This document shows, piece by piece, positions 1-64,000 of a stretch of 64,000 nucleotides of DNA; within the stretch, counting starts at the first letter, position 1, and every line of letters begins with the position of its first letter. Source of the DNA: Planctomycetota bacterium (GTDB lineage Bacteria > Planctomycetota > UBA8108 > JACQVS01); the NCBI GenBank assembly GCA_028280485.1, contig JANQLS010000042.1, forward strand, positions 6,772 to 70,771. The letters are read 5' to 3'. The translations under genes and the position numbers were made by a program. A model generated the notes under the pieces. That model saw nothing but the letters and a program-made list of their open reading frames with translations, had not been told where the DNA came from and ran no database searches.

Positions 1-1
1 T

Positions 2-697
2 ATACGAACCCGTCGAGGAGTCCGCGTCGTCGACGGAGATATCATTTTAAGTGAGCTTCCCAATAAACCTCGGGCGAGTGGGACTTTGCTCGATGTACTC
101 GCAGCAGCGAGTGTCTGTCTTCATTCGGTTGAAGACATGGCGCTTCTCGGATTTGCCGCCGGGGGTTTGATCGCTCCCTTGAGAGCCTTGGGTCATGAAG
201 GGAAAGTAGAAGCTGTTGATCTTTCTACTGATTGGCAAGATCTTTACCACGAAGTGGCGAAAGACTGGGGAGGTGAGGTCGTGATCGACCAAGACGAAGC
301 GAGTCTATGGTTAAGTGAACGGAATAAACCCTACGATGTCATCATCGAAGATCTTTCTGAGGAGATCCCTGAGCCCGATATGGTGAAAAAGCCCTGGGTG
401 AGTGTCAACGTGTTACCCCAATTGATGAATGCGATGTTAAAACCTGAAGGCCTCGCAGTCATCAATTTACTTCCTTGGCCCAATATCAGTTGGAAAGTCT
501 TGATCGAAGAGATTAGCTTTCCCTTTGAAGAGGCGATCGTTATTACCTTTGACGATTACGAAAACCGTATTTTAATTGGGGGAGACCAAGTTCCCCCGGC
601 AAGGCGGGCTTCAAGGCTATTAAGAGAAGCCCTTCGAGGTATTCGCTCACGGCAAGCGGATCGCATTCAAGTTAAGACACTCAAGTCGAAAGTCTAA
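2..697 (+). CDS. Spermidine synthase-like SAM-dependent methyltransferase-fold protein, 5' end cut by window edge
   Basis: The frame of ORF 86..697 stays open back to base 2 (IRTRRGVRVVDGDIILSE...). It has a glycine-rich GFAAGG loop and acidic VEAVDLS and DVIIEDL strands typical of the spermidine synthase-like fold. Confidence 0.5.
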   Translation: MRTRRGVRVVDGDIILSELPNKPRASGTLLDVLAAASVCLHSVEDMALLGFAAGGLIAPLRALGHEGKVEAVDLSTDWQDLYHEVAKDWGGEVVIDQDEASLWLSERNKPYDVIIEDLSEEIPEPDMVKKPWVSVNVLPQLMNAMLKPEGLAVINLLPWPNISWKVLIEEISFPFEEAIVITFDDYENRILIGGDQVPPARRASRLLREALRGIRSRQADRIQVKTLKSKV

Positions 698-745
698 GCC
701 TTCGATTGAGTGATAGCTCTCAATTTTTTAAAGCAGGAGATTACG

Positions 746-2728
746 ATGTCTTCCAGGGTTTGTGTTTGGATCGTGTTCGGCCTCAGTCTCCACTTGGCGA
801 TTCTTCCTTCAGCTCTTATTAGCTCTCCCGCCGAAGCTGATGCCAAAGCTCGCATTTATTTCGATTTACCTTTTGGGGCGGAAGTTGACGCTTCTCTTCA
901 AGCTCAACTTCAGAAGGTGGATCAGCAAATTCTTTCTCAGCTTGATATTCACCCCAAACACCGCGCAATCGGACTCTTAGTCTTAAAACCTAAAATGCAA
1001 CTCGCCTGGATTCGGGCTGATCAAATCTTTTACGGAGCGAGTGTTCCTAAAATTTGCATCTTATTAGCTTATTTTGAAAAGCTGAATGCTGAGGGCAAAA
1101 CTTTAGATGATTCGACTCGACGAGAACTCGAGTTGATGATCAAGCGCTCGGATAATGATTTCGCTCAAAAGTACAGCAAGATCGTGGGGATCGAGAATGT
1201 TCAGAAGGTGCAGACCTCTCCTCGTTATCGATTTTATGATGCCCAGGCTGGAGGAGGATTGTGGAGTGGAAAGCATTACGGTTTACCTGCACCGCGAACA
1301 ACCGAGCCTGTGGGGGGATTTTCCCACTCGTTTACCGTTCGACAAGCTCTCAGGTTTTATCTTCTGCTCGAGCAAGGACGTTTGGTTTCCCCTGAGTATA
1401 GCCGACAGATGCAAGAGATCTTCAGGGCTCCAGATTTAGAGTTTCACGACGACAATTTTATTAAGGGGCTCAGGGGAAGAGATGTGATTGCGTATCGAAA
1501 AAATGGTCTGTGGGAAGACTGGCACTTAGATACGGCTCGAGTCGAGAAGAATGGAATCGTCTATTTAATCGCGGGAGCAGTGAATCACGAAAAAGGAGGG
1601 GAGTACCTTCAGCAGATCGCTCGATCTATCGATGAGATCGTTAACGGTAAGCCCCGAATTTTACGAGGGCACCACCGAACTCAGTTTCTTTCTGGGGCCA
1701 AGGATATGAAGTTGGGGACGGTAACTCACGGTGAAGTGTCGAAGAAGGTCGATGGTGTCATCCTGAAAAATCTTCAACCTTCTAATTCCCTGCGAGGTCC
1801 GGCGGAGTATGTCACTCCTGTTTTAACCACCGAGCTTTCATTTAATGAAGTTTTGCCTTCATGGAATGTCAGTGTTGAGGGGGGAGCGGGCTGCACCTTC
1901 GAACTTCGGGTGTCTCGTTTAGGAGAGAAAGAATGGTCTCCTTATCTGTATGTGGGGGATTGGAGATTGGGAGGTAAGAAGAAGGAAGCTTGGTTTGAGC
2001 CACCAAAGGTTTTAAAAACGGCCGACGGTAAAATCCTGACGGATTTCTTTAGTTCGAAAAAACGACACAATCGTTTCCAATTGAGGGTGAGAGCCTACGC
2101 TCCAGTAGGGAGTCCTAACGCTAGAGTGATTGTTCACCGTCTCACCGCATGCTTCAGTGATGTTACGGGTCTGCCTCTGGCAAAGAAGTTAAACAACCCT
2201 CGGCCTCGCCCCAATAAGTCCTGGCAAAAACGCCTGAAAGTTCCCTTTAGAAGTCAACGCGTTGAGAAAGCCGAAATTGCTGGAAGAATTTGTAGCCCCA
2301 CTTCGGTGAATATGGTTCTCGCGTATCAAGGCTTTGTGCGTTCGACCCAAGAGGTTGCCGATTTGCTCTACGACCGCGACCATGACATCTACGGCAATTG
2401 GCCACGAGCGGTCCAGGGAGCTTTTAGTTTTGGTGTCAAAGGATACTTAGCTCGCTTCTCCCATTGGGATGCCGTCGAAGCTTCGATTGCTGACGGTCAG
2501 CCTTTGATCATCAGCATTCGAGTGAGAGAAGGGGAGCTCCAAGGTGCGCCTTACAAAAGTACCGCGGGTCACTTGTTGGTGGTTACGGGATTCGACGCTC
2601 AAGGAAATGTGCACGTCAACGATCCCGCAGGGTCGAATGCCAAGAAAGGGATGCTCACCTACTCTCGCAAAGACCTCGAACGCGTGTGGATGGGCTTAGG
2701 GGGAACGGCGTATGTGATCGGAAGGTAG
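746..2728 (+). CDS. Exported two-domain protein: class A beta-lactamase-like serine hydrolase fused to a C39-like cysteine peptidase domain
   Basis: An AGGAGA RBS lies just upstream of ATG 746, and the N-terminus is hydrophobic. The N-terminal half has SVPK (SxxK), SDN and KNG motifs. The C-terminal ICSPTSVNMV...GHLLVVTGFD...VNDPAG resembles papain-like C39_2 peptidases. Confidence 0.7.
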   Translation: MSSRVCVWIVFGLSLHLAILPSALISSPAEADAKARIYFDLPFGAEVDASLQAQLQKVDQQILSQLDIHPKHRAIGLLVLKPKMQLAWIRADQIFYGASVPKICILLAYFEKLNAEGKTLDDSTRRELELMIKRSDNDFAQKYSKIVGIENVQKVQTSPRYRFYDAQAGGGLWSGKHYGLPAPRTTEPVGGFSHSFTVRQALRFYLLLEQGRLVSPEYSRQMQEIFRAPDLEFHDDNFIKGLRGRDVIAYRKNGLWEDWHLDTARVEKNGIVYLIAGAVNHEKGGEYLQQIARSIDEIVNGKPRILRGHHRTQFLSGAKDMKLGTVTHGEVSKKVDGVILKNLQPSNSLRGPAEYVTPVLTTELSFNEVLPSWNVSVEGGAGCTFELRVSRLGEKEWSPYLYVGDWRLGGKKKEAWFEPPKVLKTADGKILTDFFSSKKRHNRFQLRVRAYAPVGSPNARVIVHRLTACFSDVTGLPLAKKLNNPRPRPNKSWQKRLKVPFRSQRVEKAEIAGRICSPTSVNMVLAYQGFVRSTQEVADLLYDRDHDIYGNWPRAVQGAFSFGVKGYLARFSHWDAVEASIADGQPLIISIRVREGELQGAPYKSTAGHLLVVTGFDAQGNVHVNDPAGSNAKKGMLTYSRKDLERVWMGLGGTAYVIGR

Positions 2729-2790
2729 TAGGCACACTTGTAGTCCGCATGCTCCGCGTGCGGATGGTAGTAGGCACACGCCGTGTGCCG
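2725..2790 (+). repeat. Cluster of GTAG-headed REP hairpins (one half copy plus two full copies)
   Basis: The three elements are GTAGTAGGCACAC (half), GTAGTCCGCATGCTCCGCGTGCGG and GTAGTAGGCACACGCCGTGTGCCG. The first overlaps the TAG stop codon of the upstream CDS. Confidence 0.8.
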
Positions 2791-2860
2791 TTTGAAGGGA
2801 CGACGTAATACTTTCCCAATTCATTTAAATAAACGAATGAGCGTTGCTTGTTCGTGCCTC

Positions 2861-2888
2861 TCCCCTCGCTAGCGCTTCGGGCTAGTTA
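2861..2888. repeat. Single arm of the AGCCCGAAGCG/CGAGGG palindrome family
   Basis: CCCCTCGCTAGCGCTTCGGGCTAGTTAA is identical to arms at 32798-32825, 39285-39312 and 59171-59198. Confidence 0.75.
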
Positions 2889-2924
2889 ATATTCATCAAT
2901 CACAGTTAGCTGGTTTGACTTGAA

Positions 2925-3022
2925 ACACCGAGGGCTGAAGGCCCGTCACTTCATAGCCCAGGGCAGAGCGAAGCGTCGCCCTGGGTTGAGGAATGACAAT
3001 CAACCCAGCCCTGTAAGGGCGA
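2925..3022 (-). repeat. Roughly 100-nt three-hairpin repeat element, copy 1 (reverse orientation)
   Basis: The reverse complement aligns along its length with 58213-58310 and 59041-59138 (GCCCTTACAGGGC ... CCCAGGGCGACGCTTCGCTCTGCCCTGGG ... GGGCYTTCAGCCC). Confidence 0.8.
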
Positions 3023-3033
3023 AAGTATTTATG

Positions 3034-3069
3034 AAAAAACAAAGGCTCTACTTTTCAATAGAGCCTTTG
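3034..3069 (-). terminator. Rho-independent terminator downstream of gnd
   Basis: On the minus strand, stem CAAAGGCTCTA/TAGAGCCTTTG has a short loop and is followed by TTTTTT. Confidence 0.7.
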
Positions 3070-3101
3070 TTGAATTTTATTACTGTTTGGTTCCCTAAGA
3101 A

Positions 3102-3128
3102 CCCGCTCACGGAGTGAGCCGACTACTA
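3102..3128 (-). repeat. GTAG-headed REP hairpin abutting the gnd stop codon
   Basis: The minus strand reads TAG-TAGTCGGCTCACTCCGTGAGCGGG, so the gnd TAG stop supplies the G of the GTAG head. Confidence 0.8.
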
Positions 3129-4580
3129 TACGTTATATGTACTCGAAGAAACATCGCCTCCGCGGCCGGTCCAATTCGTGTGAAAGAATTCTCCGCGGGG
3201 ACGGTCGAGACGTTCGTAGGTGTGAGCTCCGAAGTAATCCCGCTGAGCTTGAAGTAGGTTGGCGGGTAAGCGACCGCTGCGATAGCCATCGTAGAACGAG
3301 AGGGCCGTTGCGAATGCGGGTACGGGGATTCCCAATTGAGCTGCCGTAGCGATGACTTTTCTCCAGGAAGCTTGGCAGTCATCGATGACACTCTTGAAGT
3401 AATCATCTAAGAGGAGATTGTTGAGTTCGGGATTTTTATCGAAGGCTTCTTTGATCTTTCCTAAGAAGGCGCTTCGAATGATACAACCACCTCGCCACAT
3501 GATAGCGATTCCGCCGTAATTGAGATTCCATTCGAAATCTTTAGCAGCTTCTCTTAAGAGCATGAAGCCTTGAGCGTAGGAAACGATTTTTGAAGCTAAC
3601 AAGGCTTTACGAACATCTTCGACGAAGGTTGTGGGGTCTCCATCGAACTTCGCATCGGGACCTTGAAGAATCTTCTCAGCTTCGACGCGCTCTTCTTTAA
3701 GAGCTGAAAGACAGCGACTGAAGACGGCTTCTCCGATCAATGTCACGGGGACACCGAGTTCGAGTGAGCTGATTCCGGTCCACTTCCCGGTACCTTTTTG
3801 ACCGGCAGTGTCTAAGATCTTCTCGACTAAAGCATCGCCTTCTTCATCGCGGTAACCGAAGATGTCGCGGGTGATTTCGATGAGATAACTATCGAGTTCT
3901 GTTTCGTTCCAAGCAGTGTACGTTTCGTGAAGTTGGTCGGCGTTGAATCCTAAGGCATCTTTTAATAGATGGTAGGCTTCGCAGATCAACTGCATGTCAC
4001 CGTACTCGATGCCGTTGTGAACCATTTTCACGTAGTGGCCGGCACCGTCCTCACCTACCCAATCACAACAGGGGCTGCCGTCGGGAGCTTTAGCACAAGT
4101 GGCTTGGAAGATTTCTTTGACGTGTTCCCAGGCTTCGGGATGGCCGCCGGGCATCATCGAAGGGCCGTGACGCGCGCCTTCTTCTCCACCTGATACTCCA
4201 GTACCGACGAAGAGAATTCCTTTTTCAGCTAAGCTTTTCGCTCGGCGGTTACTGTCGGTATAAAGAGAGTTTCCACCATCGATGATGATGTCACCGGGCT
4301 CTAAGTGGGGAACCACCTGCTCGATAAAGCTGTCGACAACTTCACCGGCTTTGACCAGCATCATGACTTTGCGGGGGCGCTTGAGCTTACCGACCATCTC
4401 TTCGATCGAGTGAGCGCCGACGATGTTCGTTCCTTTAGCTTCATTCTCTAAGAAGGTATCAACCTTAGAGGTCGTGCGGTTGTAAGCACAAACCGTGAAG
4501 CCCTTGTCGTTCATATTGAGGATGAGGTTTTGCCCCATGACTGCTAAACCGATGAGGGCGATATCTGCTTCTTGCGACAT
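3126..4580 (-). CDS. gnd: 6-phosphogluconate dehydrogenase, decarboxylating
   Basis: Full-length 484-aa product with the canonical N-terminal IGLAVMGQNLILN Rossmann motif and conserved Gnd blocks throughout (GDIIIDGGNS, HNGIEYGDMQLI, WRGGCIIRS). Confidence 0.95.
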   Translation of the reverse strand: MSQEADIALIGLAVMGQNLILNMNDKGFTVCAYNRTTSKVDTFLENEAKGTNIVGAHSIEEMVGKLKRPRKVMMLVKAGEVVDSFIEQVVPHLEPGDIIIDGGNSLYTDSNRRAKSLAEKGILFVGTGVSGGEEGARHGPSMMPGGHPEAWEHVKEIFQATCAKAPDGSPCCDWVGEDGAGHYVKMVHNGIEYGDMQLICEAYHLLKDALGFNADQLHETYTAWNETELDSYLIEITRDIFGYRDEEGDALVEKILDTAGQKGTGKWTGISSLELGVPVTLIGEAVFSRCLSALKEERVEAEKILQGPDAKFDGDPTTFVEDVRKALLASKIVSYAQGFMLLREAAKDFEWNLNYGGIAIMWRGGCIIRSAFLGKIKEAFDKNPELNNLLLDDYFKSVIDDCQASWRKVIATAAQLGIPVPAFATALSFYDGYRSGRLPANLLQAQRDYFGAHTYERLDRPRGEFFHTNWTGRGGDVSSSTYNV

Positions 4581-4646
4581 AATTTTACTCTTTAAAAAGT
4601 GCCGAAATACGGTTGATAACTTTTTGGTGTTCTATTGTGTACCGAT

Positions 4647-4822
4647 CGAAATCAGAAGAATCCGTCCTTCTGATATTGCGATCAGACTTTTCTTGGAATG
4701 GCCGCACGCGGAGCGTACGGACTACCTTACAGAACGAAATCAGAAGAATCCATCCTCCTGATTTTGTAATCCATCTTTTCTTGGAATGACCCCACGCGGG
4801 GCGTGCGGACTTCCTTAAAGTC
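4647..4822. repeat. Tandem duplication, 2 x ~88 bp, each copy containing a small hairpin plus a REP hairpin
   Basis: CGAAATCAGAAGAATCC.TCCT.CTGAT...CTTTTCTTGGAATG.CC.CACGCGG.GCGT.CGGACT.CCTTA occurs twice head to tail between the HAD gene and gnd. Confidence 0.75.
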
Positions 4823-4933
4823 TGGGGGCGCAGCCTAGATTACCCTGATGTTAGGATCGGGTTCTCGGATGCTTCGCCTGAGAGAATTTCCGTTAGATAT
4901 CGTTGAATTGAACGATTTGGTGAGGAATTGCGA

Positions 4934-5830
4934 TCAATCCCAATCGGGAAATTCCGGTAAACTCGCTTCGAATGCTTCGATCAGTTGAGCTTCGTAAGCG
5001 CCTTCGTATTCCAAAGCGAAGAATTTATCGATCGCTTCGGTATGTAAATTCTTCCACGATTCTTCTTCTTTACCCGGCACGATTGGGAAGAAGAGGAAGC
5101 CGTTGGCTTTAGCGGCTTTCATGTCTCCAGGAGCATCCCCGATCATCAAGCACCGATTGGCATCGAACTTTCCCTTCGCTGCGTAATCTAAGTGCTGGGC
5201 TTTGGTTCCGAGTTCTTGCCCGGCGATCATGTGCACATAGCCTTCAATTTTATGTTCATCCCACTCGCGAACTAATGCTTCAGTGGGAGTCTGCGAACAG
5301 ACGATCATGTCGGCTTGAGGTTCAAACTTTTTCAAGCTCTCTAAAACGCCGGGGAAGGGAGGAACGCCATGAACGACGCGCTTAACGGCTTTGTTGACAT
5401 CGTTCGACCATTCTAAGACTTTCAGGAGATCTTCATCTTGAGTTGATTTGGCGGCTTCTTCTAAGGCTTGATTACCAAGTTTGCTTTCTTTCTCAGTCCA
5501 AGCTCGCAGGCCGGGTAGAGAAGGAGGGGTGACGTTTCTCGCTTTAACATCGGAGCGCTCACTGAGCTGTTTGAGGACTTCGAGTAAAGCTAAGAAGCGA
5601 TTACAGCCTCGAGTTTTTGAATAGAGATTGACGAAGTCCCAGGCTTCGCGGGCGTACTTGGAAACGGGTTGCATCCCGAAGTGGTAAATAAACTCAGGGG
5701 TGAAACATTCTTTGTGTTTGATCTCCATAGAGTCGAAGACACAGCCATCGGAATCGATGCCCACGAAGAATTCTTTGGTGGGTTGGAGGTCTTTGAGTTG
5801 TTGGATGCCATCCGACATAGTTCGTCTCAA
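4934..5830 (-). CDS. HAD-superfamily hydrolase/phosphatase
   Basis: GIDSDGCVFD (DxD motif I) lies near the N-terminus and IGDAPGDMKAAKANG (motif IV) near the C-terminus. An alternative start is at M5. Confidence 0.7.
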   Translation of the reverse strand: MRRTMSDGIQQLKDLQPTKEFFVGIDSDGCVFDSMEIKHKECFTPEFIYHFGMQPVSKYAREAWDFVNLYSKTRGCNRFLALLEVLKQLSERSDVKARNVTPPSLPGLRAWTEKESKLGNQALEEAAKSTQDEDLLKVLEWSNDVNKAVKRVVHGVPPFPGVLESLKKFEPQADMIVCSQTPTEALVREWDEHKIEGYVHMIAGQELGTKAQHLDYAAKGKFDANRCLMIGDAPGDMKAAKANGFLFFPIVPGKEEESWKNLHTEAIDKFFALEYEGAYEAQLIEAFEASLPEFPDWD

Positions 5831-5977
5831 TTCGTGGTAGAAATAGAATGCGTTAATAAATAGGCCTGTCTCAGAGTGAGGCCGATCGTTTAATAGCCCT
5901 GTGTTTTACCAATTATTCGTAATTTTGGAAAGTCTCTACAGGTGTGAATCATGGCGGATGTCATTAATGCTTGAGAT

Positions 5978-7771
5978 TTAAAAGCCAAAGGGCCTGGAAA
6001 CTAAGCTTAAAAGGGCAGTGAGCCCGCTTCCGTAGAGTAAGAAGGTGCACATTCGTTCGGAGATTAAAGAAGTACCCTTTAGATAAGGCCCGATGAGCAT
6101 GACGCAATGAAAGAGGGGGAGACTGGCGACGATGGTAGCTAAGAGGGGATCGAAGCCTACACCGAGATGGAGGAGCTTGCTCAAACTGGGGAAGATAGCG
6201 AAGATCAGGAGGAGCGCAAGGTGGATGATGATAACGCAGAGAAAAGTAAGGATGGGGTGAGTGATTTTATCTTTGTTTTCTGGGTAATATTTGGGATTGA
6301 AAACATAAGAAACCCCTGAAAAGAAAACTAATCCGATCAAAGAAAAGAAGAAAATAAAAAAGGAGCCTGGGAGCCAAATGAAGGTCACTCCAAGTAAAAC
6401 TAGATGAGCAACTTCTGCGATATTTAAAAAGACCCTCGGATCTTCATGGGGAGGTTGGCTGCGAAGAAAGCATGATAAGACAAACAACCAAAGTGCCAAG
6501 CATTCCAAACTCGAAGCCCAACTTTCACCCTGTGGAAGGAAGAATAGATCTGGGAGAAATCGATGAAGAACGAATTTGGTTAAAGCAAAAAGAATGATTC
6601 CTAGCGTAATAATTTGAATTGTCGAATAAGAAACAATCTTAAAACGGATGCTTTTAAGAGTAGAGGAATGGCGAACAAAGTTTCCTCGGGAGCCGAAAAA
6701 GACCACAATGACGGGGATCATTAAAATGATGATGACCCAACCGGTCACAAATCCAATAATCGGGATATTAAAAAAATTGGCTCCTTCGATTCTTCCCATA
6801 TTGGGGTGACGACGAAGATCTACAATTTGATCAATATGAAGATTTGTCAAAATATCAAAAGTATAAAGATGAAGATGTTGAAGGCTATCTTTGGATAAGT
6901 TTTCAAAAGTATCGTGCTCAGTGTGATAAGCCTCGTAACCATCGATCACCGCAAAATTGAATCCCGGTAAGCCATCCTTGTATTTTCGATTACCACTTTT
7001 TAAGTAAGTGAAATCCGTATCGTTGGGTAAGTACTCGTAGACTGTTTCGGATAATGAATTCGCCACAGCCGAGGGAACGTGGTCAGCTAAAAATTTGGCG
7101 AGTGCAACTTTGTGGTGACCGAACTCAAAGGCAATCACTGGTCCTGCATTCCCTCTCGCTTCATAATTAAGGATGAAAGAAAGGTCTTGATACTCAGGGG
7201 CGGAACTGACGAAGGCCTCGGCGCCTCTCAGGCCAATTTCTTCTCCATCGGTAAAAACGGCGAGGATATTGAAGTCGAGCGGGGGAAGGTGCTCTAGGGC
7301 AGAGAGAATCATCGCCACGCCCATCGTGTCATCCGCAGCTCCGGGACCGCCTCCGGGTTTGGTGTCGTAGTGGGCGAATAAGCCCACGGTAACATCCGTT
7401 TCTTTGGCAGACTTCTTTAAGGCGATGATGTTTTGTAGAAGAGCCCCCGAAGGATAGTACTTATAGAAGTTATTGGCTTCAGTGGGTTGCCAATTTGCTT
7501 CTTGAAGACGGGGAGTGAGTCCGAGCCGTCGAAGCTCGGCGAGAATATAAGCGCGAACTTCCTCTATCTCATCTGAATTCGAAGGATGGGGTTTTTGGGC
7601 GATGACCTGAATATGCTTCTGGGTGGTTTGAAAGCTTTTTTCAAGTCTTGTGCCCGGGGCGAATCGATCTTCGTCGATGAGGAAATGAGGGTCTAAACTA
7701 AAAAAGCCAATTGCGGGGACGCCAACTAAGACGATGAAAACCCAGAGATTGAGAAGGCTTTTATTAAGCAT
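5978..7771 (-). CDS. M28-family metallopeptidase with a C-terminal polytopic membrane domain
   Basis: AHYDT...GAADDTMGVA...FTDGEEIGLRGAEAF metal-ligand blocks of M28 are followed by about 8-9 hydrophobic segments. Confidence 0.7.
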   Translation of the reverse strand: MLNKSLLNLWVFIVLVGVPAIGFFSLDPHFLIDEDRFAPGTRLEKSFQTTQKHIQVIAQKPHPSNSDEIEEVRAYILAELRRLGLTPRLQEANWQPTEANNFYKYYPSGALLQNIIALKKSAKETDVTVGLFAHYDTKPGGGPGAADDTMGVAMILSALEHLPPLDFNILAVFTDGEEIGLRGAEAFVSSAPEYQDLSFILNYEARGNAGPVIAFEFGHHKVALAKFLADHVPSAVANSLSETVYEYLPNDTDFTYLKSGNRKYKDGLPGFNFAVIDGYEAYHTEHDTFENLSKDSLQHLHLYTFDILTNLHIDQIVDLRRHPNMGRIEGANFFNIPIIGFVTGWVIIILMIPVIVVFFGSRGNFVRHSSTLKSIRFKIVSYSTIQIITLGIILFALTKFVLHRFLPDLFFLPQGESWASSLECLALWLFVLSCFLRSQPPHEDPRVFLNIAEVAHLVLLGVTFIWLPGSFFIFFFSLIGLVFFSGVSYVFNPKYYPENKDKITHPILTFLCVIIIHLALLLIFAIFPSLSKLLHLGVGFDPLLATIVASLPLFHCVMLIGPYLKGTSLISERMCTFLLYGSGLTALLSLVSRPFGF

Positions 7772-7793
7772 TCGACTCCTTCAGTCTGAAGAC

Positions 7794-8330
7794 TTACCCG
7801 TTGGATTCCTTAGATTGTCTTTGAGGGGGAATTAAATCTAGTTCTTCTTCACAAACAATCCAGCCCCGGCAGTTTTTAGCCCCACAGCCACAAGGGATGG
7901 CAAATTCGGCGGGCCAACCGTAATCGATCGTCAGTTCTTCGCCTTCAGTAACTTCCTTCGTCGTTGCGACAAAGAGGGGACTGTAGCCCAGTTCTTTAGC
8001 GAGCGGATCTTTTTCGTAAACGAAAAGTTCACAATTCGGCTCACAACTGTGATTCAAAAAACGAAAGGGTGGCCCGGGGATCATGTAAAGATTTTCTGCG
8101 AGATGGATACAGTAGTCAGGGTCGATATCTTCTTCGCTCGTCACTAATCCTCGAACGCGGCCGAGGACGGTATCTTCCTCTAAATCTTTGAGAGCGAAAA
8201 CTCCCTGACCGTAACGGGCGCCTTTAACGATGATTTTTTTAGTGACATTCTCCTCCTCAATCGAGGAGGCATCTTCGTAATTCGGTTCTTCAGGGCTCGT
8301 GGCCGCTTCAAAATTCAACAAGGTGTTCAT
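7794..8330 (-). CDS. SET-domain protein (putative protein-lysine methyltransferase)
   Basis: RFLNHSCEPNCEL, ELTIDYGW and the post-SET cysteine cluster CGCGAKNCRGW are present. The gene lies 22 bp upstream of the M28 gene on the same strand. Confidence 0.75.
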   Translation of the reverse strand: MNTLLNFEAATSPEEPNYEDASSIEEENVTKKIIVKGARYGQGVFALKDLEEDTVLGRVRGLVTSEEDIDPDYCIHLAENLYMIPGPPFRFLNHSCEPNCELFVYEKDPLAKELGYSPLFVATTKEVTEGEELTIDYGWPAEFAIPCGCGAKNCRGWIVCEEELDLIPPQRQSKESNG

Positions 8331-8616
8331 CCGTTCTATAGGCGTGATTTTTAGTTAATCCTGGAGTATATCCATCTGAGATGAAGAATGCAGAGAGAAT
8401 TCAAATTAAATCGAATGATTAGATTAAAAAATTTATAAATGCTTGTTTCTAATGCGAAATACAGAATTTTATCGGTCAACCCCCGAGTTCAAATTAACTC
8501 CATCAATGATCTGCAGCTCGATAATTCTATTTAAATAAATTGAAAGTAAGTTTAAGAATAAATTGGCAGGTAGGTTGTGTATGGGTCTTGGGGATGTTTC
8601 CGGAAAATTTAATTAG

Positions 8617-8693
8617 CAAGAAAATGGGGGCAAGAAAATTAGAAGCCCTGTAATTAAATTTCTTCTTGCCCCTATCTTCTTGCTAAATTCTTA
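8617..8693 (-). repeat. Solo GGCAAGAAAAT hairpin, same family as the 48.9-50.0 kb array, in opposite orientation
   Basis: GCAAGAAAATGGGGGCAAGAAAAT, then a loop, then TTCTTGCCCCTATCTTCTTGC. Confidence 0.75.
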
Positions 8694-8769
8694 GTTTTCA
8701 ATAATTGGACTTGAGGTATCCAACTCAGGGATCCTTTTAACTCTTTCGCAAGAGGGAATAGAATTTAAA

Positions 8770-8802
8770 GAGGGAGATAGCGACTCTGTCGCTATCTCCC
8801 TC
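8770..8802 (-). terminator. Perfect 15-bp-stem hairpin immediately downstream of the BlaR1-like gene
   Basis: GAGGGAGATAGCGAC-TCT-GTCGCTATCTCCCTC. A T-rich run follows on the plus strand and is weaker on the minus strand. Confidence 0.5.
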
Positions 8803-8829
8803 TTTTCTTTTCGTTGCATTGAGTTTAGA

Positions 8830-11043
8830 TTACTTCTTCTTATCCTTCATCTTTTTTTCAATCTCGATGACTAAGCCCAGAATTTTTCGTTCCTTGGCTC
8901 CCTTACTCGAATGAGTTTCAACGGGGTAAGCCAAAATGAAGGGCTTTTGGTAAGGGAGTTCCAAGTTGTACTTATCGATGGCTAAGTGCGATACTGGGTG
9001 TTCGTAGGGAACGTCTTGAGCATTGGGGAGCGATACTTTTTGTTTAACGTTTTCACCAAAGTCTTCCCGTTTTACTTTGAGTAGAACTTGTGCTTTTCCT
9101 TCTGAGCGGGGAAAGATGGCTAAGGATAAATCTAAACCTGAAGTCAAGACTTCAATTCGAGGGTCGGCGACTGTCGTTTTGCCGTCGGAGACTAAATCAT
9201 ACCCCGCGATGATGGGCTTTTGAGTGCTGATGCTGATCGTCCCCTCAGCTCGGGGATAGAGAATAATTTGGGGAGCATTTGCCCTACGAAACGTTAGGGG
9301 GTCATCCTTTTCTAATTTTGAAAGGCTGGCTTTTTGTTTTTCATCAAACTCTTTGATCACAATTTGGCTTTGGGGTGTTTTTTTCCACGAATTGAAGAGC
9401 TTTTCCCCCTCAGGGCCATAGAGTTGATAAAGAATAAATTTTGCGTGAACAAACTCGTCGGGAAGGGCATCGGAGGTTTTGAGAAAGTTTTCCTTCAGCT
9501 TCTGAATCTGATCCGTTTTTCCAAAAAGAAAGGCCTGATCTTTACCTTCGATCGCTGAGTGGGATTCCGGAGATTTGACGAACGAAAAGGTTTTATTCAT
9601 TTCGTATAGGAACTTGCTGACTTGAACTCCGCTGAGATCATTCGTTAATTCGATTGCCTGAGGTGAAAGCCCTTTGATCGCAATCAAGTTAGAAAGCAGT
9701 TCTCTTCCTTGTTGAGTCGCGCCGCCTTGATAAAACTTTTTCGCCTCTTCAGTCAATGTTTTGGCGAGAGCTTTTTTCGCTTTCAAGATCTCGGGGGAGG
9801 GTTCGATATAGGGTTCACGTTTGGACTCACCTTGAGTTGGTGTTTTTGATCGTACTAAGTTTGGGATTTTTAAATCTTTTTTATTGTCATCTGCATCTGT
9901 CTTAATCGTTATCCACGGGGCGCAGGAGATGAGAAATAACGCTAAGCAAAGGCTCGTGAAGGTGAAGACTTTATTGACGAAGCTCTTTTGAGGCATTTTG
10001 ACTTTTGAGGGAGTGAGAATCATCTTTACTCTCCAGGATAAGAATTTTTTTGAATCTAAAGCCAGGGCCGAAGACGGACCGGTGAGAGGCTGAGGACTTT
10101 GAGATTCCGTCCAAGCCTTGACTAAAGTTTCTACATAAGATTTAGGATCAGGGCAGTCTTGAATGACCGATTGGTCACAGAGGAGTTCAGCGAGACGTTC
10201 TTGTCGCTGAGCAAATATTTTTATGAAAGGGACACACCAAAATACTGTACGCATCCCTCGCCAGAGAAAAGCCCAACGAAGGTCATTTTTGACATGGTGC
10301 CAAAGCTCATGCCGTAGGATGAGTTGAAGTTCGCGCGAACTTATTTCTTCCTTGAGACTTCTGGATAAGAGAATCGTGGGCTTGATTAAACCCACCAAAC
10401 GACAGCTGGGGCTGTCCGTGAAACGGAGCTCAACCGTTGAAAGTTGGCTTCGGCACGATTGGGGAAAAGTAACGCAGGCCTGTTGAAGAATTCCGGTGGA
10501 GTCAAGCTCGGAATCTCGACGCTCATTTTTAATTTTTTGTAAATCTCTCAGGAAAAGTAAAACTCCGATGAGGAGACCCAAGGTATAGAGTGCTCCTAAG
10601 CTGAGACACAATTCGGATGGAAGTTTCCAAGTGGCGAAACTACTGAAACTGAATGAGCTAGAATCAACTTCAGTTAATGGAGCCGGTTGAATCGTCGGGG
10701 ACGATGATTTACGGATAGGGCCTTCGCTTGAAGGATCGAGTATGTGCGAATTCACTTCTGCTTGAAGCACCTTCGCTAGGGAAGTCGAATTTACCTTTTG
10801 TGGGGCGTTCTCTTCTTGTTGGAGTTGACGGCTTAGAGAAATCCCAAAGGTGAATCCAAAAATTAACACAAAGGTGGGAATAAGGCACTTCAGGGTAATC
10901 TGTTGTAGCTTTAATCCGCGAGACCCTAAAACCTTAAATCCCAAGTAGGCCCCCCAAGCCATTAAGATCAAGACCAAGAGCGCGTGAATCCACGCAGAGC
11001 TCAATAGAGTGAGTGGGGGTAAATCCAATCCGAAAAGAGTCAT
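8830..11043 (-). CDS. BlaR1/MecR1-family (peptidase M56) membrane signal transducer with a non-PBP C-terminal domain
   Basis: Multi-TM N-terminal region with the HELWHH (HExxH) zinc motif, and a 4-bp overlap with the upstream BlaI-like gene. The roughly 380-aa C-terminal extracytoplasmic part lacks an SxxK/KTG penicillin-binding signature. Confidence 0.75.
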   Translation of the reverse strand: MTLFGLDLPPLTLLSSAWIHALLVLILMAWGAYLGFKVLGSRGLKLQQITLKCLIPTFVLIFGFTFGISLSRQLQQEENAPQKVNSTSLAKVLQAEVNSHILDPSSEGPIRKSSSPTIQPAPLTEVDSSSFSFSSFATWKLPSELCLSLGALYTLGLLIGVLLFLRDLQKIKNERRDSELDSTGILQQACVTFPQSCRSQLSTVELRFTDSPSCRLVGLIKPTILLSRSLKEEISSRELQLILRHELWHHVKNDLRWAFLWRGMRTVFWCVPFIKIFAQRQERLAELLCDQSVIQDCPDPKSYVETLVKAWTESQSPQPLTGPSSALALDSKKFLSWRVKMILTPSKVKMPQKSFVNKVFTFTSLCLALFLISCAPWITIKTDADDNKKDLKIPNLVRSKTPTQGESKREPYIEPSPEILKAKKALAKTLTEEAKKFYQGGATQQGRELLSNLIAIKGLSPQAIELTNDLSGVQVSKFLYEMNKTFSFVKSPESHSAIEGKDQAFLFGKTDQIQKLKENFLKTSDALPDEFVHAKFILYQLYGPEGEKLFNSWKKTPQSQIVIKEFDEKQKASLSKLEKDDPLTFRRANAPQIILYPRAEGTISISTQKPIIAGYDLVSDGKTTVADPRIEVLTSGLDLSLAIFPRSEGKAQVLLKVKREDFGENVKQKVSLPNAQDVPYEHPVSHLAIDKYNLELPYQKPFILAYPVETHSSKGAKERKILGLVIEIEKKMKDKKK

Positions 11044-11435
11044 GATCGAGCTCCTTTGTTTTTGCTGGAATTCCCCTGTCTTAAAAGTTCTTTGATCTCT
11101 TCAATTTCAGTGGGGGAGATCTCTTCGCTACCGAGAAGGGCTTGCACTAATCCCGAGGCGGATCCCCCAAAAACCTTTTGTCGAATCGAGCCGATGTAGC
11201 GCGATCGAAAGGCTTCCTTTTCGACCTTGGGTCGATAGATATGGGAGCGCCCGTGTTTTCTACGAGTGACGACCTTCCTTCGGTAGAGCTTTTGAAGTAC
11301 CGAAAGCACCGTGGTGTAGGCGGGGGCATCGGGGTGGGGCCAAGCATCGCACAGGTCACCGGCGGTGGCGGAGCCTTGTTCCCAAAGCATCTCTAAGATT
11401 TTAATTTGAAGGTCACCGAGGTCTTCGAGATCCAT
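11040..11435 (-). CDS. BlaI/MecI/CopY-family winged-helix transcriptional repressor
   Basis: 131 aa. The N-terminal LEMLWEQGSATAGDL...YTTVLSVLQKLYRKVV helix-turn-helix is typical of the penicillinase-repressor family, and the gene is translationally coupled to the BlaR1-like gene. Confidence 0.8.
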   Translation of the reverse strand: MDLEDLGDLQIKILEMLWEQGSATAGDLCDAWPHPDAPAYTTVLSVLQKLYRRKVVTRRKHGRSHIYRPKVEKEAFRSRYIGSIRQKVFGGSASGLVQALLGSEEISPTEIEEIKELLRQGNSSKNKGARS

Positions 11436-11493
11436 CGAACTCTCCTGATTGAAACTCTATAATTTTCCTGGAGGTCTCTCCTATGGCCTTAGT

Positions 11494-11513
11494 ATTACTA
11501 TGCCCATAGTAAT
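11494..11513. promoter_or_regulatory. Candidate BlaI-type operator: perfect 9-bp inverted repeat
   Basis: ATTACTATG-CC-CATAGTAAT lies about 60-80 bp upstream of the blaI-like start codon. Confidence 0.4.
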
Positions 11514-11639
11514 TTAGATCGGTGGGTTTTCCAGGAATATTTATGAGTTTTTTCAATATTTTGAATGTTGATTAGTCCCGTAGCCAAATTCTCCAGAATT
11601 TGGGAGATGAAGCTTTGGAGCCAAATGGAGTTGCCATGA

Positions 11640-11670
11640 CCGGCTCACGGGGTGAGCCGACTACTTTGAG
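11640..11670 (-). repeat. GTAG-headed REP hairpin
   Basis: CCGGCTCACGGGGTGAGCCGACTACTTTGAG is near-identical to 24361-24392. Confidence 0.8.
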
Positions 11671-11803
11671 ACGACTCTTAAGAACCTAATTGATCTATTG
11701 AACGGAACTTATTAAAAAGAAGCTCGTAAATCGAAATTCCTGTCTTCAGATCGGATTGAGATCTGAGGAATCCTTTTCAATCGACTTCTTAAATATCAAA
11801 TCA

Positions 11804-13489
11804 ATGAACCAAGAACCCAACAAAGTTATCTTCAGCATGGTGGGGGTCAACAAAACCCACAATCAAAAAGAGATCATCCGAGACATTTCACTTTCGTATT
11901 TTTACGGAGCAAAGATTGGAGTTCTCGGGCTCAACGGAGCGGGTAAGAGTACCGTTCTCCGAATTATGGCTGGAGAGGATAAAGAATTTGAGGGGGAGGT
12001 CCATCTCTCTAAGGGATACACGGTCGGATACCTGCCCCAAGAACCCGAACTCGACGAAACGAAGACCGTCATGGAAAACGTTGAGCTCGGAGTGGGTCCA
12101 ACAAAAGCACTTCTCGATGAGTTTGAAGAGATCGGTGATAAGTTCGCTACGGTGGCCGATGACGATGAGATGAATCAACTCATCGAACGTCAGGGGGAAC
12201 TCCAAGAAAAGATCGACGCCCTCAACGCTTGGGATTTAAGCAATCAGCTTGAAATGGCGATGGACGCCTTGCGTTGCCCTCCCGGGGATAGCGCGGTTGA
12301 GCACTTATCGGGTGGTGAAAAAAGGCGCGTCGCTCTTTGTCGGCTCCTTTTAGAAAAGCCCGACATCCTCCTTCTCGACGAACCTACAAACCATCTTGAT
12401 GCCGAAACGGTGGGATGGTTAGAGCAACACCTTCAACGCTATGAAGGTACCGTGATCGCGGTGACTCACGACCGTTACTTTTTAGATAACGTTGCGGGAT
12501 GGATTCTCGAGCTGGATCACGGACACGGGATTCCCTGGAAGGGAAACTACTCTTCGTGGCTCGATCAAAAACAAAAACGATTAGCCGACGAGAAGAAACA
12601 AGATCTCTGTCGGCAAAAAGCCTTGGCGCGTGAGTTGGAGTGGGTGAAGAAATCCCCTCAAGGTCGTCGTGCGAAGAATAAGGCTCGTTTGAACAATTAC
12701 GAAAACCTTCTCAATCAAGAGAATGAACAACGAGCGAAGGAAGTTCAAATCTTTATTCCACCAGGGCGACGCTTGGGGAGTAAAGTCATTGAAGCGAAGA
12801 ACCTCACGAAGGCCTACGGTGACAAGTTGCTCTTTGAGAACCTCAGCTTCTCTTTGCCTCCCGCAGGAATCGTGGGGATCATCGGAGCGAACGGTGCCGG
12901 AAAGACCACTCTCTTTCGTCTCTTAGTGGGCGAAGAACAACCCGATTCCGGTTCCTTAGAGATGGGAGATACCGTCGATCTCTCATACGTCGATCAAAGT
13001 CGGAGTGACCTAGAAGCTGGAAAAACAGTTTGGGAGGTGGTTTCTGAAGGCAATGAAGAAATCAATCTCGGCGGCGTGAAAATCAACTCCCGGGCGTACC
13101 TCACTCGCTTTAGCTTTAAAGGGCAAGAGCAACAGAAGATCGTCGAGAAGATGTCGGGAGGGGAGCGAAACCGCGTTCACCTAGCTAAACTCTTGAAGCA
13201 ACAATCAAACTTAATTCTTTTAGATGAGCCCACCAATGACCTCGACGTCAATACGATTCGAGCGATGGAAGAAGCCCTCGAAACATTTGCTGGCTGTGCC
13301 TTAATTATCAGCCACGATCGTTGGTTCTTAGATCGGGTGGCCACTCACATTCTCGCCTTTGAGGGGAACAGTGAAGTGCTTTGGTTCGAAGGTAACTACC
13401 AGGCTTATGAAGAAGACCGCAAGAAGCGCTTAGGCCATAAAGCGGATCAACCTCATCGAATTAAGTATAGGAAGCTGTCTAGAAATTAA
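11804..13489 (+). CDS. ettA: Energy-dependent translational throttle protein EttA (ABC-F ATPase)
   Basis: Collinear with E. coli EttA from my recollection of that sequence (ISLSYFYGAKIGVLGLNGAGKST, LSGGEKRRVALCRLLLEKPDILLLDEPTNHLDAE, THDRYFLDNVAGWILELD, C-terminal RIKYRK). Start moved to ATG 11804 to match the EttA N-terminus. Confidence 0.9.
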   Translation: MNQEPNKVIFSMVGVNKTHNQKEIIRDISLSYFYGAKIGVLGLNGAGKSTVLRIMAGEDKEFEGEVHLSKGYTVGYLPQEPELDETKTVMENVELGVGPTKALLDEFEEIGDKFATVADDDEMNQLIERQGELQEKIDALNAWDLSNQLEMAMDALRCPPGDSAVEHLSGGEKRRVALCRLLLEKPDILLLDEPTNHLDAETVGWLEQHLQRYEGTVIAVTHDRYFLDNVAGWILELDHGHGIPWKGNYSSWLDQKQKRLADEKKQDLCRQKALARELEWVKKSPQGRRAKNKARLNNYENLLNQENEQRAKEVQIFIPPGRRLGSKVIEAKNLTKAYGDKLLFENLSFSLPPAGIVGIIGANGAGKTTLFRLLVGEEQPDSGSLEMGDTVDLSYVDQSRSDLEAGKTVWEVVSEGNEEINLGGVKINSRAYLTRFSFKGQEQQKIVEKMSGGERNRVHLAKLLKQQSNLILLDEPTNDLDVNTIRAMEEALETFAGCALIISHDRWFLDRVATHILAFEGNSEVLWFEGNYQAYEEDRKKRLGHKADQPHRIKYRKLSRN

Positions 13490-13493
13490 AGCA

Positions 13494-13662
13494 TTTCAAG
13501 CCCGAAGCGTGAGCGAGGGATGGGCATCAATTAACTTCAAATACCCTCGAAACTTCGAGGTTCCTTCATCCACTTCAGGTAAATGTTTTTTGACCTCTCA
13601 AGTAGGCCAACTTTTTGAAGAGGGATAGATGCCTATCCCTCGCTCACGCTTCGGGCTTGAAA
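13494..13662. repeat. AGCCCGAAGCG/CGAGGG family palindrome with a ~100-bp loop, directly after the ettA stop
   Basis: Arms TTTCAAGCCCGAAGCGTGAGCGAGGGATGGGCATC and GATGCCTATCCCTCGCTCACGCTTCGGGCTTGAAA. Confidence 0.8.
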
Positions 13663-13678
13663 TAATGACGATAATTTT

Positions 13679-14122
13679 ATGAAAGCCTTCCTCCAAAATC
13701 CCAAGAATCAAAAGATCATCATGGCGACGGTTTCCGTTGTTCTCGTGATCTTGTTCTTGTTTTTTTGGATGGGACTTAAGAGATCGATACCTGTATTCGA
13801 TTTGAAAGATCCTCTTAGCGTATATCAGTTTAAAGATGGCAAAGAAATCTTTGGTCGAGTCATCGAGCAGTCGGAAGCTGAGCCCCTTCGCCAAGCTTTA
13901 AAAAATTGGTCGGAAAATGCAAGCTCGGGCTTGGTCGACTATACGACTTACGCTCCTAATCTTGTGATCGTCACCCCAAAGATGAAATTAGATATTCGAT
14001 CGGATGGTATGGTCGTGTCGATTAAAGCTGGGGGGGAGTACTCTCAATATTCCCGTGGGCTGCGAGATTTTGATCAGGAGTTGATCGATGCGGTGGAGGC
14101 GTTTATTGAGAGCTCAAAATAA
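13679..14122 (+). CDS. Hypothetical membrane-anchored protein
   Basis: 147-aa ORF with one N-terminal TM segment (IMATVSVVLVILFLFFWMGL). No recognisable domain. Confidence 0.4.
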   Translation: MKAFLQNPKNQKIIMATVSVVLVILFLFFWMGLKRSIPVFDLKDPLSVYQFKDGKEIFGRVIEQSEAEPLRQALKNWSENASSGLVDYTTYAPNLVIVTPKMKLDIRSDGMVVSIKAGGEYSQYSRGLRDFDQELIDAVEAFIESSK

Positions 14123-14230
14123 TCGTCCCAGCGATGATGGTCGCGGTTGCGCGCCGCTCTATCGTGCATGTTCGCCTTTGGCTCACGCACTCCCAAAGAC
14201 CACCCAGCCTCCGTATGGTGGAATGCTCGA

Positions 14231-14397
14231 CATTTCAAGCCCGAAGTGTAAACGAGGGTTGAGGGTGATTTAGTCTTAATGTTCAGATAGATTTGAGGGG
14301 GAGCGCTTGTGTGGAATCAAGGTGGGCTTCGTCGTCCAAAGAGATCATAAATTTAGAACGGAACATCGGCACTCGCTAACGCTTCGCGCTTGAAATG
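14231..14397. repeat. AGCCCGAAGCG/CGAGGG family palindrome, degenerate, ~110-bp loop
   Basis: Arms CATTTCAAGCCCGAAGTGTAAACGAGGG and CACTCGCTAACGCTTCGCGCTTGAAATG. Confidence 0.6.
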
Positions 14398-14452
14398 TGG
14401 GGCAGCCTGCTGGGTTGGGATATAGATTCAGAATGGACGATGAGAGTCAGGA

Positions 14453-14507
14453 GCCGCCTCGCGGAGCGAGACGACTACCGTCACGGCACGCAGTGCGTAC
14501 CTACTAC
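14453..14507 (-). repeat. Two tandem GTAG-headed REP hairpins
   Basis: GCCGCCTCGCGGAGCGAGACGACTAC and CGGCACGCAGTGCGTACCTACTAC. Confidence 0.7.
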
Positions 14508-14625
14508 CTTTAAATTATTTAATTTCCAGATTCAGTGGCCTCTTTCTTTGCCTGAAGCCCAATTGAGCACTATTATAGAAGTTTGGGTGTGCACTTTCTT
14601 TACGGTTTAAATTCTTAAGAAATCT

Positions 14626-17600
14626 GTGGTCGAACTTTCAACTGAGGGTCGAAATCCGTTGCGACTCTACTGTCATTCCTTCATCGCTTTTATTCTCATC
14701 CAATTTTCTTTCGGAATTTGGAACCATCCACTCCACGCTCAAGTCGATTGCAATGGGAATGGGATCGAGGACCGTAAAGATATCCTCGACCAAACTAGCT
14801 TGGATTGTGACCTCAACGGCATCCCCGATGAGTGCGATAACGACCCCTTCAATTTCACCCTCGAAAAAACCATTCTTCCTTTACCTCAAATTCCGCGCGT
14901 GGTGGTTGTAGGGGACTTCGATAGAAATGGTGCTGAAGACATCATCGCCGGAGCCCGAGGGGTTCAAGAATCTTCAAAACTCTTCCTCTTCCTAAATGAT
15001 GGATTCGGTACGTTCGTGAGCCCGAGCATGATCGAAGTGGGTGAAGGATTCGGGGGCTTAACGACGGGAGATATCGACAACGATGGCGATCTCGACCTCG
15101 TCGCCTTGGGAAGTGATGAGATCAGCGTTTTAAAAAATGATGCCCGAGCACAGTTTAGCCTTTTCGAAAAGATATCAGTTTCGGCTTCGAGCCCTCATGT
15201 TCAACTTGCAGACTACGATGGAGATGGTCGCTTAGATCTCTTCACGACGACTTCCGGCGACCGCCATCTTCAAATGAGGTCGCAAGATCAAGATGGACAT
15301 TTCCAATGGGTTAAGAATATTGAAGTGGGGGGAATTGCGGGGAGGTTCGATTTAAAAGATCTCGATGGGGATGGGCTTCTCGATATCGCCATCACCTTAA
15401 GGCGAAACGGGAACTTTGCAGTCATCAAACAAACTGAGGGAGGTGAATTTGCGGCTCCGCAACTATTCCCCTTGCAAGGCATCGATCCCGTTAATGTAGT
15501 CGCAGCTCCCCTTGATGATCAACCGGGTTTAGATTTAGCGATTGGAACGGAAGTCGCTCTGGAAATTTTTAACCAGCGATTCGATGGCACTTTTACGGCA
15601 GCCAACAGTTACAAAGGACTGAGATCGATTGTCCTCGCCCATGATCTCAATTCGGATGGAGATGTCGATCTCCTGTCACCTACCATCAATCCTCATGGGG
15701 TGATTATCCGAGGAAACGACACTCAAGGAAATTTTGATCGCTCAGAACAATTTCTATCGGCTCGAGCCCCTACGACTTTAGCCTTCGGTGATTTCAATCG
15801 CGATGGTCATCCCGATATCGTCTTGGCGAGTGCGAGTCCCAGTTCGCTCTCCATTCTTAAGGGGGGATCCTTCAACGGGGTTTCGGTGGTCAACCAGACG
15901 ATTCCTTTAGATAACTGTAGAAACGATATTCGAGCGGGTTGTGCTCCTCACGCCGGGGGATTAGGGGACATCGATGGGGATGGGGATTTAGACCTTATCG
16001 CTTCCAATACGATCCCAGGATCGATCTCTGTCGTATTGAACCATGGTGAAGATCAGTTTGAGCTTTTAGACAATCACATCATTCAGGGAACTCATCCCTT
16101 CTCCCTCGCCTTAGGGCACATCGATGATGACGAAAATCTCGATGTGATTACCGCTGATGATTTTAATGATCAACTTTCCGTTCATTTAGGAAATGGCGAT
16201 GGCACCTTTCAAGCCCCGATACTCATCGATATTCCGGGAACTCCCATCGATGTAGAGCTCGCCGATTTGGATGGGGACGGTCGATTGGAAGCCGGAGTCG
16301 TACTGCGAGACACTGAGCAACTAGCGATCATTAAGAATGAAGATTTACTTCGAACTCATTTTCCCCTCGTGACCAAGATCCTTATCGGTAAACAACCCCA
16401 AGGATTAAAATTCTTTGATTTCAATAACGACAACCTTCTCGATGTCGCTACAACTAATTTTGGCTCTAAAGATCTCACTTTGATTTTGAATCAAGGAGAG
16501 CTCATATTTAAAGCTCATGATCGAATTCCATTGAGATTTCCTCCGGGGCAACTCGATCAAGGGGATGTCGATGGCGATGGCTTTATTGATCTCGCCATCG
16601 TGAGCTATCAATCGGAAGAGGCGGCGATTTTTTATAACAACTCCGGGAAATCATTCTCTCCACCCAGGTTTTATGCATTAGGGCGAGCGCCGATTTCGGT
16701 GACCCTCGCTGACTTTGATGGCGATGGCTTGCAAGATATTTTAACAGCCGACGAAGTTGAAAATACCGTGACTTACGTTCCTGGTGAAGGGAACCGTGAA
16801 TTCGGCTTTCCTTTTCACTACCCCGTGGGAAAGGGATTACGTCACGTTTTTGCAGCTGACGTCGATCAGGATGGCGACACCGACTTGATCACTCCTGATC
16901 GTTTAGGATTTAGTTATACCCTCCTCTGGAATCAACAACCTAAAGATCAAGAAGAGATCGATTTTCTCGAAAAGATTTGTACGGTTTCCCAATTTCGAAC
17001 GCTCGCGAAGAGAAACTCGAATTTTGAGTCGAATCGAATTCGTTCCGTGAAGTTTATGCTTCCTTGGGGGGACGATGCTCCCAATATGCCGCTTGTGTTT
17101 TTCAATACGCAAAAACATTCTTTGCACTACGAGTTCTTGCAGGCGGAGTTTGGAGATCTTTTTCCGGCCTTAGATCCAGTGACCTACTACTCTTGGGTTG
17201 CAAATCGGGAAACCCGAAGATTCTTCACGGGGAGTATCTCTGAATATCATGTCGATGGTCGAAGTTTCTTTGGAGTTGAGTTCTTTGCTCAATTTTCAGA
17301 TCCCATCGAACAACCCACTTTGTTTGAGGTGCGATCGATCTTGCAACGTTTGAGTGCTCAGTTTGATCCACGGTCTCTCGTCTATGCTCCGATCAGTTCC
17401 GCGGCTATCTCCCAGGCTCGCGCTTGGCCCCCAGAATTTGTGACTTTCGATCTATACCTTGAAGGCTTGAATGTCGACTCTAATTATCAAGCTTATACTC
17501 TCGGGGTTTCCTTCGGGAGATTGAAGTTTCTGACATTGAATGAACTTCGCGAACTCGAAGAAAAAGGCGGAGTCAGCTTCACTGATTTTTTAGTCTTGGA

Positions 17601-25924: not shown

Positions 25925-26962
25925 TCAGCCTGATTCGAGTTTCGCTTGGAGGGCGTTCTGAATGGCGCGTCGTTTGGCGGCGACTCGTTTGATGACCTCA
26001 TCGACGATGACCCCAATTAAAATCGCTAAGCCGATGACTGCGAACTCCAACTGACTCGAAATTCCTAAAATATTGATCGCATTTTGGAGGCAAACCAAAA
26101 TCGCACTTCCGAAGATCACGCCTAAGATTGTGCCTTCACCCCCTCTCAGGCTACAGCCTCCGAGGACGGCTCCTGCGATGGCGTAAAGTTCATAGAAATT
26201 TCCGAATCCGGAAGGTTGAATCGAGCCGACATCACAAGCCCAGAGGATTCCGCCGAAGCCGGCTAATAAGCTGCTGAAGACATAGGCGGAAATCGTCATG
26301 TTGTCGGTTTTGATTCCACTGAATCGAGCCGCAATTTCATTCCTCCCTAAAGCCAAGAGATAGCGACCGTAGACGGTTAGATTCAGGTAGATGGCGGCGA
26401 TAATCCCGATGACGATGAGGATAAGAAAAGGAGCGGGCAAGAAAAATTCCCAGGACTCAGGGCCCACTTGGAACTTCCCTTTAGCCATACTCTTGATGCC
26501 TTTGAAGCCGATACCGAATCCCTGATTCGCATCTTTGGTGACCACGCGGCTGATTCCTCGGTAAACGAATAAGCCACAAAGGGTCACCACGAAGGGTTGC
26601 AACTTCAGCTTCGTTATCAGGAGGCCGTGAGTTAAGCCGATCGACAGGGATATTATAAAAATGAGGAATAGAGCGAGGGGAACAGGCATATCCATCCCCC
26701 CGTTGTCGGGTGGGGTGATGAAGAACGGTAACAGCACTCCAGTAAGCCCAACGACCGATCCGATGGATAGATCGATCCCTCCCGTGATGATCACGAAGGC
26801 GACTCCGATTGAAAGAACGCCAAACAAGCTGGTTCTTTTCAAGAGAACGGTAAGGTTTCCACCTTCGAGAAAAGAAGTCTCACCTTCTTTTAACCAACCG
26901 ATTAAAAATGTGATGAGCATGATGCTCACGAGGATTAGGAAGATTCCCAGGTTCTTTTTCAT
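25925..26962 (-). CDS. Sugar ABC transporter permease (RbsC/monosaccharide CUT2 type)
   Basis: About 9-10 TM segments with branched-chain/ribose-type permease architecture. It lies downstream of the two-domain ATPase. Confidence 0.85.
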   Translation of the reverse strand: MKKNLGIFLILVSIMLITFLIGWLKEGETSFLEGGNLTVLLKRTSLFGVLSIGVAFVIITGGIDLSIGSVVGLTGVLLPFFITPPDNGGMDMPVPLALFLIFIISLSIGLTHGLLITKLKLQPFVVTLCGLFVYRGISRVVTKDANQGFGIGFKGIKSMAKGKFQVGPESWEFFLPAPFLILIVIGIIAAIYLNLTVYGRYLLALGRNEIAARFSGIKTDNMTISAYVFSSLLAGFGGILWACDVGSIQPSGFGNFYELYAIAGAVLGGCSLRGGEGTILGVIFGSAILVCLQNAINILGISSQLEFAVIGLAILIGVIVDEVIKRVAAKRRAIQNALQAKLESG

Positions 26963-26988
26963 CGTTGTGCTACTTACGGATTGAAACG

Positions 26989-28512
26989 TTACTTCGCCCC
27001 AGTGGCTAAGCGCATAATTCCTTCTTCAGAAATGGCATCCCCCTCTAAATTGCCGGCGATCTCACCTTCGTGCATCACTAAGATGCGATCCGACATGCCG
27101 AGGACTTCCTCCATTTCACTCGAGATCATCAGGATCCCAACCCCTTCTTTAGCCATTTGCTCCATGAGGCGATAGATTTCTTCTTTCGCCATCACGTCGA
27201 TTCCTCGTGTGGGTTCATCTAAGAGCAAAATTCGAGGGCCGAGTGATATCCATTTTCCCAAAACGACCTTTTGTTGATTTCCGCCTGATAAGAGTTGTAC
27301 CTCTTGATCGATCGTCGGGGTTTTGATTAGCAATTTATCCACCATGGCATCCGAAACTTCGCGAAGCTTTGAATGTTGGGTGAACTTGGATTTTTGATAG
27401 CGATCGAGCCCCGCTAAGATCGTGTTGTCTTTGACGCTCAGCTCCAAGATCAAACCTTGTTGTTTGCGATCTTCGGGAACCAAAGCTATTCCATTTGCGA
27501 TGGCATCTTGGGGAGAACGAATCGAGACGGATTTACCCGCAACCTTAATCGTTCCCGACACCGCTTGATCGATGCCAAAGAGGACTCGAGAAAGTTCTGT
27601 TCTCCCGGCTCCGACGAGGCCCGCCATGCCTACAATTTCACCCGCATGGATTTCGAAATTAAGAGGATGATTTTCTTGGCCCGGTACGACTAAGTCTTCC
27701 ACTTCGAGAAGAACCTCACCCCGTTCTCGTTCCGTCTTTTTATAGAACTCAGAAACTTCTCTTCCGACCATCAGGGAGACCAAATTTTCGTGGGTCATTT
27801 GATCTCGAGTCAACTCTCCTGAATTCTCACCATCCTTGAGCACGGTGGCCGTATCCGCCATCTGAGTCAGCTCGGTTAGGCGGTGCGAGATATACGCGAT
27901 ACAGACATTTTGAGATTTGAGTTGAGCGATAACTTCAAAAAGGCGGTCCGTTTCATGTTGAGTCAAGCTACTGGTTGGCTCATCCATGATGATGAGGCGA
28001 GCATTTTGAGAGAGAGCTTTGGCGATCTCAACGATTTGTTGCTGACCGATCGAAAGGTCGCGGACTAAAGTCGTCGAAGGCATTTTGAAGTCGAGTTGCT
28101 TCAAGTAGACTTCAGTTTCTTCGTGGATCTGCTTATTGTCGATCATCCCCAAGGGGCCGGCCTTTTTAGGTTCACGACCTAAAAAAACGTTAGCCCCGAT
28201 GCTGAGGTTATCTGCAAGATTGAGCTCCTGGTGAATGAAAGCAATCCCCAGTTCAGTAGCTCTTCCCACCGAATCGATGACCTCAGGTTGGCCATCGACC
28301 AACACCTCCCCATCGTCGGGGAGGTGGATACCACCGATGACCTTCATCAAGGTACTTTTCCCTGCTCCATTTTCACCCACGACAGCATGAACTTCTCCTG
28401 GGTAGAAAGTGGCATCCACATTTTGGAGTGCTCTTACACCGGGAAAAGTTTTAAGGATGCCGCGGGCTTCCAAGAGGGGAGGAGAATTGGAATTTGAACC
28501 GCTTGCGATCAC
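26989..28512 (-). CDS. Sugar ABC transporter ATP-binding protein, duplicated ABC domains (RbsA-like)
   Basis: Walker A GENGAGKST, signature LSIGQQQIVEIAKAL, a second signature LSGGNQQKVVLGKW and LLLDEPTRGIDV. GTG start with a 4-bp overlap with the binding-protein gene. Confidence 0.9.
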   Translation of the reverse strand: MIASGSNSNSPPLLEARGILKTFPGVRALQNVDATFYPGEVHAVVGENGAGKSTLMKVIGGIHLPDDGEVLVDGQPEVIDSVGRATELGIAFIHQELNLADNLSIGANVFLGREPKKAGPLGMIDNKQIHEETEVYLKQLDFKMPSTTLVRDLSIGQQQIVEIAKALSQNARLIIMDEPTSSLTQHETDRLFEVIAQLKSQNVCIAYISHRLTELTQMADTATVLKDGENSGELTRDQMTHENLVSLMVGREVSEFYKKTERERGEVLLEVEDLVVPGQENHPLNFEIHAGEIVGMAGLVGAGRTELSRVLFGIDQAVSGTIKVAGKSVSIRSPQDAIANGIALVPEDRKQQGLILELSVKDNTILAGLDRYQKSKFTQHSKLREVSDAMVDKLLIKTPTIDQEVQLLSGGNQQKVVLGKWISLGPRILLLDEPTRGIDVMAKEEIYRLMEQMAKEGVGILMISSEMEEVLGMSDRILVMHEGEIAGNLEGDAISEEGIMRLATGAK

Positions 28513-29552
28513 TCGTCAGCCGATGCTTTTTGCTTTTTGAGATTGTCCCAAACTTTTTGAACGTTGTCTTTATTCACAACGGTATGAGGGATATCTAAAA
28601 CACCGCCAGCGGGGATAACGCTCTTATCACCTTCGATTAAGGCTTTGAGGTACTTGACCGATTGGTAGCCGAACTCAAAAGGTTGTTGAATCACAGTGGC
28701 GTAGATTTCGCCATCGACGATGGCTTGGAGGGTGGCGTCGTATTCGTCAAAACCAATGATTTTAACCTGATCCGTTTTTCCGGCGTCTTTAACAGCAGCT
28801 AAACAGGCAGGAGGATTGTAGCCCCAAAGGCCGACCATGCAGTTGAGGTCTGGGTATTTCGTCAGAGCGTCGACTGCGTTTCGTTTGGCGTCGGTTTCGC
28901 TGGCTTGATCAGTTCGGGTATCTAAAATCGTCCACTTGCCCAATTTGACTTCACCCGAGAAGTTTTTGTCGATCGTGAATTTTTTCTCGACGGGTTTTCC
29001 GGCGAGTTCATCGATCACACCCTGTCGCCGTTCTTGAGCATTGAGGACATCCAACTTACCGACGAAGACCATGATGGTTCCGCCATCGGGAAGAGCTTCC
29101 CTGACGAGCTTTCCGGCTTCACGTCCAGCCATGTAGTTGTTGGTGCCGAGATAGAAGGCACGATCGCTATTGGGGGCGTCACTGTCGTGGCAAAGAACCG
29201 GTTTCTTGGCGGCTACTTCGTTGAGGATGTCTTGCTGGTTGTCAGGATCTAAAGGAGATACAGCGACTCCTTTGATACTACTTTTGTTGAGACAAACTTC
29301 TAGGAGGCGTTGTTGGTCAGCGGAATCACCACCTGAAGGAATCATGTATTCGACTTTAATTCCGAAGTCTTTCTCTGCCTTGCGGCAACCGGCGTTGGCG
29401 TATTTCCAGAAGTCAGCAGGGCCATTCGTGATGAATGCGACTGTCAATTGATCCTTGTTGCCATCACCTGAGCTTGAACCACCTTTTTTTCCATCACAGC
29501 CGAAGCTAAGTGTCAGTGAAAGAACTGCACATAATAAAAGCGCGCGTTTCAT
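28509..29552 (-). CDS. Periplasmic sugar-binding lipoprotein (RbsB/LacI-type PBP fold)
   Basis: Lipobox LSFGC follows the signal peptide from ATG 29552. Overall type I periplasmic binding protein pattern. Confidence 0.8.
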   Translation of the reverse strand: MKRALLLCAVLSLTLSFGCDGKKGGSSSGDGNKDQLTVAFITNGPADFWKYANAGCRKAEKDFGIKVEYMIPSGGDSADQQRLLEVCLNKSSIKGVAVSPLDPDNQQDILNEVAAKKPVLCHDSDAPNSDRAFYLGTNNYMAGREAGKLVREALPDGGTIMVFVGKLDVLNAQERRQGVIDELAGKPVEKKFTIDKNFSGEVKLGKWTILDTRTDQASETDAKRNAVDALTKYPDLNCMVGLWGYNPPACLAAVKDAGKTDQVKIIGFDEYDATLQAIVDGEIYATVIQQPFEFGYQSVKYLKALIEGDKSVIPAGGVLDIPHTVVNKDNVQKVWDNLKKQKASADE

Positions 29553-29903
29553 GATCGTTCTATTCCTCTCATTCAAACTTGAAGTCATCTCACCCAAATC
29601 ACGAAGTGGATCGTGATCTCAGATGGATCAATTTTCGTTGGGTTGAATACCTCAAAACGAACCCCGGCAATACCCGGTTTTGATACCTTATTTGATTCTT
29701 TCCCGGGGCGGGTATGTATACACTTGGACCCCTGATACTCTCGAAGTCGAGTTCCTGATGCAAGTGAAAACCCTGAACCTAGATAGAGATCTTTGAGTGA
29801 GATCGGATTATCAGCCCATTTGACGGTTTTTTGAGTCAAAATCAGTGAAAATTAAGGACTTCTGTCGCGAGTGAGCAACGAAATGAGATCTTTGCGGATG
29901 GGC

Positions 29904-30821
29904 TTATGGAGTTAGGTGGACGGCTTGGAGTTGGTTCAGAAGTTCTTGAGTTTCACCTTCGGTGAGAGCGCAGAGTGGGGGACGGAGGTGGAGCCAGTCT
30001 GGATTGCTCTCTCGTTGGGCTAAAAATGCTTTGAGGCCAGGGACGAAGGGCTTGCCTTGGAAGGCTTCACGAATGTGGTTGACGGCATCTTGCGTTTGTT
30101 CCGCTTCCTCAATTCGTCCTTCCTGGAACAAAGACCAGACCTTAGCTGCCAAGTCTGAGGTGACATTGGTCGTCGCCGAGACACAGCCGACTCCACCAAC
30201 TTTAAGAACAGCAAGTAAAAATCGTTCAGTGCCGGCGAAGAGTTTGAGTTGAGGGAAGCGGTTGAGAGTCTCTTTCATATGGTTGAAGTCGCCGCTTGAA
30301 TCTTTCATTCCGACGACTGTTGAAGGAAATCGGGAAAGTAACTCTTCGATGAGCTCGAATGAGAAATCCACCTGAGCTTGTCGCGGAAAGTGATAGAGGT
30401 AGATCTTTAAGGCGTCGCTTGAGACTTGCTCGATCACTTGGGTGAAGAAGTTTAGCAATCCGGAGTCACTGACTCCCTTGTAGTAAAAGGGCGGTAAGAG
30501 GAGGATTCCTCCTACATTTAGAGAGACCGCGTGGCGCGTCAGTTCTACTGTTTCTGGAATCGAACAACAGCCAGTTCCCACCATGAGGCAATGAGGAGAA
30601 ATGCCGCCGTCGACGATCGACTCTAAAATTTCTTTTCGCTCTCGAGTGGAAAACGAATTGGCCTCACCCGTGGTCCCAAGGATGGCAAGTCCATCACAAC
30701 CTTGATTCAATAAATTTTGATTGTGACGAACGGTGAGCTCGGGATCCGGGGAGAGATCTTCTTTAAGGGGCGTGAGTGACGCGGCGAAGACGCCGTTGGG
30801 GAGGGGGGGATTAGATTCCAT
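29904..30821 (-). CDS. DapA/N-acetylneuraminate-lyase family class I aldolase
   Basis: GLAILGTTGEANSFS block, PPFYYK tyrosine block and the GMKDSSGD Schiff-base lysine block. Confidence 0.8.
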   Translation of the reverse strand: MESNPPLPNGVFAASLTPLKEDLSPDPELTVRHNQNLLNQGCDGLAILGTTGEANSFSTRERKEILESIVDGGISPHCLMVGTGCCSIPETVELTRHAVSLNVGGILLLPPFYYKGVSDSGLLNFFTQVIEQVSSDALKIYLYHFPRQAQVDFSFELIEELLSRFPSTVVGMKDSSGDFNHMKETLNRFPQLKLFAGTERFLLAVLKVGGVGCVSATTNVTSDLAAKVWSLFQEGRIEEAEQTQDAVNHIREAFQGKPFVPGLKAFLAQRESNPDWLHLRPPLCALTEGETQELLNQLQAVHLTP

Positions 30822-30875
30822 AACATTCAGCTTTCAACGCTCACCATTAACGTTCAACACTCAACGTTCATTGAT

Positions 30876-32630
30876 TTATAACTTCAAAATCTCCACAAAA
30901 TACGCGCCACGCATCTTCCCGTTTTTGCCTTCGAGCCAAGTTTGAAGGTGCTGAGGGCCCGCTTTGAGTTCCATGGTGAAGGATACGGAACGAGCATCGG
31001 GTTCGGTTTCGATGGAGAGGACTTCATTGTCGACTTGAAGCATGGCATTTACCGCTTCGATATCTTTGTCGATGTGTCGAGGCCAACGTCTCAGGGTGAT
31101 TTTGTACTTGCCTTTAGATTTAACGTCGACGCTCCAATACCCATTGAGTGCCGGTCCGCTGCGGATGTGATTTTGGTGCCAGGGGACACCTTTATTGTTG
31201 GTATGCCAATCGTGGCAGGTTAACTGAACGGGATTTTCGGCCTTGCTTCCAATCGCAATTCTGACTTCGTGCTTAAAACTGGGTTCTAAGCTTTTCCACC
31301 AAGCTTCGTAACTGGCTTTGAGCTTCTCGACGACTTGAGGATGATCCGAGGCGATGTTTTTAGTTTGGCCGGGATCTTTTTGAATGTCGTAAAGCTCTTT
31401 TCCATTGATCAAGCGATACTGTTGAGTCATGACCGCTGACTTGCGCCATTTTTGGGGATGCTCAACGCGTTGAGAATGGACTAAGAGAGTTCGTTCTGGC
31501 CACGCTTTACCGGCTTCCGGACTCGAGAGTAAGGAGGCGATGCTTTTTCCGTCGATGGGATTCACCTTCGGGGTTTCAACTCCACAGAGTTCACTCAAGG
31601 TGGGGAGCATGTCGATATGCGCGGTGAGTTGGTTCACATCTCGGCCCTTGTTCATACCACCTGCGGGCCAATAGAAAAAGCAGGGAACGCGATGGCCACC
31701 GTCGTATTCCGATCCTTTAGTTCCTCTCATTCCGGAATTGAAGCCGGTCCAAGCCTTAGCATTTTTTGCTTTTCGCCTCGGAGCTTTCCGAGGTGCTCCT
31801 CGAGCCGTTCCGTTGTCGGTCGTGAAGATGAGGAGAGTCTCATTTTCGAGGCCTTCCTTTTTGAGCATCTTGCGCAGTTTCCCCAAGTTCTCATCGATGT
31901 TGGTGATCATTCCGAGGAATTTGGCTTGAGTCGGTTCGACGCCTTTTTCTTCGTAGGGTTTCGAGTATTTCTCAGCTACGAGGAAGGGACCGTGAGGTGC
32001 GTTAGTACTTAAGTAAGTAAATGTTTTATCCCCCTTCTTATTGGCATTTCGAATGAAATTCATCGCATTCGAGAACCACACATCGGTGCAATAACCGAAT
32101 GTCTTTTCAGGTACTCCATCACGGAAGTAAATGTCATCGAAGTAATCGTTATCGAAGTAGTCAGGGGTTTGTCCCACTCCACCGCCACCATGATAGAAAG
32201 CAGTGTCAAAGCCTTGATCTTGGGGACGCAGTGGGGCGTTGTCTCCTAAGTGCCACTTACCGAACATGCCCGTTTTGTATTGGCCCTTCTTCAGGGCTTC
32301 GGGAATCGTCACTTCTTCCGTTCGCATCATCGAACGTCCCATGATCGTGTGCCAAACCCCAGTCCGAGTTGAATAACGCCCTGACATCAAGGCTGATCGT
32401 GTGGGACTACAGGTGGGATCCACGTGATAGTTCGTCAAGCGCACAGATTCTTTCCAGAGTTGATCCAAATGTGGAGTCTGGATCATGGTATTACCGTGAG
32501 CTCCAATATCACCGTAGCCTTGGTCATCGGTGATGATCATGATGATATGTTTGGGAGTAGCGGCCGTTAAGAGGCTCGTCCCGAAGGCGAGGAAGAAGAT
32601 GAGTGAGAGTAGTAGGGTTTTTAGTTTCAT
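30876..32630 (-). CDS. Secreted formylglycine-dependent sulfatase with a C-terminal beta-sandwich extension
   Basis: Signal peptide, IIMIITDDQGYGD, and the CSPTRSALMSGRY signature. Confidence 0.85.
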   Translation of the reverse strand: MKLKTLLLSLIFFLAFGTSLLTAATPKHIIMIITDDQGYGDIGAHGNTMIQTPHLDQLWKESVRLTNYHVDPTCSPTRSALMSGRYSTRTGVWHTIMGRSMMRTEEVTIPEALKKGQYKTGMFGKWHLGDNAPLRPQDQGFDTAFYHGGGGVGQTPDYFDNDYFDDIYFRDGVPEKTFGYCTDVWFSNAMNFIRNANKKGDKTFTYLSTNAPHGPFLVAEKYSKPYEEKGVEPTQAKFLGMITNIDENLGKLRKMLKKEGLENETLLIFTTDNGTARGAPRKAPRRKAKNAKAWTGFNSGMRGTKGSEYDGGHRVPCFFYWPAGGMNKGRDVNQLTAHIDMLPTLSELCGVETPKVNPIDGKSIASLLSSPEAGKAWPERTLLVHSQRVEHPQKWRKSAVMTQQYRLINGKELYDIQKDPGQTKNIASDHPQVVEKLKASYEAWWKSLEPSFKHEVRIAIGSKAENPVQLTCHDWHTNNKGVPWHQNHIRSGPALNGYWSVDVKSKGKYKITLRRWPRHIDKDIEAVNAMLQVDNEVLSIETEPDARSVSFTMELKAGPQHLQTWLEGKNGKMRGAYFVEILKL

Positions 32631-32689
32631 GTTTTGAATTGTGTTTGATATTTAAAGATCCATTGACTTGCCAAACCGGTTCACGTGGT

Positions 32690-32850
32690 GGCTGTGATTT
32701 TTTATCAAGCTTCGTTAGAGCCGGATTTCAAAATAGTAGAATTACTGTCTTAACTAGCCCGAAGCGCTAGCGAGGGGCCAGCTTAAATAAGAATGGGCCC
32801 CTCGCTAACGCTTCGGGCTAGTTAAGTTGGAAGTCTTAAAAATTGTTAGC
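32690..32850. repeat. Composite repeat (flank A, 28-bp-arm palindrome with 20-nt loop, flank B), mirror copy of 39215-39372
   Basis: The reverse complement aligns with 39215-39372 across both flanks and both arms (TTAACTAGCCCGAAGCGCTAGCGAGGGG / CCCCTCGCTAACGCTTCGGGCTAGTTAA). Confidence 0.85.
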
Positions 32851-32869
32851 CTCCGGGTGAGCTGACTAC
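32848..32869 (-). repeat. GTAG-headed REP hairpin just after the ThuA-like gene stop
   Basis: The minus strand reads TAA-CAACAAA-GTAGTCAGCTCACCCGGAGGCT. Confidence 0.75.
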
Positions 32870-32876
32870 TTTGTTG

Positions 32877-33842
32877 TTACTTCGCATTCTCTTCGCAAGG
32901 ACATTTGCAGTTGTTTTCTCCCAGGTAGATCCCTGACTTGATCAAGGCGCTCGCATCAGCGAATTCCCAGACATCACCATTTTCATGAACGACTCTGAAG
33001 CGAGTGGAGGTGGGCTTCTTAGCCGTTTTCTCGTAGCCTTTGAGCGGCTTCCCATCTTTGTCTAATTTTTTGATCGACCACAGAAGGCCGCGAGTGACCA
33101 AATCTAAGTACACTTTTTCCTTCATTGCTTCGTTGTAGTGACCGATCGTCGTCCCGAAGGTTCGAGCCTTATTGAACTCATTTTTCCAAATACAAACTTG
33201 CTTGGTCTTTTCTTCGTTTCCTTCTTTGAAGCCGAGTCCGAGAGCGGTTGCGCTCTTAATAATTTTGGTGTGATAAAGCTCACCCTTAGGTGTTTTCCAT
33301 CGCTTCGGAAAGCCCTTCATGATCGGATCTTTCGTCTCTAAGTTTTTAACGATGAATGGAAAGTGAGGGCCGTGACGACGAGATTCGACGCCGACTAGGT
33401 TATCCCAAGCTTTGGATTTCGTATTTCGGAACGTGTGCATGGCACAGTGGATCATGACTGAACCCAAACCTTTGTCGGTGTGAGCTTTGACAATCTTTTC
33501 AATCTGCTTGGCATCCGAATAACTGGCGAAGCATTCGTTGTGAACGATGACGTCGAAGCCGTCGGCCCAGGTGTCTTTCTTATAGACATCGGGGAGAGCT
33601 CCCCGCTTGGGGTTTTCGAGGACGATCGTCCATTCGATGTTGATGCGTTTGCCGATCCCTTCGCTCAGGATCTTTTTCTGGTTTTTGTAATCGTGGTACC
33701 CACCGCCGGTGATCATTAGGGCTTTGATGGTCGGGGGCCCTTTCTTCCGAGGGTCTTTCTTCGGAGGATCTTCGGCGAAGTTGGCTTGAGTGAGGCTGAA
33801 AAGGAAGCCGATTGCGAGGACGATTTGAAGTCTATTCATCAA
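32877..33842 (-). CDS. Secreted ThuA-like (class I glutamine amidotransferase-like fold) protein
   Basis: Signal peptide. The ALMITGGGYHDY and DVIVHNECF blocks resemble the ThuA/trehalose-utilisation domain. Assignment is from memory of the family only. Confidence 0.5.
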   Translation of the reverse strand: MMNRLQIVLAIGFLFSLTQANFAEDPPKKDPRKKGPPTIKALMITGGGYHDYKNQKKILSEGIGKRINIEWTIVLENPKRGALPDVYKKDTWADGFDVIVHNECFASYSDAKQIEKIVKAHTDKGLGSVMIHCAMHTFRNTKSKAWDNLVGVESRRHGPHFPFIVKNLETKDPIMKGFPKRWKTPKGELYHTKIIKSATALGLGFKEGNEEKTKQVCIWKNEFNKARTFGTTIGHYNEAMKEKVYLDLVTRGLLWSIKKLDKDGKPLKGYEKTAKKPTSTRFRVVHENGDVWEFADASALIKSGIYLGENNCKCPCEENAK

Positions 33843-34087
33843 TTCTTTTCCTGTTCTTCGAAGCTCTCTTAGAGGGAGTAAATAAGTGTTTCATCTGTGT
33901 GTAAGGGATCCGCGTTAAAGTCTTGAGAAGCAAATCATTATAAACGAATTCAGAGTTGAAATTTCAGCCTCGAATACAAGATATCGATAATTTTTTTTAA
34001 TTCCGAGTTCTGGGTGGGGATTGAAGTTTGACATCTCAGAATCAGCTAGGAAGATCGTAGTGGGTCGTGATAATAATTTCACAAATT

Positions 34088-34135
34088 TTCTATCTCTCTA
34101 TCCCGATAGAGATTCAGGTTTAGATCTAGATAGAA
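34088..34135. promoter_or_regulatory. Cluster of GATAGA/TCTATC palindromes upstream of the IPTL-CTERM-like gene
   Basis: Contains TCTCTATC-CC-GATAGAGA (8-bp arms) nested in TTCTATCT...AGATAGAA, plus TAGATCTA. It lies about 130-180 bp upstream of ATG 34267. Confidence 0.3.
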
Positions 34136-34266
34136 ATCCAGCTATTAATCTGCTTAATCAACAATCAGTTTTTGTTAAACCCGGGTCATCTTTTGAAGGG
34201 ATGCAGCAAACTCTTCATATGATGGTTTAAGCCCTAGGGTAGGAAATATAGGGAGGTAAAAACACG

Positions 34267-34980
34267 ATGAAAATGCGTTCAAGGCTGTGGGTAATGGGGG
34301 GCTTTCTCCTTTTGGGCATGGCTCAGGTCGCTTGGGCGACTCCAGATACCATCGATGATTTTAATGATGCGACTCTCCAAGGTTGGGAGATCGGCCGTGC
34401 GGATGCACGAACTCCATTAGTCATCGAAGATGGAGGGCGGAGTGGTGAAGCCGGTGATCACGCTTTAGGAATTATCAGTACCGGTACAGGGGGAGTCGCG
34501 AGTCGACTCGCCGTTTACAACGAAGATCAATGGACGGGTAATTTCATTGAAGCGAATCTTCAGTCGGTTCGAGTCGACCTGAAAAACACGGGGGAGACTA
34601 CTGTGGTCATCCGCTTAGGCTTTGACGGTCCCGGTGGAAGATTTGTCACCTCTGATTCTATCGAGCTTGCAGCTGGAAGTGACTGGCAATCGGCTCTCTT
34701 TAGCATCAAACCTGATGATTTAGTGGCCGACGGTGGAACGAATGTTGTAGCGACATTGGAGAATGTGGGTCAATTCAGAATCCACCACGCTCCTACGCCT
34801 GTTTTCAGAGCTCCTCGTTCAGTTGCTTCGTTATCAATTGATAATGTTCAGGCTCTGGAGCCCGTTGTCGTTGGAGTTCCTTCCCTCAGTTTCTGGGGAG
34901 GAAGCTTACTCATCGCAGCTCTTTTCGCTAGTGCTATTTTGGTCTTACAATCCAAAAGAAAGCTTTCTACGAGTGCGTGA
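34267..34980 (+). CDS. Secreted beta-sandwich protein with an IPTL/PEP-CTERM-like C-terminal sorting signal
   Basis: GGGAGG RBS and a signal peptide. The C-terminus VPSLSFWGGSLLIAALFASAILVLQSKRK consists of a motif, a TM helix and a basic cluster, resembling the IPTLSEWG type. Confidence 0.55.
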   Translation: MKMRSRLWVMGGFLLLGMAQVAWATPDTIDDFNDATLQGWEIGRADARTPLVIEDGGRSGEAGDHALGIISTGTGGVASRLAVYNEDQWTGNFIEANLQSVRVDLKNTGETTVVIRLGFDGPGGRFVTSDSIELAAGSDWQSALFSIKPDDLVADGGTNVVATLENVGQFRIHHAPTPVFRAPRSVASLSIDNVQALEPVVVGVPSLSFWGGSLLIAALFASAILVLQSKRKLSTSA

Positions 34981-35104
34981 GGAGCACATGAGGAGCTAAA
35001 GTTGTAGTCAACCATTTTGGCTTCCCTCTATAGTTTTAAAATAGGCGCTTGAAACTTTCATGTAAATGAGTAGTTTCAAGCGCCTACTTTTATATAAAAA
35101 TCCA

Positions 35105-36151
35105 ATGGCTCAAATTGAAGTAAAAAACCTCAGCAAGAACTTTAGAGTGTTCGACCGCCGGGAAGGCGTACGCGGTGCCTTCATCGATTTGTTTAATCGT
35201 AAGTACCGAACAGTCGAGGCGGTGAAGGAGGTGTCTTTTTCGATTGAGCCGGGAGAACGCGTGGGGTATTTAGGGCCAAATGGAGCAGGCAAATCGACGA
35301 CCCTAAAAATGTTGACGGGAATCCTGGTGCCTTCGGGAGGGACGGTCGAGGTCGGCGGCTTAGATCCTCACATCGATCGTGAAAAAAGTCTGAGAAGAAT
35401 TGGAGCCATCTTTGGTCAACGATCTCAGCTATGGTGGGATTTAGCAGCGATCGAATCGTTTCGCCTTTTGGCTAGTATTTACGGCTTGTCTCAAGATCAG
35501 CTTCGAGATCGAATGGAAGAATTCGAGCCCGTATTGAAGCTCTCCGATTTTTTGAGAATCCCCGTTAGGAAACTCTCCCTCGGGCAAAAGATGCGGTGCG
35601 AACTCGCCGCCAGCATGTTGCATTCACCGGGAGTGGTGTTCCTCGATGAGCCCACCATCGGCTTAGATCTCGTCGCTAAAGAAAACATTCGCAGTTTCCT
35701 TCTTGAGGAAAATAAAAATCGGGGAACGACTCTCATATTAACCACTCACGACCTTTCGGATATCGAAGAACTCTGCGAGCGAGTCATCGTCATCGACCAC
35801 GGAAAACTTCTTTATGATGGCTCCTTGGAAGCCCTCAAAGAGCAAGTGGGGGGAGGAGGATCTCTGGTCTTCAAAGGATTGAGTGCGAGCCAAAAAGAGA
35901 CCGAAGAAACTGGGGATGAGGCATCGAACAAACTTCAAATTCTCGAAGAGATCTGTCAGGACTTACCTCTTTCTTGGGCCGAAGATCAAGATGCCTTCCG
36001 GGCAACTTTCATTCGAGGTAAGGTGAAACGGGCTGAGTTGATCCGAAGAGTTCTAAATCGATTCGAAGTCTTAGATATCTCTTTTGAGGAGGCGAGTATC
36101 GAGGACGTCATTCGAAAGATCTACGATGATGGTATCGGGAGGTCTTGGTGA
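35105..36151 (+). CDS. ABC transporter ATP-binding protein (ABC-2 exporter type)
   Basis: Walker A GPNGAGKST, signature LSLGQKMRCELA, Walker B VVFLDEPTIGLD. Confidence 0.85.
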   Translation: MAQIEVKNLSKNFRVFDRREGVRGAFIDLFNRKYRTVEAVKEVSFSIEPGERVGYLGPNGAGKSTTLKMLTGILVPSGGTVEVGGLDPHIDREKSLRRIGAIFGQRSQLWWDLAAIESFRLLASIYGLSQDQLRDRMEEFEPVLKLSDFLRIPVRKLSLGQKMRCELAASMLHSPGVVFLDEPTIGLDLVAKENIRSFLLEENKNRGTTLILTTHDLSDIEELCERVIVIDHGKLLYDGSLEALKEQVGGGGSLVFKGLSASQKETEETGDEASNKLQILEEICQDLPLSWAEDQDAFRATFIRGKVKRAELIRRVLNRFEVLDISFEEASIEDVIRKIYDDGIGRSW

Positions 36152-37005
36152 CAGTCCAAGCTGAATCTCTTCAAAGCCGGCTTCTCGTTCCGATTTTTGC
36201 CTTCGCGCGATTGACCTTTACCGACAAATTGGCTTACCGAGTGCGCTATGTGATCGGCGTGATCAACTACACGATCTATATGAGCGTGCAGTATTTTTTA
36301 TGGCAGGCCGTGTTCGCCAGCTCGACTGAAGGTGGAAGCACGATGAAGGGCTTCACTTTTGAAGCCTTGATCACTTATTTTGCGATCGGTTGGATCGTCC
36401 GGGTTTCTTATTATAACAACTTAGATGAAGATCTCGCCGAACGGGTTAACCGAGGGGACATCGCCTCCGACTTGTTACGCCCGATGCCTTTGTTAGGAGT
36501 TTACTACGGGAAGGCCTTAGGAGAATCTTCATTTCGAATTCTATTTATGGCACTCCCCACTGCTTGTGTCTTGTTCCCTCTCTTTTCAGTGAGTAGCCCC
36601 AAATGGCCTAGCGGGATTGAATGGTGGCTTCACGCGGGTTCTTTTGTTCTATCGATCATTTTTGCCTTCCATATTTTCTTTTTCATCAATTTTATCGTCG
36701 GGACGATTGCTGTTTACTTTGAACGTCTGTTAGGAGTAATTTGGGCTAAGTTTGTCGTCCTTCAGTTTTTGTCGGGCTTACTCGTTCCCTTCGATTTTTT
36801 TCCTTCTTGGGCTCGCGGAATTTTAGAATTCTTACCCTTTCGAGCCATCGTCTATTCGCCGGCGATGATTTATCTTGGCAAAGGAGGGGAAGGCATTCCA
36901 TTGAAAGAATTGGGTCTGCAAGCCTTCTGGACTGTGTTTCTCTTAGCTTTCTCCGTCTTTTTTTGGAGACGTGCCCGTCGTCGCTTGGTGGTGTTAGGAG
37001 GATGA
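36145..37005 (+). CDS. ABC-2 family transporter permease
   Basis: Six hydrophobic segments. It overlaps the ATPase stop, with a GTG start. Confidence 0.7.
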   Translation: MVTVQAESLQSRLLVPIFAFARLTFTDKLAYRVRYVIGVINYTIYMSVQYFLWQAVFASSTEGGSTMKGFTFEALITYFAIGWIVRVSYYNNLDEDLAERVNRGDIASDLLRPMPLLGVYYGKALGESSFRILFMALPTACVLFPLFSVSSPKWPSGIEWWLHAGSFVLSIIFAFHIFFFINFIVGTIAVYFERLLGVIWAKFVVLQFLSGLLVPFDFFPSWARGILEFLPFRAIVYSPAMIYLGKGGEGIPLKELGLQAFWTVFLLAFSVFFWRRARRRLVVLGG

Positions 37006-37006
37006 G

Positions 37007-37825
37007 ATGAAGGCCTTACTTTCACCCCACTACGTTTGGCGGCATCTGAGATTAGGTTGGCTCTTTTTCCTTCAGATGATTAAGGCGCGTTTGGAGTATC
37101 GTGCGGATTTCATCATTGAATGCCTCGTGGCGATGCTCCGTCAAGCTTCAGGGCTGATGGTGGTGGCTGTTATTTTTTCAAACATTCCTGCCCTCAAAAG
37201 CTGGAGTCGTGAGGAAGTTTTTTTCGTCTACGGTTTTGCGATGACCGCCCAAGCCTTGTTCGAGTCTTTCGCGGATGCTTTCTATCGTTTTTCTAGGCGA
37301 TATATCATGGGAGGAGAATTTGATCGCATTCTACTTCGCCCTCTTAATCCGCTTTGGCAAATCCTACTTGAAAACTTTAACTTTGAATTTCTACCCGATT
37401 TCATACTCGGTGTTCTGATCTTATGTATCAGTGGTTATTCCCTGCCTCAGCCTCCTGGCGCTTCGGAACTCCTCTGTCTCTTCATTCAACTACCGAGTGC
37501 GATTTTAGTCTTGGCAGGAGTGTTTCTCTCTCTCGCCTCAGCGAGCTTTTGGCTTGAGGATCGTATGGGTTTATTGCCACCCTTTTATAATTTGCTCGAA
37601 TTCGGTCGATATCCGATCACCATTTATAATCCTACGATTCGTTTTTTGCTGACTTGGATCCTCCCCTATGGATTCGTTGCTTTCTATCCGGCTTCCGGCC
37701 TCTTGGGGCATGACGAGTATCGAGCCTTTTTCTGGTCGACTCCGATAGCAGGAATGATATCTATGCTCATTGGGGTATCGTTCTTTAAATTAGGAATCAA
37801 GCATTATCGTTCCACCGGAACGTAG
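37007..37825 (+). CDS. ABC-2 family transporter permease (second subunit)
   Basis: Polytopic protein that starts 2 nt after the preceding stop. Paralogous architecture to 36145-37005. Confidence 0.7.
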   Translation: MKALLSPHYVWRHLRLGWLFFLQMIKARLEYRADFIIECLVAMLRQASGLMVVAVIFSNIPALKSWSREEVFFVYGFAMTAQALFESFADAFYRFSRRYIMGGEFDRILLRPLNPLWQILLENFNFEFLPDFILGVLILCISGYSLPQPPGASELLCLFIQLPSAILVLAGVFLSLASASFWLEDRMGLLPPFYNLLEFGRYPITIYNPTIRFLLTWILPYGFVAFYPASGLLGHDEYRAFFWSTPIAGMISMLIGVSFFKLGIKHYRSTGT

Positions 37826-37997
37826 TCGTGAGGTGGATTTCTTATAATCACAATTAAAACTATTGTCATTGTTCCTGGTCGAGGTAAACTACCCGTAGTG
37901 GGTACCCTTCCTGTAATGAATCCAGCCGGATTTATGCTTCAATATTCTTTCGCAATCATTTGATCCTTCGACTCTTATTTTTGGATGAGGCCTTTCT

Positions 37998-39071
37998 ATG
38001 CATTCCAACGATGAATATGACATACCTTTAGATGAACTAAAGGAACTCTACGATGCTGCTGATCAGATTTGGGAGCAAGCTTGTTGGAATTGGATGGACC
38101 CCGACGATTTGTTTTCGGTTTCACTACCGGATTCTGGAATTAAAGAACTCGGCTACGGTTCTTATTTGCCCAAATATGGGGATAAGGCTCCAGGGATACT
38201 TGTTTTTTTGGGAGATCGAGGGCTCAACAGTTATGAACGATTGTGCGAGGAAAAAACCTACAACGATCGCCTGGAAGGATTGGTCTACCAACGTTCATTA
38301 CATTTAACTTTTGAAAACTATCGAGATCTTACTACCAAAGATCGCAGAGCGATCAAATCGATTGGTAAAAAATACAGTGGAAAGCATTCCTGGCCTCAAT
38401 TCAGAAGTTACCTTCCTGGTTATATGCCTTGGGAATTGAGTTTGAGCGAAGTCCGCTATTTTACTCAATTTTTAACGCGTGCGTATCACTATGCCCTCGA
38501 TCGTTATTATCGCCCGAAGGAATTTAGCCCACCGGATGATAAAAAGCGATGGATTCTTCACGCTGAACGGAAAAAGGATAAACCTTGGAAGTATGATTGG
38601 CGAGAGCTGACATTTCCTCAGTGGAAGGATGTCGATCCTTTAGATTTCGATGAACTTCAACTCTATCGGTTGAAGAAAGCATTCCGTAAACAAAACAAAG
38701 AATGGGAATTTGGAATCTTCACTATCGATAATTTAATGGATGCCGGCGAGCTTCGCCCGGTCGTGGTTCAACAAGCGATGACTGCTGACCGCGAAACGGC
38801 TGCGATGTATGATTCTTATATTTTTATGTGTTCTCAACGTGGTGAACAACTCGTTCCGGCTTTGATCCAAGCTATAGAAAACGCTCAGCACCTTCCCAAT
38901 TGTTTTGTCGTGAGTGACGAACACTTGGCTCAGCAACTGCGTCCAATCTTAAAGAAATTGGGAGTAGGAATTCGTTGTGCTTCTGATTTACATGCTTTGG
39001 AGTTCGCTCGGCAAAGCTTCGAAAAAATAATGGAAGAGACCCGGGAAGCGAGAGAGCAGGAAAAGGAATAG
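37998..39071 (+). CDS. Hypothetical cytoplasmic protein
   Basis: Long ORF with ordinary codon usage. No signal peptide or motif I can name. Confidence 0.5.
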   Translation: MHSNDEYDIPLDELKELYDAADQIWEQACWNWMDPDDLFSVSLPDSGIKELGYGSYLPKYGDKAPGILVFLGDRGLNSYERLCEEKTYNDRLEGLVYQRSLHLTFENYRDLTTKDRRAIKSIGKKYSGKHSWPQFRSYLPGYMPWELSLSEVRYFTQFLTRAYHYALDRYYRPKEFSPPDDKKRWILHAERKKDKPWKYDWRELTFPQWKDVDPLDFDELQLYRLKKAFRKQNKEWEFGIFTIDNLMDAGELRPVVVQQAMTADRETAAMYDSYIFMCSQRGEQLVPALIQAIENAQHLPNCFVVSDEHLAQQLRPILKKLGVGIRCASDLHALEFARQSFEKIMEETREAREQEKE

Positions 39072-39088
39072 TCGTCGTCTCGCTCAAA

Positions 39089-39113
39089 GTAGTCCCCTCA
39101 CCCCGTGAGCCGG
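39089..39113 (+). repeat. GTAG-headed REP hairpin 18 nt after the stop codon
   Basis: CTCAAA-GTAGTCCCCTCACCCCGTGAGCCGGG. Confidence 0.8.
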
Positions 39114-39214
39114 GAAGGCATTCTGATTTAACCTTCAAATCGCGAATAATTCTTCTCTTTGGATGAACTTCAATTCGTTACTTCTAAATTCAATTTAACT
39201 AACCCTGCGAGGTT

Positions 39215-39372
39215 GTGATTTTTTTAAGACCTCCAACTTAACTAGCCCGAAGCGCTAGCGAGGGGCCAGCTTAAATAAGAATGGGCCCCTCGCTAGCGCT
39301 TCGGGCTAGTTAAGGCAGTATTTCTACTTGATTGGAAACCGACACTAACTAAGCTTGATAAAAAATCACAGC
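39215..39372. repeat. Composite repeat, mirror copy of 32690-32850
   Basis: See 32690-32850. The palindrome arms are identical and the 20-nt loop CCAGCTTAAATAAGAATGGG is in the same absolute orientation in both copies. Confidence 0.85.
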
Positions 39373-39460
39373 CTCGGAGCGTGATCAACGGTAATCCGTT
39401 GGCCTGGTATTTCTCTCCGAATTAGCTTTCCTATTGTTTTAAATTTTAGTTGCCTACGTT

Positions 39461-39485
39461 CCGGCTCATGGGGTGAGCCGACTAC
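39461..39485 (-). repeat. GTAG-headed REP hairpin after the ABC-2 permease stop
   Basis: CCGGCTCATGGGGTGAGCCGACTAC. Confidence 0.8.
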
Positions 39486-39502
39486 ATTGGGCGGGACGAC
39501 CA

Positions 39503-40321
39503 CTATGTCGTTTGAATGTCCCGCCGATTAAAGACCCAAGCTCCCACCAATCCTGATACGATTCCGATCGAGGCGAGTACCGTAATATCGCCTAACGGGA
39601 AGGTTTCAGATTGCAGAGTGATCAATGGGCGGTAATACGTCAATAGACTAAACGGCTTGACGATCGCTGCGGGCTCCCAGTACTCGGCGATGAAATTGAT
39701 CATAAATGAAGACACCACTAAGGTCATCACCGCTCCGATAGCACGACCTCGTCGTTCGCTTAAACTTGAAATAAGTATGCCGAGGCCACAGATGGAGAAG
39801 TAGATCGCATAGGCATTAGTAAAAGCGATCATGAGAATTTTAGGGGGAGGGGGATCGGCCTTGGCTAATGACAAGCCAATTAAATGCCCGACGACTCCAC
39901 AGCTCAAAACGATGAGTCCTGAAGCCGAACAAATAATAAAGTGAGTGAAGAAAACTTGAACCCTTTTGACGGGCAGACCTAAGAGTAGATCTATGGTTCC
40001 TCGATCGATTTCTCCAGACGGTAACTGGGAGGCTAAGGTGACCTGATGCCCAAACACGATCATCAATACGACGGGATGAACCCAGGGGATAGCTAAGAGA
40101 AGTCCCGTTCCCATGTTCTCAGTGATCGGAACACCGAGGAGAGCTCCCATCATCTTACGGACAAAGGGGAGCTTCACCATCATATTGAAGATCTCAGAGT
40201 TCATCTCGGGAATGACGAACGAGATCAAAATCTCTACCACTAAAAGTAAGACGGCGAAGCCTAGGGTGACTAACGCGCAATCCCGAATCGATTTTTGAAT
40301 TAAACCTTGGTTGATCATCAC
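39503..40321 (-). CDS. ABC-2 type transporter permease
   Basis: Six TM segments. It lies downstream of the ABC ATPase on the same strand. Confidence 0.65.
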   Translation of the reverse strand: MMINQGLIQKSIRDCALVTLGFAVLLLVVEILISFVIPEMNSEIFNMMVKLPFVRKMMGALLGVPITENMGTGLLLAIPWVHPVVLMIVFGHQVTLASQLPSGEIDRGTIDLLLGLPVKRVQVFFTHFIICSASGLIVLSCGVVGHLIGLSLAKADPPPPKILMIAFTNAYAIYFSICGLGILISSLSERRGRAIGAVMTLVVSSFMINFIAEYWEPAAIVKPFSLLTYYRPLITLQSETFPLGDITVLASIGIVSGLVGAWVFNRRDIQTT

Positions 40322-40354
40322 GAATTTAGGTGAAGAGAGTCGAGGGGTTGTAAG

Positions 40355-41236
40355 TCAGCGATAGTAAGAATGAAAGAGAGTTTCCAAGTTGGGGGGTGAG
40401 ATCGATACATCATCGGGATTTTGTTGGTGAATCCAACTCATGATTTCAGGACTTGTCTCTCCCTTGAGGGTGAGTTTCCAGTGGAGATCTTGTTGTTCGA
40501 GAAGGTCGAGTTCTTCGGGGAGAGTGTTCTGAAATTTGGGTTGGGTATGTCTCCAGTGGAGGTGGATTTCTCGGAGTGCTTTTTTTCTGAGTTCGGCGAG
40601 AGTCGTATCGATCACTAAGTTACCTTCCTTTAGGATCGTGATGCGATCGCATAAGTTTTCAATTTCGCTCAAGGTGTGGCTTGAAAAGAAAACCGTTCCT
40701 CCCTCATCGGCAAAGTTGAGAAGAATTTCTCGCAATCGATCCTGAACGATGGGGTCTAAACCCGATGTCGGTTCGTCTAAGATCAACAGGCGAGGTTGAG
40801 TGGCTAAGGCGAGGATGAGCCCCAGCTTTTGACGTGTACCCAAAGACATCTCCCGTACTTTGATATCGGGATTCAGGTTCAATTGTTCGGCCAGTTCTAA
40901 TCCCGGAGCGAGAATATCTTTTCGGCGAATCTTGCTGACGAGGTTGAGAGCGATGCGGGGGGTCCATCGGCGATAAATTCTTAAATCGCCGGGGACATAA
41001 GCCACCTCGATTTTGATTTCACTCGAATGACTCCAACAGTTGAGGCCAAAAATCTTGGCTCGCCCGGAGGTGGGCTTTAACAATCCTAAAAGTAAACGGA
41101 TCGTTGTGGTTTTCCCGGCTCCGTTCGGGCCTAAGAAGCCCAAGATCTTCCCTTCCTCAACTTGGAGGTTGAGGTTATTCAGAGCCCGCGTTTGGCGGTA
41201 GGATTTACTGAGATTTTCAATCTCGATAAGGTTCAT
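40355..41236 (-). CDS. ABC transporter ATP-binding protein
   Basis: Walker A GPNGAGKTT, signature MSLGTRQKLGLILAL, Walker B LLILDEPTSGLD. Confidence 0.85.
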   Translation of the reverse strand: MNLIEIENLSKSYRQTRALNNLNLQVEEGKILGFLGPNGAGKTTTIRLLLGLLKPTSGRAKIFGLNCWSHSSEIKIEVAYVPGDLRIYRRWTPRIALNLVSKIRRKDILAPGLELAEQLNLNPDIKVREMSLGTRQKLGLILALATQPRLLILDEPTSGLDPIVQDRLREILLNFADEGGTVFFSSHTLSEIENLCDRITILKEGNLVIDTTLAELRKKALREIHLHWRHTQPKFQNTLPEELDLLEQQDLHWKLTLKGETSPEIMSWIHQQNPDDVSISPPNLETLFHSYYR

Positions 41237-41253
41237 AAAGCTCTTTGCTGGAG

Positions 41254-42552
41254 TTAAGTATTTGAGGGGGAGTCATTCAACATTTTGGAAAGACTCGGGA
41301 GGATTTTAACTAGGACTAAGTAGCTTGAAAGGGCTAAAAGCATTAAAAAGCCGAATCCAGCCACGATGTTGGTGAGTAAGCCATTTTTGAGTTCTCCCAT
41401 GACCTTTTTACTTGAGGTCAACCACCACAACACGCCACCGGCTAGAGGAGCGGCGACGACGGTGATCGCTTGAGCGAAGACGACGGCAGGTAGGGCTGAA
41501 ACGTCTTTTAATATAAGAGCCAAGGCGATGATCATTCCAAAAAGGAGGATGGCGGTTGCAAATATTCGGGGCCACTTGTCGGTATTGTTCACGCCGAGTT
41601 TAAATCCATCGGCGAGTAAGAAACCTCCGATGAGAGAGTTCACAAGGTAAGAAGAGTAAGCGGCGCAAAAAAGACCGATACAGAACAAAGTTTCTCCGAT
41701 TGGGCCGAATAGCGAATTGAGTTGTTGGGCGACATCGCTCACTTTTTTGAGATCTTTTCCGCCTAAGGCCGTGGCTGCCGTGGCGAGGAGCATAAGCGTG
41801 ATGAGGGCTGAAACTACAGAGCCGACTCGGGCATCCAAGAGACCATCTTTTAGATTTTCTCTCTTCCAACCTTTTTGTCGTACCAAGTAGGCTTGGTTGT
41901 AGGCGACGCCGGTAATAAACGTAGTTCCTATCCAACCCAATACCGGAACCCAATCCACTTCACTTCCTTCAGAACTTTGAGGGAGGCTGGGGATGAGGCC
42001 CATGATCATCTGTCCCACATCGGGAGGGGCGAAGAACAAATTAATAAAGAAGGCACCCAACATCAAAGCGACGAAGACTACCATGATACGTTCTAACCAT
42101 CGGTAGAGATCTTTAAACGCAAATAGAAAGGCGATCGCCAAGAGATTGGCTCCGATCACAATTCCGATGGTAGCCTTGGAAGCCCAGGTCGTACCTTCGG
42201 GGAGTAATTGAGTCGCGGCAGCGTGAACTCCTAGGTTATTTCCAAACTGGTACGCTCCTGAAATACAAAAAATGGCTACCCCGATCACCATCGCAAGCCA
42301 ACGAAGATTTTGTTTCTCTAATAGCTGGGCCGGGGTGAGATCCTGAGCGACTCCTAATTTGGCACCGAGAGTCATGTAGGTCATCATCAGAATAACAGCG
42401 ACGACTAAGACCCATAGAAGTTCAAATCCATAAGCGGAGCCCACCTTGGAGCTGGTTAAGATGCTCCCAGGACCGATGATCACACAAGCCGTAATCAGGC
42501 CGGGGCCGAGACGTTTATAGAGTGGGCGAGATGGAGGAGGTGTGTCGGTCAT
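41254..42552 (-). CDS. Nramp-like divalent metal transporter (divergent)
   Basis: About 11 TM segments with an N-terminal GPGLITACVIIGPGSILTSSKVG block resembling the Nramp/MntH first helix. The canonical DPGN motif is replaced by GPGS. Confidence 0.6.
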   Translation of the reverse strand: MTDTPPPSRPLYKRLGPGLITACVIIGPGSILTSSKVGSAYGFELLWVLVVAVILMMTYMTLGAKLGVAQDLTPAQLLEKQNLRWLAMVIGVAIFCISGAYQFGNNLGVHAAATQLLPEGTTWASKATIGIVIGANLLAIAFLFAFKDLYRWLERIMVVFVALMLGAFFINLFFAPPDVGQMIMGLIPSLPQSSEGSEVDWVPVLGWIGTTFITGVAYNQAYLVRQKGWKRENLKDGLLDARVGSVVSALITLMLLATAATALGGKDLKKVSDVAQQLNSLFGPIGETLFCIGLFCAAYSSYLVNSLIGGFLLADGFKLGVNNTDKWPRIFATAILLFGMIIALALILKDVSALPAVVFAQAITVVAAPLAGGVLWWLTSSKKVMGELKNGLLTNIVAGFGFLMLLALSSYLVLVKILPSLSKMLNDSPSNT

Positions 42553-42675
42553 GAGATTTAAGTTCTGTGTTCTTTATAGAGTATTGAGGCTCAAGGAACG
42601 GGAATAGAATTTTCAAATTAAACCATTTTGGGGCGCGGATTGATCTATAAATCGAATTTGGCTACAGCTAAACCT

Positions 42676-42803
42676 CCTGTAGGGGCAGGGCCCAGCAATG
42701 GCTGACGCCAGGATAGGGCCTGCCCGATTCTTGAAACGCCGTAAAATTTTGAATGATCACATTTGCTTGGGAGGCGGGCGCCCGCAAGGGACGCCCCTAC
42801 AGG
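42676..42803. repeat. GC-rich ~130-bp palindromic element (single copy in the window)
   Basis: Outer arms CCTGTAGGGGC / GCCCCTACAGG enclose further GC-rich inverted repeats, including the self-complementary GCGGGCGCCCGC. Confidence 0.55.
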
Positions 42804-42843
42804 ATCGGTTCAGAAATTAGATCATGGTAAGGAAACGCATTCA

Positions 42844-43551
42844 CTACTGGTTCTTGGGAAACTCGATCTGAACATCCGTCGTTCTCGTCCCCCAAATTTT
42901 GACTTTCTGTTCAACCTCTCCTAATTTCGGATGCCAGGCTTTTAAGAGGTAGGTTCCGGCTGGAACGTCCTTAATTTTGAACTTCCCGTGTTGATCCGTT
43001 ACTGCAAACAGATGGTGGTCAAAGACGGAAACATACTCCTGTTCGAAGGGATGGAGGTCACAACTCAATATCATGTGGAGTTCGCACTCTTCAAATTGAA
43101 TGTCGTATTGGTTACTACCCTTGGGAGGGACCACGATATTGAATTTCTGGTTCTTTCTAGAAGTTAATCTGATGTTGTGGATCGTATTCGAATTATTGAT
43201 GGCGACTAATGTTTGATTCTTTCTTAAATTTGTTATCCGGTGATGGGGAGGCTTAGAAGGATATTCGATTTCAATAACGGGTAATTTCGTATGTCGGGGG
43301 GGAGCAATCGAGATTTTTTTATTCTTGTTTGTCGATTCTAACCAAACGAGTGCTTTCTCAAGTTCGTTAGAAGAATTCACCAGCACAGCAGGTTGATGGA
43401 CTTTCTTCAGGGAGAGTAGAAACTTAAATGTGATCCGACCCTCTATATTCCCCGGTCGAAAATAAAATTGAATGAAGGTGTACCCCCCAATGAATACGAC
43501 CACTAAGGAAAGTAAGAGTAAGAGTTGGAAGATTCGCTTTGGTTTTTTCAC
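42844..43551 (-). CDS. Membrane-anchored cupredoxin-like plus CarboxypepD_reg-like domain protein
   Basis: N-terminal TM segment. NSNTIHNI and SCDLHPFE resemble degenerate blue-copper ligand blocks. The C-terminal GKFKIKDVPAGTYLLKAWHPKLG pattern is typical of this family. Confidence 0.45.
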   Translation of the reverse strand: MKKPKRIFQLLLLLSLVVVFIGGYTFIQFYFRPGNIEGRITFKFLLSLKKVHQPAVLVNSSNELEKALVWLESTNKNKKISIAPPRHTKLPVIEIEYPSKPPHHRITNLRKNQTLVAINNSNTIHNIRLTSRKNQKFNIVVPPKGSNQYDIQFEECELHMILSCDLHPFEQEYVSVFDHHLFAVTDQHGKFKIKDVPAGTYLLKAWHPKLGEVEQKVKIWGTRTTDVQIEFPKNQ

Positions 43552-43561
43552 CGTTACTGGT

Positions 43562-44215
43562 TTAGCTGGCTTTTATTTTACGGATATAGCTTTTAAGGAA
43601 TTTGAGGTGAGTCGTCCCTTTTCCTAATTGCCCTACAGTGATCAGTACATTTCCGATTCTGGCGATACGCTTCGACATCTCCTTACTGTCGATCGCCGGA
43701 TATCCTGCTTGTTCGGCCTCTTGATACTTATCTTTTATTTGTTCGCTCTCATATTTTTCTTTCCAAAAAGCCTCACAAGATTCTTTGTCTTTGAAGACAA
43801 AAACTCGAACGGTGACGCTCTTAAAAACATCATCAGCTTTACGATAAGTAAAATCCGCCGTTTGGGTGACTCCCATGGGTGTCATTGTTGTTTTGATGGT
43901 TTCAAGGGTCTTCTTCAGTAACTCTGTTTCCATTTCCTTGGGTACAGTAGGATTTGAAATATCATCGAGGACGAGCCCTACAGGCCCATTCCAATTGCCT
44001 TCGAATTGACTTGAGGGAATTTTGAGTTTAGAGACTTTCCCAGTGAAGCTTACGGTATTGCCATTGTTGCTGCTATCACCGGAGTTTTTTGAACAACCCA
44101 AAAAAGCGACACTCATTAAGACGGCTAAAAGAAGGCTGGTATTAATAGGACGTCTTAGGGGGTTACAAAGAAGATACATGATTGGGTTCTTTCTCATCGG
44201 AGGAAGGGATTTCAC
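43562..44215 (-). CDS. Hypothetical lipoprotein
   Basis: Lipobox FLGC after a hydrophobic leader. The start codon choice is uncertain. Confidence 0.45.
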   Translation of the reverse strand: MKSLPPMRKNPIMYLLCNPLRRPINTSLLLAVLMSVAFLGCSKNSGDSSNNGNTVSFTGKVSKLKIPSSQFEGNWNGPVGLVLDDISNPTVPKEMETELLKKTLETIKTTMTPMGVTQTADFTYRKADDVFKSVTVRVFVFKDKESCEAFWKEKYESEQIKDKYQEAEQAGYPAIDSKEMSKRIARIGNVLITVGQLGKGTTHLKFLKSYIRKIKAS

Positions 44216-44216
44216 T

Positions 44217-44804
44217 TTAGAGTTCGCTTAAAGCCTGTTGGGTGACTTTCTTGATAAACTGAGTCTTTCCCTGCGTATACTTCACACGATCCGAATTGGG
44301 AGTCAATGCTAAAGTTTGTTTGAGCTCGGCGTATTCTTGGGCTAAGTGGGGATGCTGGATCAGGTAGTCACGGAAGTGAAGCCGATCCCAGTGAGATTTG
44401 AATTCTTTTTCGACCATGTGGATATGGTGGGTTCTCGTTTGATTTTTTGGATCTCGTTTAATAAACCAAGCGTACCATGGAGGCCCATCATCGCCGTGAG
44501 TCGGTCGCCAAAAGTAATCGTAGTCGAGTGCTTCTAAAAGCGGAACGATCTCCGATTTCACCCGCTCTAAATCGGTCACTTCCACCAAAATATCGATGAC
44601 GGGTTTTGCCATGAGGCCGGGGACTGCAGTGCTTCCGAAATGTTCAATCCTCTTGTAGAGAGTCTTGGGTAATAAACTTTGGAGATGCTGTTTTTCTTGG
44701 ATAAACAATTCGGGCCAGTTCGGATCGTAATCGACGACTACTATGGGCTCCGCAATGAGTTTTTGAATTCGAGCTTTGAGTTCGGGATCAGGATTCACGT
44801 TCAA
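44217..44804 (-). CDS. GrpB-family protein (nucleotidyltransferase-like fold)
   Basis: The YDPNWPELF and IEHFGSTAVPGLMAKPVIDILV blocks are characteristic of GrpB/UPF0157. Confidence 0.75.
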   Translation of the reverse strand: MNVNPDPELKARIQKLIAEPIVVVDYDPNWPELFIQEKQHLQSLLPKTLYKRIEHFGSTAVPGLMAKPVIDILVEVTDLERVKSEIVPLLEALDYDYFWRPTHGDDGPPWYAWFIKRDPKNQTRTHHIHMVEKEFKSHWDRLHFRDYLIQHPHLAQEYAELKQTLALTPNSDRVKYTQGKTQFIKKVTQQALSEL

Positions 44805-45306
44805 TTACAGGCTCCAAATGATCTAAGCGATATACGTGTTCTTCAACTTCTTCTTGCCGGGCATTCGAAAAATTCTTTTCTTTACCGATGAATTCAAAAC
44901 CACATCGCTCTAGGACCTTCATGGAGGCCCCATTATCGTGAACGACGTGAGCGTAAATCGGCCGAGTCGGTTGTAGGGATAAAAACATTTTAAGCGCTTG
45001 AGTCGCTATTCCTTTTCCCCAGAATGGTCGATCGATCCAGTAGCCGATTTCGGTTTGTCCTTCCATTTGGAAGCTTAAGATATTCCCTGCGATCTGCTGA
45101 CCAAAAAGGATCGTTTGAATGAAGACTGTATCTGAATTCCGAATCCGTGCCCAATGCGTGTCAAAAGCATTTCTGTCTCTGGGATCTTTTGAGGTGAACG
45201 CGACCTGGTGGCGAGCGATGGGGTCTTTCTGGTGTTCAAAGAAGATTGGCAAGTCCGAATCTTCGACATCCCTCAAAGTGATTTCCGCTTTTCTATTTTC
45301 CCCCAT
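44788..45306 (-). CDS. GNAT-family N-acetyltransferase (RimJ/RimL-like)
   Basis: The WGKGIATQALK acetyl-CoA pyrophosphate-binding loop is present. The gene overlaps the GrpB gene by 17 nt. Confidence 0.75.
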   Translation of the reverse strand: MGENRKAEITLRDVEDSDLPIFFEHQKDPIARHQVAFTSKDPRDRNAFDTHWARIRNSDTVFIQTILFGQQIAGNILSFQMEGQTEIGYWIDRPFWGKGIATQALKMFLSLQPTRPIYAHVVHDNGASMKVLERCGFEFIGKEKNFSNARQEEVEEHVYRLDHLEPVIERES

Positions 45307-45319
45307 CCGTGTAACTCTC

Positions 45320-47008
45320 TTATTTCCTCTTCTTATTCCAGCTTCCGAAGGGAACTACACCACAGCGTTTCGTCCAGGCTTCGTATTCTTGGACGAGTTC
45401 TTTAACCAAATCCGGTTTGTCTTTGGCTAAATTGTGCATCTCCGTTCGATCGGCTGCCATATCGTAGAGCTCCCAGGGGCGTCGATGCTTGGCGACGAGT
45501 TTCCATTTTCCTTTACGAACGGCTCGATTTCCTTCGTGCTCCCAAAAGATGGCTTGTTGGCGTTTTAGTTTTTCACTTTTGAAAATCGAGTTTAATGAAA
45601 CGCCTTCCAAGGGAGTGATTTTGGTGCCCTCGATTTCAGTGGGGTAAGCTGCCTTGGCGATGTCGACACAAGTGGCTTGAATGTCGATTAGATGACTCGG
45701 CACGTGGGCCCAGCGATTTTTCCCTTGAATTCCTTTTGGCCAATGAGCGATGAGAGGAGTCGCGATACCTCCTTCGTGAACCCAGTGTTTGTATTCACGG
45801 AAGGGCGTGTTCGAAACATTCGCCCAATTGCGATCGTAGGCTAAGTAAGTATCTTCAGGACCGGGGAGCACATCTTTTCCCGTACGAACGACTCGGCCAT
45901 CCCGCGTTTGCATGGGGGGCCAAATCTTAGGCTGTAAAACATCGGGCCCCCAAGGTTTGTATTTAACACCAGGCTTCATTGGAGCCCAACCCAAGCTTTC
46001 AGCGCAACCGCCATTATCTTGAAGGAAGAAGATCAGAGTGTTATCAAAAACCTTTTGCTTCTTGAGTTCTTCGACGATATTTCCGATGCCCTGATCCATA
46101 CGATCGACCATGGCAGCGTAAACTTCCATCATCATCGCTTCACGTTTTTTGTTTTTTACTTTCGCCCATTTACCTACGAGGGGAGCGACGTCCCAATTCT
46201 CTTTGAGGAGACCTAATTGTTTGAGTTTCTTAACTCTCGCCTGGTGCGTGGCGACGTAACCGCCATCGTACTTTCCTTTATACTTCTTAATATCTTCGGG
46301 CAAAGCGTGCATCGGCCAGTGAGCGGCGGTGTGAGAGACGTAGAGAAAGAACGGTTTCGTTGAGTGATCCTTGTAATGATCTTTGATGTAACGAATCGCG
46401 TTATCGTTGATCGCGTCGGTATAGTAGAAAGTTTTAGGATTGTATTCTTTGTCGTTGACCGGGGTGATGTAAGTATTATCTCGACAGAGCGTGGTCGGAT
46501 CATAGAAGGATCCCGCTCCGATGATCGTTCCGTAAAAACGATCGAAGCCGCGCTGAAGGGGCCAAGTGTGCTTAGGCCCTTGAGGACCCGTATGGCGAGT
46601 GACGTGCCACTTACCACTCATATAGGTACGATAGCCAGCAGGACGTAAAACCTCGGCGATCGTTTGGGAGCTCTTGTTGAGGTTCCCTCGGTAGGATGGA
46701 AGTTTGTAATCCCCAGTCATATGGCCGACTCCCGCTTGGTGGGGGTAGAGCCCTGTCAATAAGGATGCGCGAGTGGGGCAGCAACGACCCATGTTATAAA
46801 ACTGTGAAAAGCGAAGCCCATTCTTGGCCAAGCCATCCAAGACTGGCGTTTGAATTTCTCCACCGTAGCAACCGATGTCACTGAAACCCATGTCATCCGA
46901 CATGATGAGAATAATGTTGGGGCGTTCGGAGGCCTTCCCTTGAGAAATGCTTATGAAGCCTACGAGAACGAGAAAGCTCATTACGGTACATGCGCGTTGA
47001 ATGGACAT
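45320..47008 (-). CDS. Secreted arylsulfatase (formylglycine-dependent)
   Basis: Signal peptide, NIILIMSDDMGFSD, and the CCPTRASLLTGLYPHQAG signature. Confidence 0.85.
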   Translation of the reverse strand: MSIQRACTVMSFLVLVGFISISQGKASERPNIILIMSDDMGFSDIGCYGGEIQTPVLDGLAKNGLRFSQFYNMGRCCPTRASLLTGLYPHQAGVGHMTGDYKLPSYRGNLNKSSQTIAEVLRPAGYRTYMSGKWHVTRHTGPQGPKHTWPLQRGFDRFYGTIIGAGSFYDPTTLCRDNTYITPVNDKEYNPKTFYYTDAINDNAIRYIKDHYKDHSTKPFFLYVSHTAAHWPMHALPEDIKKYKGKYDGGYVATHQARVKKLKQLGLLKENWDVAPLVGKWAKVKNKKREAMMMEVYAAMVDRMDQGIGNIVEELKKQKVFDNTLIFFLQDNGGCAESLGWAPMKPGVKYKPWGPDVLQPKIWPPMQTRDGRVVRTGKDVLPGPEDTYLAYDRNWANVSNTPFREYKHWVHEGGIATPLIAHWPKGIQGKNRWAHVPSHLIDIQATCVDIAKAAYPTEIEGTKITPLEGVSLNSIFKSEKLKRQQAIFWEHEGNRAVRKGKWKLVAKHRRPWELYDMAADRTEMHNLAKDKPDLVKELVQEYEAWTKRCGVVPFGSWNKKRK

Positions 47009-47035
47009 AGTCTTTCTTCTTCTTTGGATGACAGT

Positions 47036-48745
47036 TTATTTTTTCTTCTTATTCGCTTCGCGAAGACGTCGAATTTCGCTGGGGGTTTCCACGTGACAAC
47101 GTTGAGCCCAATCGAGATAGGCTTTCGCCATCTTTTCGACTAAGTCTTTCTTTTCGGAGGCTAAATTTTGCGTTTCACTTCGATCCTTCTCAATATTGTA
47201 GAGCTCCCAGGGATTTTTTTCACCCCGAGCGACTAATTTCCACTTCCCATCCCGCACGGCTCGATTTCCGTGGTGCTCCCAAAAGAGTGGTTTCTTGCGA
47301 GAGAGAGCTTGTTTTTTAAACGTTGGGACAAGACTCAGCCCTTCTAAGGCTTGGATCTTATTTTCCTGGTAAGTTTTAGGATAAGTCGAGTTCGAGGCTT
47401 CAAGAAACGTCGGCATCAAATCGATGATATGGCTGATATCGTGTCTCCATTCGTTCTTTGCTTGGATTCCCTTCGGCCAATGAACGATGAGTGGGGTGGA
47501 GATGCCGCCTTCATGGGTGTCGTGTTTGAAGTAACGAAAAGGAGTGTTGCTGGCATTCGCCCAACCTCCGCCGTAAGAAGTAAAAGACTTCCTTTTGCCC
47601 TCGTCTTTGATGTCAGCGGTCCTCCCATTGGTAAAGCCGTAGAGGCTGTACTCGGCACAGCCTCCGTTATCAGCTAAGAAGACGATCATCGTATTTTCAA
47701 GCTTATTCTGTTTTTCCAAGGCTTGAATGATTTTACCGATGCCTTGATCCATCGAATCGATCATAGCCGCGTAGATCGCCATTCGGTGAGCCATGAATCT
47801 TTTGATGTTCTTCTGAGTCACTCCTTTGATCTTGGTGACGTGACCGGGGAGTTCTTGCTCGGCTAATTTCTCCCAATCTGGTACCCAGTGGGGGCGTTTC
47901 GACATCTTCCAAGCATCAGTTGCTAAACCCATTTTTTGGAGTCGTTCAAAGCGTTCTTTTCTTAAGACATCCCACCCATTGTCGTAGCGACCTTTGTATT
48001 TTTCGATGTCTTTATCTTTGGCGTGAAGCGGCCAGTGTGGAGCGGTGTAGGAGACATAGAGGAAAAAAGGATTGGAAGCTACTTTCTTATCTTCAGCGTG
48101 CTCGGAGATAAATTTAGCGGCTTCAATACTGATCGCATCGGTGTAATAGTAACTGGGATTTTTTTTCGCTTCTTCCGTGATATCTTCGTTATCTCGCGTC
48201 AAGGTATTAGGGGTGAAGAACGATCCTGCTCCGGCGATCGTTCCGTAATAACGGTCGAAGCCTCGTTGGAGAGGCCAGTTGAATTTGTCTTTGAGTTGGT
48301 TGGCGCGACGAACATTCGTGAGGTGCCATTTTCCCGACATGTACGTCGAGTAACCGTTCACTTTCAAGGCTTCAGCCATGGTGACACACTGACGATTGAT
48401 ATTTCCGCGATAACCAGGAATACCCCAATCAGGTTCCATTCCGCCCATGCCGGCTTGATGGGCGTAGAGTCCCGTTAAGAGGGAGGCTCTGGTGGGACAG
48501 CAGCGTGCGCCATTATAAAACTGTGAATAGCGAAGCCCGTTTTTTGCTAAGCGATCTAGGTTCGGAGTTTCGATTTCTCCTCCGTAACAACCAATGTCGG
48601 AATAGCCCATGTCATCCGCCATGATGAGGATGATGTTGGGGCGTTCGTTTTGAGGTGAGGCTGTTGAAGTACTCACTCCCAAACTGAAAGCGAAAAGGAG
48701 AAGAGTGCAGAGATGAAATCCTAGTTTTTTCAAGGAAGAGATCAT
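47036..48745 (-). CDS. Secreted arylsulfatase, tandem paralogue of 45320-47008
   Basis: Signal peptide, NIILIMADDMGYSD and CCPTRASLLTGLYAHQAG. Collinear with its neighbour over the full length. Confidence 0.85.
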   Translation of the reverse strand: MISSLKKLGFHLCTLLLFAFSLGVSTSTASPQNERPNIILIMADDMGYSDIGCYGGEIETPNLDRLAKNGLRYSQFYNGARCCPTRASLLTGLYAHQAGMGGMEPDWGIPGYRGNINRQCVTMAEALKVNGYSTYMSGKWHLTNVRRANQLKDKFNWPLQRGFDRYYGTIAGAGSFFTPNTLTRDNEDITEEAKKNPSYYYTDAISIEAAKFISEHAEDKKVASNPFFLYVSYTAPHWPLHAKDKDIEKYKGRYDNGWDVLRKERFERLQKMGLATDAWKMSKRPHWVPDWEKLAEQELPGHVTKIKGVTQKNIKRFMAHRMAIYAAMIDSMDQGIGKIIQALEKQNKLENTMIVFLADNGGCAEYSLYGFTNGRTADIKDEGKRKSFTSYGGGWANASNTPFRYFKHDTHEGGISTPLIVHWPKGIQAKNEWRHDISHIIDLMPTFLEASNSTYPKTYQENKIQALEGLSLVPTFKKQALSRKKPLFWEHHGNRAVRDGKWKLVARGEKNPWELYNIEKDRSETQNLASEKKDLVEKMAKAYLDWAQRCHVETPSEIRRLREANKKKK

Positions 48746-48936
48746 GGATCAACTATTGAAGGGGCTAAATGAACGGGAACATAAAAATCAGTTTTGAACT
48801 GACGCAGATAAAAATCGTATCAAGGAGGGATAGGGGAGTTCTACCGATTAATTGTTAAACAGTTCGCTGTAGCCAAATTTTCAAGAATTTGAATGATTTC
48901 TGACCTTAAAAAGTTGAGTCCCAATTGAAGAAAGTC

Positions 48937-50022
48937 TGCAAGAAAATAGGGGCAAGAATATATATGCCAGTCAATATTCTTATCTTCTTGCCCCCCAGTT
49001 TCTTGCCTAAATTAGTATTTAGGAAGGGCTTTGAAAATCAGAGTATATTTAGACAAACATTTTCACTTCTTTCTTCGTTAAAAAAATCGAAAAAGTGAGG
49101 GGATTACTTGGCTGCTGAGGTATCTCAGGAAGATTCGGGCGAAAAGAAACTGAGCATGAAATTACTATGTTATGCCAATTTGTACGAGAATCGAAAATGG
49201 ACTCCATCTATGAGATTAAGGTTGCTTTATAGCTTTGCTCTCTACTGCCGCTTAATTTTTTTTCAAGGCAAATTGAACTTAAGAATATAGGCAAGAAAAT
49301 AGGGGCAAGAAAATGATTGCCAGTCGAACCTCTTATGTTCTTGCCCCCATTTTCTTGCCTAAATTAGTATTCAGGAAGGGTTTTGAAAATCAGAATGTGT
49401 ATAGACCATCATTTTCACTACATTCTTCTATATAAAAATAGAGGCCGTGGGGACGTTGCTTCCATGCTGAAACTTCTGGGTAAGATTCGAGTTAATAGAG
49501 ACTGGGCATGAACTTACTCTATTTAAGTCAATTTGAATGAGGATTGAAGATGGACTTGATCAATGAGGTTGGGGCAACTTTATAGCTTTTCACATTGTTG
49601 CCATTTAATTTTATTTCAAAGCAAACTGAACTTAAGAATCTGGGCAAGAAGATAGGGGCAAGAAAATGATTGCCAGTCGAACCTCTTATGTTCTTGCCCC
49701 CCATTTTCTTGCCTAAATTAGTATTCAGGAAGGGATTTGAAAATCAGAGTATATTTAGACATCCATTTTCACTTTTTTCTTCTTTTAAAAAATTGAGGAA
49801 GTGAGAACGTTGCTTGCATGCCGAAGCATTTCGAAAAGCTTCGAGCGAAAAGAAACTGAGCATGGAATTACTATATTTAAACCAATTTGAATGAGAATCG
49901 ATAATTGACCTCAAAGATGAGATTAAGACAGTTTTATAGTTTTGCTCAGTTCTGCAGTTTGATTTTTTTTCAAGGCAAACTGAACTTAAGAATATAGGCA
50001 AGAAGATAGGGGCAAGAAAATG
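48937..50022 (+). repeat. Tandem array, ~3.3 copies of a ~353-bp non-coding unit with a 22-bp-stem GGCAAGAAAAT hairpin
   Basis: Hairpin starts at 48937, 49290, 49642 and 49997 (the last is a half copy). The units are homologous over their whole length, and indels break all reading frames. Confidence 0.9.
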
Positions 50023-50142
50023 TTCGTGATATCTGTTTATTAACTTATTACGAATATTCTTGATTGCTTTAATAGCCTCAAATCAGCGTAGATGGGGGCC
50101 AGTATAAACAAGTCGAGGTTCTCTATATTCTGCTATTAAAGA

Positions 50143-53100
50143 TTAATTACAAACATCCGGGCAATTCGGAATTCTTCGACAGAACACACCTTGCTCGGGG
50201 GCAGCCCCATCTAAATAGAGGAATGTTAATTGATAGACGACATCGGAGATGTCGACCGTTTGATCGCCGTTGAGGTTCAAGAGTGCTAAGTTTCCACCTT
50301 CAGCTAAATTCCCATCGGAACAGGGAAGGCTTGTATCTCGCCCCAAGACTTTTAGTAAGAGAGTAATCGAATCACCAAGGTCGATAAAGCCATCTTGATT
50401 GGCATCGCCCGGTTTTTGAAATCCTCCTTCAGTGGTGCCATCCGATTCGCTTATACCGGGAGAGCCGTGCAGATGGAGACTCGACTTCCAACTGTCGGGA
50501 TCACTTCGGTCTGAGCACTCCGTTAGGAGATCGATAAGAACGAGAGAAGATCCCTCTCCATCCGTGGTGGGATCCCACTCATCGTCATAGGTGAAGTTAC
50601 AGATGGTAACGCCTCTTCGATTCTTAAGAATGAGCTCTTCGCCGCCATTGCTTAGGCTACCTTGGTATTCCCCCGCGACGTACAGGTCAGGATCGGGGTA
50701 GCGATCTTGAAAGGCTTCTAAATCTTTCACCACAAGAACGACTTCACCAGGGTTTAAATCCATATCCGGATCATCATCCTGTTTTGGAAATTCAAAGGAG
50801 ATGCCTCCTTCAATCTTCATCTGCGAGAGATTGAGAGGATGGTCACCGGTATTTTCCAGTTCCAAAAATTCAAAGTCACCCTTAGTAAAAGCGCTACCCG
50901 CAGCGGGAGCTAAGGGGTGATACATGATTTCAGTGATTTGGAGGTCACCGGAATTGACGGTGTATGTCACTTCATTGAGAGCACTCCAATCACCACCCGA
51001 TCGAGCCCGTGCTTTTAATGGGGTGGATCGAGTGATGAAGAATCCGTCTCCTTCTTCTCCCGCTAAGAGAGCGGTGAGGCGGGGTTCCATGAGGAAATCA
51101 GAACTGCCGGAAGAAGTGTTTAATCCATGAATGGCTAAGACGTTTTTTCCTGTTCGTAACAAGGTTCTGGGATTCGGATGCGTGAAGGTGGCTAGCACAA
51201 GATTGACAGCCTGGCCATCGGAATGACTATTTCTGGCGCTCGAACTCCAGCTCAAGGCATCGGGTTCGTTCTCGGCTGCGATTTCTTCCCCATTGAGGTA
51301 GGCGACGTATCCATCGTCGAAGCGGAATCGCAATTGAAGTTCAACGACGCTTCCTGGGTCGTCGAGATCGAATTCGTATCGGAGATAAACCGAAGGATGC
51401 ACATTATTCATCTCAGATTCGATGTCGAGATCGATGTGATCATCGTAGGTGGTTTGTTCATCGTAACCCACTCCGCTTCCCGCCGGGGATCTTAGCCACC
51501 CATTGGGAGTGAAGTTGACTTCAATCCAATCTAAGCCGAGTTGGCCATCGTTTGGAACATGAACAAAGACTTCGTTCGTTGACCCGATGAGTGTTTGCTG
51601 GTTGCTTAGAGAATCTAAAGCGATGGCGGTGTCGGAGATCCCTCCACCGACTAAACGAGGATCTGAACCATCGAAGGTGTAGTAGATCGTTCCCTCGGCC
51701 GTTGTCATATGGATTTGTGAGTTATGGACGAGTTCGCTACCCGTTTGATTGAATTGGGGAGCTTCGAGAGAGGGATAGAATCCGGCTGCTTTGTACTGAT
51801 TGAGAACGGTCTCCGATCGGGAGGCTAGGACTCCATTCACGTAAGAATCTCGCGCGGAAGCCCAAGAGGCGGGAGTGCGATATCCCCAACGTGCGGCTTC
51901 GGCGATGAAGGCTCGTTCGACTTGATCACAGCGAAGGAGTAGCCTTGCTCGCATCGATTCTGTTGTTAATGCACCGCCATTAAAGAAGTGTCGGTGGATG
52001 CGATCACCCAATAGCGTGAGATACTCCGAATGGCCCTGGGCAAAAAGCATGCTGAAGATACTTCCGGGGCCGTCTCCGGCTTGTCGGCCGGGAGCGCCTC
52101 TTCCCGTTCGGTTTCCTGCACTACGAGTAAAGCCATCGGCATCGTTTAAATAAAACTTAAATCCACTTCCGGGTGCTACGGGACCTGCACAACGGTACTC
52201 GTCTTCTGAATTTCCGAACATCCACATCAACATGTAGTCAACGTAGTGGGCGACATCCAAATAGGGAGACACCGCTACATAATTAGCTCGTAGGTTTTTA
52301 ATATTTTGCCAAGCGGAACCATCGCCATCGTAAACCGACCCGGGATCGGCCCAGCCCCCTACATTCCAGTTTCCGTTGATGGCTTCGTAGTCATCTTTTT
52401 TACCTCCGAGGTACTCGGCTTGCATGGAAGCGTTCCAGCGCTCTCTCAGATGGTACTGGCCCCAGTATGTTCCGTTGATGTAAAGGTGGACGAACCTTCC
52501 ATGGGGATTCAAGTTCCCCATGTCGAGCATGGTGTCGTCGGTCAATCGATTCGACATATAAAATCCGCGAGCCACCATGTCGTGGGAACCTCCGCGGAGT
52601 TCGAGTTGATCGAAGGTGTCTACCGCTGGCACTCCATTTTCATGCCCATCAAAGAGAGGGAATTTGAATTTTCGAGCTCCGTGAATACCGCGGAAATAGA
52701 GCCTGAAATTTTTCTTAGCGAAGTTGGTGAACGCGCCTCCGAAGTAGCGGATTCCCGCTCCGTCTTGGTGGTCGGCGCCTGTATTCGGATCGATCCACTC
52801 AATGGAGCCCGTAACTTCAGTGGTGTTTCTAACGGCGGTTTCAGTCACTAAAGAGATCGTGGGTAAATCGGAAAGACCATCAAGGATTTGCGGACTGTAT
52901 TGAGGGTTTTGGGTGATGGCCGTATCCATCACTGGGGAGTCGATGACATCATCTAGAAAGATATAGGTTTGTGTATCGATGTTGGTAGGAATGTATCCAT
53001 CCAGGTAAGCCCTCGCCCGCACGACCGTCGTTTCAGAGATTTGAATCGGACCGTCATAGGTAAATCCGCTAGTTAAAGTAGGCTCTGTTTCATCGAGCGT

Positions 53101-54483
53101 ATAACGGATAACACTTCCATCGGTCAAAGACGAAATAGTGAGATCGAAGGCCTCTGTGTAAAAGCCTCGATCGGGCATAAAGCTGGTGTCTTTAACGAAA
53201 CCTAAGCTTCGAATCCCGTTTTCGGAGCCGGGCGTCGAAGGCTGTAAGTAACCGATATCTCCATTCGCATCACGGCCGTAAGAGACACTATCTTTTTGTT
53301 GAGGATAAACAAGTTCTTGGGGGTGATCGACGGGATACTGATCGATGATCGTGGTTCCGTCGACGTCGATCAGTCCCAAGTACTCGCCTGATTTTTCGAG
53401 TTGGAAGTGGGTGTGAAGTTCGCCCGCTGGATCGCTGAGATCTTTTCCAGATGCGAAGATGACGAGAAAGCCCTCTGCAGGAATAGAAACATTGGGGATG
53501 ACCCACTGGCCTGTAAGGTCTGAATTGTCGGTGAGCCGATAGCCATCAATATTGAGGCTGAAAGGGTTGGGATTGTAGAGTTCGATCCAATCGTTGCGAT
53601 CTCCCTCGGCATCGTGAAGGGATCCTCCGGCAGCTTCAAATTCGCTGATTTGAGGATGAAAGGTAGGGGCATCTACTCCGACGGTAACGGTAGCTTCATT
53701 CGTTCCCGATTCATTGGTGGCCGTCAGAGTGTAAGTAGTTTGAACTTCTGGGCTGACGACGATCGAACCTTCGTCCTCATCGATAGAACCGATGCCCGGA
53801 GTGATTGTGATGGTGTCGAAGTTTCGAACTTTCCAACTGAGGGTCGCTTCAGTAGGTAGATTGGGATCACCGGATTTCGTGATGTTTCCCGTATCGGTTG
53901 TAAATCGATCGATGACGGGATGCGGAGCAGCGTAGGCTTCGAGTTCAGCCAATTGAGGATTGTAGGCCGCGTTGCTTCGATTGATGACTCGAATGAAGCG
54001 ACCTTTAAATGTTCCGTCAGGATCTAAGTTCGCTCGAAGAGTATCGCGACCACCATCGCCCGAATTAGAACCATCGGTTCGAATGTCTGCCGACCAGTTG
54101 ACGGCACCGGTCTGTCCGTTGTTATCTTCAAAAATGGAGACTCGGTAATTAGAAAGACGATCCGGGCAACAACCTGTTCTATTGATGAGAATAACTCGAT
54201 CGAGGGAGTACTCTTGACCTAAATCGACTTCGTAATAAAAGCCAATCGTTCCTGAAGAAGCCAGGGGATGGGATTGGTTGTTCAAGATCCCGTCGGTGAG
54301 ATGTTCAGGGATTTGCCCTCCCCAAGTCGCAGCTGATGCGAAGACTTCTTTGCCGAGAGCGAGGTTCACATCTTCTTGAGCCCAGCTAGGAGAATTAAGA
54401 CCCCATCCCAAGCAGAGGCTGGCAATTAAGATAAGAGAAGATGGACTAATTTTACGTAAGTGCGGCAATTGAATAAATCCCAA
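50143..54483 (-). CDS. Secreted 1446-aa CotH-kinase-family protein with discoidin-like, lamin-tail (x2), chitobiase-C-like and dockerin-like domains
   Basis: The CotH-like core has FRLYFRG..KFKFPLF..LRGGSHD..VHLYINGTYWGQYHLRERW..FYLNDADGF. The LTD blocks are ISEFEAAG..NDWIELYNPN..IDGYRLTD and ITEIMYHP..FEFLELENTG. The C-terminal EF-hand pairs are GDANQDGFIDLGD and LNGDQTVDISD. The TTG start is uncertain. Confidence 0.75.
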   Translation of the reverse strand: MGFIQLPHLRKISPSSLILIASLCLGWGLNSPSWAQEDVNLALGKEVFASAATWGGQIPEHLTDGILNNQSHPLASSGTIGFYYEVDLGQEYSLDRVILINRTGCCPDRLSNYRVSIFEDNNGQTGAVNWSADIRTDGSNSGDGGRDTLRANLDPDGTFKGRFIRVINRSNAAYNPQLAELEAYAAPHPVIDRFTTDTGNITKSGDPNLPTEATLSWKVRNFDTITITPGIGSIDEDEGSIVVSPEVQTTYTLTATNESGTNEATVTVGVDAPTFHPQISEFEAAGGSLHDAEGDRNDWIELYNPNPFSLNIDGYRLTDNSDLTGQWVIPNVSIPAEGFLVIFASGKDLSDPAGELHTHFQLEKSGEYLGLIDVDGTTIIDQYPVDHPQELVYPQQKDSVSYGRDANGDIGYLQPSTPGSENGIRSLGFVKDTSFMPDRGFYTEAFDLTISSLTDGSVIRYTLDETEPTLTSGFTYDGPIQISETTVVRARAYLDGYIPTNIDTQTYIFLDDVIDSPVMDTAITQNPQYSPQILDGLSDLPTISLVTETAVRNTTEVTGSIEWIDPNTGADHQDGAGIRYFGGAFTNFAKKNFRLYFRGIHGARKFKFPLFDGHENGVPAVDTFDQLELRGGSHDMVARGFYMSNRLTDDTMLDMGNLNPHGRFVHLYINGTYWGQYHLRERWNASMQAEYLGGKKDDYEAINGNWNVGGWADPGSVYDGDGSAWQNIKNLRANYVAVSPYLDVAHYVDYMLMWMFGNSEDEYRCAGPVAPGSGFKFYLNDADGFTRSAGNRTGRGAPGRQAGDGPGSIFSMLFAQGHSEYLTLLGDRIHRHFFNGGALTTESMRARLLLRCDQVERAFIAEAARWGYRTPASWASARDSYVNGVLASRSETVLNQYKAAGFYPSLEAPQFNQTGSELVHNSQIHMTTAEGTIYYTFDGSDPRLVGGGISDTAIALDSLSNQQTLIGSTNEVFVHVPNDGQLGLDWIEVNFTPNGWLRSPAGSGVGYDEQTTYDDHIDLDIESEMNNVHPSVYLRYEFDLDDPGSVVELQLRFRFDDGYVAYLNGEEIAAENEPDALSWSSSARNSHSDGQAVNLVLATFTHPNPRTLLRTGKNVLAIHGLNTSSGSSDFLMEPRLTALLAGEEGDGFFITRSTPLKARARSGGDWSALNEVTYTVNSGDLQITEIMYHPLAPAAGSAFTKGDFEFLELENTGDHPLNLSQMKIEGGISFEFPKQDDDPDMDLNPGEVVLVVKDLEAFQDRYPDPDLYVAGEYQGSLSNGGEELILKNRRGVTICNFTYDDEWDPTTDGEGSSLVLIDLLTECSDRSDPDSWKSSLHLHGSPGISESDGTTEGGFQKPGDANQDGFIDLGDSITLLLKVLGRDTSLPCSDGNLAEGGNLALLNLNGDQTVDISDVVYQLTFLYLDGAAPEQGVFCRRIPNCPDVCN

Positions 54484-54717
54484 CCTCGTAGATCAAGCTG
54501 TGACTCAGTTAGAGCTACTCGATCTCGGTTCTTTTCGGAGTGAAATTATAGGTTAATTCTGTTTATGATCTAAACCCTGATACAAGCTTTAATTATAAAT
54601 GAATCTTTAAAGAGAGCCGGATATAAAATTGAGAAATTGTCGTTTAATAGTGGAGTTGAAATTGAAATCGATCCCGGCACCCTAAATCTACATAAATAAC
54701 TGTTCTAAGGATACTTA

Positions 54718-54966
54718 ATGACCGTACAAGAACTGGTAGAATTGCTGCGAGAGAGAATCGCTGACGGATCCCTCAATCCTCATGCCATCGTCGTTCGTCC
54801 CTTCTGTTTTTGTGACGAAGAATCGGGATTCGTCGAGGCTCAACACCTCGATGAAGTGATTCGTGAATGGAAGTCAGCTCCGGAGGTTTCTCAAGGACAA
54901 CGAGTTTATCAATTTGGAAATAGTCAGCCGGGTGAACGGGCGGAGAAGACGGTGAAGTTGGGTTGA
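54718..54966 (+). CDS. Hypothetical small protein
   Basis: 82-aa ORF with an AAGGA RBS-like sequence upstream. No recognisable motif. Confidence 0.35.
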   Translation: MTVQELVELLRERIADGSLNPHAIVVRPFCFCDEESGFVEAQHLDEVIREWKSAPEVSQGQRVYQFGNSQPGERAEKTVKLG

Positions 54967-55030
54967 TGGTCGGATTTCGTTTATAAGGAGGAGTCGAACA
55001 CATTTTTTTCAGAGTTCAGCGGAGGCAAAA

Positions 55031-55495
55031 TTGAGTTTTAAAATTAAAAGTAACGAGGAGAACAGATTCGAGATCATCCTCGAGGGCGAACCATTTTTCA
55101 TTCAAAGTTTGCCGATGGCTCCTCAAGCCATTGAAGAAGATTTGTTGTCAGGTGCATGGCTGATTCTTATCTTTGCGGTTTGGAGTAAATACGATATAGA
55201 AGCGATTGAGATCGCCATCCGAGGTGTTAAAAAATACAAAGGTAAGTTGAATCTCGGTATTCGTCCTTTTCATGACGTTGAGGAAATGACGGGGTGGCTC
55301 CCGCTCACTCTCAATAAAGAAAGTGACCTAAATGAGAAAGTTACATTTACAGAGGGGGAGGATTTGCCGTTTCCGAAATATGCGGGAAGAACTCCTTATT
55401 GGTTGACAATGGAAGGGAGGAAGTTGAAGAGTCTTTTGCCGGGAGTGTTGTCGGAAGAAGATCTTGAGAACCATTTGAGTCGTTCATTTAAGTAA
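55031..55495 (+). CDS. Hypothetical protein
   Basis: 154-aa ORF. The TTG start is preceded by GGAGG at a 5-nt spacing. Confidence 0.45.
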   Translation: MSFKIKSNEENRFEIILEGEPFFIQSLPMAPQAIEEDLLSGAWLILIFAVWSKYDIEAIEIAIRGVKKYKGKLNLGIRPFHDVEEMTGWLPLTLNKESDLNEKVTFTEGEDLPFPKYAGRTPYWLTMEGRKLKSLLPGVLSEEDLENHLSRSFK

Positions 55496-55526
55496 ATAGA
55501 CGCTTCTATTGGAGCTTCAATTTTTT

Positions 55527-55800
55527 CTTAAATTTATTTCAGAGTAAAAATTAGCATAAGAATATAGGCAAAAAAATAGGGGCAAGAAAATGTTTGCTTG
55601 TCGAGCTTCTTCTTATCTTCTTGCCCCCCATTTTCTTGTCTGAAATAATGTCGAGGACACATTTTGAAGATTCAGAAATGTATGGGCGTCCATTTGTGCA
55701 TCTTTCCTGGTTAAAACTATAGTGGGCGTGTTGCTCGAATTCCTAAGCTATTCGGGGAGAATAGTTAGGCTTTAATGTTCATGAACGGCAATAAAGAGGT
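55527..55800 (+). repeat. Dispersed copy of the 353-bp unit family (tail block, hairpin, ~160 bp of downstream homology)
   Basis: CTTAAATTTATTTCAGAG...AAGAATATAGGCAAAAAAATAGGGGCAAGAAAATG...TTCTTGCCCCCCATTTTCTTGTC...TTTTGAAGATTCAGAAATG. Confidence 0.8.
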
Positions 55801-55811
55801 TTATTAGAAGA

Positions 55812-56087
55812 ATGGGTAGAGTTCGGTGTTCTGAGCATGGTCTTTCTGAGCTTATATTTGTTTGCGAGCATATTCGAAATGCGATTCCAGCGGATGATTC
55901 ATCCATTTGTGTCGAAGTGATCGAAGGGGTAGGTGATGAGTTAGATTTGTGGCATTATTTCTGTCAATCTTGTGCCGATGAATTTGGATATAAAGATGGT
56001 TTACGGGTAGATCGGCTACCCGATGAATACATGCATTCAAATAAGGGAGCCTGTCGGGAATGTTTCAATTCTTGGAGAAACAAATGA
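55812..56087 (+). CDS. Hypothetical Cys-rich small protein (possible zinc ribbon)
   Basis: 91-aa ORF with CSEH..VCEH and CQSC..CREC pairs. Confidence 0.4.
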   Translation: MGRVRCSEHGLSELIFVCEHIRNAIPADDSSICVEVIEGVGDELDLWHYFCQSCADEFGYKDGLRVDRLPDEYMHSNKGACRECFNSWRNK

Positions 56088-56197
56088 AACGGCTCTTCCT
56101 GGTGCAATTTGAAAACCTCAAAGATGCGCTCCCTTCTCTCAGAAGGTTAAGTCTCTAATTCTCAATTAGAAGGATCCTCAAGCTTTAATTGATGTGT
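56084..56197 (+). pseudogene. Truncated, stop-interrupted 5' remnant of an LRR-protein gene paralogous to 56752-57372
   Basis: ATGA overlap with the preceding ORF. AACCTCAAAGATGCGCTC.CTTCTC matches nt 56767-56792 apart from one position, and homology continues to ...TTAATTGATG. In-frame TAA codons lie at 56156 and further on, and homology ends where the repeat unit begins. Confidence 0.6.
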
Positions 56198-56750
56198 AAA
56201 CTCCTGTGCTGGGGTTTAAATTTATTTCAGAGCAAAATGAGCATAAGAATATAGGCAAGAAAATAGGGGCAAGAAAATGTTTGCTTGTCGAGCGTCTTCT
56301 TATCTTCTTGCCCCCATTTTCTTGCTTGAGATTATTTCGAGGAAAGATTTTGAAGATTAAGGATATTACATATGCATACATTTTCGATTGTTTTTCGTTT
56401 TATAAATAGATGAAGAGAGAGAGTTGTTCGAATTCCGAAATTTCTCGGGAAGGTTGGAGCTAAAGAAGACTGAGCATGGGATTGCCATACTTAAGCCAAT
56501 TTAAATGGGGCTTTGAAATTGAATAGCTGGAGGATGTGGATTGCCGATTTATAGCGTTACTCAGTTCAGTCGTTTAAATTTATTTCACAGCAAACTGAAC
56601 TCAAGAAATTGCGCAAGAAAATAGGGGCAAGAAAATGTTTGCTTGTCGAGCTTCTTCTTATCTTCTTGCCCCCATTTTCTTGTCTGAAATAATGGGGCGG
56701 GAAGAATTTGAAGATTCAGGATATTATTAGACAAACATTTTCTACTTTTC
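56198..56750 (+). repeat. One full and one partial copy of the 353-bp unit family (hairpins at 56254-56325 and 56611-56684)
   Basis: Same hairpin, the same TTTGAAGATT.AGGATATTA block, and the same ACTGAGCATGGGATTGCCATACTTAAGCCAATTTAAATG block as the 48.9-50.0 kb array. It ends at the ATG of the LRR gene. Confidence 0.85.
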
Positions 56751-56751
56751 C

Positions 56752-57372
56752 ATGAAACAATTTAACAACCTCAAAGATGCGCTCTCTTCTCCCCTAAAGG
56801 TAAGGTCCTTAAATCTCTATCAAGAAGATCTTCATGCATTAATTGATGCTTTACCTCAGTTTGAACGATTAAGAGAGCTAACACTCAATGGGATTGATCT
56901 TCCGTCTTTACCTTCGGAGATTCTGGAGCTTAAGAATTTAAAGAAACTCTACATACTCAATTCTCCACTTGAAGAGCTTCCCTCTGATTTTAAAAACTTG
57001 AGTTCATTGGAAGCTCTCGCCGTCCGACAAGGTGATTTAAGAGAAATTCCTGATTTGATTGGTCAGCTGAAGAATTTGAGGAAGTTGAATTTATGGAGTA
57101 ATAAGATTAAGCGAATCCCTGCTTGTCTTTCTTCTTTGCCAAAGCTAAAGGAGTTAGTTTTGGGACTCAATCAACTCCCATATCTCCCGGCGGATAGGGG
57201 ATGGGAGCAACTTGAATTTCTTGATATTCGGCTTAATGAACTCCGACAAATTCCAGATGCATTTATGGTCATTCCTCATTTGAGAGGACTTTATTTAAAT
57301 GGGAATCAAATTTCTGAGGCTCAGCAAAAAGAAATCGAAATGAGTTATCGAAAATCTTACGTTGTTCTTTGA
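56752..57372 (+). CDS. Leucine-rich repeat protein
   Basis: About 7 consecutive LxxLxxLxLxxNxLxxLP repeats (for example LKNLKKLYILNSPLEELPSDF and LKNLRKLNLWSNKIKRIPACL). Confidence 0.7.
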   Translation: MKQFNNLKDALSSPLKVRSLNLYQEDLHALIDALPQFERLRELTLNGIDLPSLPSEILELKNLKKLYILNSPLEELPSDFKNLSSLEALAVRQGDLREIPDLIGQLKNLRKLNLWSNKIKRIPACLSSLPKLKELVLGLNQLPYLPADRGWEQLEFLDIRLNELRQIPDAFMVIPHLRGLYLNGNQISEAQQKEIEMSYRKSYVVL

Positions 57373-57405
57373 ATTAAGTTCAAAGAGTGAGTTGGTGGCC
57401 TCGAA

Positions 57406-58038
57406 TTAAGATTTAAGGAATTCATCTAATCGAAGGGTGGAGGTGTAGCCATCCTTCCCTCGCCGAATTAAGCCTAAGCTGTGGAGGGTGAATTGGGCTC
57501 TTTCGAATTCTAATTTGTCGGTATCACTGAAGGCTTCGTAGGCGGGGAGTACTTTCATATGCTGGTAGTAGTCGAGGATCTTGGAGATGAGGTTTTCGAT
57601 TTCTGGGCTTAATGTTGAGAGTTGGCGATTTTGAATGTACCTTTTTTCGTTGAGGAATAAAGCGGGCAAGAGGATTAAGGACAATAGAATCATCGCAAAT
57701 CCAGCCCCTTTGGCCGTTTTATAGCTAAATGGCCGATGGCTTCGATAATAGGGGATCCCGTAATCGCGAATCGGAGTAGCGAAGGTGGGTGATTCTTTGC
57801 TGAACTTACGACTGATGAGTAGAAGTAAGCCGAAAGTCAGAATTGTTATTATGAACGAAATAAAATGTGAGCTAAGTCCCAAGACGTCCATAAGGCGTGG
57901 AGTGACGAATTGAAGGGTGAAGCCGAAAACCCAAGCGTAACAACAAAGTGAAAGCATCGTTCCGTAGAAGAGGAACTTCTTTCGGTCTTCGTTGGTTTGG
58001 TGAATGAGTTGTTGGAGTTTTCGGGTGACGGGTGACAA
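57406..58038 (-). CDS. Hypothetical membrane protein (3 TM segments)
   Basis: 210-aa ORF, convergent with the LRR gene. The TTG start is uncertain. Confidence 0.4.
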   Translation of the reverse strand: MSPVTRKLQQLIHQTNEDRKKFLFYGTMLSLCCYAWVFGFTLQFVTPRLMDVLGLSSHFISFIITILTFGLLLLISRKFSKESPTFATPIRDYGIPYYRSHRPFSYKTAKGAGFAMILLSLILLPALFLNEKRYIQNRQLSTLSPEIENLISKILDYYQHMKVLPAYEAFSDTDKLEFERAQFTLHSLGLIRRGKDGYTSTLRLDEFLKS

Positions 58039-58212
58039 GGGGAGGATTGAGATCGATTGAGAGGATTGAAACGATTTCTAAAGTTAATAGTTAAAGTATC
58101 AGGCGGTTGAATGCAATTCTATGGGAAACCGTTAGTTGGATGTTATCAATTTTGCATATTGAAGGGTAAGTGCTGAATTAAATGAAGGATAGTCGGGAGT
58201 TAGGATTTAGTG

Positions 58213-58310
58213 TCGCCCTTACAGGGCTCGGTCGTATCTCATTATTCAACCCAGGGCGACGCTTCGCTCTGTCCTGGGCTATGAAGTGGCGGGCTTTCAG
58301 CCCTTGGCGG
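58213..58310 (+). repeat. Roughly 100-nt three-hairpin repeat element, copy 2
   Basis: Aligns with 59041-59138 and with the reverse complement of 2925-3022. Confidence 0.8.
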
Positions 58311-58370
58311 ATTGGAATAGCAGGTATCGATTTGAATATTTGAGCGATGGATCGCAGTATGATGTAAGAA

Positions 58371-58431
58371 CCCTCGTTAACACTTCGGGCTTGAAATGAG
58401 GCTTATTTCAAGCCCGAAGTGTTAACGAGGG
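58371..58431. repeat. AGCCCGAAGCG family palindrome, tail-to-tail arrangement with a short loop
   Basis: CCCTCGTTAACACTTCGGGCTTGAAAT-GAGGC-TTATTTCAAGCCCGAAGTGTTAACGAGGG. Confidence 0.8.
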
Positions 58432-58562
58432 TCGGCAGCCAGGTACATAAATAAATACGATTGAGTTTAGAAGAGAGATTTTGCGATAAATAGGCTTTCA
58501 CAGAGAATGGTATTTTTAAATGAGTTTTAGAATTAGAACGAATAAAAGCAGTAATTATTGAA

Positions 58563-59030
58563 ATGGATAGGAAGCCGATATTAAAAACCAACGGTGGTAG
58601 GAAATTTGAAGCTGTTGATTCTGAGGGGATTTATCTTTTAGAAGGGGAAACCTCTAAAACTATTTGGAATGCTCGGGTGGATGGGCATCCGAAGGTAAAG
58701 CATCGTATGGCGATTCCGGAAGAACATTGGCTGAGCGCCTCTCCCTCAGAAACCCTTTTCGGATGCATTCGCGATGATTTAGAGGAGTTCGGTCCCGCAT
58801 ATGTTAGGTCTGTTTTCGATGATCATGTTCCGTGGTCTCCGGATCTGATATTGGGGTATTTCATTGCAAGAAATAGCATCATTGAAGTTCCTTGGAAAAA
58901 GTTTCAACAAACCTGGGATGAATTTCTATGGTACGAAGATGAGTTCCCAATTTTGATGCCATTAAAGGAACCTACTGATATTGCATTGATGTTCGGACCC
59001 CACGACCAAGTGTGGAAGATTCAGAGGTAG
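58563..59030 (+). CDS. Hypothetical protein
   Basis: 155-aa ORF with no obvious RBS, flanked on both sides by direct copies of the three-hairpin element. Confidence 0.4.
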   Translation: MDRKPILKTNGGRKFEAVDSEGIYLLEGETSKTIWNARVDGHPKVKHRMAIPEEHWLSASPSETLFGCIRDDLEEFGPAYVRSVFDDHVPWSPDLILGYFIARNSIIEVPWKKFQQTWDEFLWYEDEFPILMPLKEPTDIALMFGPHDQVWKIQR

Positions 59031-59040
59031 GGTTTTATTG

Positions 59041-59138
59041 CCGCCCTTACAGGGCTCATTCGCATCTCATATTTAAACCCAGGGCGACGCTTCGCTCTGC
59101 CCTGGGCTAGGTTATGGCGGGCTTTCAGCCCTTGGTGG
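59041..59138 (+). repeat. Roughly 100-nt three-hairpin repeat element, copy 3
   Basis: Aligns with 58213-58310. Confidence 0.8.
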
Positions 59139-59170
59139 TGGGGAATTTTAAAATGGATTCGTAATTTTTT

Positions 59171-59198
59171 CCCCTCGCTAGCGCTTCGGGCTAGTTAA
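59171..59198. repeat. Single arm of the AGCCCGAAGCG/CGAGGG family
   Basis: CCCCTCGCTAGCGCTTCGGGCTAGTTAA. Confidence 0.75.
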
Positions 59199-59292
59199 TG
59201 TTTCGATCTTCAAACGGGCTGGATAAGAAGAGGGAATTTAGAAGAATGAAACCCGAAGCATCAATAATGTTTGGATACGAGCTCGTATTAAC

Positions 59293-59350
59293 TCTCGCTA
59301 GCGCTTCGGGCTTGAAATTTTGTTAACTAGCCCGAAGCGCTAGCGAGGGG
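59293..59350. repeat. AGCCCGAAGCG family palindrome, tail-to-tail with a short loop
   Basis: CTCTCGCTAGCGCTTCGGGCTTGAAATTTTGTTAACTAGCCCGAAGCGCTAGCGAGGGG. Confidence 0.8.
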
Positions 59351-59379
59351 TGGGAAGAGTGATGATTTAAATAGGTTGA

Positions 59380-62208
59380 TCACGGAGTAATATAAGTCCC
59401 CGCTGAACCCTGAAGATTTCCGTCGGCGTCCAACCATGAATCTAGGATGACTCCGTTGGTGGGGTCGGCTAACTTTTCGAGAAGCGTCGCGCCTAAGGGA
59501 CCCGACATGTTGGGATCTAAGGCACCGTCTCTTAGGTTGGGACCGACACCCGGATTAAGAAGCGGGTGATTGTTCGAACCATTCGAAACACCGCTGGATT
59601 CGACCAATCGATCTAAGTCGAAACGGACGGTTGATTGGAAGGTCGCTTGGTCGAAGCGATCTTGAGGTGACAATGGATTCGGCAAGTTACAACCGACTCG
59701 ATTATCGTTGTCGTCCAAGGGATTCACCGCACAACCGTTTTCATCTACTAAGAACAATCCCGTTCCTAAGCCCGCCGCCATGTGAACGAAGAATGGCGAA
59801 TTCAACTGGTTACCGGGATTCGCTCCGATATGAGTTTGGAGTAAAGTGAAATCCAAGTTGCCATAGTTGTCATTCTCTAAGGCATCACGGAAGGTGTTGT
59901 ACTCTGTTCCCCAATTTGCGATGGCATCGGTCGTCAAGTGACAAGAAACACAGTAACGAGGTCCTTCAAAGTCGGTGTCCACTTTTCCTCGAATACTGTG
60001 AGGCATCAAAGCGTTATGACTCAACGAAGGATGCGTGTTTCTTGGAGCCGTGTCATTACTTCCTTGCTGATTACGGTCACTGAAGGTGAATCGCTTCGAG
60101 AAGACTCCATTTCGGTCGCGATACTCGAAGAACGTTTCGGTATTGGCTGCGATCGGTGAAATCTTGTTGTGAGCGTCGATCCCCAATTGGAAGGGGACTG
60201 GAGACTGATAAACGAAATCAGCATTCGCTTGGCGGAAGACGATACGTTCACCGGTGATGTTACTGAAGTTGTTCCCGTTGTTGTATTCCCCACCCAAGTG
60301 ACAACCGATACAACTGTTCGTCCAAGAGGCGTGGCAAGAGACGCAACTCATATTGTCGGAGTGACTGAATCCAGCAGTCACGCCACCCGCTTGTTGAGGG
60401 CCTAAACCCGTATTGGGATCTCCATCCGCACGCCCCATGGCGTACGATGCTTTTTCGTTGTAAACCGCTTCGTTAGTAAAGGGATTCACTTTACCGTTGT
60501 TGACCACCACATCGCGAGTTTGCGAAATGTAGTGTTCTTTCCCGGTTAAACGACTCTTGAGGATATAGTTTCCATTTGTGTCAACTCGAACATGTCGTAG
60601 GGGATTTCCCTCAGAGTCGGTAGCCACCGTCGTGATCTGCCCGTCGTAGGTTCTTCCTGTCGTCGTCGAGGCGTAAGAAGAAATCGTTCCGTGACAGCTT
60701 TCACACTTGATCGCCACGCCTTGTTCTTGGCGGCTGTAGATGTTGTTGTCGTTTTGATTACCGACTTCACCACCGTGGAGATCGTGACTACCGTGACAGT
60801 CGATACAACCCATACCCGCTTCGTAGTGAACGTCAGGAGGAGTATCGTCTCGGCCATCGCCATCGTAATCTTCCGTTAAGATATATTGATGAGGGTTACG
60901 GCCGTTAAAGGTTTGATTGTTGACTACGGGGTCAAACAAACGGGTATCTAAAGCAGTGTTTTGATAAGTGACAGGATTGGTGGGGTACTGAACTCTTCTT
61001 CTGAGATCTTGATTCTGATCTAAGCGAATTCCCCAAAACTGCATGACTGTACGGTTCGATCCCTGGTGACAACCCGCACAAGTGTAATCATCCATTCCCT
61101 GAACGGTTTCACCCGTGGTCAGAGTGGTGGCGACACTCGTAATCAAGTGACGTTTAACGTGGGGACGTTCCGGAGCCCGAATGTCATCCGGATCCAAGGG
61201 TTCAAACTTATTGATATTGGGGTCCGTACTCGTACTTCGGCCATCCAAAGCGTAGCGCATGTGACACGCCGTACAACCCGATGATCTAAAGTCTCCGTAA
61301 CGATTGTTGGCACCCGCAGAACCTAAGTGACAATCTCCACAAGTGAACGCGATTTGTTCGTGGTAAAGATTGGCCAAAGGTGAGTTGGCGTTAACGGTTC
61401 CATCCGCGTTTTGGCCGGCGGGTAAATTCGGTGAATCGTATGCAGGATTGTTAAAGATATCATTCGGACCCGTGGCGCCTCTCACACTGAAGACGGGGAA
61501 CTCTATAAGTTCACCTACCGCACCGATATTCGTAGCTGAAAAAGTGAATGAAGAATTAACGACTGCGCGGAAGGCTAAATCAGCGGCGGTATCTTGGAAC
61601 AGGTTTCGGTTCGCTGTGATGTGGTTCTCCACTCCGATCGCGTACATCGCACCTGAAAGCACGCCGGCTTCGGTTGCTAACAAACTCTTCGAAACGCTGT
61701 CACAGTGTGAATTATGACACCCACCACAAGACTTCCCTTGAGTGACCACTCTCAAATCACCGGGGTTGATGAACTGAAGGTAATCGAGAGCGGTATAAAG
61801 TTTACCGTTGTGATTGTAGTCGGGGAATTTATCGATACCGGTTAAGGTCAATCGATTGAAATAAGCGTGGGCGTTTGTCGCTTGCCGGTTCTCATCCCCA
61901 ATTTCGGGCGGTGGAGGAACGTGAGCGAGTTCGGCAGTCGTGGCGTTGGGATCTCCACCATGACAAGTCGTACACTTCAAAGTAGCAGCTCCGGCAAAGG
62001 GGTGAGGATTCTCGATCCCCCCTCCCAAATAATCATCGTGAGATGATTGGTTGTGGCAGTTCATACAAGATTCTGCCGTGCTCGAGTTCGCAAAAACGAT
62101 CCCCGAGCTCGATGAAGATGATGATCCGCCGGATCCTCCGCAACCGTTGAGCAAGAGGAGTGCCAGACTTAAACTGAATGCAGTGAAGTGTACTTGATAT
62201 TGACTCAT
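59380..62208 (-). CDS. Undecaheme c-type cytochrome lipoprotein (942 aa)
   Basis: Lipobox LLLNGC is followed by a Gly/Ser linker. There are 11 CxxCH motifs (CMNCH, CTTCH, CGGCH, CGDCH, CTACH, CAGCH, CIDCH, CESCH, CVSCH, CIGCH, CVSCH). Confidence 0.85.
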   Translation of the reverse strand: MSQYQVHFTAFSLSLALLLLNGCGGSGGSSSSSSSGIVFANSSTAESCMNCHNQSSHDDYLGGGIENPHPFAGAATLKCTTCHGGDPNATTAELAHVPPPPEIGDENRQATNAHAYFNRLTLTGIDKFPDYNHNGKLYTALDYLQFINPGDLRVVTQGKSCGGCHNSHCDSVSKSLLATEAGVLSGAMYAIGVENHITANRNLFQDTAADLAFRAVVNSSFTFSATNIGAVGELIEFPVFSVRGATGPNDIFNNPAYDSPNLPAGQNADGTVNANSPLANLYHEQIAFTCGDCHLGSAGANNRYGDFRSSGCTACHMRYALDGRSTSTDPNINKFEPLDPDDIRAPERPHVKRHLITSVATTLTTGETVQGMDDYTCAGCHQGSNRTVMQFWGIRLDQNQDLRRRVQYPTNPVTYQNTALDTRLFDPVVNNQTFNGRNPHQYILTEDYDGDGRDDTPPDVHYEAGMGCIDCHGSHDLHGGEVGNQNDNNIYSRQEQGVAIKCESCHGTISSYASTTTGRTYDGQITTVATDSEGNPLRHVRVDTNGNYILKSRLTGKEHYISQTRDVVVNNGKVNPFTNEAVYNEKASYAMGRADGDPNTGLGPQQAGGVTAGFSHSDNMSCVSCHASWTNSCIGCHLGGEYNNGNNFSNITGERIVFRQANADFVYQSPVPFQLGIDAHNKISPIAANTETFFEYRDRNGVFSKRFTFSDRNQQGSNDTAPRNTHPSLSHNALMPHSIRGKVDTDFEGPRYCVSCHLTTDAIANWGTEYNTFRDALENDNYGNLDFTLLQTHIGANPGNQLNSPFFVHMAAGLGTGLFLVDENGCAVNPLDDNDNRVGCNLPNPLSPQDRFDQATFQSTVRFDLDRLVESSGVSNGSNNHPLLNPGVGPNLRDGALDPNMSGPLGATLLEKLADPTNGVILDSWLDADGNLQGSAGTYITP

Positions 62209-62361
62209 TGCGATATTTCCCTCTAAAGGCCGAGATCTATTGCTGCAATAAATTCGCCTGAGAGGCTCGAATGATTTAATTCCTGAAGAGGCTTAAACTT
62301 AATTTTTTGAATCCCATTCCAATGCCAGGTAATTTCTCCCTAGGTGAGGTTTATTTGCTCA

Positions 62362-64000
62362 CTACCATTTAAATGTTAGGGCTAAATCCATAGCGAAAAA
62401 GGCGTCCTCATCGGTGAAGGTCATCTGACCTCCGCCACTGAACATCCATGACTTTGAGATGAGCCACTGACCTCTCAACTGAACATCGGTCACATAAAGA
62501 TCTTCCGTTTCTTCAGTAAAGAAGGTCTCTCCTCCCAAAGAGAAACTGGTGTACCTCACCGCAATCGATGGTTGAAGAAATAGAGAGTGCTTCACAACGG
62601 GAACGTGAGCTGAGATCCTAACTCCAGCTCCACGATCCCCGATACCCTCCAAGCTAAAGAGTGATATGGTGTAGCTTCCGTCTTCAAAATAAGGGAGGCC
62701 GCGATGGTTCAAGCTGATTAACCAGCGAACACCATCTTCGTACTCACTGTCGATGAATCCGATCTCTTCGGACAATCTCCAATTTTTACTCAATTGATGA
62801 TCAGCGCCGATCCAGATTCTTAAAAATTCATCGGTGAGTACTTCTAAGTCATCAAAGTCTTCATGACGAAGAAGGGTGCGCTCGGCTTCAGTATCGGGGC
62901 GTTCGAAGCGATCCCAGCCCCCTCTGAGAGTAAAACTGTCATTGACAGGATAGCTCGCTAAAACATCCCAACGAGTTAATCGAGGTCCGTTTCTGACTTC
63001 CGTATTTCCTATATCGAGATCGAGCTCAGCCGTACTGAAGACATCCAATTTTCCCCAACGTATTTTGGAGTCATTGAGAAGAGCTAAACGATCGGCCTGT
63101 CCTTCATACAAACTAAAAAGAAGTCCTGTAGTGGAAGAGAAATGGTTCTCATCGGGAGAGGATCCTTGGTAGTAAGTGATGTAAGGAGCGACCGAAGGTT
63201 CATCCGCTGTCGGATCTAAGGTTCTTCGATCGGGCTTAAACCCGACGACTCCACCGACTCTCCATTGATCATCGATAACCTTTTCCCCCTGAGCGCCGTC
63301 GATAAATCCGATCGAGGGAAGCTCTCTGGGAATGAAACGACCGAAGACGACTCGACTGTGATCGTCGAAGCGTCTTGAAAAGGCAAAGCGGTAAAGTTCG
63401 AAGCGGAGCTCTTCGTGATCGTGAAGATGGTTAAAACCGTCGCCTCCACGAAAACCGAGGTCTCCCGACCATTCCAAGGTCCAAGGAGTCGATTCGATGC
63501 GTTCTAAGCTTCCCGAGGATCTCACTCGAGTGCTCGAGATCTCTCGATTTCCTTCTAATGGACCGCCAAATAAATGCAGCACCGTGATCCGGCCGTGAAA
63601 GATATTTCGTGCATCGGTTGAAACTCGTGCTTCTTCAGTTCCAGGTCGAACCAAAAGAGGGATGAAGGTTTCATCGGGACTGTTTTGATCTTTAAGAGTA
63701 GGTGAACGCTCTCCTTCTGGAGGAACGTACTTGTCGGATTTGGTGTATGACAAGACGTAACGTTTTCCCTTCTCTGGGAACTTGGGATTGTTCTTAGAGA
63801 GAAACCGTAGGAAGGCTGTTCGCTGAGTCACTTCTTCGATCTTAACTCTCGCGACCCGATCACCGTCTTGGATCACCCAAGCTGATGTATTCGCTTTGAG
63901 GCCTTGATCGCTTCCCAAATCTACGTAAACCCCGTAGGACGTTTCGTAGAGAACTCCACACTCTGCTTCTTCCGAATACCCGAATGAAGGAATGAATAAA
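62362..64000 (-). CDS. Predicted outer-membrane beta-barrel protein, 5' end beyond the window
   Basis: The reading frame stays open from the listed TTG at 63918 to base 64000. Alternating amphipathic strands run through the C-terminal 350 aa, and the terminal motif is LALTFKW (aromatic last residue). Confidence 0.6.
   Translation of the reverse strand, partial: LFIPSFGYSEEAECGVLYETSYGVYVDLGSDQGLKANTSAWVIQDGDRVARVKIEEVTQRTAFLRFLSKNNPKFPEKGKRYVLSYTKSDKYVPPEGERSPTLKDQNSPDETFIPLLVRPGTEEARVSTDARNIFHGRITVLHLFGGPLEGNREISSTRVRSSGSLERIESTPWTLEWSGDLGFRGGDGFNHLHDHEELRFELYRFAFSRRFDDHSRVVFGRFIPRELPSIGFIDGAQGEKVIDDQWRVGGVVGFKPDRRTLDPTADEPSVAPYITYYQGSSPDENHFSSTTGLLFSLYEGQADRLALLNDSKIRWGKLDVFSTAELDLDIGNTEVRNGPRLTRWDVLASYPVNDSFTLRGGWDRFERPDTEAERTLLRHEDFDDLEVLTDEFLRIWIGADHQLSKNWRLSEEIGFIDSEYEDGVRWLISLNHRGLPYFEDGSYTISLFSLEGIGDRGAGVRISAHVPVVKHSLFLQPSIAVRYTSFSLGGETFFTEETEDLYVTDVQLRGQWLISKSWMFSGGGQMTFTDEDAFFAMDLALTFKW

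Follow-up and report, generated by a model that had tools for sequence, protein, structure and literature searches.

A tandem array of a 353-bp hairpin unit in a planctomycete genome, with a probable origin in a dispersed palindromic repeat of Pirellulaceae

Results

Layout of the tandem array

The 64-kb stretch of DNA analyzed here (the window) contains a 1.4-kb gap between a sulfatase gene and a CotH-like gene that is taken up by a tandem array of a 353-bp non-coding unit (three and a half copies). An initial annotation had reported a tandem array at this site, and TRF confirmed it as a single array at positions 48938–50022 with a period of 354, 3.1 copies, 79% matches, and a score of 1389. 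Each unit opens with a hairpin of ~70 nt, which is followed by a 45-nt head, a body, and a 40-nt tail. GGCAAG hairpins start at 48937, 49290, 49643, and 49997, with spacings of 353, 353, and 354 bp; three of these starts had been annotated correctly, and the other had been placed one base early, at 49642. Units 1, 2, and 3 lie on the plus strand at 48937–49289, 49290–49642, and 49643–49996, respectively. Their hairpins, to which no strand is assigned, are designated H1 (48937–49007), H2 (49290–49359), and H3 (49643–49713). H1 is a degenerate edge copy that begins TGCAAG and carries the right arm CAGTTTCTTGCC. H4 consists of a left arm only (49997–50022, plus strand) that contains two copies of the 11-nt word described below. 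The array has a hairpin at both ends, and the copies at its edges are degenerate. The partial fourth copy had been recognized before, but the array does not appear to stop at 50022 as annotated. A local alignment score of 17 and inspection by eye suggest that the decayed rest of the fourth unit (50023–50142, plus strand) can be aligned to ~50140, where it adjoins the stop codon of the CotH-like gene. This stretch may retain a weak remnant of the right arm (AATATTCTTGATTGC) and weak remnants of the head (CAAATCAGCGTA and GTATAAACAAG..CTATTAAA).

The best-conserved parts of the unit are the hairpin and the next 45 nt, which agrees with their earlier description as near-invariant. Identity among the array units is 85–97% for the hairpins and 87–96% for the head, as compared with 71–76% for the rest of the body; H2 and H3 are 97% identical. 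Conserved islands had also been described within the body. Invariant columns make up half of the unit body, and their clustering is no greater than that produced by random placement (p ~0.26), which argues against such islands. The non-coding assignment was borne out in that no ORF common to the units was found, and a protein search with the longest ORF of the array (85 aa) gave no homologue. We found no convincing covariation in the unit body. The body was not detected outside the window in any collection searched: an 18-mer from it produced 91 matches in representative genomes, all of which were chance matches in unrelated phyla, and a lineage-specific pattern that combines tail and arm had no match in JGI metagenomes.

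Anatomy of the hairpin

The hairpin is composed of two inverted arms that surround a variable loop. The arms are short series of the word GGCAAGAAAAT, copies of which follow one another at a 14-nt period; two words per arm, as in the array units, is the usual number, and the range is 1–5. In unit 2, the arms form a 22-bp stem with a single A:C mismatch and four 11-mer words. The annotation had attributed this stem to every unit, but those of units 1 and 3 contain an extra C that creates a bulge, with additional mismatches in unit 1. When folded as RNA, the hairpins yield energies of −31 to −38 kcal/mol (z = −5.5 to −8.8). Allowing up to one mismatch, GGCAAGAAAAT occurs 31 times in the window as compared with 2.6 expected, a count reached in 0 of 100 shuffles. 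Matches outside hairpins (3 of the 31) are at chance level.

At positions 5 and 9 of the word, which vary, agreement between the left arm and the reverse-complemented right arm does not exceed chance (22 observed vs 22.2 expected for the outer pair; 10 vs 16.9 for the inner pair). This lack of co-variation between arms indicates that the sequence of the word is conserved rather than its pairing.

Further copies in the window

Copies of the element are not limited to the gap. Four further copies of the hairpin, missed in the initial annotation, are present in the window outside the array, at 8615–8684, 55567–55640, 56254–56326, and 56612–56684. The first is a solo hairpin, with no strand assigned, that lacks the head and tail of the unit, sits between two minus-strand genes, and belongs to a GGG-linker subtype known from Pirellula genomes. 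The other three are on the plus strand and are accompanied by parts of the unit. A partial copy at 55527–55811 comprises the 40-nt tail, the hairpin, and a diverged head; it lies 72 nt past the stop of an ORF at 55031–55495 and upstream of a Cys-rich ORF of 91 aa. A full copy at 56214–56611 consists of the tail followed by a hairpin that opens a full 358-bp unit, the complete body of which is 65–70% identical to the array bodies. A second partial copy (56612–56751) contains the hairpin and 67 nt of head and stops at the ATG of an LRR gene (56752). The window also contains a canonical GTAG REP, around which an 88-bp sequence repeated twice in tandem is built. By inspection, the stem halves of these REP copies vary from copy to copy yet remain complementary.

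A hairpin family in Pirellulaceae

The 21-nt arm with two words was found at 43 loci in GTDB species-representative genomes, nearly all of them from Pirellula or other Pirellulaceae, and at many more loci in metagenomes. Only the ~75-nt hairpin is common to the window and the outside loci, with ~80% identity across genera; the word is kept across genera and the flanks are not. Members of the family take the form of inverted doublets, solo arms (which are common), and tandem clusters. Loops range from 6 to 143 nt, and the number of words per arm varies (examples are loci L018 and L238). Pirellula sp. Prado161 contains tandem clusters of a different period, 160 bp, at three loci (L021, L036, and L043). 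The hairpin had no match in collections of viral contigs, plasmids, and phages. Around 47 hairpins, we detected neither a flanking target-site duplication nor GTAG or CGTC at either end. A literature search for the word matched only primers in unrelated papers.

The hairpins tend to follow genes. Intergenic sites comprise 18 convergent, 28 tandem, and 4 divergent locations (binomial p = 0.002 against 25% divergent), a statistic that is approximate because 22 arm matches fall in long predicted ORFs, and some of these reflect false ORF predictions or fortuitous hits of the relaxed pattern. The nearest facing stop codon lies at a median distance of 110 nt from the hairpin (L198 is an example). 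The strand on which the hairpin is more stable shows no consistent bias relative to the direction of the neighboring gene across the family. None of the closest relatives of the CotH-like gene (≤61% amino-acid identity; GC 59–68% in the four closest examined) has the word, so they provide no orthologous empty site for comparison.

Three loci in strain SH467 (L014, L029, and L034) resembled IS ends; they are solo arms in a repetitive region of Rhs/YD-type genes. At L198, arms lie 1.66 kb apart, and a transposase was sought between them; the arms belong to two separate hairpins that follow paralogous secreted-protein genes.

A RayT-like gene beside some hairpins

At 12 hairpin loci, the hairpin lies within 60–350 nt of a gene whose 394-aa product carries the motifs NHLH and YVDLNP. 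The protein matches the NCBIfam model for REP-associated tyrosine transposase with E = 2e-9 to 2.5e-8, and its homologues are labeled "REP element-mobilizing transposase RayT" by JGI. Foldseek searches with an AlphaFold model of mediocre quality (pLDDT 62.5) repeatedly returned weak matches to the IS200, IS608, and ISDra2 transposases, all with E > 0.7. The protein had no Pfam match at E ≤ 0.01, Y1_Tnp included, and no match to PDB sequences whether a single sequence or a profile was used. The arms are found on one side of the gene, 3′ at L037, L035, L036, and L040 and upstream at L197 and L161. One Pirellula sp. carries a multi-copy module of 1.5 kb that consists of the gene plus hairpin, copies of which are truncated from the 5′ side. 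RayT-like loci in other species had no hairpin within 1.5 kb (0 of 80) and shared no other downstream hairpin, which limits the RayT link to a few genomes. The adjacency could also simply reflect the fact that the hairpin follows many genes. In the 64-kb window, we found no RayT-like gene, transposase, or integrase; the canonical GTAG REPs of this genome are a more obvious RAYT substrate than the hairpin.

Discussion

Probable amplification of a dispersed repeat

Since the hairpin is a dispersed intergenic repeat in many Pirellula-type planctomycetes, the array is most likely REP- or MITE-like rather than a set of RNA genes. On balance, we consider it probable that the array arose through local amplification of a REPIN/MITE-like palindromic repeat dispersed in Pirellulaceae-type planctomycetes. 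Among the roles proposed in the initial annotation, a satellite derived from a MITE fits best with a palindromic repeat that is spread over multiple genomes and has an R-(S-R)n layout at this locus.

The following model is consistent with these observations. The hairpin would be copied or maintained by a sequence-specific DNA enzyme that acts in trans, for which the sole candidate seen is the RayT-like HUH tyrosine transposase encoded directly beside hairpins in some Pirellula genomes. In the lineage of the window, the hairpin may move together with ~40 nt of tail and 45–280 nt of head and body. Two neighboring copies would then constitute direct repeats, and unequal recombination or replication slippage between them could amplify the hairpin together with the intervening DNA, which would generate the H-(B-H)n, that is R-(S-R)n, layout of the 353-bp array. 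Inner copies would remain homogenized, those at the edges would decay, and the body would drift. The three to four very stable hairpins, in each of which the inner stem is followed by an AUUUUCUU run, probably have the secondary effect of halting or dampening transcription that continues from the CotH-like gene into the sulfatase operon. Searches for direct signs of mobility yielded no pair of empty and filled sites, no target duplication, and no autonomous element with the arms as its ends. If the repeat reading is correct, the gap represents local expansion of a family-wide planctomycete repeat and not a new RNA-gene locus.

Comparison with known repeats

The closest parallel is provided by REPINs and the REP/BIME clusters mobilized by RAYT (TnpA-REP) tyrosine transposases (Bertels & Rainey 2011, PMC3116915; Di Nocera et al. 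2013, PMC3733652). As in those systems, the planctomycete repeat is extragenic and located near the 3′ ends of genes, its replicating form would be an inverted doublet able to form a long hairpin, it occurs side by side as singlets, as doublets, and in tandem clusters, flanking DNA is included in the clusters, target duplication is absent, and some genomes have a RayT-like gene next to the repeats. The two differ in several respects. The planctomycete hairpin has no GTAG or CGTC tag; its arm is built from direct repeats of an 11-nt word and is not a small palindrome; its stems lack compensatory change, and the same sequence spans genera; and canonical GTAG REPs exist separately in the genome of the window, while the link to RAYT is seen in few genomes only. 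The annotation's statement that the repeat is not a REP or BIME is thus strictly right because the GTAG tag is missing and the arms are not self-palindromic, but it fails to capture behavior that resembles REP doublets and BIME clusters.

Other small elements offer partial likenesses. Some MITEs, such as the Correia element of Neisseria and ERIC, double as terminators. The planctomycete hairpin resembles them in its terminal inverted repeats of ~25 nt, short variable core, intergenic location, high copy number, and likely effects on transcription; it departs from them in that target-site duplications are absent, no matching autonomous IS was found, and the termini are tandem words in variable number. 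A DDE-type MITE was rejected: the arms are inverted, but 47 hairpins lack a flanking duplication and no transposase lies between inverted arms. Palindrome-associated elements (PATEs) are derived from IS200/IS605. Their hairpin ends and lack of duplication are matched here, as is the presence of an HUH Y1 enzyme nearby, and the gene-plus-hairpin module of Pirellula sp. is reminiscent of them (for the TnpA-Y1 family, see PMC6006769). Unlike PATEs, the family has no defined left-end hairpin or cleavage tetranucleotide that we could identify, and the 394-aa protein has a long C-terminal extension and falls outside Pfam Y1_Tnp at the threshold given above.

TIR repeats that flank TIRYT (RAYT-like) genes form so-called TIRtrons, and R. 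baltica is rich in tyrosine transposase genes with flanking repeats (PMC3733652). TIRtrons share with the planctomycete family non-palindromic arms arranged as inverted repeats, the occurrence of dimers or clusters, and linked RAYT-like proteins whose length is unlike that of classical RAYTs. They are distinguished by the one-sided position of the planctomycete arms relative to the RayT-like gene and by the word-repeat architecture, which is absent from the TIRtron description (PMC3733652).

The family is of some interest for its arms, in which an 11-nt word, present in variable number, takes the place of a small palindrome, for its position at gene ends, for sequence conservation across genera that proceeds without compensatory stem changes, and for its RayT-like neighbors in some genomes. 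It offers a useful contrast to the classical GTAG REPs that live in the same genome and a candidate substrate for the large, uncharacterized RayT-like family of Planctomycetota.

Alternative explanations

The position of the hairpins past stop codons, the dominance of convergent and tandem contexts, and the stability of the folds are also what one would see if the hairpin were only a bidirectional intrinsic terminator module, in which case selection for insulation of the sulfatase operon would account for the stack without any involvement of a mobile element. The inner stem GGGGCAAGAA/UUCUUGCCCC, which is followed by AUUUUCUU on either strand, has the appropriate form. We regard this explanation as unlikely because the terminators of unrelated genes are not normally ~80% identical over 70 nt across genera. 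Furthermore, the common solo arms are unable to fold, loops as long as 143 nt and unequal numbers of words in the two arms would make poor terminators, and the stem has not evolved through compensatory changes. A scan for sigma-70 promoters and terminators gave counts at or below shuffle level; the terminator scan did not call the main hairpin because its loop is longer than the scan's model.

A protein that binds double-stranded DNA could likewise explain why the word is conserved in both orientations. The array could thus be a functional cluster of double-strand sites for an operator, insulator, nucleoid, or segregation factor, with high avidity conferred by 14 or more sites. The word is kept in all four positions without compensatory pairing, the number of words per arm varies, the word and not its flanks is conserved across genera, and single words do not exceed chance, all of which suits a protein-binding array. 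We nevertheless find it improbable. The sites are not linked to any candidate binding protein, and with a period of 14 nt, consecutive sites do not share one face of the helix. The avoidance of divergent promoter regions argues against a classical operator, and the number and scatter of the sites (five loci in 64 kb) exceed what would suit a centromere or terminus system. The sites are not on plasmids, and the hairpin occupies many ordinary chromosomal intergenic sites. The last two points count against the iteron or centromere-like role that had been put forward at the outset, and a plasmid iteron or partition centromere was rejected on the basis of the chromosomal housekeeping context and the dispersal of sites in many genomes.

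In a more specific version, to which we assign a rather low probability, a new planctomycete protein recognizes the 11-nt word, and paired inverted word arrays at Pirellulaceae gene ends belong to a protein-dependent terminator, insulator, or chromosome-structuring system in which the 353-bp array is an unusually strong site. Conservation of the word across genera would then be owed to that protein and not to mobility.

The initial annotation had offered tandem small-RNA genes as another candidate role, and in its fullest form each unit would provide a minus-strand promoter, a transcript of ~290 nt, and a hairpin terminator. Several features are compatible with such genes. In alignments of all four full units, TTAAAY-N18-TATAAA can be read on the minus strand with a variable spacer, and a U-rich stretch follows the hairpin on that strand. 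In an RNAalifold model of the minus strand, the tail pairs with the CCAATTTGAATG island in a 13-bp helix, which includes five changes that are one-sided and compatible with G-U pairing. On this strand the linker mismatch reads G:U, which had been taken as a hint of minus-strand RNA. However, the G:U state reflects one substitution (linker AGG for GGG) inherited by all unit copies of this lineage, and the finding that the stabler strand does not follow the direction of the neighboring gene weakens the hint further. Other observations make small-RNA genes very unlikely. Rfam searches at gathering and permissive thresholds gave only sub-gathering noise from microRNA and snoRNA hairpins, in agreement with the annotation's view that this is no described RNA family. 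The covariation term is approximately zero (−0.94 for the plus strand and +0.75 for the minus strand, from only four related sequences). The invariant columns of the body are unclustered, and the body was found in no searched collection while the hairpin alone is widespread. A simple sigma-70 scan identified fewer sites than in shuffles, and the putative promoter is missing from the two partial copies (55.6 and 56.7 kb).

Planctomycetes carry chromosomal integrons. The co-oriented imperfect palindromes between small ORFs at 55.5–57 kb, a duplicated gene fragment beside one hairpin, and a comparable gene-hairpin-gene series at L198 are reminiscent of an integron-like cassette array, a cluster of attC-type recombination sites between small cassettes without an integrase, but this is extremely unlikely given that the hairpin ends have no RYYYAAC/GTTRRRY core sites, the two "boxes" are direct rather than inverted repeats of each other, the window contains no tyrosine recombinase, and the array "cassettes" are mutually homologous and non-coding. 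A CRISPR array was rejected because the segments between hairpins are mutually homologous and cas genes are absent.

Arrays of this kind interrupt short-read assemblies and can also yield spurious ORF calls. The Logan contig L044 is identical to positions 42777–49309 of the window (100% identity) and breaks off ~20 nt into H2.

Structure of the array

The gap at 48746-50142 separates the start of a minus-strand sulfatase gene (47036-48745; Pfam Sulfatase, E = 4e-66) from the stop codon of a second minus-strand gene (50143-54483), which encodes a 1446-aa protein with CotH, lamin-tail, and F5/8-type-C domains. Tandem Repeats Finder resolves a single array at 48938-50022 with a period of 354, 3.1 copies, and 79% matches; GGCAAG starts at 48937, 49290, 49643, and 49997, and alignment together with inspection by eye reveals that a decayed fourth unit runs past 50022 nearly to the CotH stop codon. 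Each unit consists of a hairpin, a 45-nt head, a body, and a 40-nt tail. The initial annotation described a 22-bp stem with one A:C mismatch, which unit 2 matches exactly; units 1 and 3 carry one additional C, with unit 1 the more degenerate. Folded as RNA, the hairpins reach -31 to -38 kcal/mol (z-scores -5.5 to -8.8). The word that builds their arms, GGCAAGAAAAT, occurs 31 times in the window at ≤1 mismatch (2.6 expected), and only three of these occurrences lie outside hairpins. Identity among the four full units is 81-97% for the hairpin, 65-96% for the head, and 65-76% for the remaining body. Invariant columns account for half of the 286 body columns and cluster no more than random (p about 0.26). 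The view that the unit is non-coding stands: no ORF is common to the units, and the longest ORF of the array has no protein homologue. Tandem paralogous sulfatase genes (45320-47008 and 47036-48745) that share DNA stretches of 76-84% identity adjoin the array; the pair is a tandem gene duplication.

The array hairpin recurs at four further sites in the window: a solo hairpin with a GGG linker at 8615-8684, and copies at 55567-55640, 56254-56326 (followed by a complete 358-bp unit), and 56612-56684. At 55.5-56.8 kb, small plus-strand ORFs are separated by the 40-nt tail, a hairpin, and 67-170 nt of head. Plus-strand ORFs here encode a 154-aa product (55031-55495), a 91-aa Cys-rich product (55812-56087), and a 206-aa LRR protein (56752-57372). 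Beside one hairpin lies a second copy of a 5' fragment of the LRR gene (56105-56151 versus 56758-56804), an arrangement that suggests recombination events in which hairpin units took pieces of genes with them. The duplicated gene start spans approximately the first 100 bp (56084-56195 versus 56752-56850); it follows the 91-aa ORF directly, since its ATG overlaps that ORF's stop codon, and ends just before the hairpin unit. The window contains ordinary chromosomal genes and encodes no transposase, integrase, or Cas protein.

Distribution of the hairpin and the body

Among GTDB species-representative genomes, the 21-nt double-word arm matched 43 loci; nearly all belong to Pirellula or Pirellulaceae, plus one Opitutales and one Verrucomicrobia MAG. 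JGI metagenomes yielded many more matches, and viral contigs, plasmids, and phages none. When the window was compared with these loci by BLASTN, only the ~75-nt hairpin aligned (77-84% identity). No relative of the 280-nt body was found beyond the window; a search with one body 18-mer returned chance matches only, and a tail-plus-arm pattern returned zero. The window organism has no close representative; its best CotH homologue, from a Planctomycetia MAG, is 61% identical. In Pirellula sp. Prado161, the same hairpin forms arrays that repeat every 160 bp and whose inter-hairpin segment is unrelated (three copies at locus L021, four at L043, and two at L036).

Arms of the hairpin are runs of the word with a 14-nt period. 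An arm usually has two words, but the number varies: one arm reaches five at locus L018, and at L238 the two arms carry two and five. The loop is 6-143 nt long, solo arms are frequent, and a word variant, GGCATGAAAAT, as well as related GGCAGAAAAAT and GGCAGAATAAT hairpins nearby, were found. None of 47 hairpins is bordered by a target-site duplication. Agreement between the left arm and the reverse complement of the right arm is no better than chance at the two variable word positions; at position 9, agreement was 22 against 22.2 expected for the outer pair and 10 against 16.9 for the inner pair. The word is therefore retained at all four of its positions, without compensating changes that would rescue pairing. 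A double-strand DNA-binding protein may recognize the word.

The complete genome of Pirellulaceae bacterium SH467 (CP197412.1) harbors solo double-word arms in three places (L014, L029, and L034), at a fixed position inside a repeated segment beside a long repeat-rich (Rhs/YD-like) gene. Loci L004 and L041 represent an orthologous site in two MAGs that differs by a 31-nt segment: one retains the left arm, the loop, and one right word, and in the other the left arm is joined straight to the flank. The difference may reflect decay or excision of the hairpin.

Genomic location

Site contexts were assigned from crude ORF calls. Tallied by eye, the genome loci of a first pass comprised about 15 convergent, 22 tandem, and 1 divergent site. 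In a larger pass, 18 sites were convergent, 28 were tandem, and 4 were divergent (binomial p = 0.002 against 25% divergent), with a median distance of 110 nt to the nearest facing stop codon; these figures are approximate because long predicted ORFs contain 22 arm matches and another 24 fall at contig edges. A clear example is locus L198, where two of three paralogous secreted-protein genes are directly followed by hairpins, at distances of 28 nt and about 20 nt from the stop. Because AUUUUCUU comes after a stable stem on both strands and the hairpin sits past stop codons, a terminator or attenuator effect is predicted as likely.

A RayT-like gene beside hairpins in some genomes

All-against-all comparison of arm-flanking ORFs picked out a ~394-aa protein (locus L037, 2278-3459) with full or partial copies in 12 hairpin loci. 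It contains NHLH and YVDLNPIRA motifs and matches NCBIfam NF047646 "REP-associated tyrosine transposase" at E = 2.5e-8 and 2e-9, under the curated cut-off. Its homologues number thousands, many of which JGI calls "REP element-mobilizing transposase RayT". The protein has no Pfam match at E ≤ 0.01 and no PDB sequence match. Its AlphaFold model is mediocre (pLDDT 62.5), and Foldseek returned no significant match with it; IS200, IS608, and ISDra2 transposases accounted for much of the top 50.

In Pirellula sp., the gene belongs to a 1.5-kb multi-copy module (L037 2219-3740; also L024, L035, L016, L020, L022, L040, and L161) with copies 86-88% identical. Its order is leader, gene, a GGCAGAAAAAT-type hairpin ~55 nt past the stop, and a window-type hairpin ~100 nt on. 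Pirellula sp. MAGs also contain a series of copies that have lost graded lengths of their 5' side, all of which retain the 3' hairpins. The motif GTGCCACCCACTTGC occurs upstream of the module's gene and again between its two hairpins, which differ from each other and are both word-built.

The link between hairpin and gene is limited: none of 80 RayT-like loci in other species has a window-type hairpin within 1.5 kb. Those 80 share no common downstream hairpin, and the gene is absent from the window. Three further RayT-like loci, fetched individually, have their own short repeats instead of the window-type hairpin. A tandem direct repeat of GGGATGCCGGTACC (~5 copies, ~14-nt period) precedes the gene at L336 (2820-2990); at L337 (2800-2960 and 4500-4560), GTGCCATCCAT lies upstream and inverted copies downstream. 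These cases hint that members of the RayT-like protein family generally have word repeats particular to their own gene lineage.

Interpretation of the array

The hairpin fits a dispersed palindromic repeat resembling a REP doublet or small MITE in behavior and carried with adjacent DNA in the window lineage. This reading is supported by the hairpin's location, by the coexistence of doublets, singlets, and clusters, by the absence of duplications, and by a RayT-like neighbor in some genomes. The layout of the array, H-(B-H)n, would be expected from unequal recombination or slippage between two neighboring hairpins; its inner copies are homogenized and its edge copies decayed. Strict membership in the REP/RAYT family was rejected: the hairpin works alike but without the tag, the REP-type arm structure, and compensatory stem evolution, and we therefore file it as a REP/RAYT-like variant.

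Two weak leads point to a minus-strand RNA from the unit, namely a minus-strand helix that joins the tail to the CCAATTTGAATG island and has five one-sided G-U-compatible changes, and a conserved TTAAAY-N18-TATAAA motif. RNAalifold covariation terms are -0.94 (plus strand) and +0.75 kcal/mol (minus strand), and the hairpin's more stable strand shows no consistent relation to the direction of neighboring genes. The earlier proposals of tandem sRNA genes and of an iteron or centromere array found no support. Integron and CRISPR readings were likewise not supported.

Other repeat families in the window

A canonical GTAG-tagged REP (GTAGTC GGCTCAC CCC GTGAGCC G) has twelve window copies against 0.45 expected, with copies at 2740-2790, 3103-3126, 4702-4725, 11641-11664, 14484-14507, 20208-20231, 22580-22603, 24239-24262, 24363-24386, 39089-39112, and 39462-39485. 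Stem halves read from the listed copies vary yet stay complementary (GGCACAC/GTGTGCC, CCGTACGC/GCGTGCGG), in contrast to the window-type hairpin, whose pairing is not restored. These elements are a second, classical REP family of the same genome. An 88-bp tandem pair at 4640-4817 (copies 83% identical), each copy ending in a GTAG-type REP, is a small cluster of REP plus flanking DNA analogous to the 353-bp array.

Rfam Acido-Lenti-1 RNA has two matches above the gathering score, at 59078-59132 (plus strand) and 2931-2985 (minus strand). Related repeats lie at 2861-2893, 13492-13533, 13635-13667, 14231-14272, 22892-22924, 32749-32829, 39237-39317, 58364-58445, 59170-59202, and 59285-59363. A third intergenic repeat family, CCCCTCGCTAGCGCTTCGGGCTAGTTAA, frequently forms inverted pairs, and one 78-nt pair is present twice with 99% identity (32749-32826 and 39237-39314). 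A 139-nt direct repeat (79% identical) lies on either side of the DUF2947 gene region (58180-58318 and 59008-59146), and its second copy overlaps an Acido-Lenti-1 match.
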